Origin: an uncultured archaeon
GTDB lineage: Archaea > Asgardarchaeota > Heimdallarchaeia > Heimdallarchaeales > Kariarchaeaceae
DNA length: 41,417 bases
Assembly: GCA_964645535.1 (NCBI GenBank)
Contig: CAZYCQ010000029.1
Span: 1 to 41,417 of the forward strand
Reading direction: 5' to 3'
Shown: one piece after another, positions 1 to 41,417 of the stretch
Layout: each line of letters begins with the position of its first letter
How positions within the stretch are numbered: position 1 is the first letter of the stretch
Made by a program: the position numbers and the translations under genes
Notes under the pieces: generated by a model
Database searches by the model: none
Told to the model about the DNA's origin: nothing
Seen by the model: the letters and a program-made list of their open reading frames with translations, nothing else

Positions 1-90
1 TCCCAAGTGATTGAAGAGGTTGGATTGGAAAATATTTTGGCAGAACTCACTACTGAGCAAAAAAACATGCTGAAAAAACTTCTGGGATAA
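1..90 (+). CDS. 3' end of a gene truncated by the window edge
   Basis: Frame 1 is open, SQVIEEVGLENILAELTTEQKNMLKKLLG, with TAA at 88-90. Confidence 0.5.
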   Translation, partial: SQVIEEVGLENILAELTTEQKNMLKKLLG

Positions 91-377
91 CAAACACCTT
101 CTAAAACGTTCATTTGCATTTTCACGCAGACTTCTCCTTTCATAAGTTCTATGAACCTTGTTGTCCTCGATATTGAAAGGCATGATAATCAACAAACGTG
201 CTCATTGGTCAAAACTTCGTTAAGGCTAACTGAATGGCTTCAATTCTTCCCTTACTTGCTTCTGAGGATTGATCCCAAAGTGATAAAAATGATAATCCTG
301 CGGTATGTTTGAATAAGTTTCATTATTTGTTGCTTTCTTTTCCCAAGACCATGTGCCCTTTTTTATTCCCTTAAAAA

Positions 378-977
378 TCATGTGAAGGTCAATATACGTT
401 TTGATAATTCTGGTCTTATTCCCTTCTTCTTAACTGAATCCTTTGCATACCCTAAAGGTAAGATAACCTGTGGTCTGAATACCTCTGGAATCTCTAGAAT
501 CTCATTTAGAAAGGTTTTGGGTTCTGGCGTGTAGGTGACTGTCGACAATCCCTCATATTCAGCCGCAAGAATCATGTAGCCAATGGATATCCAAGTACTT
601 TCAAGTGAATGACGATCCGCCCACTCTGAATTTTCAAACACCACCAACAGGACTGGCGCATCCGTGAGAAAACTCTTGGTTATACGGATGTCTTTCTTCT
701 GCACCCATTTCAAAAACTCATTGTCCTTGGATTTCCTCTTGTTCCGGTAGAATTCCCGTTCAACCGATTCTGCCCGTTTCCGGATCTCTGATTTGAGTTG
801 AGGGTTCGTGACCACCGCAATGAGGTAAGGGGATTTGTTTGAACCGGAAGGGGCATATATACCCGCTTGAATAATTCTCTCCACCTTAAGGGGATCGATG
901 CACTCCGTGGAATAATGCCGTGTTGTCCGTCGATTTTTCATCAGTTCATAGAGATCCGTCACTGTATTGCTTGTCAT
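378..977 (-). CDS. Nitroreductase family flavoprotein, iodotyrosine deiodinase-like
   Basis: RRTTRHY, APSGSNKSP and ESTWISIGYMILAAEYEGLSTVTYTP motifs. Start moved from 1187 to ATG 977 (MTSNTV) to fit the domain. Confidence 0.85.
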   Translation of the reverse strand: MTSNTVTDLYELMKNRRTTRHYSTECIDPLKVERIIQAGIYAPSGSNKSPYLIAVVTNPQLKSEIRKRAESVEREFYRNKRKSKDNEFLKWVQKKDIRITKSFLTDAPVLLVVFENSEWADRHSLESTWISIGYMILAAEYEGLSTVTYTPEPKTFLNEILEIPEVFRPQVILPLGYAKDSVKKKGIRPELSKRILTFT

Positions 978-1237
978 CCGGGATGTTAATAAATTGATGA
1001 TTTGACTAAAACTGTACCCCTCCATTGTTAAACATGGACTTCGATCCATAAAAAACTGCATTGGAGTGGATGACTGAAGGAAGTGCCTATGATGACTCCC
1101 CTGAAACCTTCCCGATGATTCCACCAACACCCGAACTTTTGCATCTGAACAAATTCGGATTTGTATGTCTCCTGAACATTCCACCACAAATCCAATTGCA
1201 TAGATGTCGGGAGTGGTTCAGTTCATCGTCCAATAAA

Positions 1238-1252
1238 TTGAAAATTGTTCAA
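1238..1252. promoter_or_regulatory. Candidate Lrp/FFRP operator palindrome
   Basis: TTGAA-AATTG-TTCAA upstream of a TATA-like TTTATATA and the lrp start. Confidence 0.4.
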
Positions 1253-1313
1253 AAAAATTTGTTTATAATGAACCAATTGGGTTTTTATATACGATATTTT
1301 GAATGGAATCAGA

Positions 1314-1775
1314 ATGGAGAACCTTGACGAACTTGACACCATGATCATTCAGCAACTTATGCAGGATTCAAGAATTCAGTATCGGAAACTTGTTGAACTA
1401 ACTGGAAAATCACTCGGTACTGTGTCAAACAGAATACAACGACTTCAAGACCTTGGAATAATCAAACATTGGACTGTTCTTGTAGATCCCGAAAAGATCG
1501 GATTCGACCTCACCGTCCTCATAAATATACAGATCGATGTCAAATTTCTGGATACTGTCAATGAACATCTCTCCGGTATCCCTGAATTGGTCGCAATCTA
1601 CAACATCACTGGAGAGTTCGACATCACCGCAATTGCAAGAGTACGATCAAGAAGACACCTTGATGCTGTGATCCATAGAATTCTTGAAACTGATCACATC
1701 CGAAGAACCTCCTCTAACGTGGTTCTGAGAATCCTGAAAGAAAACTTCAGGCTTCAGATGGAGGAAAAGCAATGA
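1314..1775 (+). CDS. Lrp/AsnC family transcriptional regulator
   Basis: N-terminal LDELD...DSR HTH, VDPEKIG linker and C-terminal ITGEFD RAM domain. Confidence 0.93.
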   Translation: MENLDELDTMIIQQLMQDSRIQYRKLVELTGKSLGTVSNRIQRLQDLGIIKHWTVLVDPEKIGFDLTVLINIQIDVKFLDTVNEHLSGIPELVAIYNITGEFDITAIARVRSRRHLDAVIHRILETDHIRRTSSNVVLRILKENFRLQMEEKQ

Positions 1776-2947
1776 CCACAAAACTTGCATCATGGACTGA
1801 AAACATCGCAGAATCTGAAATCAGAAGACTCCTCAGAGTCCAAACAAAATATTACATGGCGGGAGGAAAACCCGGAAATCTTCCCCTCAAATGCTTCTCC
1901 ACCATCTTCAAACAGATTGCCGAAGAACTTCAATCCGAAAATGGAAACCACCTCCTCAATTATGGCCCCACCGAAGGAATACTGGAACTCCGAAAAATCC
2001 TGCAGGAACGACTCATGAAAAATGAAGGAGTTACCGGAAATGTACTCATCACAACAGGATCACAACAGACAATTTACTCAGTCCTCAAAACCATTGCAAA
2101 CCCCGGTGATGTAGTCATTGCACCCACTCCTACATATCTCGGTTTCATCGGACCATGCACCATCCTAGGAATCCGCATCATAACCGTCCCGATAAACCCG
2201 TGGGGAATCTCCATCGATGATCTTACCCATGCATACAACCACTCTCTCGCCAAATACCACAAAAAACCCGTCGCCATATACATGTCATCTTTTGCCGATA
2301 ACCCTACCGGATATACCCCCAGCTGGAAAAACAAAACTGATATCTACAACTTCGCCGTCTCACACAAAATCATCATTATTGAAGATAACGCCTACAAGGA
2401 AATAACATTCAATGAAAAAACCAAACCCATCAAATCAATCGACAAAGAAAATGAAAACGTAATATATCTCTGCACAACCTCTAAAGAAGCCGCTGTCCTG
2501 AGAATAGGATATTCCGTCATACCAGACCATATCAATGAAATGATCATCAAACTTAAAGGATATATGGATCTCTGCACAAGCTCCATAGATCAACATATGG
2601 CCGCAAAATACTATCGGAACCATATCGATAACATAATCCCAAAAATCAGAAAAATATACCAAAAACAACGAAACGCAATGATATCCGCACTCAATAAAGA
2701 AATAGGTACAAACCACTCAAACCCAAAAGGCGGATTCTTCGTATGGGCTAACCTCGGAATTCAAAATACAAAAAATATCCTTGATGAAGTAATCAAAGAA
2801 TGCAACCTCAGCTATGTACCTGGTGAAGCTTTTCTCATAAACAAAAAACCAACTGGATACGCCAGACTAAGCTATAGCTCCCTGAAACCAAACGATATAA
2901 AATATGGAATTGAAAAACTTGCTCAATTCATCAATAACAAAATCTGA
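1772..2947 (+). CDS. PLP-dependent aminotransferase class I/II (LysN/ARO8-like)
   Basis: YGPTEG, ITTGSQQ, NPTG, IIEDNAY, SK...LRIGY and GGFFVW motifs. ATGA overlap with lrp. Confidence 0.9.
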   Translation: MTTKLASWTENIAESEIRRLLRVQTKYYMAGGKPGNLPLKCFSTIFKQIAEELQSENGNHLLNYGPTEGILELRKILQERLMKNEGVTGNVLITTGSQQTIYSVLKTIANPGDVVIAPTPTYLGFIGPCTILGIRIITVPINPWGISIDDLTHAYNHSLAKYHKKPVAIYMSSFADNPTGYTPSWKNKTDIYNFAVSHKIIIIEDNAYKEITFNEKTKPIKSIDKENENVIYLCTTSKEAAVLRIGYSVIPDHINEMIIKLKGYMDLCTSSIDQHMAAKYYRNHIDNIIPKIRKIYQKQRNAMISALNKEIGTNHSNPKGGFFVWANLGIQNTKNILDEVIKECNLSYVPGEAFLINKKPTGYARLSYSSLKPNDIKYGIEKLAQFINNKI

Positions 2948-3018
2948 AGACCGATTATTGCAAAACCCTCCCAATCAAATGTATCTCCCCCTAGCACACG
3001 AGGGTGAAAAAACCCGGA

Positions 3019-3131
3019 TGGCGAGGACGGGATTTGAACCCGCGAGTGCGGAAGCACACTGGTTTTCAAGGTTCCTGTTTTTGCAGGAATTTTCAAGACC
3101 AGCCCCTTGGACCAGGCTTGGGTACCTCGCC
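3019..3131 (-). tRNA. tRNA-Ser(UGA) with a 27-nt intron at position 37/38 (3065-3091)
   Basis: Folds with acceptor stem GGCGAGG/CCTCGCC, anticodon stem CTGGT/ACCAG around loop CT-TGA-AA after intron removal, long variable arm GTGC-TTCC-GCAC, and T arm GCGGG-TTCAAAT-CCCGT. No CCA follows the discriminator base. Confidence 0.88.
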
Positions 3132-3240
3132 GTTCAATATTTTCAATTGATTTGATTTTTTTATGGTTTTGGATTGTTTCGCGTGTTGTGGCATTTCAGT
3201 TGATGGCAAGGTTCAAATTTTGGTTTATGGATAGTGATTC

Positions 3241-4761
3241 ATGGTTTTTTCAGGAGTTGCTGGGATTGAGAATTGTTTGCGTCAGATTTCAATTTCGTTG
3301 CGATTTGGGGATTCTGGTGTTGTTTCAGATTTGTTGATTCGTTTTCGTGATTTGATTCGGGTGTATTCTTTATCAGATTTGATTTCGGTATCGGAGAAGC
3401 TTGATTTTTTTTTCCATCTTCTTCCTCGAGTGAATGATTTGGTAAATCGAGTTGATGATTCTGTTCTTCGTTCCCGTTTGTTGTTGCAGGTTTATCATTT
3501 GGTACTTTTGATTTCTTCTTTTGGTCGTACGAATCCTGGTTGGCGTTTGTTTGGTGGTGCGAATATTCTTTCGAGTGTTCTTGTTGGTCTTCCTGATTGG
3601 GTTCCATGGATTGATGTTGAGGGTTTGATAGCAGATCGTCGTTTTGATGAGGTAAATGATTTTCGTTATTTTCTAACGATTTCGATGGGTGTCTATATTG
3701 AATGTATTTTGATGTTGGATTCAGTTGAATATTCTGAGTTGATTTCTTGGGCTTCTTCGGCATTTTTTTATGGGGATGAATATCTGAATTTTCTGGAGCG
3801 TATTGATTTTGGGGTGCTGGTAGTTTTTTCAGAGGATCCGTTATCTGTTTATCGGCAGTATTTGTTTCCGATGTGGAATCAGTTTGCCTTCATGCACAAT
3901 CTTTTGAGGATTTTTGGTGATCGTTGGCCCTCCGGGTTGGTTTCTCGATTTGGTCATGGCTGGGAGGGTGTATTGAAGTATATTGTGTACCTGAAGGGGC
4001 TTTTCATGGAGAAATTTTCGGAGTTGGCTGAAATTTCGGGATCTTTGATGTTGGATGTTCCTCTTGATGAATCCCCTCATGTTTTTCGCCTTCTTCTTCT
4101 GACGGATTTTCTTGAGATATACGAGGAGGAATTGAATCAATATCTTCAATCGGAACCGAACATGGATCGTTTGCGTCATCTTCTTTTGGAGATGCTTGAT
4201 CGATTGGTTGGTGCTGGTGGTGGTTTTGATATGTCTTCATCGTTTTGGACCTATTATTATGACATTTTTGATCTTCTTTTGGAGGTTGGCTGTCCTCCAG
4301 GAGTCACTGACATTGTGGAAAGCAATCGAGATCATCTTGTGTTGCTTTATTACAAGGCATTTCGGTTGGATGTTTTGAAAGGTGGCTCCTTTGATGGTGA
4401 AAAGGTTGATTTTTTGAAGGCAGGCATTCAGTATTCTCCTCATGCCTACATTGACGTATTGATTTTGGAGACTCTTCATCTTTTTGGTGTAGGGGATGAA
4501 ATTGGTTTTATGCAGATGGTTGACGAGGTGGAGAGGTTCGGGCACGCAAAATTGGTTTCTCCCTGCTTGGATTTGTTGAAGGCATATTGTGTCTATCTTC
4601 GGACGGGGAATGAGGTGCATTTTCCTCCTCTGTATGAAAATCCTTTTGATGCAAACAGTTGGCATTTTGACTATCGTGTTCGTAGCCATTTGGGTGTTCG
4701 TCGTTATTATCCCTTTGGCACTCGTCTTCTGAAGATCCAAGGCTTTCCGTTTTCTGATTGA
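3241..4761 (+). CDS. Hypothetical protein, probably alpha-helical
   Basis: 506-codon ORF with no recognised motif and strongly T/G-biased codons. Confidence 0.6.
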   Translation: MVFSGVAGIENCLRQISISLRFGDSGVVSDLLIRFRDLIRVYSLSDLISVSEKLDFFFHLLPRVNDLVNRVDDSVLRSRLLLQVYHLVLLISSFGRTNPGWRLFGGANILSSVLVGLPDWVPWIDVEGLIADRRFDEVNDFRYFLTISMGVYIECILMLDSVEYSELISWASSAFFYGDEYLNFLERIDFGVLVVFSEDPLSVYRQYLFPMWNQFAFMHNLLRIFGDRWPSGLVSRFGHGWEGVLKYIVYLKGLFMEKFSELAEISGSLMLDVPLDESPHVFRLLLLTDFLEIYEEELNQYLQSEPNMDRLRHLLLEMLDRLVGAGGGFDMSSSFWTYYYDIFDLLLEVGCPPGVTDIVESNRDHLVLLYYKAFRLDVLKGGSFDGEKVDFLKAGIQYSPHAYIDVLILETLHLFGVGDEIGFMQMVDEVERFGHAKLVSPCLDLLKAYCVYLRTGNEVHFPPLYENPFDANSWHFDYRVRSHLGVRRYYPFGTRLLKIQGFPFSD

Positions 4762-4974
4762 TGGAAATTAATGGTGGGTGGGTGTGAAAATTGATCCTCC
4801 TCGTCCACACATATGGCTTCATTGTCATGCTCTTTGTCAGATGTTTCATCATCGTGTCATCCCTTCATCCATATCCTTCGGTCTACAGTGCCTGTCAACC
4901 CCTACATTGGGTGCATAGGGTTGATTTTGGCTACGATTGGAACTCTTTCATTTAAACGGAAGGTTTATGGTTCT

Positions 4975-6498
4975 TCATAAATCAAGGTTTCCTAATTCGA
5001 TGGCACGCGAAACGGTTGCAAGGATGGAAATCATTGGATTTACACCTACAGCCGTTGGCAGGATGCTTCCATCAAGAACATAGACGCCTTTGTAATGGTG
5101 CATCTGTCCTGTTTCATCCACTACTCCGTTTTGTTTTGCCATTCTACAGGTTCCTAGGGGATGTGCACTGAAAAGGGAAACCCTATTTGGTTGGAAAGGA
5201 ATTTCTTTGATGATGCTTGCCTCCTGGATGTTCGTCAGTTTTAGGGATGGATTGACGAAGGGTCTTACCTCTTTGGCACCGGTTTTGAACATGATTCTGA
5301 CAGCTGCTTCAAGCCCCATTCTCATGTGTTTGAGATCTGTCGGCGATAATCGGTAACGAATGGAAGGCACCTTCTTGAAAGTTATTCTCCCGTTCTGTGT
5401 GTTGATTCCTCTTCTCCATCTGACCTCTCCATTGGTTTTACCGTCTGCTCCGTCTCTCACCAAGACGATAATGGCCGAGCTCTTGTAGAGCTTTTTGAGA
5501 CCTTCTCTTCGTTCTGACCCAATGGCCGGATAGTTCACTCCTGCAAGGAACACTTCCAGATCAGGTGATTCGAGCCAGTAGCCATATCCTGTTTCATCAA
5601 AATATTCTGCCGTTGCGCTTTGGGGAATTCCATATGTAGGATGAATGTCAGATTCAAACAACCCGATTGTCGCTGTAACTGGATGGACTGAAAGATTTTT
5701 CCCAACCTGTCCCCCTTTGGTCAATCCTGATTCTTGAAGGAGGAGTGGAGACATTATTGCACTTCCGCTGACGACAACTCTCTTTGCATTGAACCTCAAT
5801 GTTTGCCCTTTCATGGTTGCCTTGACGGTATGCCTGTCCTTGGCATCGGTAACGATTCTGTAGGCACGGGTAGATGTATAGGCATGGGTTCCCTGATCGA
5901 TGGCATCCTTCAGATATGTAAGACGCATATCCTGTTTTGCGTCATAAGGGCATCCAAGACCGCATCCTCCACACCCGATGCAGTCCTTTGAGTTATTTGG
6001 AAGAATGTCATGATGCATCTTGAGGGCTTTTGCTCCTTCGAGTATGATTCGATTGGCTGGACTGACGGCATAGTCCGGTACTTTATGAACATTCAACCTT
6101 TTCTCGACTGTATCGAAATGAGATTGCATGTTTTCTGGCAGGTATTCCTCAAGACCGAACCGATCAGCCCACTCTTTGAGCACCCAATCCGGTGTACGGA
6201 GGGATGTCATCCAATTGATTGTGGTGGATCCACCGAATGTCTTGCCTTGCAGGATCCGGAGTGACTGATCATCAGTTCCCAAAGAGGCATTCTGTCGATA
6301 GAGACGCGGCACCAGTTCTCGGGGATTCTGGTTGAAATCCTCTTTCGTAACATATTCTCCCTCTTCAAGAATAACGACGGAGTATCCTTGAGCTGAAAGT
6401 TTAGCAGCAGTGATTGCTCCTCCGCACCCAGACCCTATGATTATTACATCCGCAGAAATCTCTGTTGTTCCATCAAAATTTTCAGGAGTTGTAATCAC
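4975..6498 (-). CDS. GMC family oxidoreductase (long-chain fatty alcohol oxidase-like)
   Basis: IIGSGCGG FAD motif, GGSTTINW, CIGCGGCGLGC, SAHPLGTCRM and PTAVGVNPM. Confidence 0.9.
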   Translation of the reverse strand: MITTPENFDGTTEISADVIIIGSGCGGAITAAKLSAQGYSVVILEEGEYVTKEDFNQNPRELVPRLYRQNASLGTDDQSLRILQGKTFGGSTTINWMTSLRTPDWVLKEWADRFGLEEYLPENMQSHFDTVEKRLNVHKVPDYAVSPANRIILEGAKALKMHHDILPNNSKDCIGCGGCGLGCPYDAKQDMRLTYLKDAIDQGTHAYTSTRAYRIVTDAKDRHTVKATMKGQTLRFNAKRVVVSGSAIMSPLLLQESGLTKGGQVGKNLSVHPVTATIGLFESDIHPTYGIPQSATAEYFDETGYGYWLESPDLEVFLAGVNYPAIGSERREGLKKLYKSSAIIVLVRDGADGKTNGEVRWRRGINTQNGRITFKKVPSIRYRLSPTDLKHMRMGLEAAVRIMFKTGAKEVRPFVNPSLKLTNIQEASIIKEIPFQPNRVSLFSAHPLGTCRMAKQNGVVDETGQMHHYKGVYVLDGSILPTAVGVNPMISILATVSRAIELGNLDL

Positions 6499-6956
6499 GC
6501 CGTTTCACCTCCTGCAAGCGGTGAATCTGGATAAAATGTCTTGGAAAGCAATGTAGGTGTCTCTTTCTCCCTTCCCAACGTTTTTCCAAGATGCCCGACC
6601 TCTGCTCCATGTTCCTCATTGGAATAATAGGTCCATCCACAAAGGGATCTTAGGGCTGTGAACCCTGTTCTGAGCAGGGGGATTTTGCTTGTGCCCCAGC
6701 CTTTTGCGTACCTGACTCTCTGATCAAGAGACAGGTTTTCAAAGGACTTGAACCTCCCTGTCCTCAGAAAGACCATAATCGGAGATCCGAAAAGCGAGAT
6801 CAATGTTTTGATGTCCTTAATAAGGAAATCGTCCAAAAGTCCTACATACCTATCCATTTCTTGGACGAAATCCTCTCCCAAATCTTCTGGGGGAATTCCT
6901 AGAAATGCCTCACCAATCGCAATTAGCCGTCGTCGGTGCTTCTCATCGAATACCAT
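6495..6956 (-). CDS. Small partner of the GMC enzyme (gluconate 2-dehydrogenase subunit 3-like / FAO N-terminal-like)
   Basis: FENLSLDQR...W..S...LLRTGFTALRSL....YY pattern. 4-bp overlap with the GMC gene. Confidence 0.7.
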   Translation of the reverse strand: MVFDEKHRRRLIAIGEAFLGIPPEDLGEDFVQEMDRYVGLLDDFLIKDIKTLISLFGSPIMVFLRTGRFKSFENLSLDQRVRYAKGWGTSKIPLLRTGFTALRSLCGWTYYSNEEHGAEVGHLGKTLGREKETPTLLSKTFYPDSPLAGGETA

Positions 6957-7114
6957 TACCTGTTGGTGAAAATTTTAGTATTTTAGCCTTGGGTGGCAAT
7001 TTTGGATATTCTTGAAGTTTTATTCCCTGATATGCCAGATTATTTTCTCAATTATGGAACAATTCAATAGCATTGCAACCCAATGACTAAAAACAGTAGA
7101 TCTTTTGTCAAGCT

Positions 7115-8362
7115 ATGGATCGTAGGGTGTCATACTCGATCTCATTATTTATTCACATTGTTTTTGCAATGCTTTTTCGAGACTATGTAGATACATATGT
7201 GTTTTTAGAGACAGCAGAAGATATCTTGATCTTTGGCACTCCTTTCTATACAGACACGGGTTTTCATGCACTATTCAATTATTTTCCCCTCGCATTCTTT
7301 CCAATCTTGATTGGTCCGTTTCTCTATTTTTTCCTCAACCTCAATAATCTTATGCTCCAACGACTATTTCTGAAAATTCCTTTTATTTTGGGAGATCTGG
7401 TTCTTGCTTGGTTATTGTACAAGTATTCAGGTAACAATCCTCATATCGAACAGCTAATGTTGTTTAACCCCTTGCTTATCTATATAAGTGCAATCAAGGG
7501 ACAGTTCGATGTGCTAGTGGCAATCTGTGTAGTCATGCACTGGAGGGCATTAACACAGGGGGCTTATTTGAAATCAGGATTTTGGGCGAGCATTGCTTTT
7601 CTTCTAAAAATTCATGGTGGCTTTCTCCCTTTTTTTGTCTTTGTTTTTCTCTTGCCTCATCAACCGAAACAGGCTTTGCGTATGGCTGGGGCAGCATTGG
7701 TGACTTTAGTTGCAGTCCTCCTGCCATTTGCATTAATTGATCTGGATGGAATGATCTCGCATGCAATTCTTTACCATGTTTCACGTCCTCCAAACGGCTT
7801 TTCTTTGACGGGCATGTTGTATGGTGCGTTTAACTTCCTTTTTCCAGGCTCCGTACTCGTCAATGTATTGATCTTCGTCAGTACAGGAGTTTTACTTTGG
7901 ACTTTGGTATACACATCCATTGAGGTGTTCAGGCTAGGCCAAAGAAAAACAGATCCCCATCAAATTCTTCCTTTTGTCATTAGATTTTTCATCCTGTTTT
8001 TCCTGTTTAACAAAGTCTTTTGGCTACAATATGCAATAGTGCCATTGGCGATTTACTTTCTTCAAGACCGAAATTGGAACGAAAGGCAGTTGAAACAGGC
8101 ACTTTATTGGTCTATTCTCTTCATACCAATTGCTGCAATATTTAGATTGATTGAAATGGTTCCTCCTGATCTTCGAAACTTTCTCGGTGAGTCCTGGATT
8201 TCCATCCTCTGGGTCAGCTTCGTAATGTTGCACTTTATTGGTCTTTTAGCTTTTCTGAAAGCTATTGAATGGACCCGACGCTCAAAATTACTTTATGCAG
8301 TATTCTTGCTTCTTTTGCCGATTCATTATTTTCTTAATCTTACACTTGCTCCTTATCGGTGA
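7115..8362 (+). CDS. GT-C fold membrane glycosyltransferase (GT87/PIG-M-like)
   Basis: Polytopic. Early acidic DYVD loop, then FNYFP, LKIPFILGDL, FNPLLIYISAIKGQFD and NKVFWLQY. Confidence 0.75.
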   Translation: MDRRVSYSISLFIHIVFAMLFRDYVDTYVFLETAEDILIFGTPFYTDTGFHALFNYFPLAFFPILIGPFLYFFLNLNNLMLQRLFLKIPFILGDLVLAWLLYKYSGNNPHIEQLMLFNPLLIYISAIKGQFDVLVAICVVMHWRALTQGAYLKSGFWASIAFLLKIHGGFLPFFVFVFLLPHQPKQALRMAGAALVTLVAVLLPFALIDLDGMISHAILYHVSRPPNGFSLTGMLYGAFNFLFPGSVLVNVLIFVSTGVLLWTLVYTSIEVFRLGQRKTDPHQILPFVIRFFILFFLFNKVFWLQYAIVPLAIYFLQDRNWNERQLKQALYWSILFIPIAAIFRLIEMVPPDLRNFLGESWISILWVSFVMLHFIGLLAFLKAIEWTRRSKLLYAVFLLLLPIHYFLNLTLAPYR

Positions 8363-8449
8363 AAATCCGTCTCTTTTTGCTCTCGAGTCACGACCTCCTG
8401 TCGGAATTTCCTCCATAAATTTCAGTTCATTCATTTGCAAAATTGAAAT

Positions 8450-11227
8450 TTATTGCGTCTGTTGGCTTTCTTCCAATTCAAAATCTCTGATGATCTCTCC
8501 TCTCCGTATGATTTTTAATGGAGCTGCCACAATCTCTCCTTCAACATGGTTGAATTGCGTGAATGTCACCGCGATTTTGTCTCCTAATTCAACAATGATT
8601 TCGATAGGCTCCTCCTTATCATCTGAAGATGTCTTTAGAAGTTCCTTGTAGTTCTCCGGTGTGATTTCGGTGTTCATGTCAAATTTGGAGCGAGAACCAA
8701 CAAAACACATACTTTCAAAATCATCGACAAATGTGGGTCTATCCGTGAACCTTCGCAATGGAATCCGTGCTTCAATTCCATTCGGCAACAGGACATTGAC
8801 CCCTCCAGAGAAAATGGATGACACAATTCCCAGTCTGTTCTGTAGGCTTTCGTTTTTGGCGATGAAAGAGTACCCTGCCGCCACAATCTGCTTTTCAATT
8901 TTTGATGCCAGTACAGACTGTTCTGTCGAATGATCTGCCAAATTCTCGATTTCTTCGGCCATATATACGTAATCTGGTTTTTCCTCTTCCTTATGCCAGT
9001 TTCCATCGTTTCGACCTTCTGCAATCAATTGCTTGCAGATTCTATGGGCGATGATGTCCGGATATCTCCGTATGGGTGATGTGAAATGTACATACCTTAT
9101 GCTTCCCAAACCGAAATGACCGATATTGGCTGCCGAATAGAATGCTTGGGGGAAAACTCGAAGCACTAAAAGGTAGGACAGCCGTTGAATATCCTCCTCA
9201 TCAAGGTTTGCAATCTTGTCCAACACCTTGATAAATGGTTCGAGGACCTCCTGTTGCTTTTCAAAGGGAAGTTGGGCGAGCCCTTTTGCCAAGGGTGTCC
9301 CTAAATCCACTTCTTCTTCCTCATCCTCCTCTTCAATTGAACCTTTGATGATGTCCCCAAATGAAGCCCCTCCCCCGAAAGAAAAGGTAATCGGTCCCTT
9401 TGAACCTCCTCCCTGCTGTTTTAGCATCTCAAGCAGAGCTTCCCCGTCTTCCTCTTCCTCCTCTTCTTCCTCTTCGAACAGCTTTTCAGGAAAATCAATT
9501 TCAAGAGGGAGACCAATCACTTTCATCTGTCCATTGAATTTAACTGCATTTTCCTTTTCAGGAAGTGGATGGTCACGATAGATGGCAGGAACCTTTGCCC
9601 TATGAAAGATTTCTCCTATTGCTTCATTTGCAGAAACCATGAATGTTTCAATCATCTTGGTGGATGGAGATGATTCCTTGATTGATATCGACATTTTCTT
9701 GCCCAATGCCAACTTCACTTCAGGAGTTTCCAGATGGAGGCTTCTCCGGTGCTGGTCAATCAAGGTTGCCAACTTGTGGTAGGTGACAAACGGTTGTTCT
9801 CCTCTCTCTATCGCCTCATTGACATAATCATAAGAAAGATTTTTCTTCACCAAAATTACTGAATTGTGAACCTTTTCACTTCCTTCCACCTTCTTGCCGT
9901 TCTTATCGAAATGAATTTCCACAGACATCGCCAACCGAGGCACCTGTTCCCTAAGAGAACATAAATCATCAGAAAGCCTCTTTGGAAGCATTGGAAGAAC
10001 CGCAGTGGGCAGGTAAACGCTGGTTGCCCGTTTTTGGGCATGCAGATCCAACCTTGAATGCTTTTCCACATAATGTGCCACATCTGCAATGTGAACCCAC
10101 AGCTCGTATCCATCTTCCTTTTCAATTACAGAGACAGCATCATCAAAGTCTTTTGCCGTGGGTGGGTCAATGGTATATGCCTCCATCTGTTGCAGATCCA
10201 ACCGCCCTTCAAAGACTTCTGGCGTTTCTTTAGGTTCTTTGAACCGTTGGGCATACTCCTCTATCTCCTCCGGTGTTTCCCATTCAAAGTCAGGAGCTAG
10301 GTTGATCGCTCGTTTGGAAATCTTGAGAAGCGCATCATTCTCTCCCCAATATCCGGTTCGGATGAGGAATTTCACAAAGGAATCTGCTACTGTGGTTCTC
10401 CCTTCATCAATCCAATCTTCTGCGAGATAGGTGATAAATTTGTGAATTGAGAAATCCTCTATTTCGGTAACTCGTGTATTTCCTAATCCAATTGGAGGCC
10501 AAGTATCATATTCCACAAAATGATCCATCATCGACTGTATCTTCTTGACCAACTCTTCCTCTTCCTCAGTGAACCTTATTTTATGCCAAGGTAATGGTTT
10601 TCTGACGGTTATGGTTTCTCCATCTTCAGTTTCCTCTTCAACATAGTGGAACATCTTGTTTCTGATACGTCCCAGATCCCCAATCTCTCTATTGATTGCC
10701 TTCTTCTCCTCCTCGGTCAGAATCTTCCAGATCTGTCTTTTGGTGTCCACTAAATACAGATGACCAATCGCTGGTGAGGCAACGGGATTGAGAACTTCTT
10801 TTATCTTTTTCACCTTGTTTTTTGAGACCTCTTCCTTACCATACCATACCTTCGCGATTTCCTCAATTGTGAATTCGGTCTTACCTTCCTTAATCAGAAG
10901 TTGCCAAAGCCTCTTCTCGGTCAGTTGCCCTCCCGTTGCGGATCCGGATTCTCCCCTTTCTTTTGCAATCTCCTTGATCCATTGATTGAGCCTTTGTCTC
11001 ATTTCTTTTTCAGGTGGAAGCTGACCGTTCTTCAATTGTACAGATCTTCCAAAAGTAGATTTGTAGACATTGCTCTGCTTGAGCTCTTGCATTCCTCTAA
11101 GGGTATAAAGTGTAATGATGACTCCTTTCTTCCTTTTACTGCTTCTGACAAAAATCCCAAAATTATTCGGTGCTTGGATACCAAATAATCCCGGTTTGAA
11201 TTCTACTAACTCTCCCTTTGATGGCAT
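8450..11227 (-). CDS. RNase II/RNase R family (RNB domain) exoribonuclease
   Basis: TIDPPTAKDFDDA catalytic motif, VHIADV, RATSVYLP, HFGLG and HFTSPIRRYPD. Confidence 0.93.
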   Translation of the reverse strand: MPSKGELVEFKPGLFGIQAPNNFGIFVRSSKRKKGVIITLYTLRGMQELKQSNVYKSTFGRSVQLKNGQLPPEKEMRQRLNQWIKEIAKERGESGSATGGQLTEKRLWQLLIKEGKTEFTIEEIAKVWYGKEEVSKNKVKKIKEVLNPVASPAIGHLYLVDTKRQIWKILTEEEKKAINREIGDLGRIRNKMFHYVEEETEDGETITVRKPLPWHKIRFTEEEEELVKKIQSMMDHFVEYDTWPPIGLGNTRVTEIEDFSIHKFITYLAEDWIDEGRTTVADSFVKFLIRTGYWGENDALLKISKRAINLAPDFEWETPEEIEEYAQRFKEPKETPEVFEGRLDLQQMEAYTIDPPTAKDFDDAVSVIEKEDGYELWVHIADVAHYVEKHSRLDLHAQKRATSVYLPTAVLPMLPKRLSDDLCSLREQVPRLAMSVEIHFDKNGKKVEGSEKVHNSVILVKKNLSYDYVNEAIERGEQPFVTYHKLATLIDQHRRSLHLETPEVKLALGKKMSISIKESSPSTKMIETFMVSANEAIGEIFHRAKVPAIYRDHPLPEKENAVKFNGQMKVIGLPLEIDFPEKLFEEEEEEEEEDGEALLEMLKQQGGGSKGPITFSFGGGASFGDIIKGSIEEEDEEEEVDLGTPLAKGLAQLPFEKQQEVLEPFIKVLDKIANLDEEDIQRLSYLLVLRVFPQAFYSAANIGHFGLGSIRYVHFTSPIRRYPDIIAHRICKQLIAEGRNDGNWHKEEEKPDYVYMAEEIENLADHSTEQSVLASKIEKQIVAAGYSFIAKNESLQNRLGIVSSIFSGGVNVLLPNGIEARIPLRRFTDRPTFVDDFESMCFVGSRSKFDMNTEITPENYKELLKTSSDDKEEPIEIIVELGDKIAVTFTQFNHVEGEIVAAPLKIIRRGEIIRDFELEESQQTQ

Positions 11228-11343
11228 TCTCAAACTTAATGCTTTCTTGCAACTTATAACTTCTGCGTCAAAACCCGTGGTTTCTTCCCGTACATTTCCT
11301 CAATTTATTAATGCTTCCGAATAATAGTATAGATGTGTACCTG

Positions 11344-12177
11344 ATGGTTCCCAAATCCTTCATAGGGCTCTTCCTCATTTCCATGATCATGCTGACAACC
11401 AGCATCGTGGTAACGGTGGAAAACGATGAGGTTCTCCTGCTTGCCACAACCACGTCGGTTGATAATTCAGGTCTCTTACAGATGTTGATTGATCATTACC
11501 TTGAATCCCGTCCTCATCTGAAAATCTATGTCGCAGCTAAAGGAACAGGTGCGGCTTTGCAGATTGCAAAGGATGGAAATGCTGATGCTGTTCTTGTCCA
11601 CGCAGAAAAAAAGGAATTGGAATTCATGAATGAAGGTTTTGGGATAAACAGAACAACCCTGTGGTACAATTATTTTGTTATGGTTGGTCCAAAGGAAGAC
11701 CCCGCAGGAATTGCCAATTCCTCAAGTATTGGCGAAGCCCTTCAAAGAATCGCGGCAACTTCCTCAATATTCATCTCTAGAGGTGACGAATCGGGCACAC
11801 ATTTCAGAGAGAGGGAGCTTTGGGCAAAGCTTGGTATTGATCCAACTGGAAAAGCTTGGTATTTGGAAACAGGAACGGGTATGGCTCGAACACTTGTGAC
11901 TACTGCGGAATTGGGAGGATACACCCTTTCGGATCTAGGGACATTCCTTCAACTCAAAACCAACGCCAACTTGAATTTGGAAATCGTCTTTGAGGCAGAG
12001 GTTCCCGAACTTTACAACCCCTATTCCTTTATCGTAGTCAATCCTGCTGTTCATCCCCATAGAAACACTGATCGAGCATTGGATTTTCTGAAGTTCCTGA
12101 TCAACTCATCGGAATTGGTGCAGAATTATACCGCTAATGGGGTTGTTCTTTTCCATCCGTTGAAAGGAGGTGCCTGA
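11344..12177 (+). CDS. tupA: Tungstate ABC transporter substrate-binding protein
   Basis: ATTTS signature, GTGAAL, ISRGDESGTH and N-terminal signal anchor. Alternative start at 11311. Confidence 0.92.
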   Translation: MVPKSFIGLFLISMIMLTTSIVVTVENDEVLLLATTTSVDNSGLLQMLIDHYLESRPHLKIYVAAKGTGAALQIAKDGNADAVLVHAEKKELEFMNEGFGINRTTLWYNYFVMVGPKEDPAGIANSSSIGEALQRIAATSSIFISRGDESGTHFRERELWAKLGIDPTGKAWYLETGTGMARTLVTTAELGGYTLSDLGTFLQLKTNANLNLEIVFEAEVPELYNPYSFIVVNPAVHPHRNTDRALDFLKFLINSSELVQNYTANGVVLFHPLKGGA

Positions 12178-12867
12178 ATGGTACTTTCGGATTTTTTAAA
12201 TGGATTGCAGCGCATTTTCACGGGTGACCCTGAAATTTGGGGAATTGCCCTGCTAAGCATAATTGTCTCAGGAACTGCTGTTTCATTGGCGTCACTCATT
12301 GGCATCCCACTCGGAATTTGGATGGGTCGATCCCGAAGAATGAACGGAATCATCCCGACAACTGTGCTGAATACCTTGATGGGGCTACCTCCTGTGCTTA
12401 TCGGATTGGTTGTGTTTTTGATTCTCGCTTCTGAAGGACCGTTGGGAAGCTTACAATTGATCTTCACTCCAATGGCAATGGTCATCGCCCAATTCGTTTT
12501 GACTTTGCCCATCGTGGTAGGACTTACCAAATCAGCCATCGCGAATCTTCCTGAAGAGCTTCCCGCGCTTCTAAAAACCCTAGGTGCAAGCCAAGTGCAA
12601 TTACGCGCAGAAATATGGAAAGAGGCACGTGCTGGCATTATCATCGGGGTAATCACCGCTTTGGGAAGAGCCTTCTCTGAAGTAGGCGCTGTGTTGATTG
12701 TTGGTGGAAATCTCAAAGGATATACTAGAATACTGACCACCGCAATCGTTACAGAAACCTCCAAAGGAAACTATGGTGTCTCCTTGGCATTGGGAACCCT
12801 TCTTTTCTCGATCAGCTTAATCCTGACTGGTACCGTCACATTTTTGCAGATTAGATTGACGAAATGA
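12178..12867 (+). CDS. tupB: Tungstate ABC transporter permease
   Basis: GLPPVLIGL, GRAFSEVGAVLIVGGN and TRILTTAI. Confidence 0.92.
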   Translation: MVLSDFLNGLQRIFTGDPEIWGIALLSIIVSGTAVSLASLIGIPLGIWMGRSRRMNGIIPTTVLNTLMGLPPVLIGLVVFLILASEGPLGSLQLIFTPMAMVIAQFVLTLPIVVGLTKSAIANLPEELPALLKTLGASQVQLRAEIWKEARAGIIIGVITALGRAFSEVGAVLIVGGNLKGYTRILTTAIVTETSKGNYGVSLALGTLLFSISLILTGTVTFLQIRLTK

Positions 12868-12910
12868 GTAGGAATCCTTTATTAGGAAAATACTGTATAG
12901 GGTATGGAAT

Positions 12911-13144
12911 ATGGTAAAAGCTTATATCTTCATCAAATGCATGGCGGGTGACTTTGAACCTGTCAAGAAGCAAATACAGGCCATCCCTGAAATCACTTCC
13001 TGTACTAGGCTGATGGAGGCTTTTGACTTTGTCTGTACAATTGAGGTACAAAACAGCAAGATGCTCCGGCCAATAGTTACATCAAAGATCAGAACAATTC
13101 CTGAAGTTATCGAAACCATGACCATAATCTGCGTTTCACCATGA
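12911..13144 (+). CDS. Stand-alone Lrp/AsnC ligand-binding (RAM) domain protein
   Basis: MVKAYIFI...FD...IRTIPEVIETMT, 77 aa, no HTH. Confidence 0.8.
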   Translation: MVKAYIFIKCMAGDFEPVKKQIQAIPEITSCTRLMEAFDFVCTIEVQNSKMLRPIVTSKIRTIPEVIETMTIICVSP

Positions 13145-13212
13145 CCTCTTTTTCTTGTGGTGATCTATAGCCATACATTAATAGTTGGCCTAGCCTTATT
13201 CATATAAGGAAG

Positions 13213-13989
13213 ATGGTCGTTTTGGAAAAAATCACTCTCCGCAAAATTTTTCTTGAAATTGACGGATTGACCCTCCTCAAAAACATCTCATTTTCTGTCA
13301 AAAGTGGAGAGATCCTTGTCACCTACGGCCCCAACGGTTCTGGCAAATCTTTGATCAATCGTGTGTTGGGACTCCTCTTCAGGCCACAGCAGGGAAGCAT
13401 ATTCTGGAATGAAGAGGAAATCTTCCGTGATTCTGAATTCCTCAAACCACCCGAAAATTACCGGAGGAGAATAGGATTTGTCTGGCAGAAACCCGTGTTT
13501 CTTACAGGTAATGTGGCAAGAAATGTCGAAATGCCACTAACGATGCAGGGAGTACCAAAAGAGGAACGAAAACATAAAATTGATCAATTGGCTACTGAAT
13601 TCGGACTGAAAGATCTACTGTATCAAAATCCAAGGAAGTTGTCTGGGGGAGAGATGCAGAAGGTTTCTTTTCTGAGGGCAGTCATCCATGACCCTGATTT
13701 CTTGATTTTGGATGAGCCTACAGCGTCCTTGGATCCGACCTCGATTCTTTGGTTCGAAGAAAAGATACTTGAAAAGAAAGCAGAGGGAATACCTATTGTC
13801 TTCACCACTCATGATCTACTGCAAGCTAAAAGAATTGGTGATAAAATCGGCATCATCATAGATTCCAGATTAGTTGAATATGGAGATATCAAATCAGTAC
13901 TTGATCACCCTAAGAATGATCTTGCAAGGGCCTATCTGCATGGCGACCTCAAGCAGGTGGTTTCCTCTGAAATATCCGACAGTAAATAG
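13213..13989 (+). CDS. tupC: ABC transporter ATP-binding subunit (tungstate)
   Basis: GPNGSGKS, LSGGE and ILDEPT motifs, in tupAB context. Confidence 0.85.
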   Translation: MVVLEKITLRKIFLEIDGLTLLKNISFSVKSGEILVTYGPNGSGKSLINRVLGLLFRPQQGSIFWNEEEIFRDSEFLKPPENYRRRIGFVWQKPVFLTGNVARNVEMPLTMQGVPKEERKHKIDQLATEFGLKDLLYQNPRKLSGGEMQKVSFLRAVIHDPDFLILDEPTASLDPTSILWFEEKILEKKAEGIPIVFTTHDLLQAKRIGDKIGIIIDSRLVEYGDIKSVLDHPKNDLARAYLHGDLKQVVSSEISDSK

Positions 13990-14019
13990 ATTTATTATGG
14001 CATCATCTGCAAATGATCT

Positions 14020-14457
14020 ATGAAAAGGAGGATACCTCTTGCCAATGAGAGCAGGTATCTCTTCAAGATGCAGTTAGGTTATTTAGAGCAACCGATTTCA
14101 AGGGCTGAAGTTGCAATTGCCTTCATCAGTTGGTACATTTCATCTTATGTGATACTTACATTTCCTGAATCCTTCTATCGTTATGGTTATATCGTTTTTT
14201 CAGTTGCTTTTTTATTCGTGATGATGCAATGGAGATATTTCTTTTCCCTTTTAATTTATCTCTCTTTGTATGTCCCTCTCTATCCCTATATCGGCTCTGT
14301 CTTCTTTCTCCTACCCCTACTAATCATCCCTACTTTGGCAAATATGGAGAATTATATGATCCGCCTTGCAAAATGGATGGATGAAAGAAAGAAGATCTCA
14401 CAGTCCTCTGATTTTATTGATGAGGAGTTCTTCAAACCATATCTAATGGAAAACTGA
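14020..14457 (+). CDS. Hypothetical membrane protein
   Basis: 145-aa ORF with several hydrophobic segments. Confidence 0.6.
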   Translation: MKRRIPLANESRYLFKMQLGYLEQPISRAEVAIAFISWYISSYVILTFPESFYRYGYIVFSVAFLFVMMQWRYFFSLLIYLSLYVPLYPYIGSVFFLLPLLIIPTLANMENYMIRLAKWMDERKKISQSSDFIDEEFFKPYLMEN

Positions 14458-14511
14458 CACCAATCCTCATTTAGGTCGCAATCTTTTTTTTTCCAACATC
14501 CCCTGTTCATT

Positions 14512-15027
14512 ATGGACTCTGATCGGGAATCATTTATTCTTCGCCCAAACTCTTTAATAACTGATTTAGGTCCTATCATTTTCCTCCTCCTAGGTGGATT
14601 CATGTTCTGGGTTCTCGGGATCAAAGAGAGCGCTGATGCCCCTCCTCCATTGATTAAATGGACAATTGTTGCAACCTTTCTTGTTATTTCCATTGCATTG
14701 GCCATATGGTCTTTTTTGATTGGAAGGAGCTGGGTGAAACTTTCAGGATATCAATTGTCTGGGAAAATTGGATTGTCGAAAAAGGAAATTTTATTGAGCC
14801 AAATCCAAAAAATCATCTTTTATCCCCATGTTAATTTTACTGGAACAGATTTGCTAAGTCTCGTAATAACCATGATTGCCGAAGAAAGTTCCCCTGAAGG
14901 GAAGGTGGAAATTATCACAGATGAAGGAAAATGGAAACTGTTTCGTATTTCTTCCAAAAAATTCCTTGAATTTATGGATGAACTCGAAAATTCGATTGGA
15001 AAACCCATAAAAATTGAAAAAACCTAA
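14512..15027 (+). CDS. Hypothetical membrane protein (two TMs plus possible PH-like domain)
   Basis: Two N-terminal TM segments followed by a beta-rich region. Confidence 0.6.
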   Translation: MDSDRESFILRPNSLITDLGPIIFLLLGGFMFWVLGIKESADAPPPLIKWTIVATFLVISIALAIWSFLIGRSWVKLSGYQLSGKIGLSKKEILLSQIQKIIFYPHVNFTGTDLLSLVITMIAEESSPEGKVEIITDEGKWKLFRISSKKFLEFMDELENSIGKPIKIEKT

Positions 15028-15160
15028 AAAGGTCGAAATAAAAAAATTGAATATTATTTGACATAGTTCTAAAAATTCAATATTTCGAAGAACATAAGAA
15101 GCTAGTCAAAGAGGAGGCTTCTTAAATCTAGAGTGAATGATGGAATATTTACGAGGGAAC

Positions 15161-16069
15161 ATGATGGAACCTACATCTTCTTCTGATATGGCCGCATATG
15201 CCGGACTTGTGTCTGTTGCAATGATTTGGGGATTGAGCTGGCCCGCCGGTCGATTCATTGCCATTGAATTCGGTAGCAAGGTAATTACTGCTGCCTTCCT
15301 TAGATTTTCGTTTGCTGTTCCGTTTCTATTTCTTTTCGCTTGGCTTATCACAGGATCGTTACGTGTGGAAAGAAAGCTCCATCTTTACCTTTTTATTTTC
15401 GGAATCTTGCAAATTGCCCTCTACAACTTTTTCTATCTTTCTGGTTTGCGGTTTACAAGTGCTTCAGACGCTTCCCTAATGATTGCAATCAATCCTCTCC
15501 TCACAGCAATTATTGCATCCATCCTTTATGTTGATGAAAGACTCAACTTACGGAAAATTGTGGGGTTTGTAATTGCCTTTATTGGTGAATTTCTTATCTT
15601 TCAATTTTCTCCTAACTATGAAGTAGAGAACCGAATTTTGGGAAACGTTATTATTTTCTTGGCTGCCTTGGTTTGGGCAACCTATTCTGCCTTTTCACGT
15701 CCAATATACCAAAAAGTCCCTCCATTAAGGTTTCAAGCATGGGTCACTTTATATGGTTGGATGGTTCTTGGTATATTTGCTCTGATGGAAGATCCTTGGG
15801 ATATCACTCCATCAACTACTTCTTGGGGTATTCTTCTTTATCTTGGTATTCTTTCAGCGGCAGTGGCCAATACCATTTTTTCGATAGGAATTAAACGAAT
15901 TGGACCTTCTCGAACCTCAATTTTTGTGAATATGGTTCCCCTGTTCGGAATCATCGCTTCTGTCCTTATTTTGGGCGAAAATTTTTCTTTCTGGTACCTC
16001 ATTTCTTTTGCTCTCATAGTCATGGGAATAACATTAGTCACGAAAAAGGAAAAGTCAACCGCGACATGA
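15161..16069 (+). CDS. EamA/DMT family transporter
   Basis: IWGLSW, GLRFTSAS and GIKRIGPSRTS. About 10 TMs in two repeats. Confidence 0.9.
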   Translation: MMEPTSSSDMAAYAGLVSVAMIWGLSWPAGRFIAIEFGSKVITAAFLRFSFAVPFLFLFAWLITGSLRVERKLHLYLFIFGILQIALYNFFYLSGLRFTSASDASLMIAINPLLTAIIASILYVDERLNLRKIVGFVIAFIGEFLIFQFSPNYEVENRILGNVIIFLAALVWATYSAFSRPIYQKVPPLRFQAWVTLYGWMVLGIFALMEDPWDITPSTTSWGILLYLGILSAAVANTIFSIGIKRIGPSRTSIFVNMVPLFGIIASVLILGENFSFWYLISFALIVMGITLVTKKEKSTAT

Positions 16070-16147
16070 TGCTTCAGGCACTGCTCACCTGTGGTGCAAC
16101 CTTTAGTTAATTTAAAATAAAGCAAGATTGTAGTCAATCTTGTACAG

Positions 16148-16561
16148 ATGAGCAAGCGTATTACTACTTACAGAGGAAAAACTCTCAAAGAGCTCCAACA
16201 GATGAGCTTGGACGAAGTAGTCGAACTGCTTCCCGCCAGACAGAGAAGAAGCTTGACAAGGCCTCAATACTGGAACCATGAACGCAAGAAACTCCTGAAG
16301 GATCTGAGGGAAGCCAAGAAGGCTATGGAAAAGGGACAGAAGGTTGTTGTGAAAACCCATCTCCGTGATTTCATTATTCTACCTGAATTCGTGGGATTGA
16401 CTGTCGAAATTCACAATGGCAAGGAATTCGTCCCTGTTGAACTTACATTGGATAAGGTCGGAGATTACTTCGCAGAATATGCCCATTCACGTAAAGTGGT
16501 CAAGCACTCCGCCCCCGGTATCGGTGCAACCCGATCCTCAATGTTTGTTCCCCTCAAATAA
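16148..16561 (+). CDS. rps19p: 30S ribosomal protein S19 (uS19)
   Basis: YRGKTL..L, KTHLRDFIILPE and PGIGATRSSMFVPLK. Confidence 0.97.
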   Translation: MSKRITTYRGKTLKELQQMSLDEVVELLPARQRRSLTRPQYWNHERKKLLKDLREAKKAMEKGQKVVVKTHLRDFIILPEFVGLTVEIHNGKEFVPVELTLDKVGDYFAEYAHSRKVVKHSAPGIGATRSSMFVPLK

Positions 16562-16575
16562 ATGGGTGAGATATT

Positions 16576-17040
16576 ATGGCAAGAAGATTTGGTTATTCTG
16601 TTATCGGTCTGGATCCTGACAAGACCGCAATTGCATCTGGAAGGGAATTAGATATTTCCCATAAACATGCCCGCGAAATCTGCAACACCATTAAAGGAAT
16701 GTTCCTTGATGAAGCAAAGGAATACCTCGAAAAGGTTATTCGGCTCGAAAGATCCGTCCCGTTCAAACGTCACCATAAAAAGGTGGGTCACCGGTCAGAT
16801 CTTGTTGGTTGGCACACCGGTCGATATCCGGTCAAGGCAGCTACCAAAATTCTCGAAATTCTTGATAATGTCGAGAAGAATGCCGAGTACAAGGGACTTG
16901 AAATAGACCGGCTTCAAATCATCCACGCTGCAAGCCAAAAAGGAAGGCAACTCAAGAGGGTCTTTTATAGGGCTTTTCGATCCTCATCACCAAAGAACAA
17001 TGTCCTTACACATGTAGAAATCGCTGTTGAAGAAAGGTAA
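16576..17040 (+). CDS. rpl22p: 50S ribosomal protein L22 (uL22)
   Basis: ISHKHAREIC, VPFKRH, GRYPVKAA and NAEYKGL. Confidence 0.97.
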   Translation: MARRFGYSVIGLDPDKTAIASGRELDISHKHAREICNTIKGMFLDEAKEYLEKVIRLERSVPFKRHHKKVGHRSDLVGWHTGRYPVKAATKILEILDNVEKNAEYKGLEIDRLQIIHAASQKGRQLKRVFYRAFRSSSPKNNVLTHVEIAVEER

Positions 17041-17044
17041 ACAA

Positions 17045-18019
17045 ATGAATGATATTGGCTTCTTCTCCGAACTCATCTGGCTGAACGAACATGCCTTCGA
17101 AGAGAACAGGGAAGAATCTGTCGGCCATTTCCCGAAAGAAAGACCTACAAAGGATCTTTTGAATGCCGGACTTATCAATTTAGATAAACCAGCTGGTCCA
17201 ACCTCTCATGAAGTGGTGGCAACAGTCAAACGTATCTTGGGCATAAGCAAGGCAGGGCATTCCGGAACCTTGGATCCAAATGTAAGTGGAATCCTCCCTA
17301 TAGGTTTGATGAAGGCTACAAAACTACTCCATACCTTTCATATGATCCCTAAAGTCTATGTATGCAACATGGAGGTTCATGACCGAAGCAAGGAGATACC
17401 TTGGGAGGATTATCTCGAAGAATTTACTGGTCAGATCTATCAATTCCCTCCCCTTGAATCCAACGTCAAACGACGTCTCCGAAAACGAACTATTTTCAAA
17501 ATGGAATTACTTGAAACTACTGCTTCCGAAGTTCTCTTCACTGTTGAATGTGAAGCGGGTACCTATATCCGAACCCTTTGCGAGGATCTGGGAAGAGCTG
17601 CTGGAGTGGGTGCCCATATGAAGGAACTGAGGAGAATCCGAACTGGTTCCTTTACGGAAGAAACTAGGAAAACATTACACAATCTGTTCGATGCATATAT
17701 GGATTACAAGGAAGAAGGGGATGATCATGCCTTGAGAGATGTGATTCTTCCTGTCGAAATCGGAACCTCCCATCTTCCTGAACTCATTGTCCGGAATTCT
17801 GCCGTCTGGAACGTCTGTCATGGTGTCAAGCTTGGAGCAACCGGCATCTTGGGCTATTCCGCAGGCATTTCCAAAGGAACTCTCGTTGCTGCCAAAACCG
17901 CCAAGGGAGAATTGATCGGTTTGGGAACACTCTTGGTTGATCCCAATCAAATGGAAGGAAACAAGGAAGTCTTCAAAATTGACTCCGTGATTATCGATCA
18001 AGACCTTTACCCAAAATAG
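17045..18019 (+). CDS. cbf5: H/ACA RNA-guided pseudouridine synthase Cbf5
   Basis: LDKPAGPTSHEV, GHSGTLDP, CEAGTYIR and C-terminal PUA domain. Confidence 0.95.
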   Translation: MNDIGFFSELIWLNEHAFEENREESVGHFPKERPTKDLLNAGLINLDKPAGPTSHEVVATVKRILGISKAGHSGTLDPNVSGILPIGLMKATKLLHTFHMIPKVYVCNMEVHDRSKEIPWEDYLEEFTGQIYQFPPLESNVKRRLRKRTIFKMELLETTASEVLFTVECEAGTYIRTLCEDLGRAAGVGAHMKELRRIRTGSFTEETRKTLHNLFDAYMDYKEEGDDHALRDVILPVEIGTSHLPELIVRNSAVWNVCHGVKLGATGILGYSAGISKGTLVAAKTAKGELIGLGTLLVDPNQMEGNKEVFKIDSVIIDQDLYPK

Positions 18020-18098
18020 GCGAAAGTTTCTTCATCTTTTTAAAGGAAAATGCGAAAGGTAGCATATCATCGCCTGCACTTGTGCAGGGGCGAGAAGG

Positions 18099-18371
18099 AT
18101 GGTAATAACTATGGCAGTAAGCGTAGGAAGAGTAGTAAGAAAAGTTGCTGGCAGGGAAGCTGGTAAACCCGCCGTAATTATCAAATTCATTGACAAGAAC
18201 TTTGCTTTGATCACAGGTGCTGGTCTCTCCAAAGTAAAAAGAAGGAGAGCCAACATCAACCATATCGAACCGACTCCTGTCAAAATCGATATCAAGCCTG
18301 AAGCTTCAGATGATGAGGTTGCCAAGGCAATCAAAGCCAACCCTGAAGCGGCAAAAATCTTTGAAGTATAA
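18099..18371 (+). CDS. rpl14e: 50S ribosomal protein L14e
   Basis: VGRVVRKVAGREAGK and VKRRRANINHIEPT. Alternative start at 18111. Confidence 0.95.
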   Translation: MVITMAVSVGRVVRKVAGREAGKPAVIIKFIDKNFALITGAGLSKVKRRRANINHIEPTPVKIDIKPEASDDEVAKAIKANPEAAKIFEV

Positions 18372-18432
18372 TTTAATTTCACGCACATCAGAAGTAAGTC
18401 ATATATTCTTGATTTCCACCTAATCATTTGAA

Positions 18433-19230
18433 GTGAAACTATTCCGTAGCAGACAATCGGCATCGAACATTGTGGCAACCATGCTGATTTTCACAATGAT
18501 GGTCGTTGCAATGTCTCTTCTCTACTCAAGAATATCTCCATCTCTTATCGGCTATGAGGCTGAAACCAACGCAAATAATCAAGAATTCATTTTCCTCAAT
18601 ATCGAAACTCAGGTGACAAGACTTGCCACCCTCCCTCCAGGAAGTATCGCCACTGTTGATATCCTTTCCAGAGGGGCGGTATACGATGTCATCGATGGAA
18701 AAAATGTATCCATCGGAATTACTGGACGAAACAATACTGTTTTTGCAACTCCCTTCGGAATGTTCAAGGCAAGCCTAGATAAGCAATATCAAAGCGTATC
18801 CACAAGTCATTACCTTGAAGACGGGATCGAAGAAAATACCATGTTTATCAACGATTCTGTTGAAAATTTCGTCTTCGGCGTCTCAAAGGTAGATATCGAG
18901 ATTGGAAATGCCACCTATTGGCAATATTTCCGCGGCAAAATTGACTTGGTGCAGTTGGGCGGCACCTACTCTCTGAATATCTTCGTTTACCGAATTATGG
19001 CTGATCCAACAGATTTCCCACTCTTGCAATCGCAATGGGTTCTCAGACTTAGGAGAGGTGATCCCACCATCACTTCCAGAGTCATTCAAGCTGATGTCAA
19101 TGGCTTACGAATCAATCAGACTGCAACACATACAACTGATCCTCTCCTGACTTATTCCTTAAATGCCATTCCAGATGGAACCTTTGTGAATGTCAATTTT
19201 ATTGAGATTCCAATTTATTATGAGACTTAA
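18433..19230 (+). CDS. Archaeal type IV pilin-like protein with class III signal peptide
   Basis: Short basic N-terminus RSRQSA followed by SNIVATMLIFTMMVVAMSLLY, then a beta-rich body. Confidence 0.6.
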   Translation: MKLFRSRQSASNIVATMLIFTMMVVAMSLLYSRISPSLIGYEAETNANNQEFIFLNIETQVTRLATLPPGSIATVDILSRGAVYDVIDGKNVSIGITGRNNTVFATPFGMFKASLDKQYQSVSTSHYLEDGIEENTMFINDSVENFVFGVSKVDIEIGNATYWQYFRGKIDLVQLGGTYSLNIFVYRIMADPTDFPLLQSQWVLRLRRGDPTITSRVIQADVNGLRINQTATHTTDPLLTYSLNAIPDGTFVNVNFIEIPIYYET

Positions 19231-20134
19231 AATGATCCCATCCCCTACAATCCAAAGATATGCCATCAAAAACAGTTTTCCCTTCCACAAGCTTGCCAAT
19301 GGTCAACGCCTCCCCTATGTCCTCTTCTGAAATGAAGACAATTCCATATTCCTCTCCCCCATAGAACACCTCTTCAAGAAAGTTCTCGGTTTCAATCGCA
19401 TTCGTTCGAACTGCCTTGGCATCAATTTCTACTCCCAAGCCTGTTCCCTCCACCAAAGAACATAATGTGAGTGCTAATCCATCACTACAATCCATGCTTG
19501 CCTTGATGTGTCTTTTTCGATGTATCGACACAAAATCAAGCTGAGGTTTCAGTTGATAAAAATATGGCTCAATTAAGTCCTTTAATTCCTTTTCTGAATG
19601 GTTTTTTCTTAGCAATTTTTTCAGGGCAACAGCAGAGCTTCCAAAAGGGGGCCCCAACCAATATACCTTGTCCCCTTTCCGTAATTCTGCCGAATGCCTC
19701 GGTATCACTTTATCCTTGGCAAAACCATTGACTGCCACATCAATCACAACAGTTCCTCCTACATTGAGATCCCCTCCATGAAACTTAGCTCCTGCATCCC
19801 TGCATGCTCTAGATATGCCTTCAAGAATCTGAAGAGAATCTTCCACTAAGAAATTCCGCGGAAAGGTAAATGACACAATCGTTTGGATGGGTGTGGCTCC
19901 TTTGGCAATGACATCGCTCATCGCCGCCACACAGGCCTTATATCCCACCCAAAACCATGGCATGTCTGGAGGTCTGTCACTATCTGGAATGAAGCCATCG
20001 ATATTGGATACAAGAACCCCCTTTTCCACTGATACCGCAAATGAATCATCATCTGTCGAAAGTAAGTCTGCCGGATCTACGAACTTCCTTGCCTTTTTTA
20101 TCCATTCCCGCTCCGAAATTTCACCTATCTTCAT
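19199..20134 (-). CDS. thiL: Thiamine-monophosphate kinase
   Basis: DDD, GYKA....SDVIAKGA, GGDL, MDCSDGL, GGEEY and RGWDHF. Confidence 0.9.
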   Translation of the reverse strand: MKIGEISEREWIKKARKFVDPADLLSTDDDSFAVSVEKGVLVSNIDGFIPDSDRPPDMPWFWVGYKACVAAMSDVIAKGATPIQTIVSFTFPRNFLVEDSLQILEGISRACRDAGAKFHGGDLNVGGTVVIDVAVNGFAKDKVIPRHSAELRKGDKVYWLGPPFGSSAVALKKLLRKNHSEKELKDLIEPYFYQLKPQLDFVSIHRKRHIKASMDCSDGLALTLCSLVEGTGLGVEIDAKAVRTNAIETENFLEEVFYGGEEYGIVFISEEDIGEALTIGKLVEGKTVFDGISLDCRGWDHFKSHNKLESQ

Positions 20135-20142
20135 TTCGTCAC

Positions 20143-21270
20143 CTATGTGCAAATTAAATCTAGCTTGTCAGTTCGAACCGCATCTTCAACTTCCATCGCA
20201 ATTCTGTCTCCATAGCTAATACTTTCCAAATAGAGATACCCTGTATAGGGGGTGAATTGAGTTCCTGGCGAACCTGGTATCCTTAAGGATGCGTCAAAGA
20301 TAACAATATCCTCTTTCCCCTCTTCAGGAACCACCGCTCCTTGTAATCCGAAAGGTCCGATGATCCCCCTTCCATCAAGTTTCTTGGTTGCTGCTACGAA
20401 CTTCTCCCCCATGGCCATTGCCTTCTCTATGATACTCTCCTTGATGGTAACTGTGTAATGCCCAGTTTCAATGATCTTTGGTCGAATCATGCCCTTAATC
20501 TGAAGCTGCTGCTCTGCAGGTAACCTCAGTATTCCATCCAGATTTGTCTGTCTACGTGTGTCCGTTCCCATGAACTCCAATTCATCAGAAATCGGTGAAT
20601 AAAAATAATTGAAATTCACCTGTGCACCCAATACAAATTCCTCTATTACTGCCTCCTGCAATGCTTTCTCAGTAATAATCCCCTTCTCCATCATTTCCTT
20701 GCTCTTCGTCTGATAGCTTTCATAATCATGCACATAAAAAAATGCCCGTTCATAGCCCCTCAATGCCTCGTTTGCCTTGACGATACAAAGACGATCAATC
20801 TTTCGTGGATCCTCAAAAATTTTGGGGATTCTGATCTCTGCTTCCTGTAGAAGATGATATTGGTTATATGGCAGATCCCGTTCCTCAAGCTTCAACATGG
20901 ATCGAGAGCCAATAATGGGTACGGCAAACTCATTTTCAATCTTATTGAAATCACAGTAAACCCAAAAGTAACGATTATGCACAAACAAGGCATTCAGTTC
21001 TCTCAGCTTTTCTTGGACTTCTTCATTCACGACATCCGCAAATCTGTCCAGAACAATCACTTCATCCACAATTCCCTTTCCGCTCCGTCTCCTGTAGTAT
21101 TTGCTATAGGTCTTCTCTCTTCCCTTTTGAGCAACTACCAAGGTACGAAACCCTCTGCGTTTTGCTCCTCTGCATACATCCAATGCAGAATGGCCTCCAA
21201 GAACCGCGATAGTTAAATCTTCTTGGTTGTAGTTTTCCAGAATTTCCTTTATTCTCTTTTCATCAATCAT
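20143..21270 (-). CDS. purP: PurP family ATP-grasp protein (PurP-like paralogue)
   Basis: [24 protein letters not shown] and GPFGLQ. Confidence 0.85.
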
Positions 21271-22286
21271 TCAACCACCTCTTCAAACCTTCCCTGCTCC
21301 AAAGCTTCGCGTATCTCCAAAGCAATTCTTCTTCCCGTTGACATCGGCACGTCATACCGTAACCAAGTGTACGGGCTTCCATTGATGTATGGATTGGTGC
21401 CTGCCACAATCCTTGCAGAAATTTCAAAAGTGACGATTTCCCCCTCATCTGTCACAATCGTCTCAAGACAGAATGGACCATAAAGTCCACGGGACGTTAT
21501 CTCTCTGCTAGCTTCCACAACCTTTTCTCCCATTTCAAGAATGCGTGGTAGATAAGATTCCCTGACCACCAAGGGAATGTTTCCCATAACAAGATATGAC
21601 GGTGATATCCTCATTTCCATCTGATCTGATGACGGAATCCTGCCAAGCGCATCCACGTTGGTCTCATACCGCCTGTCAAAGCTCATGAGTTCAGTTTCAT
21701 CATTCAGGATGGAATGGAAGTAATGTATGTACAGTGGATTGCCCATGATATATTCCTGAATGACAAACCGTGTATCTCCGACTTGGCTTGCCTGATTGTC
21801 GTACTTCCGATGGAATTCCTCTTCCGACTTGGCAAAAAAATATCCCTTGCCACCTCCTGCACCAAAAAACTTGACAATTACAGGTCTATCAATCTTGTCC
21901 GGAGATTCAAAAGTGATTGGCATCCGTAAGCCTGCCTTCTGTAACCATTCTCTTTCCATCTGACGATCCGATTCCCAATCTAAGATTGCCTTATGTCCGA
22001 AATATGGCACTCTGAGCTTTTTGACCCTTTCCACGCCCATATAGGCAATAAACGATCCATGGGGGACCAAAACTGCATTCAGATCTATCAGTTCCTGCTC
22101 CAATCCCTCAAACTCTTCCAAACTGTCTACTGATATTATTTTGTCAGCCACCTTGAACTGTCGATATGGCTTCTCATTTCCCTTCCTGCAAATCGCTATG
22201 GTCTCGAACCCTTCATCCTTAGCTCCTTTAAGTATCTGTAGGGCAGAATGCGATGCAATGGTTGCTATTCTTACGTCAGAAGGCAT
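21267..22286 (-). CDS. purP: Formate--phosphoribosylaminoimidazolecarboxamide ligase
   Basis: [35 protein letters not shown] and MSTGRRIA. Confidence 0.93.
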
Positions 22287-22368
22287 TTAACCTGAAGAAA
22301 AATTGAACCTAAAGAAAAGTTTTGGTCAAAAACTCACTAAAAGTTGACTGATATTGATATTGAATGAT

Positions 22369-22674
22369 TTAACCGAACAGACTTCCCAATCCAAGGTCTG
22401 CTTCGTCGATTTCCTCTTCTTCCTCTTCCTCTTCCTGCTTTTCCTCTTCGGCAGTTTCGGTGGTGGCACCGCCTGCCGCAGCAGGTGCAGCAGCAACCAT
22501 TGCAGCTGATGCGAGTGCCTCATCAATATCAACGCCCATCAGAGCAGCCACAAGGGACTTGACTCTGTTTGCGTCAACACTGACACCTGCAGCCTCAAGG
22601 ACAGCAGTCAGATTCTCTTCACTGATTTCTTTTCCAGCTTTGTGTAGAAGTAAAGCAGCATATAGGTATTCCAT
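22369..22674 (-). CDS. rpl12p: 50S ribosomal stalk protein P1 (aL12)
   Basis: [11 protein letters not shown], Ala-rich hinge, acidic tail and GLGSLFG. Confidence 0.97.
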
Positions 22675-22694
22675 TTTGATATCTCTCCTATGAT

Positions 22695-23645
22695 TTAACC
22701 GAAGAGACTGCCAAGACCAAGATCGGCCTCATCAATCTCTTCCTCTTCTTCCTCTTCCTCGGCCTCTTCAGCCTCGGTTTCGGAAGCAGTATTCTCCGTT
22801 GCAGTGACTGCGACTGCACTTGCCATTTCCTTAAGCTCATCAGATAGGGTATTCTCGTCAATACCCACCAAGACACGTGCCAAAGCGAGAACTTTCGCCT
22901 GTGCAGAGGCAAGCACGCTTTCGGCTGTATCTGGGGTAACATAGCCGATTTCTGCCGCCAAATTGAGAGCCTGTCGGTGCGCAGTTGCCAACATGCCGGG
23001 ATAGTCCTTTGCCAGTTCTTCCTTGTCAATCAGGATTCCACCGCTCAAGGCCACCTCCAGTTCCAGACCGACCTCGAAAGGTGTCAGACCTAGCCTGTTG
23101 AGAATGACTGCCAAGGCCTTGTTGACCCTTTCGCCTTCCTTAACAACAACCGTGTCGTTTGGAATGGCGATGGTTCCCCTCTCTATACGGGTGGGAAGAC
23201 CTACGGCATTCAGCTCACTGATGAAGGTGCCCGGAGGAACACCTGTGTTCATCTTTGGAACCAGGACATCTTTGGGTGCAATCTGTCCCGGACGAGCTGC
23301 GGCAGGAACCTTATTCTTTGCTAAATATTGTGCAATCTCAAATGGACTGCCATTGGCGAACAAAAAGGCCGCATTTCCCGAAATGTACTCTTTCAGAGCC
23401 TGAACGTTTTCAACATCGTCCTTGACCCGATCAATGGCCAGCTTCATGAGCGTGTTCTTTGCCATCTTCAAGGAAGAACCCCTTTCCCTCAAATCCCTCC
23501 TGATTTGGTGGACTGAGGTCTCACTCATGGGTTCCATCTTGACAATGCCGATGACCGAGTATTTCTTCAAATTCTCAACAAGATAGTCGAGCGTAACCGC
23601 CTTTTTGGGACGGCTTGACTTCTTCTGCGATATGACGACGCTCAT
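22695..23645 (-). CDS. rpl10: 50S ribosomal protein P0 (uL10)
   Basis: [25 protein letters not shown] and acidic tail GLGSLFG. Confidence 0.96.
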
Positions 23646-24295
23646 GCTTCTGCACCTCCGATCTCAACGGCAGGACCCATTGTTGTCTTGACATGCACAT
23701 GCTTGATGTTCTGTGCCCCCTGCTCAAGACGATTCTCAATGTCCCTGAGCACGACCTCAATATTCTCGGCAATCTCATCGTCATTCATGTCTCTTGTCGC
23801 AACACGAGCATGGATGACCGGATTCTGTCTCAACCTGAATTTCGTGGTCCGTGAGTACCTGTCGATCATTGTACCAAGATCTGCATTGGGAGGAAGAACA
23901 CTGGGGCTCTTGCCCAAAGGACCCAGATATCGACCAAGATTCTTACCGACCTCTGCCATCATCTGAGGGACAGCCAACACATAATCGACACTCTTGGCGA
24001 ATTTCTTCGCCTCCTTGGGATCCTTCGCCAACGCCTCCAATTGATCCTTGGTAAGGGTATAGGCAACCCCATACTCCTTGGCCTTGTCCAAAACATCATC
24101 CGGACCGACAACTGCCAGCCTCACCGGTTTGTTTGGACGGTGCGGAAGGACAATCTCTGCACGGAACCTCTTTGAAGGGTCTTTCAGATTAATGTTCTTC
24201 AGACCGATTGAGAGGTCAATGCTTTCCGTGAATTTTCTTTCTTTAGCAGCTTGCTTTGCTTTCTGAACTGCTTCCTTGATTGCTTTTCGATCGAT
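23642..24295 (-). CDS. rpl1p: 50S ribosomal protein L1 (uL1), apparently starting at non-canonical ATC
   Basis: The frame extends 57 codons upstream of the tracked ORF: IDRKAIKEAVQKAK...RKFTESIDL...LPH. It also has LGRYLGPLGK and VKTTMGP. An in-frame TGA lies three codons upstream of the ATC. Confidence 0.93.
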   Translation of the reverse strand: MDRKAIKEAVQKAKQAAKERKFTESIDLSIGLKNINLKDPSKRFRAEIVLPHRPNKPVRLAVVGPDDVLDKAKEYGVAYTLTKDQLEALAKDPKEAKKFAKSVDYVLAVPQMMAEVGKNLGRYLGPLGKSPSVLPPNADLGTMIDRYSRTTKFRLRQNPVIHARVATRDMNDDEIAENIEVVLRDIENRLEQGAQNIKHVHVKTTMGPAVEIGGAEA

Positions 24296-24302
24296 TGTTT
24301 GT

Positions 24303-24354
24303 CACCTCCTGCTCCTGAATCATAAATTCAGTCTACGCAGGTTTTCTGTAGACG
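24303..24354 (-). promoter_or_regulatory. rpl1 5' leader with a kink-turn overlapping the Shine-Dalgarno
   Basis: CCUGC-GUA-GA-CUGAAU-UUAUG-AUUCAG-GA-GCAGG followed by AGGUGA. Confidence 0.65.
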
Positions 24355-24618
24355 AAAAGTAAGCCTAGAATAGACTCACCTTACACATCAATGTTGATGC
24401 CAACTTTTTTAAATATGATGAAGCATCACGCTCCTCTCCCTGCCCTCCATTCCTTACCTTAAATTGCAAAATAAACCTGAATAGGGCTGTTGAAGCCTGT
24501 TCGTTCTAAGAATCCATGTCTGAGACTTCGATGCCTATAACCTCCTTTTGTTCTCTCTGCGTGTTCTTTAATCACTGCGTAATCAAAAAGCTTAAGTAGT
24601 TTTTTTTTTCTACAATTC

Positions 24619-25050
24619 ATGCCCACGCAAAAGTTGTGTGCAATCATGCTTCTGACTTTATTGGTGTTTCAACAGATCCCCTTTGTTCAGCAAAGGCAGG
24701 TATCTTCATTTCCCATTATGCTGGGAACTCCTGGCACAGAAGTTGCCGACCCTAATGGTACCGATCCTGCCTTTACCTATATGGTTGTTGCTGTAGCTCT
24801 GATTGCAATATATGGATTTAATAGGGAGGCTTCTCTTTACATTGGAATACGGCGCGATCCAACTGTGGATGAATTATACTCCATTCTAAAAACATCAAGC
24901 CAAAACCCCAACAATTGGAACTTTCAGCTTGGTCATGGGCACATCAATCTCTATTCGGCATACATAAATGGTAGAGCATACTTCCGTCCTATTGGTGGTG
25001 ATCCTGGAAGTGGATCTGGTTGTGGAACTACCACTTGTTTCTATTTCTGA
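24619..25050 (+). CDS. Small secreted/membrane hypothetical protein with Gly/Ser/Thr/Cys-rich C-terminus
   Basis: Signal-like N-terminus, a second hydrophobic segment, and the end GGDPGSGSGCGTTTCFYF. The SD of the next gene (GAGGTGA) overlaps its stop. Confidence 0.65.
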   Translation: MPTQKLCAIMLLTLLVFQQIPFVQQRQVSSFPIMLGTPGTEVADPNGTDPAFTYMVVAVALIAIYGFNREASLYIGIRRDPTVDELYSILKTSSQNPNNWNFQLGHGHINLYSAYINGRAYFRPIGGDPGSGSGCGTTTCFYF

Positions 25051-25061
25051 GGTGAAATGAA

Positions 25062-26216
25062 ATGAAAACGCATAGTCTAATCATTCTTCTTTGTTTATCT
25101 GTTATAATCCCTCTAAAGGCTTCTCCTTCTCTTGACATACCTGTCCTTAACTTTTTCGAAGAACAATCATTAACTTTACAAAATGGCTCTGTATTTGAGG
25201 CTTATTTGTCCTTTCCAGAATTCAACTTCCTTGAAACTGTGGAAAATATGGAAGTATATGTTAACAATATTTCTGGAAATGGGATTGTGCAGTTTACTTT
25301 CCTTACCGATGAACAAGCTAATTTTTCAGATGTAGAGATGAATAGTTCAACATTTCTCTATGAATTTGACGGAACAAAATATTTTCAAGGAACTGAAGAT
25401 GAGTATGTGGCTATTCATGAGTTCAATACTTCCCGCGATAAATACTCCTTTAAAGTAATCCGTAAAAACAATGGGAAATTCACTTACATCGATTCAGCGG
25501 ATATCTATGTTCATTACAAGATGATTGTCCGGTATTTAGGTGAGGGAACTGCCACATTTAATTTTGAAATGGTTCCATTGAATCAAATTGACTTGATCAC
25601 ATATGACGTGCTTCATTTAACCTCGGATAATCCAACTGTCTTAAATTTTATTGGTAAAAGAAACCCTTTAAATCTAACTATTGGATTGACAGAACCTGAT
25701 TCCTTGAATTCAAATCTTACAATCGTTTGGACCACCATGAACATCACTTCGGATATGACCCCCAAGAATTTCATGGAAAATCCATTTTTTTATGACAGTG
25801 ACTTTACCGGAAATTCTGTAGCTTACAACAACAGTTCCGGTATTTCACTTGTCAAAAACATAATCCCATCAATAAATGGTAGCAAAGTCTTTTTGGATCA
25901 CCCATATTTTGTTAGGACAAGCGAATATTCATGGAATAAACCTTATGAGGCCACTCCATTCCATTTATTATTCTTTTCAACAGTTTCTGTCACTATATGG
26001 ATACGGCTAACCACTTTTCTTGATGATGGAATTCCTACACTATTAAACTCTAATCAAATGTCTACTATTGATTCCAGTCAAATCGATCCACTTCCATTGC
26101 AAGGATTATTTTTTGGTTTGTTCCTTTTTATTATGATCTCCAAAAGGTTAAAAAAAGAAAAAATGGTTATCCTAAAGAATATGAATGGCGTTTTCCTTCT
26201 GTTTCTACTGAGGTGA
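25062..26216 (+). CDS. Predicted surface glycoprotein, paralogue 1 (signal peptide plus C-terminal TM and basic tail)
   Basis: Signal peptide, many N-x-S/T sequons, and C-terminal PLPLQGLFFGLFLFIMISKRLKK. Confidence 0.75.
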   Translation: MKTHSLIILLCLSVIIPLKASPSLDIPVLNFFEEQSLTLQNGSVFEAYLSFPEFNFLETVENMEVYVNNISGNGIVQFTFLTDEQANFSDVEMNSSTFLYEFDGTKYFQGTEDEYVAIHEFNTSRDKYSFKVIRKNNGKFTYIDSADIYVHYKMIVRYLGEGTATFNFEMVPLNQIDLITYDVLHLTSDNPTVLNFIGKRNPLNLTIGLTEPDSLNSNLTIVWTTMNITSDMTPKNFMENPFFYDSDFTGNSVAYNNSSGISLVKNIIPSINGSKVFLDHPYFVRTSEYSWNKPYEATPFHLLFFSTVSVTIWIRLTTFLDDGIPTLLNSNQMSTIDSSQIDPLPLQGLFFGLFLFIMISKRLKKEKMVILKNMNGVFLLFLLR

Positions 26217-27349
26217 TTATTGTGAAACGTGCTTATCTGTTGTTTTTGATGATGACAATTTCTCTGACCATTCCAATCAACGGTCAATCACCTGGAAGAC
26301 CTGTTTTTTATTTCCATACCAATTATGAAGTGACTCTTGAGAACAATTCTTCCTATGAGGCGATAATACCTTTCAACAATGATCGACATAGTGATACGCA
26401 GGTTTTCCTCAACCAATCTCTCGGAGACGGGCTGCTTCGCATCTTCTTCCTTTCTGATGAAGAGCTTGATCTTACAACAATTCCGTCCAACGCAACCTTT
26501 CTCTATGAACTTGACGGTGTCAGCTACTATGAACAGCCTAACAGAGAGATTATTGCTTATAGGGAAATTCCTATTGCTGGAGAAGGAGTCAATCCCTTCA
26601 TTGTCACAACCGATTGGAACCACATCAAAGAGCTTAATCTGACTCCTGAATGGAAAATGGTGCTATATTACAACGGAACCGAAACTGCAAAGCTCAATGT
26701 GTATTTGAGAAATCCAGGTACTGTAGACATCATAAATTATAGGGAACTCTCCTTAAATACATCTTCTCCCACTATTCTGGATTTTGTAGACAAGCGTGTT
26801 CCGATGAACCTGAGTATGGGTTTGGTGGATGAAACTGGTCTGAATTCCAACCTAACAGTTGTCTGGACCACCAAGAACGTCACTTCGGAGATGGTTCCCG
26901 AGGATTTCATGACCAATCCTTTCACTTACGACGGTATCAATTCGAAAAATTCCGTTGCCTACAACGATAGTACCGGACTTTCTTTGGTTCGAACGATTAA
27001 CCTAACTATGGAAGGTAAAACTATTTTCTTGGATCATCCCTTTTTCTTTGTTCTTGGCTTTTATAAAAATCCTTATGCATCCGTTTATCATTCCTACAAT
27101 TGGACAACTCCGGTTGATGCAACTCCCTTCCATTTACTGTTTTATGCAGAGGAACCTGTTACAATTTGGATTAAACTTACTAGATTTGTGAGCAATGGTT
27201 TTCCAATACTTCTCGCTTCAACTCAACCAAATTCGACAACAGTGCAAGAAAGTCCCTTCTTATCAAGTGGAATGATAATTGCTTTACTTATCGTAGCGTT
27301 GGCAAAAACCACCATCAAAAGAAAACAGAACTTGCCAACTAGGTTTTAA
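26213..27349 (+). CDS. Predicted surface glycoprotein, paralogue 2
   Basis: Shares LNSNLT.VWTT, NSVAYN, FLDHP and ATPFHLLF with paralogue 1. C-terminal SPFLSSGMIIALLIVALAKTTIKRK. Confidence 0.75.
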   Translation: MIIVKRAYLLFLMMTISLTIPINGQSPGRPVFYFHTNYEVTLENNSSYEAIIPFNNDRHSDTQVFLNQSLGDGLLRIFFLSDEELDLTTIPSNATFLYELDGVSYYEQPNREIIAYREIPIAGEGVNPFIVTTDWNHIKELNLTPEWKMVLYYNGTETAKLNVYLRNPGTVDIINYRELSLNTSSPTILDFVDKRVPMNLSMGLVDETGLNSNLTVVWTTKNVTSEMVPEDFMTNPFTYDGINSKNSVAYNDSTGLSLVRTINLTMEGKTIFLDHPFFFVLGFYKNPYASVYHSYNWTTPVDATPFHLLFYAEEPVTIWIKLTRFVSNGFPILLASTQPNSTTVQESPFLSSGMIIALLIVALAKTTIKRKQNLPTRF

Positions 27350-27608
27350 CCTATTCACCAATTTTCAAAATCAAAACATTGAAGTTTGCAAATCCTTTGA
27401 ATCTAGTCAGCAAGAAATTTTCTTCCCCCTCCTTTTCCACTTGAATGCATTGACCTATCAAAAACACAAATGACTTCTTCCTACAATTCATACGAAAGCT
27501 GTGCTGATTCACCATCATCTACAGACTCCCGAATTTCCTTTTCTCTCTTTTACGTCAACCCCTTCCTTAATTGAAAAGTAATAATACCTCTAATTTCAAC
27601 CAAAACCT

Positions 27609-27911
27609 ATGAAAGTAATTGCCGAAATAGTTACCTCTCCTGTCGGAGAGGGCGTAAGCCTCAGCAAATTTGTCAAGGAAGCAATCAAGGAAATTGACAA
27701 TTATCCCGGCATTCGGGTTCTCCACCATCCCATGGGTACTGTTGTCGAGGCAGACAGTGTTGATCAGGTTCTGGAAGTGACAAAGCTTGCTCATGAAGCC
27801 ATCTTCAAAGCAGGTGCAAAACGGGTAGTCACTACCTTGAAGATCGATGACAGAAGGGATAAGGATCGGCGGATGGAGGATAAGGTTAATGCTGTTACTA
27901 ACACAGACTGA
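27609..27911 (+). CDS. MTH1187/UPF0045 thiamine-binding family protein
   Basis: PVGEGVSLSKFV, HPMGTVVE and KIDDRRDK. Confidence 0.9.
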   Translation: MKVIAEIVTSPVGEGVSLSKFVKEAIKEIDNYPGIRVLHHPMGTVVEADSVDQVLEVTKLAHEAIFKAGAKRVVTTLKIDDRRDKDRRMEDKVNAVTNTD

Positions 27912-28505
27912 AAGAATCTCCCAAACAATCCCTCTTGAACGTATTCAGACACTGTGAAAACTTCCCTGTCATCAATTATCCTTCAATTTTTGAATTTTCA
28001 TCCAAAACCAAAAACTTTCCTTTTAACAATCATATCTTTTACAAAATTACAATGATGTTGGAATAAATGGTGTTTATGGAATGGACATACCTGGAAATAG
28101 TGTTGTAGCTCGACTTGCCTATGAGAAAATGAAGACTTTACCGACTGAGTGGCAACCTATAATTCCATGATGCCATCTTCATGGTTGAAATAATATTTTT
28201 GACAAATATTATTCCATCATATCTTTTTTTCTATGCCAGCATTCATTATATAAATTATGATCTTTCAAGCATTGCGCTTATCCCTCCGATTGAAAAGCAG
28301 CTTCCTGCCTGACTTTGACCGATTATTATTTTTCAATGAAAATCAGGTTGGTACTTGTGTTTACTTTTGACCTTATTCACTATTTGAACTCCATTGGAAA
28401 AAATGACCTCTTCCAACACCCTTACTTGCGCGACATATCATATTCCTTTTTAACTGAAATGCGAAAAGTCAATTGTCTTCAGTAGGTTTCACGAGTTTGG
28501 AACCA

Positions 28506-28601
28506 CTTTAATCGACCGTTTCCTTTGCCCACTGCGGCAATCAACGGCGATGAGCATAGGATACCCCCTAGTCTCTTCTTCTAGCAAACGGTCGATTAAA
28601 G
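28506..28601. repeat. 16-bp perfect inverted repeat enclosing internal hairpins
   Basis: CTTTAATCGACCGTTT (28506-28521) and AAACGGTCGATTAAAG (28586-28601). Confidence 0.8.
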
Positions 28602-28629
28602 GTTGAAACGACGGTAGGATGTAATCAGC

Positions 28630-29154
28630 ATGAGTGACAGAAAAGAACGATTACTTAGAATCAAGGCCGAGAAGAACAGAAGACGGCCGAAGTTCCTAAG
28701 ATCGGAGTGGCACCGGCTCAAGCGACTGAGGACTTCTTGGAGGCGACCCAAGGGCATCGACAACAAGATGCGCCACAAGCTCAAAGGCAAGAGAAAGATG
28801 CCGATGACCGGTTACAGGAACCCCAAGGAAGTTCGAGGACTCCACCCATCCGGTTTCGAGATTGTCAGGGTCTTCAATGTTGCAGATCTTGAGAATGTCA
28901 ATCCCGAAACCCAAGTGGCACAGATCGCAAGCACGGTGGGCACCAGGAAACGTTTGGAAATCATTGAAAAGGCCGAGGATCTGGAAATCCATATCATCAA
29001 CCCACAGATCAGACGCAAGGAACATGCACTTGAAGAGGAAGAAGATGTCTACACCGAAGAGGACTTCGCACTCCTCGAGGAAGATGAGGATGAGGACGTG
29101 GATCTTTCCGAGGCTTTGGATGAAGAAGAAGAAACGGAGGAGACTGATGAATGA
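28630..29154 (+). CDS. rpl32e: 50S ribosomal protein L32e with acidic C-terminal extension
   Basis: RPKFLR, WRRPKGIDNKMR and RGLHPSG. Confidence 0.96.
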   Translation: MSDRKERLLRIKAEKNRRRPKFLRSEWHRLKRLRTSWRRPKGIDNKMRHKLKGKRKMPMTGYRNPKEVRGLHPSGFEIVRVFNVADLENVNPETQVAQIASTVGTRKRLEIIEKAEDLEIHIINPQIRRKEHALEEEEDVYTEEDFALLEEDEDEDVDLSEALDEEEETEETDE

Positions 29155-29624
29155 GTGATGTAAGGGCACAACGGAGAATTGCCGCCGAACTCATGAAGGT
29201 TGGCGTTAACCGCGTTCTGATCAAGGAAAAATTTTTGGGACAGGTTGCATTGGCACTGACCCGTGAAGATGTTGGAAAACTCATCAGCCGCGGTGCCATC
29301 ACCAAGAGACGAATCAAGGGTACCAGCCGCAGACGATCCCGTGAACGCCATGCAAAGTACAAGAGAGGGCAGAGACGCGGTCCCGGTTCAAGAAAAGGTA
29401 CCAAAAACGCAAGGGAAAGCCAAAAACGCGTTTGGATCAACAAGATCCGTGCCCAAAGGAAGTACCTTCGCAAGCTGAGGGATGAGGGTTATCTCACTCC
29501 CCATACCTATCGAAAATTGTACCTGCAAGCAAAAGGGAACCTTTTCAGGAGTGTGCGGTATCTGCACAACTACATCGCTGAAAGGGATCTTGCAGAAAAG
29601 AAGCTCCCTCCCTTTAAGAGGTGA
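29151..29624 (+). CDS. rpl19e: 50S ribosomal protein L19e
   Basis: QRRIAAELMKVG, RRGPGSRKG and YRKLYLQAKG. Confidence 0.97.
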   Translation: MSDVRAQRRIAAELMKVGVNRVLIKEKFLGQVALALTREDVGKLISRGAITKRRIKGTSRRRSRERHAKYKRGQRRGPGSRKGTKNARESQKRVWINKIRAQRKYLRKLRDEGYLTPHTYRKLYLQAKGNLFRSVRYLHNYIAERDLAEKKLPPFKR

Positions 29625-29629
29625 ATACT

Positions 29630-30220
29630 ATGGCGACAGGTCCAAGATATAGGGTCCCACTTCGACGAAGAAGAATGGGAAAAACAAATTACTACAAAAG
29701 ACGGGAGCTCCTGAAATCCGGTAGCATCCGCCTAGTTGTCAGGAAATCTACCAAGAACATCACCGTTCAGTTTGTGGAATCCATTGCAGATGGTGACAAG
29801 ATCTTGGTGGCTACCACCAGCATGAAGCTTGCGGACTATGGCTGGAAGATCAATGGCGGAAACATCCCGGCAGCTTACCTGACCGGCTACTTGGCTGGAA
29901 AAATGGCTCTGAAAAATGGCGTCGAATATGCCATCCTTGATCTGGGTACTCAGGTTCCCCAAAGGGGTACAAGGCTTTATGCCACTCTCAAAGGTGTCAT
30001 TGACGCAGGCGTTGAGGTTCCCGCAGGTGAAGGGATTTTCCCTGAAGAAAACATCATCCGGGGTGAACACATCAAGAATTACAGTGAAAGACTCAAGAAA
30101 GAAGACAAGGATCTTTACAAACAACGGTTTGCCGGCTATCTCAAAGCAAAGCAAAATCCGGAGAAAATCGAGTCTTTCTTTGATAAAACTGTCGAGGCTA
30201 TCGACAAGGCATTTGCATAG
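29630..30220 (+). CDS. rpl18p: 50S ribosomal protein L18 (uL18)
   Basis: MATGPRYRVPLRRRR.GKTNY and NIPAAYLTG. Confidence 0.97.
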   Translation: MATGPRYRVPLRRRRMGKTNYYKRRELLKSGSIRLVVRKSTKNITVQFVESIADGDKILVATTSMKLADYGWKINGGNIPAAYLTGYLAGKMALKNGVEYAILDLGTQVPQRGTRLYATLKGVIDAGVEVPAGEGIFPEENIIRGEHIKNYSERLKKEDKDLYKQRFAGYLKAKQNPEKIESFFDKTVEAIDKAFA

Positions 30221-30230
30221 GTGATTGATT

Positions 30231-30851
30231 ATGAGTAGACCAATATTGGATGATTGGGAACCAAGAACCCGACTTGGAAAAGAAGTGATGGAAGGCAAGA
30301 TCACCAGCATCGAAGAGATCTTCAAGCAAGGAAGGGTCATCCGGGAATGGCAAATCGTTGACATGCTGTTGCCTAACATCGAAGATCACATCCTTCAAAT
30401 CAAACTGGTTCAGAAAATGAGTCGGGCTGGACGCAAAAGACAATTCCGTGCCACCGCTGTGGTGGGCAACCGCGGAGGCTATGTCGGCGTTGGCGAGGCT
30501 AAACTCAAGGAGGCAGGTCCTGCCATCAGGAAAGCCATCTTGAATGCAAAATTGAACATTGCTCCTGTTCGGAGAGGCTGCGGATCATGGGAATGCAACT
30601 GCGGTGGAAATCACAGCATTCCCTTCAAGACCCGGGGCAGTTGTGGATCCGTCCGCGTGGAATTGATCCCCGCCCCTCGTGGACTTGGATTGGCCGCTGG
30701 TGAAGTGGCAAAGGTTGTCCTTTCCCTTGCAGGGATTCATGACATCTGGTCCAGGACATCCGGACAGACTTCAACCACCAGCAACTACGCAATTGCCACA
30801 TTCGAGGCTTTGAAGAATACCTACAAGGTGTTGCCTCCAACTGAATGGTAA
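30231..30851 (+). CDS. rps5p: 30S ribosomal protein S5 (uS5)
   Basis: [18 protein letters not shown] and PAPRGLGL. Confidence 0.97.
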
Positions 30852-30864
30852 GGTGATGTGAAAA

Positions 30865-31341
30865 ATGGCAGAACAAGAAATCTATGCAATCGTCAGGCTC
30901 AGGGGTGAACCTGATACCCATCACTCCATCAGGAAGACACTCTCACTTCTGAGGCTGCACAAGGTAAATCATGCCGTCGTTTATCCCAAAACCTCAAGCC
31001 TCGAAGGTATGCTGTTCAAGGCAAAGGACAAAATCACTTGGGGTACCGTCGATAAACCGACTCTTGTCCATCTTCTGAGAAAGAGGGGTGAATTGATCGG
31101 CAAGAGGAAATTGACTGATGAGTACATCAAAGAGAACACCGAATACGGTTCCATTGAGGAATTCGTTGACGCGGTCTTCGATGGAAAGGCCAAACTGACC
31201 GACATTCCCGATCTGAAACCCGTATTCCGGCTATCCCCGCCACGGAAAGGCTTCAAGTCCCTGAAGCATTCCTATAACGACAAGGGTGACCTTGGCTTCC
31301 GTGGGGAAAACATGAAAAACCTGATAATGAGGATGGCGTAA
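30865..31341 (+). CDS. rpl30p: 50S ribosomal protein L30 (uL30, archaeal long form)
   Basis: AIVRLRG, TLSLLRL and FRLSPPRKG. Confidence 0.96.
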   Translation: MAEQEIYAIVRLRGEPDTHHSIRKTLSLLRLHKVNHAVVYPKTSSLEGMLFKAKDKITWGTVDKPTLVHLLRKRGELIGKRKLTDEYIKENTEYGSIEEFVDAVFDGKAKLTDIPDLKPVFRLSPPRKGFKSLKHSYNDKGDLGFRGENMKNLIMRMA

Positions 31342-31343
31342 TC

Positions 31344-31811
31344 ATGACAGTCCGAAAATCACGCAAAGTAAGAAAACAAAGAGGTAGCAGATCCCACGGA
31401 TATGGTGTGGTTAAAGATCACAAGGGAAAGGGGATGTCCGGTGGTGCTGGAAAGGCTGGACTCTTCAGCCATAGATGGCTTCAGGCCATCAAGGAGGCCA
31501 AAAAGGAACGCCGTAAGAATATCACCGGAAAATACGGTTTCATTCGTCCCCAACAATATCTGAAGAAATATCCCGTCATTAATGTCTCTCATCTGAACGC
31601 TTCCGTGGACTCACTTGTCGCACAAGGCAAAGCGACCAAGGAAGGTGAAACCTACGTCGTCAATCTTGAGGAAATGGGAATCAAAAAACTCCTCGCACAA
31701 GGGGAAATCACTAAACCCATGAAAATCACTGTTGCAATGGCAACAGAAGGTGCCATTTCCAAAGTTGAAGCTGCGGGTGGCTCAGTCACCCTGCTTCAGG
31801 AAGAAGATTGA
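31344..31811 (+). CDS. rpl15p: 50S ribosomal protein L15 (uL15)
   Basis: RGSRSHGYG, GGAGKAG and KVEAAGG. Confidence 0.96.
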   Translation: MTVRKSRKVRKQRGSRSHGYGVVKDHKGKGMSGGAGKAGLFSHRWLQAIKEAKKERRKNITGKYGFIRPQQYLKKYPVINVSHLNASVDSLVAQGKATKEGETYVVNLEEMGIKKLLAQGEITKPMKITVAMATEGAISKVEAAGGSVTLLQEED

Positions 31812-32221
31812 TCCTCAATTTCCTCTTCTACTGGCTCTTCTTTTGGCAAGAAAAATTCCTCAAAATTCTCTATCTCACTTAATGCTCTTTTGTACCATGC
31901 ATCAAGTTTCTCAATCAGATTCGATTTCAACTCTCCCACATCTATGACCGAATAGACATACCAATATCCGCGTTTCCCCCCAATGCTCTCCTTCTCCCGT
32001 TTCACAAGTCCATTCTTCCTCAACGTAGTCAAGCACCTGTTGACCAAAACCCTGTCCTTTCGCTTAAGCTCATCCATCAGCTGGCTTACATCTGCCCGCT
32101 TGACTTTCAGGAGAATTTCGAAAGTCTGCATCTCCACATAATTTAGCCCGTAAACTGTCTGCAATAACGTCTTAACATCAAACTCTCCCTTGAAAAACTC
32201 CCTGACTGCCGAATAATCCAT
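31796..32221 (-). CDS. Winged-helix transcriptional regulator (TrmB-like)
   Basis: YGLN..E, VNRCL..L...GLVKRE and GYWYVY wing, followed by a C-terminal helix. Confidence 0.8.
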   Translation of the reverse strand: MDYSAVREFFKGEFDVKTLLQTVYGLNYVEMQTFEILLKVKRADVSQLMDELKRKDRVLVNRCLTTLRKNGLVKREKESIGGKRGYWYVYSVIDVGELKSNLIEKLDAWYKRALSEIENFEEFFLPKEEPVEEEIEDQSSS

Positions 32222-32253
32222 TTAATCCTTGTTACTATTTGACAATCCTTTAA

Positions 32254-32952
32254 TTAAGCTTTTTGAGAGTGTTTTCCGTATTCGATACCCAAATTAATTG
32301 AATTCAATGTCCAATCATAGTCCTTGAAAATTACTTCTGCATCGTCGGGGATCTGGCGGTCTGCATATTTGGAAATGAACTGAATGATCCCCTGCTTCCC
32401 TCCAAAATCCTTGCCGTACCATTTGAAAATCCTGCTGACATATAGGGTATTGGTTGAACCATCATAATTGACCTCACTGGAATTGATGAATTCCGTCGTC
32501 AAGAAATCCAAAAGATCATCGAGGTTTTCTTCATTAAAGGTGTCGTGAGGTAACCTCGGACAGCTGATTGAACCGCAATTGATGGCAAAATGGATTCTTG
32601 GGTCTCCAAACTTACGAATGATCTTGTTCTCTAGGGTAAGCAAGTTCATTTTTCTCCCTGCAATCCGATGCCGTTCCAAGAAGAAGAACTTGATCTTGTC
32701 CCACAAAGAAAGATTGCCTTTCCAATTCGGATTCTTTTCCAATCGTTTCACTACTGCCTTCAAGACAACTAAATTGTAGGCATTCATCCAAAAGGCGAGC
32801 TTGGCCTTGGTTGATAAATTGCTGAGATCCATCTCTTCAATTGCCTCTAACAAATCCCATAAGGTACTGTCCTGCTTGAGCTTTTCATAATCTACCAATC
32901 CGTCCGAAATATAGGGCTTCAAGACTACCTTTTCGAGAATCTCCATTGTCAT
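32254..32952 (-). CDS. DUF547 domain protein
   Basis: GLVDY, LAFWMNAYN, DPRIHFAINCGSISCP and YDWTLN. Confidence 0.92.
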   Translation of the reverse strand: MTMEILEKVVLKPYISDGLVDYEKLKQDSTLWDLLEAIEEMDLSNLSTKAKLAFWMNAYNLVVLKAVVKRLEKNPNWKGNLSLWDKIKFFFLERHRIAGRKMNLLTLENKIIRKFGDPRIHFAINCGSISCPRLPHDTFNEENLDDLLDFLTTEFINSSEVNYDGSTNTLYVSRIFKWYGKDFGGKQGIIQFISKYADRQIPDDAEVIFKDYDWTLNSINLGIEYGKHSQKA

Positions 32953-33043
32953 AGTTGGAACTCACATTATTATAAAGGTCAGTTAAGAAAAAAAGAATTG
33001 GTAAGAATGAAATCAATATAATTCAAGACAACAGTGCTCACAT

Positions 33044-34090
33044 ATGGATGAATTCGATGTCGCCATCATTGGTGCTGGTCCTGTCGGTCTTTCAGCAGCC
33101 ATTGCTGCAAAACGCCAAGGTCTTTCATATGTTGTTTTGGAAAAAGGTATCATTGCAAATTCCATCTATCATTTTCCCTCCAATATGGTTTTTTTCACAA
33201 CGGCTGAACTCCTGGAAATAGGTGGTCATCCTTTCCCATCTACTGGGCGTAAACCGACTCGGCAGATGGCTCTTGACTATTATCGACTTATTGTCAAGAA
33301 TGAGGGGCTTAATGTCTGGTTGTTGCATCGTGTTGACTCTATAGACGGAAATGAAGGTAATTTTCGCATCTCTGGTATGAACATCCGATACCATCGTGAA
33401 ACACCCTTTGAGATCCGGGCAAAATATGTCGTTATGGCAACTGGGTATTTTGACAATCCTGTTGGTTTAGGAGGAATCCCCGGTGAAGATGGCCCAAATG
33501 TCTCTCACTACTATGATGACCCTCACCCATATTACGGCTTGGATGTGGTTGTGGTTGGAGCCGGTAATTCCGGTGCCGAAGCTGCATTGGAACTTTATAG
33601 GCATGGTGCCAATGTCACCCTCATTCATCGACATCCCAAGCCCCGGGAAACAATAAAGTATTGGGTTGCTCCCGATCTGATGAACCGAATTGCTGAAGGT
33701 TCTATCAAGGCTCTTATGCCTGCTGAAGTTGTTGAAATTCATTTGGATCATGTTGTTGTCACTACTCCTGAAGGAACTCGAAAAGTTCCAGCAGACCATG
33801 TGTTTGTGTTGACTGGTTTTCGTCCGAACATCAAAATGCTGAAGGCATTGGATCTGGATCTGGATACCAATGGTGTGGCTTCTTTGACAACTGCATATGA
33901 ATCCAGCAGAGACGGGTTGTTTCTTGTTGGTTCTGTAGGTTTTGGCAAATATACCAATGCCGTTTTCATAGAGAATGGAAGAGAACACGCTTCAATCGCG
34001 ATGATGGAGATCGCGAAAAGGATTAAAGATCCACATTATGCTCCCTCCCGTATTCCCCTTGAATCAAAAATAAAATTGACAAATCTCTAA
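33044..34090 (+). CDS. ypdA: YpdA family FAD/NAD(P)H oxidoreductase (putative bacillithiol disulfide reductase)
   Basis: GAGPVG, FFTTAELLEIG, KPTR..ALDYY, IKYWV.PD and FIENGREH. Confidence 0.85.
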   Translation: MDEFDVAIIGAGPVGLSAAIAAKRQGLSYVVLEKGIIANSIYHFPSNMVFFTTAELLEIGGHPFPSTGRKPTRQMALDYYRLIVKNEGLNVWLLHRVDSIDGNEGNFRISGMNIRYHRETPFEIRAKYVVMATGYFDNPVGLGGIPGEDGPNVSHYYDDPHPYYGLDVVVVGAGNSGAEAALELYRHGANVTLIHRHPKPRETIKYWVAPDLMNRIAEGSIKALMPAEVVEIHLDHVVVTTPEGTRKVPADHVFVLTGFRPNIKMLKALDLDLDTNGVASLTTAYESSRDGLFLVGSVGFGKYTNAVFIENGREHASIAMMEIAKRIKDPHYAPSRIPLESKIKLTNL

Positions 34091-34350
34091 AAATCGAAAT
34101 TATCGATAATCTTGGTTTTGTTTTTGTTAGTCCTGTTGTTTGTGTTTGTGGCGTTATCGATAATTTTGTTATGTATCAATATTATCGATATTTCCGATAT
34201 TCTTGTTTTCTGTCATTATTATCGATGATCATCGATGATATTGTGTTTTGCCTGTTTTTGTCTCTTAATTTTCGTTATTGTCTGATTGTGTCTTTCTCTA
34301 TGTTTCATCGTTTCTGATTGTTGCCGTCAAAAATCGAAATTATCGATAAT
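34089..34350. repeat. ATCGAT palindrome array bounded by 22-bp direct repeats
   Basis: AAAAATCGAAATTATCGATAAT at 34089-34110 and 34329-34350. ATCGAT at 34102, 34156, 34184, 34221, 34231 and 34342. Confidence 0.85.
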
Positions 34351-34638
34351 AAATCGCGAAAGATCTTTTGCAAGCGTCTGTATGGGTACCTTTGATGGAT
34401 CAAGGTTGGAAGAAACAAATACCCCTCTTTTCAAAAGTCCGGAAAGAAGATTTGCTAAAGCAATCGATGTTTCTACATTCCTTCCTTCAAAGAGAATGAG
34501 TGGCGGATCTGGAAATTGGGAATAGGGTTTCATGACCATTGCTCCCATTTTCGGTTCTCCCTGATACGCGAAAATCACTATTGCGTCCCCCATCTTCATA
34601 CAAACTGCGCGAACGATGAGGTCTTCATCGATATTCAT
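34327..34638 (-). CDS. Proteasome assembly chaperone 4 (PAC4/PSMG4)-like protein
   Basis: KMGDAIVIF...PKMGAMV...ETSIALANLLSGLLKRGVFVSSNL resembles the PAC4 fold pattern. The start is uncertain and may be a TTG slightly upstream. Confidence 0.55.
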   Translation of the reverse strand: MNIDEDLIVRAVCMKMGDAIVIFAYQGEPKMGAMVMKPYSQFPDPPLILFEGRNVETSIALANLLSGLLKRGVFVSSNLDPSKVPIQTLAKDLSRFIIDNFDF

Positions 34639-34652
34639 CGTAAAATATTTGG

Positions 34653-34889
34653 TTATGGGGAAACCTTCTTCACCAGATTCCAATAAAAACCACCCTTTCC
34701 TGCTTTTCGTTTGACCATTCCCTTTCGAACAAGATTCATCGCTGTGCGAATAAGATAGGTTCCTGATTTGCACCCCTTGCAAAGATCAGGAAACTCGTCC
34801 ATTGCCTCAATCAATTCTGCCGTACTCATTTCCCTTGAAGCTCGGGCAAGAATTGTCAGAAGGCATTTTTCATTGTCGGAAATGGACAT
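34653..34889 (-). CDS. Small winged-helix protein with CxxC
   Basis: EMSTAEL, LCKGC and LVRKGMVKR...GGFYW wing. Confidence 0.65.
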   Translation of the reverse strand: MSISDNEKCLLTILARASREMSTAELIEAMDEFPDLCKGCKSGTYLIRTAMNLVRKGMVKRKAGKGGFYWNLVKKVSP

Positions 34890-35022
34890 ATCCTTCCATG
34901 GGATTCCCTGTAAAAATAGGTTTGTTTGAAATTCCCCTGTCTCAAAAATTTTCGAATCGATGCTTCGGTCTCGAAGAAGTTATAAGGTGACCACAATAAA
35001 TGGTTTTGAAAGAGGCGATTCA

Positions 35023-35244
35023 ATGGTTAAGGCATATGTCTTCATTACAACCTCAGACGAAGATCAAACGATGGAGAAGGTAAGGGCGATTCCGGGTGTC
35101 AAAGAAGCCCATATTGTTTACGGAACATATAATATTCTACTTATTGTGGAGGCAAAAACGTCTCGTGAGTTGAAAGAATTGATTACGAAGGCAATTCGTC
35201 ATATTGACGGAATCCTCAACACAATGACGACTATTGTCCTTTGA
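35023..35244 (+). CDS. Stand-alone Lrp/AsnC ligand-binding domain protein
   Basis: MVKAYVFI, IPGVKEAHIVYGTYN and IRHIDGILNTMT. Confidence 0.88.
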   Translation: MVKAYVFITTSDEDQTMEKVRAIPGVKEAHIVYGTYNILLIVEAKTSRELKELITKAIRHIDGILNTMTTIVL

Positions 35245-35950
35245 TGATTTCTGCTGCTTCGTAATCGACAATGAAACGTGTCTTTTCCTCAGGTAAGAGG
35301 ACTATTGGATGCTGGAACGGATTGATCACTCCATGTGCGTTTACAAAGGCTTCCGCTTTTGATTTACCTGTAAAAAGTACATAGTTTTCTTTTCCATTCT
35401 GCAAGGTTTTTGGTGTCATGCTGATCCTGAAAGCATTGAGTTTCTCAACTTTGAATGCCTTGACGTATTCCTCATGATCAAGTTCAAAGCTTTCTGGAAA
35501 AAGGGATGCAGTATGGGTATCTTCTCCCATTCCCAAAATTGCTAAATCATAACTTAATCGTTCCAGTCGATTGAAGATGTCCGTTAATTCATTGTTGTAC
35601 ATGGTTGCTGCAAATTCCGGGGATCTTTCTCGTGGGACTGGGATGAAATTTTCCATCTTGGTCAGAATACTTTTGATCATTCTTGCATTACTCTCTTCAT
35701 GGTCAATGGGTACCCACCTTTCATCGACCTGAATGACATAAACCTTTGACCAGTCGATTCGGTCATCTTGATTCAGCAATTCATAAAGTCTCTTCGGCGT
35801 TTGTCCTCCTGAAAGAGCCAACAGAAAATTCCCTCTTTCTTCAATTGTTTTTGTGATTTTTTGAACCATCCTGTCCTTCACGAAAGCGGATATTCTTTCC
35901 AGATCATGGAGGGCGCTGAACCAATAATTGCCAACCCGAAAATTTTTCAC
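35231..35950 (-). CDS. pgl: 6-phosphogluconolactonase
   Basis: ALSGGQTP, DERWVP...SN and LGMGEDTHTASLFP. Confidence 0.93.
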   Translation of the reverse strand: MKNFRVGNYWFSALHDLERISAFVKDRMVQKITKTIEERGNFLLALSGGQTPKRLYELLNQDDRIDWSKVYVIQVDERWVPIDHEESNARMIKSILTKMENFIPVPRERSPEFAATMYNNELTDIFNRLERLSYDLAILGMGEDTHTASLFPESFELDHEEYVKAFKVEKLNAFRISMTPKTLQNGKENYVLFTGKSKAEAFVNAHGVINPFQHPIVLLPEEKTRFIVDYEAAEIIKGQ

Positions 35951-36085
35951 TGTTCACTCAAAAACCTTGTCTATTATCAAGCTTTCTTTTCATAGGCTCT
36001 GAATTTTGAAAATTTAATGGACGTCTGAGTGACTCCCCTTTTGCTTTTTTTTATTGATCCAGTAGAAAATTTTCAATACTTCAAA

Positions 36086-37642
36086 ATGCAGAGGCAACAT
36101 GATCTAGGCTTGACCGAAGAATTAGAAACACCGGGTATTCCGGATGGAACCGTATTGGTCATTTTTGGCGCTTCTGGTGATCTTGCCCGAAGAAAACTAA
36201 TGCCTGCCCTGTACCATCTTTCTCGGGAAGGCTTGCTTCCTTCCCATTTCAAAATCATAGGGTTGGGGAGGCGCATTCCTGAGATTGATGAATTCCGTCT
36301 CAAAATGAAGCATCGTGTCATTCAATATTGTTCACACAAGATGGAGGATCGCTTCTGGAGACCGATCGAGCAGTCCCTTTTTTCAATGAAGGCCGATTAT
36401 TATGAAGATGTCACCTTTGAACGCCTGAAGGAAATGATCAAGGAAACTGAAACTGAATGGGGAAGGATCGCCAACAAACTTTTCTACTTTTCAACATCTC
36501 CGAGCCATTTCGAGTTGTTGGGTGAAAAGATCGCTCAATTCGGGCTCAATACGGAAGAAGACGGGAAGTGGAGTCGAATTGTGGTTGAGAAGCCATTTGG
36601 GTTGGATCTGAAAAGCGCAGATCGATTGAACCTGCTACTCAACAAATTCTATGATGAAAACCAAATTTTCCGTATTGACCATTTCCTTGGCAAAGAAGCT
36701 GTTCAAAACATTCTAATCTTCAGGATGTCGAACATTCTGTTTCAACCACTTTGGAACCGAGAATATATTGACCACGTCCAAATCACCATCGCGGAAACTA
36801 TCGGTGTTGAAGGTCGGGTGGAATTTTTTGAGCAGACTGGTGCCATTAGGGACATGATTCAAAGCCATGCCCTTCAGATCCTTGCTTTTCTCACAATGGA
36901 ACATCCTTCTTCCCTTGATCCCGAGGAAATCCGTGATGAGAAGGTACGGCTGTTCCGATCCATCCGGCGTGTTCGTCCCGAAGATGTGACCGAAATGACG
37001 GTCAGGGGTCAATATTCTGAAGGTGTGGTCAATTTCGAATTGGTGCCCGGTTATCTTGAGGAACCTGGTGTTCCGGAAAATTCAAAGGTTGAGACTTATG
37101 TTGCAATGAAGCTTTACATCGACAATTTCAGATGGCGCGGAGTTCCTTTTTACATCCGAACCGGGAAACGGATGGCCAGCCGCAAGACGGAAATTTTCAT
37201 CCAATTGAAACAGGTGGCGGATGAGGTCATGCCTATGGTTCTCCAAAAGCAGAAACCAATCCCCAATACCATCCGTATGGAGATCCAACCTCGGGCAGGT
37301 GTTGAGATTCAGATGGGGTGGAAGCCTCCGGGTCTGCTGACCGAAGTTGAGCCTACCTCTTTGACGATTGGGGGTAAGGCTATGCTGAAGGAACCAAAAG
37401 CATATGAACGCCTGCTTTTGGATGCCATGAGAGGAGATTCCACTCTTTTCATCCGTTACGATGAGATCCGGGAAATGTGGAAAATCGTCGACCCTATCAT
37501 CAGGGGGTGGCAGGAAGAAAACAAGAAGCTGGAAACTAAAGGGGAGAAGCTTCCACAATATCCTGCGGGGACACAAGGTCCAAAAATAGCAAAGGAATTC
37601 ATCAAAAAGGATGGTCGTGAATGGACGATTATTGAGAACTAA
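36086..37642 (+). CDS. zwf: Glucose-6-phosphate 1-dehydrogenase
   Basis: FGASGDLA, EKPFG, RIDHFLGKE, RDMIQSH and GVPFYIRTGKR. Start uncertain (36029/36086/36110). Confidence 0.96.
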   Translation: MQRQHDLGLTEELETPGIPDGTVLVIFGASGDLARRKLMPALYHLSREGLLPSHFKIIGLGRRIPEIDEFRLKMKHRVIQYCSHKMEDRFWRPIEQSLFSMKADYYEDVTFERLKEMIKETETEWGRIANKLFYFSTSPSHFELLGEKIAQFGLNTEEDGKWSRIVVEKPFGLDLKSADRLNLLLNKFYDENQIFRIDHFLGKEAVQNILIFRMSNILFQPLWNREYIDHVQITIAETIGVEGRVEFFEQTGAIRDMIQSHALQILAFLTMEHPSSLDPEEIRDEKVRLFRSIRRVRPEDVTEMTVRGQYSEGVVNFELVPGYLEEPGVPENSKVETYVAMKLYIDNFRWRGVPFYIRTGKRMASRKTEIFIQLKQVADEVMPMVLQKQKPIPNTIRMEIQPRAGVEIQMGWKPPGLLTEVEPTSLTIGGKAMLKEPKAYERLLLDAMRGDSTLFIRYDEIREMWKIVDPIIRGWQEENKKLETKGEKLPQYPAGTQGPKIAKEFIKKDGREWTIIEN

Positions 37643-38850
37643 TCTTCTGCTGGCTCATATGGCTTTCCAATATGTTTCGGTGCCTTTGATTTTCCAATCA
37701 GCGCCAATGCGATCATTGCAATGAAATATGGGAAGATCTTAAGCAATGGGTCTGGGATCGCTTGGCTTACTCTCCCATAAAGTTTGAGGCCAGAACTCAG
37801 GAAAATGAAGTATCCAAAGAAGAGTGCAGCCAACACCGATCCGATGATCGTCCATTTTCCGAAGATCATAGCCACCAAGGCAATGAAGCCTTCACCTTGC
37901 ACCGTTCCTTCTGTGAAGAGCCCGAAACGCATAGTCATGAATGCCCCGCCGATAGAAGCCAGCATCCCTGAGATCAGAACCGCATAATATTGGTATCGAT
38001 GAACGGGAATCCCTGCAGTTGCAGCCGCTTGTGGATTTTCTCCTATTGCCCGAATACGTAGTCCAAAGGGGGTTCTGAAAAGAACCACATGGCAGACCGG
38101 TATCAACAGCAGACCAATGAAGAGGAGATAGTTCTGTTTGTTGAAGATTCCAATCGGATCAGGAATGAATTGAAGGATATCTCCCAAAACAGGGACATCA
38201 TAGAAGTTCTTGAACCTCAGTGCTTTCAGTACAGGACCTATGATGGGTGCCTCAAAGAAGTTGACCTTGTCAATTTTCTGAACCTCGTCTGATCTTCCAG
38301 GTCTCCAAATAAGGGCCGTCAGTACGCTGGTCAGACCAAGGGCAAACAGATTGATTGCAACACCTATGACAATCTGATCTGCTTTGAATGTGATGGTCAT
38401 AATTGCATGCACCAACGCGAGGAGTGTTCCAAAAACAATAGCTCCCAGCAGTCCCAGCCAATAATTCCCGAAACTATACGTGAAGAAGATTCCGGCCCAT
38501 GAAGCAAAAATCATGATCCCTTCAAGTCCAATATTGATCACTCCGGCTCGTTCGTTGAAAGTTGCCCCCATAGCAGTCATGAGGATGGGAAATGCCCAAA
38601 TCAATGTTTCTTTGAAAGTCGTTGTAGAAAGGAACCCCCTCCAAATTTCGGCATTGAAATCTGCAAAGCTTGGTACCGTCTCGCCTGCCTGTGCCGCGAA
38701 AGATCTGGTCATGAAATAAAGCACAATAGCGTAGATTTGAAGAATGACGACTATTTGCACGATCCATTTGAAAATGAGTTGCTTTCTTTTTGATTCGAAT
38801 ACTTGGGGGAATTTTACTTCCTTTATCCGTTCCAGAACGTTGATGCTCAT
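37639..38850 (-). CDS. Nucleoside/sugar (CUT2-type) ABC transporter permease
   Basis: ERAGVINIGLEG, GLRIRAIGENP and GEGFIAL. Confidence 0.92.
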   Translation of the reverse strand: MSINVLERIKEVKFPQVFESKRKQLIFKWIVQIVVILQIYAIVLYFMTRSFAAQAGETVPSFADFNAEIWRGFLSTTTFKETLIWAFPILMTAMGATFNERAGVINIGLEGIMIFASWAGIFFTYSFGNYWLGLLGAIVFGTLLALVHAIMTITFKADQIVIGVAINLFALGLTSVLTALIWRPGRSDEVQKIDKVNFFEAPIIGPVLKALRFKNFYDVPVLGDILQFIPDPIGIFNKQNYLLFIGLLLIPVCHVVLFRTPFGLRIRAIGENPQAAATAGIPVHRYQYYAVLISGMLASIGGAFMTMRFGLFTEGTVQGEGFIALVAMIFGKWTIIGSVLAALFFGYFIFLSSGLKLYGRVSQAIPDPLLKIFPYFIAMIALALIGKSKAPKHIGKPYEPAED

Positions 38851-40034
38851 TCTTTTTCTTCCTCCTTGATCTCAGGATTGAGAAGTTCTTTTCCGAAAAT
38901 GGCAACCATCAACTTTCTGTACACAATCCTTGAAATCAGGGGTGCTGAAACAAAAAGGATGATGAGTGCCTGAAACACAAAAATCATGTCTGCGGGGATG
39001 TCTGTATTGATGTCAATATTCAATTTGCTTGCATGCAAGAAGCCGAAAACCACTGCCGCGGCAATAATGGCGATCGGAGCATTCTGTCCGATCAAGGCAA
39101 CTGCAATCCCTTCAAAACCCAATGTGCTTTCCATCTGTTGGTTGTACCTGTAGGGGAAAGTTCCTTGAACCAATAGGGCACCTCCCATTCCTGCAACAGC
39201 TCCTGAAAGGACCATGGTCCAAACGATCACTCGTTTGGTATTGATGCCTGCTGCTTGGGCCGCAGTTTCATTCAAACCTGTAGCTCGAACTCTGTAACCG
39301 AAACTGGTTCGATAGATCAGAAAATGCATGGCAATGGCAACAATGATGGCGATGAAAATGGAATAATTGAACAATTGTGACAGTTCGGGAAATACCGGAT
39401 CTATCTTTGCAGATGATACGATGACCTCTGTTTGGCCATATGCATCCCCCTTTGATCGATTTATGAAAGGCGAGTAGGTTTTTGATCCGACAAGATAGAG
39501 TACCATGTTGATGGACACCAGATTCATTAGAATTGTCGTAATAACCTCATGGGCACCATAATATGCCTTGAGCAATCCGGGTAGCAAGGCCCAAAGGGCA
39601 CCGACAAGAGTTCCCACCAGCATAGTAACTAGGATGTTGATCTTATTGGTCATTAGAAACCTCAGTGCTGGAGTGTTTGGAACAATGCTTGCCGCCCAGA
39701 TGGCAGAAACGAGGGCTCCCATGATCAATTGCCCCTGACCTCCAATGTTGAACAGTCCTGCCTTGAAAGCAATTCCTACCGCCAAGCCGGTAAAAATTAA
39801 TGGAGTTGCCCAATACAAAATCTCAAGAATACCTTGTGGACTTGTAACAATTTCTCGGAAGCCATACTCAAATACATCAGAAAAGCTGAACCTGTGCCCT
39901 GCAATTCCAAGAATGATCAATAAAACCAAGATTGATACTCCTGCAAATAGGGCGGACAGAATTGTGATGGCAAGGGTCTCATTGAATGGATTTAGAACCC
40001 TTTTCCGCCATTTTTCCAAATCTTCTGCAATCAT
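38847..40034 (-). CDS. Nucleoside/sugar (CUT2-type) ABC transporter permease
   Basis: AGLFNIGGQGQ, HEVITTILMN and GFEGIAVALIG. Confidence 0.92.
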   Translation of the reverse strand: MIAEDLEKWRKRVLNPFNETLAITILSALFAGVSILVLLIILGIAGHRFSFSDVFEYGFREIVTSPQGILEILYWATPLIFTGLAVGIAFKAGLFNIGGQGQLIMGALVSAIWAASIVPNTPALRFLMTNKINILVTMLVGTLVGALWALLPGLLKAYYGAHEVITTILMNLVSINMVLYLVGSKTYSPFINRSKGDAYGQTEVIVSSAKIDPVFPELSQLFNYSIFIAIIVAIAMHFLIYRTSFGYRVRATGLNETAAQAAGINTKRVIVWTMVLSGAVAGMGGALLVQGTFPYRYNQQMESTLGFEGIAVALIGQNAPIAIIAAAVVFGFLHASKLNIDINTDIPADMIFVFQALIILFVSAPLISRIVYRKLMVAIFGKELLNPEIKEEEKE

Positions 40035-41416
40035 TGTACCACCTCCTTTTTGACATCTTCGCCAGAAATCATGAGTCTTGAAAGTCTTTCAATGTCAACT
40101 TCTTCCCTATTCATCTCTCCAACCACTTTTCCTTCGTACATGACAATTAACCGATCTGAGAGCTTAAGGACCTCATCCAAGTCTGCGGATACCAGGAGAA
40201 TTCCTGCATTGCGATTTCTTAAATCAATAAGATTGGTATGTACCTGTTCCATAACTCCAATGTCTACTCCCCGTGTTGGCTGACTTGCGATGACCAATTG
40301 TGGATTTTTGGCGAATTCCCTCCCAAGAATGACTTTCTGCTGGTTTCCTCCGCTGAGGTCTTTCACTGGTTGGTTGATCGATGAAGCCTTGACATTGAAT
40401 GTTTGAACAACCTTGTTTGCTATTGCTTTCATTATCCGCAGAGGCAGAAATATCTTGTCTGTTGGTCTTGTCTCTCCATTATTGATTGGCTTTGGGTCAG
40501 CATGGAAGGCAAGCCAGACGTTTTCCGTGATGGAGAAATCTTTGACAAGGCCTTGCGTCCCTCGATCTTCGGGGATATATGCCACTCCTGATGTCAGGAT
40601 GGCCTCTGTTGAGCTGTGTGCGAAATCTTTGGTTTCCTCCGGTGAAGGGTGGAAGAGGATTTTGCCATGGGACGGTTTTCTCAATCCCACAAGAAGGTCG
40701 ATAAGCTCTGTCTGGCCATTCCCTTCAACTCCTGCAACGCCCAGAATTTCATGTGTCCTCACAGTGAAAGAAACATTATCAATTAGTGGCTTTTCCGATT
40801 CGGGATGTTCGAGGGTCAGGTTTTCCACAACCAATAAATCTCTTTGAACCTTTGCAGGTGGGCGTTCCAGTCGTGATCCAACTTTCTTCCCAACTACTAG
40901 ATTGGCAAGTTCCTGTTCATTGGTCTCTGCGGGAATGGTTTCCCCAACAACCCTTCCTTTTCTCATCACTACGATTCGATCTGCAATATGCAAGGGTTCC
41001 TTAAGTTTGTGAGAAATGAAGATCATGGATTTTCCATCCTTCTTCAATTCCTTCATTGTTTCAAAAAGCTCCTCGACTTCAAGAGGGGTGAGCACGGCAG
41101 TTGGTTCATCAAGGATTAGAAGATCAGCCTTTCTGTAAAGTTGCTTAAGTATTTCCACCCGTTGTTTCAAACCGACTGGAAGATCCTCCACCTTTTGTTC
41201 CGGATTGATTTCCATTCCATACCTTTTCCCTAGATTCCGTATTGTCTCATTTGTTTGTTCCCTGTCAATAAACCATTTGCCTGTGATCTCGTTACCTAGG
41301 GTGATGTTTTCAGCCACTGTCAGGGGTTCCACCAATTGAAAATGTTGATAGACCATGCCAATACCCAACAGCATTCCTTCCCTCGGGTTTGGAATCTTGA
41401 TTTGAACTAGTTCCCC
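40031..41416 (-). CDS. Nucleoside/sugar ABC transporter tandem ATPase, 5' truncated by the window edge
   Basis: GIGMVYQHF, ILDEPTAVL, GVEGNGQ, LSGGNQQK and QPTRGVD. Frame is open to the window end. Confidence 0.92.
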   Translation of the reverse strand, partial: GELVQIKIPNPREGMLLGIGMVYQHFQLVEPLTVAENITLGNEITGKWFIDREQTNETIRNLGKRYGMEINPEQKVEDLPVGLKQRVEILKQLYRKADLLILDEPTAVLTPLEVEELFETMKELKKDGKSMIFISHKLKEPLHIADRIVVMRKGRVVGETIPAETNEQELANLVVGKKVGSRLERPPAKVQRDLLVVENLTLEHPESEKPLIDNVSFTVRTHEILGVAGVEGNGQTELIDLLVGLRKPSHGKILFHPSPEETKDFAHSSTEAILTSGVAYIPEDRGTQGLVKDFSITENVWLAFHADPKPINNGETRPTDKIFLPLRIMKAIANKVVQTFNVKASSINQPVKDLSGGNQQKVILGREFAKNPQLVIASQPTRGVDIGVMEQVHTNLIDLRNRNAGILLVSADLDEVLKLSDRLIVMYEGKVVGEMNREEVDIERLSRLMISGEDVKKEVVQ

Positions 41417-41417
41417 T

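Follow-up and report, generated by a model that had tools for sequence, protein, structure and literature searches.

Local strand asymmetry is a record of how DNA is copied, transcribed and repaired, and several of its described forms share features with the locus considered here. Around mammalian transcription start sites and CpG-island promoters, an excess of C>T and A>G is found on one strand, is limited to the first 1-2 kb, and reverses its direction upstream of bidirectional promoters, with an unresolved choice between bidirectional transcription and bidirectional replication initiation (Polak, Querfurth & Arndt 2010, PMC2927911). Eukaryotic tRNA loci are hotspots of transcription-associated mutagenesis, where excess transitions extending into the flanks are attributed to exposure of the non-template strand (Thornlow et al. 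2018, PMC6130373). In vertebrate mitochondria, the heavy strand is G/T-rich and the light strand A/C-rich, an asymmetry attributed to the time spent single-stranded during strand-displacement replication: the same pair of transitions affects the exposed strand, the gradient follows the distance from the start point, and silent-site skews are of a size comparable to those reported below. A review of the subject is available (PMC3269012). Finally, bacterial and archaeal replication origins show a switch from an A/C-rich to a G/T-rich top strand that is independent of gene orientation.

A switch of this last polarity occurs at a tRNA-Ser gene in a 41,417-nt stretch (hereafter the window) of contig C29 of a Heimdallarchaeia MAG of 3.6 Mb. 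A preliminary description proposed it as a candidate replication origin or a focus of strand-asymmetric mutation. The flip is real, but it is not the chromosome's replication origin: it is the strongest case of a few-kilobase, one-strand mutation footprint found around nearly every tRNA gene of this archaeon. In the literature searched, no paper was found describing a two-armed footprint of this size anchored on tRNA genes as a class.

Strand skew on both sides of tRNA-Ser(UGA)

Sliding windows and change-point analysis of the + strand keto skew, (G+T-A-C)/N, give -0.298 for positions 1765-3015, +0.449 for 3147-3829, +0.289 for 3830-4786 and +0.083 for 4787-8688, with a cumulative minimum at 3015, 4 nt from the tRNA 3' end. 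As the SD of 1-kb windows genome-wide is 0.074, and the 0.1 and 99.9 percentiles are -0.339 and +0.350, the right arm lies beyond the 99.9th percentile and the left arm beyond the 1st. The flip lies inside tRNA-Ser(UGA), at 3019-3131 on the minus strand, which carries a 27-nt intron at position 37/38 and was identified by Rfam (RF00005, 44.7 bits, full length) and by ARAGORN with introns allowed, whereas default ARAGORN missed it.

The left, A/C-rich arm is formed by a class I/II PLP aminotransferase gene (gene 1, 1772-2947, + strand; PF00155, E 7.5e-36), which points toward the tRNA, and whose coding strand has a keto skew of -0.29, reaching -0.50 at third positions and -0.56 at fourfold-degenerate sites, against a background of -0.07 +/- 0.14. 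The right, G/T-rich arm is formed by gene 2 (3241-4761, + strand), which points away from the tRNA and encodes a 506-aa protein with no Pfam or NCBIfam match; it is nevertheless a real gene, with paralogues of about 520 aa and 27-29% identity in the congener G001 and weaker ones in 5 other genomes. Its skew is +0.62 at third positions and +0.52 at fourfold sites. The non-coding spacers follow the same skew: 2948-3018, downstream of the tRNA and containing its T6 terminator read on the minus strand, has a keto skew of -0.32, and 3132-3240, upstream of the tRNA and containing the promoter region, has +0.45 (T 49%, C 8%). At the outer fringe of the left arm, an Lrp/AsnC-type regulator gene (1299-1775, + strand; PF01037 and PF13412) is mildly A/C-rich (keto -0.11, third positions -0.16), while the weak tail at 4787-8688 spans a GMC oxidoreductase gene on the minus strand (+ strand fourfold skew +0.20) and two unnamed ORFs.

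The observation made in the preliminary description is thus confirmed, including the location of both ORFs on the + strand, with one correction: the bias does not simply fade over 1.5-2 kb on each side, as the left arm ends abruptly at 1765, the start of gene 1, and the right arm drops at 4787 but leaves a weak tail to about 8.7 kb.

The bias is absent from related genes located elsewhere; a bias shared by orthologues regardless of location and a skew within the genome-wide background had both been set beforehand as refutations, and neither is observed. Eleven orthologues of gene 1 have fourfold skews of -0.34 to +0.09, and homologues of gene 2 have -0.02 to +0.13. Protein composition is also affected: residues with A/C codons make up 34% of the gene 1 product against 28% in orthologues, and residues with G/T codons make up 42% of the gene 2 product against 28-32% in homologues. 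Gene 1 has no orthologue in its own genus, a search for related loci returned no relative of it, and neither gene was found next to tRNA-Ser in relatives, which prevents codon-by-codon polarization at this locus; amino-acid changes at conserved columns of gene 1 were too few to show a direction.

Recurrence around tRNA genes and among relatives

Does this flip mark a unique site? About 93% of the roughly 41 credible tRNA genes of the MAG show it: on the sense strand, 93% are A/C-rich just upstream and 93% G/T-rich just downstream, with means of -0.25 and +0.14, respectively. About 24 of 44 ARAGORN calls touch an island with |keto| > 0.22, and the present locus ranks first in amplitude (0.348). 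The flip lies inside the gene body, and the skew is already maximal in the first 20-25 bp on each side, including the promoter (-0.26 to -0.32 in this genome, about 0 in the congener G003, and -0.10 to -0.20 in G012+G018, two further genomes compared), running without a gap up to the tRNA 5' edge. It is gone by about 6 kb upstream and 10 kb downstream. It is independent of the orientation of flanking genes, which show no excess pointing away from the tRNA and do not avoid the head-on orientation. On the strand running 5'>3' away from the tRNA, T is +0.066, G +0.037, A -0.054 and C -0.050 relative to the genome, with GC content preserved; trinucleotide asymmetries are roughly the product of single-base skews, with no TC/CC-type hotspot of the kind expected from an APOBEC/AID- or TadA-like deaminase.

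No footprint was found at the RNase P RNA, SRP RNA or Orc1/Cdc6 loci, although RNase P and SRP RNA are only two controls and are probably transcribed far less than tRNAs; rRNA operons are absent from this MAG. CRISPR arrays show the same polarity in 8 of 8 flanks, but weakly. Among islands that lack a tRNA, 16 internal ones gave no Rfam hit at E <= 0.1, seven others lie at contig ends with the polarity expected for a focus just off the end, and one, on contig C9, is an amino-acid-composition artefact due to a Pro/Ser-rich protein next to a membrane protein. The islands do not represent a repeated mobile family, as their ORFs share no similarity. Amplitude correlates neither with the length of the contig nor with distance to a contig end, and only weakly with cognate codon usage (rho 0.29, p 0.08).

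The trait is graded among relatives, with an amplitude of 0.163 here, 0.096 and 0.093 in the congeners G001 and G002, and 0.008 in G003, which has the same tRNA set. Growth temperature, using tRNA G+C as a proxy, does not explain this distribution, since G018 has 65% and no footprint. Candidate genes gave nothing clear either: RNase HI was not found in any of the five genomes tested, EndoV was not found in any of the four genomes of this genus, and dCMP-type deaminase genes number two in genomes both with and without the footprint. UDG is present in all six genomes with some signal and was not found in the two with none, but G012 has two copies and almost no footprint.

Candidate processes behind the footprint

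What the analysis establishes is that, on both sides of almost every tRNA gene, the strand running 5'>3' away from the gene has gained T and G and lost C and A, which amounts to net C>T and A>G on that strand, with a maximum at the gene edge, a decay over a few kb, and no dependence on the direction of neighbouring protein genes. The effect is mutational rather than selective, being strongest at fourfold sites, present in spacers, and absent from orthologues of gene 1 and homologues of gene 2. The process itself is inferred from sequence composition alone: it would start at tRNA genes and move outward in both directions, either leaving the outward strand repeatedly single-stranded, so that C and A deaminate, or resynthesizing it with an error-prone polymerase that makes G.T mispairs. 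The preferred trigger is an RNA:DNA hybrid (R-loop) at the heavily transcribed, GC-rich tRNA gene, which would allow local unwinding or short-range, abortive DNA synthesis, origin-like in polarity but repeated at every tRNA gene. This reading remains tentative (probability of roughly 0.4): R-loops, single-stranded DNA and DNA synthesis at these genes have no direct support, no archaeal mechanism is known that starts DNA synthesis at tRNA genes, the stronger upstream arm has no clear explanation in this view, the abrupt steps at gene borders (1765, 4787) need an extra assumption, such as unequal residence time or constraint between genes, the candidate genes do not account for the distribution among relatives, and the weak correlation with codon usage fits any transcription-dependent model, including plain transcription-associated mutagenesis. 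A more far-reaching possibility, rather unlikely but not excluded, is that in some Heimdall-group Asgard archaea tRNA genes are sites where DNA unwinding or synthesis starts and proceeds outward in both directions, primed by R-loops or tRNA transcripts, which would be an undescribed, lineage-variable mode of origin-independent DNA synthesis, with the kb-scale mirror skew as its fossil record.

The main rival, less likely, is transcription-associated mutagenesis by RNA polymerase itself, with tRNA promoters firing in both directions to give sense read-through downstream and antisense transcripts upstream, so that the non-template, outward strand is exposed and deaminates on each side. The polarity fits such hypothetical outward transcripts on both sides (for gene 1's own transcription it is reversed), tRNA genes are the most heavily transcribed single-copy loci, the tRNA's own T6 terminator could explain why the downstream arm is weaker than the upstream one, and ribosomal-protein genes, analysed with a + strand ORF chain, show a small shift (only about +0.1) toward a G/T-rich coding strand relative to G003. 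However, the skew does not drop after T>=6, T>=7 or T>=8 runs more than at distance-matched controls (p 0.2-0.9), although the outward strand carries 5.7 T5+ runs per kb and oligo-T runs are archaeal termination signals, a comparison that is not decisive since oligo-T termination in vivo is context-dependent. Furthermore, there is no skew-free zone between the tRNA and a putative antisense start site, the downstream arm at this locus is strong (-0.30) despite a T6 terminator 7 nt after the gene, flanking genes do not avoid the head-on orientation, and RNase P and SRP RNA genes show nothing. Coding strands in general are slightly A/C-rich at fourfold sites (-0.07), the opposite of strong generic transcription-associated mutagenesis. 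Break resection at tRNA genes and fork stalling with lagging-template exposure are rejected on polarity, as each predicts the opposite sign, an argument that rests on reasoning rather than on computation.

Replication origins account less well for the data. That tRNA genes are regularly used origins or restart sites, in a multi-origin, eukaryote-like mode of replication that would make the skew an ordinary leading/lagging-strand asymmetry, appears improbable: the polarity and the independence from gene orientation would fit, and at silent sites in G002 the A/C-rich domain to the left of tRNA-Thr spans at least 20 kb, longer than expected for a purely local process, but in the present genome the skew decays to zero within 6-10 kb although neighbouring tRNAs are tens of kb apart, while replicative skew should persist to the termination zones, its amplitude is far above any skew at the Orc1/Cdc6 loci, and G003 has none of it. 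A single origin, or one of a few canonical origins, at this locus is very unlikely despite the sharp, origin-like switch, being contradicted by the recurrence at about 40 tRNA genes; the effect is also confined to a few kb, the three Cdc6_C matches lie on contigs C50 (two) and C12, none being on C29, and only three short two-copy repeats of 13-15 nt at 80-86% identity, none ORB-like, were found in 2700-3500. The interpretation given in the preliminary description is therefore partly supported, as a focus of strand-asymmetric mutation holds whereas a single replication origin does not, and its softer idea of a local initiation or unwinding site at a tRNA gene remains viable but applies to tRNA genes as a class. 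Also very unlikely is a by-product of the amino-acid or codon composition of these two genes, of foreign DNA integrated at the tRNA, or of a chimeric assembly join, even though amino-acid composition can mimic the signal, as on C9, tRNA genes are integration sites, and gene 1 lacks an orthologue in its genus. The flanks encode a nitroreductase, an AsnC regulator, an aminotransferase and a GMC oxidoreductase, with no integrase, and the tRNA 3' 25-mer is unique in the window at up to 3 mismatches. A misassembly junction is unlikely, because the intact intron-containing tRNA spans the flip and the independently assembled G001 and G002 show the same polarity; contamination is 1% and no anticodon is duplicated.

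Consequences and comparison with described asymmetries

The mutational force is strong enough to shift silent sites to about 78% G/T or A/C and to change the amino-acid make-up of neighbouring proteins, which will bias phylogenies, codon-usage analyses and HGT detection for genes next to tRNAs. As the trait differs between species of one genus, comparative genomics can look for the responsible gene. In practice, skew-based origin prediction in such genomes will give false origins at tRNA genes.

Compared with mammalian start sites, the anchor here is the tRNA gene of an archaeon with a single RNA polymerase, and the amplitude is far larger (fourfold skew about 0.5), overriding protein-gene orientation, rewriting protein composition, and not being stopped by terminator-like T runs. 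The effect at eukaryotic tRNA loci is analysed within 20-40 bp flanks, peaks 12-15 nt upstream, and is described as elevated rate and divergence, not as a kb-scale mirror-image compositional skew. In contrast with the mitochondrial asymmetry, the present one is two-armed and repeated about 40 times in a 3.6-Mb chromosome, each arm being only a few kb long. Finally, unlike the switch at bacterial and archaeal replication origins, it does not extend across replichores, is not next to orc1/cdc6, has no ORB repeats, and occurs at about 40 sites per genome.

The tRNA-Ser(UGA) locus and its strand skew

The locus belongs to contig C29 of a 3.62-Mb MAG in 176 contigs, with 41% GC, 89% completeness and 1% contamination. 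From left to right, it comprises genes for a nitroreductase (378-1187, minus strand), an Lrp/AsnC regulator (1299-1775, + strand) and a class I/II aminotransferase (gene 1; 1772-2947, + strand), a tRNA-Ser(UGA) gene with a 27-nt intron (3019-3131, minus strand) followed by a T6 terminator, a 506-aa protein of unknown family (gene 2; 3241-4761, + strand), and a GMC oxidoreductase (4975-6498, minus strand). Gene calls rely on a crude ORF chain, but gene 2 is a genuine gene: two tandem paralogues of about 520 aa exist in a congener, and weaker relatives in five other genomes.

The A/C-rich to G/T-rich switch reported at this tRNA in the preliminary description was confirmed. Change-point analysis of the + strand keto skew, (G+T-A-C)/N, gives -0.298 for 1765-3015, +0.449 for 3147-3829, +0.289 for 3830-4786 and +0.083 for 4787-8688, with the cumulative minimum at 3015, 4 nt from the tRNA 3' end, while the genome-wide SD of 1-kb windows is 0.074. 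Fourfold-degenerate sites reach -0.56 in gene 1 and +0.52 in gene 2, against a background of -0.07 +/- 0.14, whereas first and second codon positions are shifted less, and the non-coding spacers follow the same skew (-0.32 and +0.45). As both genes are on the + strand, coding direction cannot be the cause, as had been argued from the sequence alone. Two other compositional anomalies of the window are of a different type: at 28,500-31,500, GC is 50% with an AT skew up to +0.28 (purine-rich), and at 19,000-22,500 the GC skew is about -0.25 with almost no AT skew.

The skew is not a property of the genes themselves. Eleven orthologues of the aminotransferase (41-48% identity) have fourfold skews of -0.34 to +0.09, and five homologues of gene 2 have skews of -0.02 to +0.13. 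The pressure has altered the proteins as well: residues with A/C-only codons (KNTPQH) make up 34% of gene 1, against 28% in orthologues, corresponding to the 98th percentile of the proteome, and residues with G/T-only codons (FLVGWC) make up 42% of gene 2, against 28-32% in homologues. Gene 2 also carries a T9 run (3404-3412) and several T6-T7 runs inside its reading frame on the coding strand, a by-product of the skew that may cause premature termination of its own mRNA.

A footprint anchored on tRNA genes

The flip is not unique to this locus. About 56 islands with |keto| > 0.22 cover roughly 74 kb of the genome, their ORFs are unrelated to each other, and wherever two islands of opposite sign adjoin, the order is A/C-rich then G/T-rich. 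With introns allowed, ARAGORN finds 44 tRNAs, of which about 41 are credible, and about 24 touch an island. On the tRNA sense strand, the first 250 bp upstream have a mean keto skew of -0.25 (93% of tRNAs negative), and the first 250 bp downstream a mean of +0.14 (93% positive). The flip occurs within the gene body, and the skew is already maximal in the adjacent 20-25 bp; upstream it is gone by about 6 kb, while downstream it is weaker but lasts to about 10 kb, and beyond that it is zero. The tRNA-Ser of the window has the largest amplitude of all (0.348). Of the 29 islands without a tRNA, seven lie at contig ends with the polarity expected for a focus just beyond the end, and 16 internal ones have no Rfam hit and look like peaks inside broader one-signed zones. 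One island, on contig C9 (positions 1473-2763 of the stretch 23101-26800), shows a clean mirror flip (-0.30 to +0.32) with no tRNA, but it is caused by a Pro/Ser-rich low-complexity ORF next to a PAP2-like membrane ORF, and is thus an amino-acid-composition artefact that mimics the tRNA footprint.

The orientation of the flanking genes does not matter: after subtracting the coding-strand baseline, the fourfold excess is about the same for genes pointing toward the tRNA and away from it, and there is no surplus of genes pointing away. In this assembly, which contains no rRNA genes, the flip is not seen at the RNase P RNA and SRP RNA genes, nor at the three Orc1/Cdc6 loci. On contig C50 (8000-17400), the SRP RNA (12765-13080) lies between two Orc1/Cdc6 genes, which makes this a likely canonical origin region, yet no keto flip occurs there, and the nearby tRNA-Arg(CCU) at 6506 has one of the weakest footprints in the genome. 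Eight CRISPR-like arrays, all at contig ends (C33, C35, C54, C58, C69 with two, C74 and C115), show the tRNA-type polarity in 8 of 8 flanks, but weakly (|keto| about 0.05-0.15) and without a peak at the array.

Amplitude correlates only weakly with cognate codon usage (rho 0.29, p 0.08). Both transitions are involved, as T and G rise and A and C fall on the outward strand (running 5'>3' away from the tRNA) with GC content preserved, and trinucleotide asymmetries are roughly multiplicative, so that no enzyme-like hotspot motif appears. Oligo-T runs, which terminate archaeal transcription, occur 5.7 times per kb (T5+) on the outward strand, but the skew does not fall after T>=6 to T>=8 runs more than at distance-matched controls. 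The skew is also continuous through the promoter-proximal 60 bp (-0.26 to -0.32 in this genome, about 0 in the congener G003, and -0.10 to -0.20 in two other genomes).

Graded distribution among relatives

Amplitude, taken as half the right-minus-left keto difference over 1-kb flanks, is 0.163 in this genome (G000), 0.096 (p 4e-5) and 0.093 (p 2e-6) in the congeners G001 and G002, and 0.008 in the congener G003, a 10-contig assembly; in the other relatives G015, G008, G012 and G018, it is 0.062, 0.046, 0.019 and 0.004, respectively. These relatives were sampled at 10-25 tRNAs each, and are not phylogenetically independent. The syntenic tRNA-Thr(UGU) shows the footprint in both G000 and G002, while the corresponding G003 stretch, which has no tRNA, is flat. 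In G002 (contig C61, 6000-34640), fourfold sites of + strand genes (the ribosomal-protein cluster and its neighbours) are A/C-rich (-0.2 to -0.5) for at least 20 kb to the left of tRNA-Thr/tRNA-Ser, whereas the footprint spans about 8 kb in the syntenic region of G000; the true range at silent sites may therefore be underestimated, although a codon-usage baseline effect in G002 is not excluded. A 4.8-kb contig of G001 (C162, 1-4847) carries five tRNA genes with no flanking skew, unlike most other G001 tRNAs, and may be a tRNA array from a mobile element or a mis-binned contig.

tRNA G+C, a proxy for growth temperature, does not track the trait. ARAGORN-called tRNA introns are longer in G000 (mean 28 nt, up to 62 nt in tRNA-His) than in G003 (mean 12 nt). 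Among candidate genes, only UDG co-varies loosely with the footprint: a UDG-family gene (PF03167; C41, 14720-15157 in G000) is found in the six genomes with some footprint (G000, G001, G002, G008, G012 and G015), and was not found in the two with an amplitude near 0 (G003 and G018), but G012 has two copies and almost no footprint, so this is only a weak lead.

Possible mechanisms and related strand asymmetries

How could such a footprint arise? What the analysis establishes is a net C>T and A>G bias on the strand that runs 5'>3' away from the tRNA, on both sides, decaying with distance; composition reflects a long-term equilibrium, and cannot show whether the process is still active, and the process itself is inferred. 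Three kinds of outward-moving process would give this polarity: an RNA polymerase exposing the non-template strand, a replication fork exposing the lagging-strand template, or displacement or repair synthesis, which either leaves the displaced or nascent outward strand single-stranded or fills it with G.T misincorporations. Break resection, and fork stalling with lagging-template exposure, predict the opposite sign and are rejected on this basis. The preliminary interpretation, a candidate replication origin or a focus of strand-asymmetric mutation, is only partly supported: the latter holds, whereas the data disfavour a canonical origin on number, range, the absence of Orc1/Cdc6 nearby and the absence of ORB repeats.

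Between the two remaining possibilities, we lean tentatively (with a probability of about 0.42) toward a DNA-level outward process nucleated at the tRNA gene, probably by an R-loop, rather than plain outward transcription. This preference rests on the insensitivity of the skew to T-runs, its continuity through the promoter, the strong downstream arm at this locus despite a terminator 7 nt after the gene, the lack of avoidance of head-on gene orientation, and the silence of RNase P and SRP RNA. None of these arguments is decisive, and the asymmetry between the upstream and downstream arms is easier to explain by transcription; transcription-associated mutagenesis, although doubtful, is the main alternative. 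That tRNA genes act as true origins is unlikely, a by-product of gene content or assembly is very unlikely, and a single chromosomal origin at this locus is the least likely of all, the remaining weight being left to something not considered here.

Full-text literature searches and targeted consultation of four papers, including PMC2927911 and PMC6130373, turned up no description of a kb-scale mirror skew anchored on tRNA genes. Local strand-asymmetric mutational footprints are already known, and what appears to be new here is a footprint of this size anchored on tRNA genes; the phenomenon would be categorically new only if the DNA-synthesis reading proves right. The closest analogues are the asymmetries at mammalian start sites, which involve the same substitutions over the same 1-2 kb scale, with a reversal upstream of bidirectional promoters and the same ambiguity between transcription and replication (PMC2927911), and transcription-associated mutagenesis at eukaryotic tRNA loci, which acts over tens of bp (PMC6130373), together with mitochondrial strand-displacement asymmetry and the skew switches of replication origins.

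What the first reader, a model, noticed from the sequence alone, without database searches (positions are those of the whole stretch)
24303..24354. Two-state kink-turn switch over the Shine-Dalgarno of the L1-P0-P1 operon
Seen, minus strand. State A is a textbook k-turn: C-stem CCUGC/GCAGG, bulge GUA, tandem G.A/A.G pairs and NC-stem CUGAAU/AUUCAG. Its 3' strand GCAGG includes the start of the SD (AGGAGGUGA). State B is the hairpin GUCUAC...GUAGAC, which uses the bulge strand and frees the SD. The two are mutually exclusive. Known: L7Ae binds k-turns in archaeal mRNA leaders, bacterial L10 leaders contain a k-turn, and L1 binds a kinked rRNA mimic. Inference: a protein-responsive translational switch which, with the AUC start, may be an undescribed ribosomal autoregulatory element. 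This is the best-supported novel candidate in the window.
Basis: partly seen in the sequence, partly recalled or inferred. Interest (0 to 1): 0.75.

Follow-up and report, generated by a model that had tools for sequence, protein, structure and literature searches.

The report
Permuted uL1 operator over Shine-Dalgarno
Just before the gene for ribosomal protein uL1 in an Asgard (Heimdall-group) archaeon, the mRNA carries a copy of uL1's binding site on the ribosome with its two strands joined in the opposite order, most likely so that spare uL1 can shut off its own operon: a known kind of feedback in a rearranged form, not a kink-turn switch.

Summary
It is conserved at the same place before uL1 in 34 of 35 genomes of the order, with strong covariation. 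The two G bases L7Ae reads (G1b, G2n) occur together in only 4 of 35. The kept bases are those of the 23S rRNA L1 stalk: the leader repeats the same-genus rRNA strands UCAG-GA-GC and UGC-G...A-CUGA in swapped order, so the motif's 3' strand runs into the Shine-Dalgarno. State B is about 5 kcal/mol less stable and occurs in three genomes of one genus. The permuted form also precedes uL1 in most Woesearchaeota-group genomes and in yeast RPL1B; E. coli and euryarchaeal sites follow rRNA order. The AUC start is real (AUC or AUA across the genus). There is no Rfam family, and I found no paper on the permuted archaeal form. This scan has already noted it on other DNA (e1-5423416, e1-5284524). Verdict: new variant of known uL1 autoregulation; binding and repression are inferred, not shown.

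The parts
24406..24413 (-). TATA-like box TTTAAAAA; predicts a start of transcription near 24384-24381 (inferred, not measured)
   Evidence: a TATA-like word lies 35-72 nt before the operator in most relatives, 36-37 nt in Heimdallarchaeaceae
24356..24382 (-). 12-bp hairpin at the predicted 5' end of the transcript
   Evidence: folds; hairpins of different sequence sit at the same place in other genomes of the family (by eye)
24348..24353 (-). GUCUAC: pairs with the operator loop (state B) or extends the closed helix over the SD 3' half
   Evidence: genus-restricted as state B
24308..24341 (-). Circularly permuted uL1-binding site: outer stem CCUGC/GCAGG (H78-like), loop GUAG, A24332 (A2173-like), inner hairpin CUGAAU/AUUCAG (H77-like), G24314 and A24313 (G2125- and A2126-like)
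   Evidence: rRNA match; conservation; model finds it only before uL1
24302..24310 (-). Shine-Dalgarno AGGAGGUGA, first three bases inside the operator's outer stem
24293..24295 (-). AUC start codon of uL1, 6 nt after the SD; the in-frame stop lies inside the SD
   Evidence: AUC in G001 and G002, AUA in G003; AUA in L207; alignment to solved uL1 begins at residue 1-2
23642..24295 (-). uL1 gene, 217 aa, first gene of the operon and presumed ligand
   Evidence: Pfam PF00687; C-terminal KTTMGP motif present
22695..23645 (-). uL10 (P0) gene, overlapping the uL1 stop
   Evidence: Pfam PF00466 and PF17777
22369..22674 (-). P1 stalk protein gene
   Evidence: Pfam PF00428

Best explanation
The leader is a translational operator for uL1. 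It copies the H77/H78 internal loop of 23S rRNA that uL1 binds, with the strands joined the other way round: H77 is closed by the hairpin loop and H78 is the outer stem. That puts the GGAG-bearing strand at the 3' side, where it overlaps the Shine-Dalgarno. Shown: sequence, pairing, conservation, match to the lineage's rRNA, and position. Inferred: when uL1 is taken up by new 23S rRNA, the 30S subunit opens the 5-bp outer stem (predicted cost about 7 kcal/mol, against about 15 gained from SD pairing if the usual anti-SD is assumed) and starts at the weak AUC codon. Free uL1 binds the loop, locks the stem, blocks initiation of uL1 and, probably by translational coupling, of P0 and P1. State B is the predicted fold once the ribosome site is open and may ease opening in this genus, but it is an accessory, not the conserved mechanism.
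For: Motif at a fixed distance before uL1 in 34 of 35 order genomes; the miss is cut by a contig end. Both stems covary. The 23S rRNA of same-genus G003 reads GUCAG-GA-GC and UGC-G...A-CUGAC, and the leader has the same words swapped; that arrangement occurs once in compact form in the genome. The variable position matches known uL1 sites: G or A both work in yeast RPL1B (PMC7732827); rRNA-order sites have A in Methanoculleus and U in a Methanotrichaceae MAG. My descriptor recovers a rRNA-order site about 30 nt into the uL1 gene in Methanotorris and Thermococcus, where the Methanococcus site is known to lie (from my own knowledge), and the E. coli rplK site. A covariance model hits only the uL1 leader in each genome where it hits. 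Published consensus: a stem with an internal bulge holding a G-A pair and an unpaired A (PMC3616713). Opening costs.
Against: The part of this genome's own 23S rRNA holding the L1 stalk is not assembled, so the match rests on same-genus genomes. In Heimdallarchaeaceae the leader has CCG/CGG where their rRNA has CUG/CAG, so the match does not track the rRNA in every family. The stem is predicted closed even without protein. In this genus the loop also fits a standard k-turn.
Confidence: 0.8

Rival explanations
1. Double-duty operator in this genus: the loop is a uL1 site that has also become a standard k-turn, so L7Ae gives a second input.
For: G1b, A2b, A1n, G2n, a 3-nt bulge, -1b:-1n = C:G and 3b:3n = C:G are all present in G000-G002. 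Every k-turn tested folds with L7Ae (PMC6298567). The genome encodes L7Ae.
Against: Only 3-4 closely related genomes; G003 has a 4-nt bulge. G at 2n is simply the rRNA base. The bulge ends in A, whereas all 10 strict l7ae-leader k-turns in these lineages end in U.
Confidence: 0.08
2. One reading: a two-state k-turn switch in which L7Ae-type binding flips state B to state A.
For: A and B exclude each other. B is the predicted fold when the ribosome site is forced open and lowers the opening cost from 9.2 to 6.8 kcal/mol against an A6 control. L7Ae leaders of this kind exist (PMC5539422).
Against: G1b plus G2n, the bases L7Ae reads, in only 4 of 35. B is populated at most 3% and found in three genomes. 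18% of random hexamers lower the opening cost as much. Regulatory l7ae k-turns lack the sequences that let them fold without protein; this one has both.
Confidence: 0.05
3. A mimic of the Kt-42 site bound by P0(P1)n, like the bacterial L10 leader.
For: The operon encodes P0 and P1; the L10 leader is k-turn based (PMC3616713).
Against: The bulged C in the NC stem and the paired-hairpin loop with two free As that define the L10 site are missing. This genome's own Kt-42 (CGC-UAA-GA-C-A / C-GA-GCG) does not match, and the k-turn is not conserved.
Confidence: 0.03
4. A protein-independent structure that only damps initiation or protects the 5' end.
For: The stem is predicted to be closed without protein.
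Against: This does not explain the invariant unpaired A bases, the G-C pairs flanking the loop, or the word-for-word match to the uL1 site.
Confidence: 0.04

Closest known systems
Yeast RPL1B 5' UTR element bound by Rpl1 (Roy et al. 2020, PMC7732827)
   Same: Same motif, same place (5' UTR of the uL1 gene) and, by my parse of the published sequence, the same permuted strand order: UAGUC-G...A-CCAA / UUGG-AA-GACUA. The GGAAG form equals that of Heimdallarchaeaceae.
   Different: Eukaryotic, no SD overlap, much longer loop; tested experimentally. The text I read does not call it permuted.
Methanococcales MvaL1 operon site (uL1-uL10-P1), also in Thermococcus
   Same: Same ligand, same operon, same internal-loop consensus.
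   Different: rRNA strand order, and about 30-40 nt inside the uL1 coding region rather than over the SD.
E. coli rplK (L11 operon) L1 operator
   Same: Same motif and logic: rRNA mimicry next to the ribosome site.
   Different: rRNA strand order; precedes uL11; the SD follows the structure rather than being part of the GGAG strand.
Archaeal l7ae 5' UTR k-turn (Daume 2017 PMC5539422; Huang 2019 PMC6298567)
   Same: A bulged stem-loop that hides the SD; in this genus the sequence fits a k-turn.
   Different: There the G.A pairs are kept and the RNA is unfolded without protein. Here G1b and G2n vary and the stem is predicted stable. This genome has a separate l7ae-leader k-turn.
Bacterial L10(L12)4 leader
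   Same: Precedes stalk genes; kinked internal loop.
   Different: Defining bulged C and two-A loop are absent.

Membership tests
uL1-binding mRNA operator (23S H77/H78 mimic) | G-G/A/U-A-G strand with the first G paired to C and the last G paired to C | tested here: met
   34 of 35 order genomes; invariant columns
uL1-binding mRNA operator (23S H77/H78 mimic) | Opposite strand C-(purine...)-A-C with an unpaired loop ending in A | tested here: met
   First loop base G in 32 and A in 3; loop 4-6 nt; rRNA has G or A there
uL1-binding mRNA operator (23S H77/H78 mimic) | Two helices flanking the loop, supported by covariation | tested here: met
uL1-binding mRNA operator (23S H77/H78 mimic) | Similarity to the organism's 23S rRNA site | tested here: met
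   Same-genus rRNA; the own rRNA stretch is not assembled
uL1-binding mRNA operator (23S H77/H78 mimic) | Located at the initiation region of the operon encoding uL1 | tested here: met
   single model hit in the genome
uL1-binding mRNA operator (23S H77/H78 mimic) | rRNA strand order as in E. coli and Methanococcales | tested here: not met
   Permuted. Not essential: the validated yeast site is permuted too
uL1-binding mRNA operator (23S H77/H78 mimic) | uL1 binds and represses translation | not testable with these tools
   needs binding and reporter assays
L7Ae-bound leader k-turn | 3-nt bulge followed by tandem G.A and A.G pairs in this sequence | tested here: met
L7Ae-bound leader k-turn | G1b and G2n conserved across homologues | tested here: not met
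   4 of 35, against at least 10 of 19 strict k-turns in l7ae leaders of the same lineages
L7Ae-bound leader k-turn | Unstable or unfolded without protein | tested here: not met
   State A dominates in the prediction; 3b:3n and -1b:-1n are both C:G, which favour folding in metal ions. Prediction only
L7Ae-bound leader k-turn | L7Ae binding and repression | not testable with these tools
   needs experiments
L10(L12)4 leader / Kt-42 mimic | k-turn with bulged C in the NC stem and a loop with two free As | tested here: not met
Any Rfam family | Match at gathering score or a meaningful E-value | tested here: not met

The most novel reading that the evidence does not exclude
In this genus one internal loop is read by two ribosomal proteins in two folds: uL1 as an H77/H78 mimic and L7Ae as a k-turn. 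With the state-B hairpin and a weak AUC start, this would tie uL1-P0-P1 synthesis to both proteins.
Probability: 0.08. Interest if true: 0.65.

Novelty: new variant of a known kind. Interest (0 to 1): 0.4.

Why it matters
It gives a compact, testable cis-regulatory RNA in Asgard archaea, for which I found no published r-leader. It shows that the uL1 operator exists in two strand orders across archaea. The permuted order lets the motif's GGAG strand overlap or (in Woesearchaeota) serve as the Shine-Dalgarno. The same order is used by the validated yeast RPL1B element, which raises the question of inheritance or convergence. The motif was not found in the Hodarchaeales genomes searched, and it is short enough to arise repeatedly, so convergence is at least as likely. 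Practically, it supports a new Rfam model and corrects uL1 gene calls that miss the first 10-35 residues because of the AUC/AUA start. The mechanism itself, uL1 feedback by rRNA mimicry, has been known for decades.

Tried and rejected
Rfam at gathering score and at E up to 10: nothing relevant. The own 23S L1 stalk is not in the assembly, and the 16S 3' end was not found by exact pattern, so the anti-SD sequence is assumed. Several primary papers (Nevskaya 2005, Hanner 1994, Kraft 1999, Shimmin and Dennis 1989) were not held, so I could not check the strand order of the Halobacterium leader; E. coli 23S numbering is from my own knowledge. A literature search for a permuted L1 site gave no relevant title, and the supplements of Eckert and Weinberg 2020 had no hit for L1-leader terms. 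The first alignment (A1) misplaced four leaders with an extra hairpin; A2 leaves them out. The state-A constraints were off by one and were redone. The bacterial sigma-70 scan does not apply to this archaeon. Metazoan L10ARE was considered as a relative, but its authors report no likeness to the L1 stalk. An AUC sequencing error was rejected because three other genomes of the genus share a non-AUG codon there.

Full report
Setting. The window comes from an Asgard archaeon: the closest named contigs are Ca. Heimdallarchaeota, near uL1 relatives are labelled Ca. Kariarchaeaceae, and genomes of the same order include Ca. Heimdallarchaeum aukensis. On the minus strand lie uL1 (24295-23642), uL10/P0 (23645-22695) and P1 (22674-22369). 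uL11 is on another contig, so uL1 heads the operon. A TATA-like box at 24413-24406 predicts a leader of about 90 nt (inferred).

Observation. All described pairs are present. State A is the predicted fold, with pair probabilities of 0.88-1.0 at 37 C. State B has probability at most 0.03, and its ensemble lies about 5 kcal/mol higher. State A covers only the first three SD bases, but GUCUAC can pair with the SD's 3' half and extend the closed form. A k-turn pattern alone is common: 95 matches in this genome, 13 ahead of an SD-like word. Rfam has no match.

Conservation. Leaders of uL1 from 35 genomes in four families of the order were compared. A descriptor finds the same two-stem internal loop 17-29 nt before the start in 34; the miss is cut by a contig end. 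On an alignment of 21 leaders, 96.7% of cells pair, 7 of 10 pairs change on both sides, and the covariation score is 0.53 against 0.23 for shuffles and at most 0.16 for slid registers. Kin are not independent, but the changes span several genera and families. The k-turn signature is not kept: 2n is A in 25, G in 6 and U in 4; 1b is G in 28; both are G in 4; a standard k-turn occurs in 3; the loop is 4-6 nt. L7Ae reads G1b and G2n (PMC6298567). As a control, l7ae leaders of the same lineages, including this genome, hold true k-turns: at least 10 of 19 by a strict rule, all with a bulge ending in U. A complement able to form state B exists only in G000, G001 and G002. In Heimdallarchaeaceae the TATA-like box lies only 36-37 nt before the stem, leaving no room for one.

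What the kept bases are. The 23S rRNA L1 stalk of same-genus G003 reads GUCAG-GA-GC on one strand and UGC-G...A-CUGAC on the other; G002 is the same except for A in place of that G. The leader has UGC-GUAG-A-CUGA first and UCAG-GA-GC second: the same words in swapped order, a circular permutation in which H77 becomes the inner hairpin and H78 the outer stem. This agrees with the published uL1 consensus (PMC3616713) and with the GGGAG or GGAAG core shown to be needed in yeast, where G and A both work at the variable position (PMC7732827). The same descriptor finds sites in rRNA order in E. coli rplK, inside the uL1 gene of Methanotorris and Thermococcus, and in the leaders of Methanoculleus and of Archaeoglobi, Thermoplasmatota and Methanotrichaceae MAGs, with G, A or U at the variable position. 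A covariance model finds one strong site in this genome (the training site; next best E = 3) and, in 121 Asgard genomes, ten hits, all at uL1 leaders.

Distribution of the permuted form. It is present across this order and in some genomes of one other family of the class. It was not found in 9 genomes of the Hodarchaeales group (named), nor convincingly in 40 loci from other Asgard classes, many of which have uL11 directly before uL1. It is present in 28 of 30 genomes of a small-genome phylum whose members are labelled Ca. Woesearchaeota; about 2.5 would be expected from shuffles, and roughly three hits are off position. There the GGAGG of the motif is itself the SD. The yeast RPL1B 5' UTR, parsed from the paper's supplement, is also permuted.

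Start codon. uL1 has no AUG, GUG or UUG until codon 58. AUC sits 6 nt after the SD, at the methionine position of relatives. G001 and G002 have AUC, G003 and a related metagenome contig have AUA. Public gene calls for these proteins are truncated to 183-206 aa. A crude genome scan found it the clearest strong-SD gene with such a start (three candidates).

Mechanism. Shown: structure, conservation, rRNA match, position. Inferred from the established uL1 system: uL1 prefers 23S rRNA, and surplus protein binds the mRNA copy. Opening the ribosome site is predicted to cost about 7 kcal/mol, against about 15 from SD pairing with an assumed anti-SD, so an unbound leader can be translated and a bound one locked. 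P0 starts inside the uL1 stop region, so coupling could carry repression downstream (inference). State B is the predicted fold of the open form and saves about 2.4 kcal/mol against an A6 control, but 18% of random hexamers do as well. It may be a genus-level aid, not the core. A weak AUC start would make initiation lean on the SD and so sharpen control (inference).

Rivals. An L7Ae two-state switch fails the conservation test. A P0 site lacks the defining features of the L10 leader and does not match this genome's Kt-42. Dual reading by uL1 and L7Ae in this genus is not excluded, because the loop there does satisfy the k-turn rules.

Novelty. uL1 autoregulation by rRNA mimicry is long known in bacteria, archaea and yeast. 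What differs is the permuted order with the SD built in, which I found neither in Rfam nor in the papers I could search; several older papers were unavailable. I reached this reading before consulting the scan's notes, which hold the same reading for other genomes. Those notes are not independent support, and they show the scan has already recorded the element. Verdict: new variant of a known kind, interest 0.4, confidence 0.8.

Noticed in passing
L166 (G000:C21, upstream of the l7ae gene that matches at 17572-17832, minus strand): A true k-turn (CCU-GAU-GA ... GA-GG) lies over the SD of l7ae and is conserved in relatives: the known L7Ae autoregulation extends to Heimdallarchaeia.
   Followed up: partly
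L133-L162, uL1 leaders: Woesearchaeota-group genomes carry the permuted uL1 site with the SD GGAGG as part of the motif (28 of 30 by descriptor).
   Followed up: partly
PMC7732827 supplement 1 (yeast RPL1B 5' UTR): The validated yeast uL1 element has the permuted strand order, like the Heimdall one; the link to eukaryotes is untested.
   Followed up: partly
L063 and L064 (Odinarchaeum group), uL1 leader: CUGC-GAG-UUAA ... UUGA-AA-GCAG runs into the SD, with a competing upstream hairpin GCCUUAAC/GUUAAGGU: a possible degenerate operator or a real two-state leader.
   Followed up: no
L005, L007, L009, L011, L058, L059: The operator's inner hairpin is extended by an extra bulged hairpin or branch of 26-68 nt.
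   Followed up: no
L048-L056, L194, L209 (Hodarchaeales group): No operator was found; the leaders are A-rich. In G252 uL1 is divergent from uL11, and in L209 it is followed by eL39-eL31.
   Followed up: partly
L016 (G013:C233:1674-2345): The uL1 match has an in-frame TAA and a longer span, and its operator has a 63-nt insert: possibly an insertion or an assembly error.
   Followed up: no
window 24356-24382, minus strand: A 12-bp hairpin at the predicted 5' end of the leader, followed by UUUUC; similar hairpins of other sequence occur in the family.
   Followed up: partly
window 3019-3131, minus strand: A tRNA gene with an insertion in the anticodon loop (probably an intron), the only Rfam hit in the window.
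   Followed up: no
G000:C37 minus strand near 5260: A 346-codon frame with a strong SD and a possible AUA start: a second candidate for non-AUG initiation.
   Followed up: no
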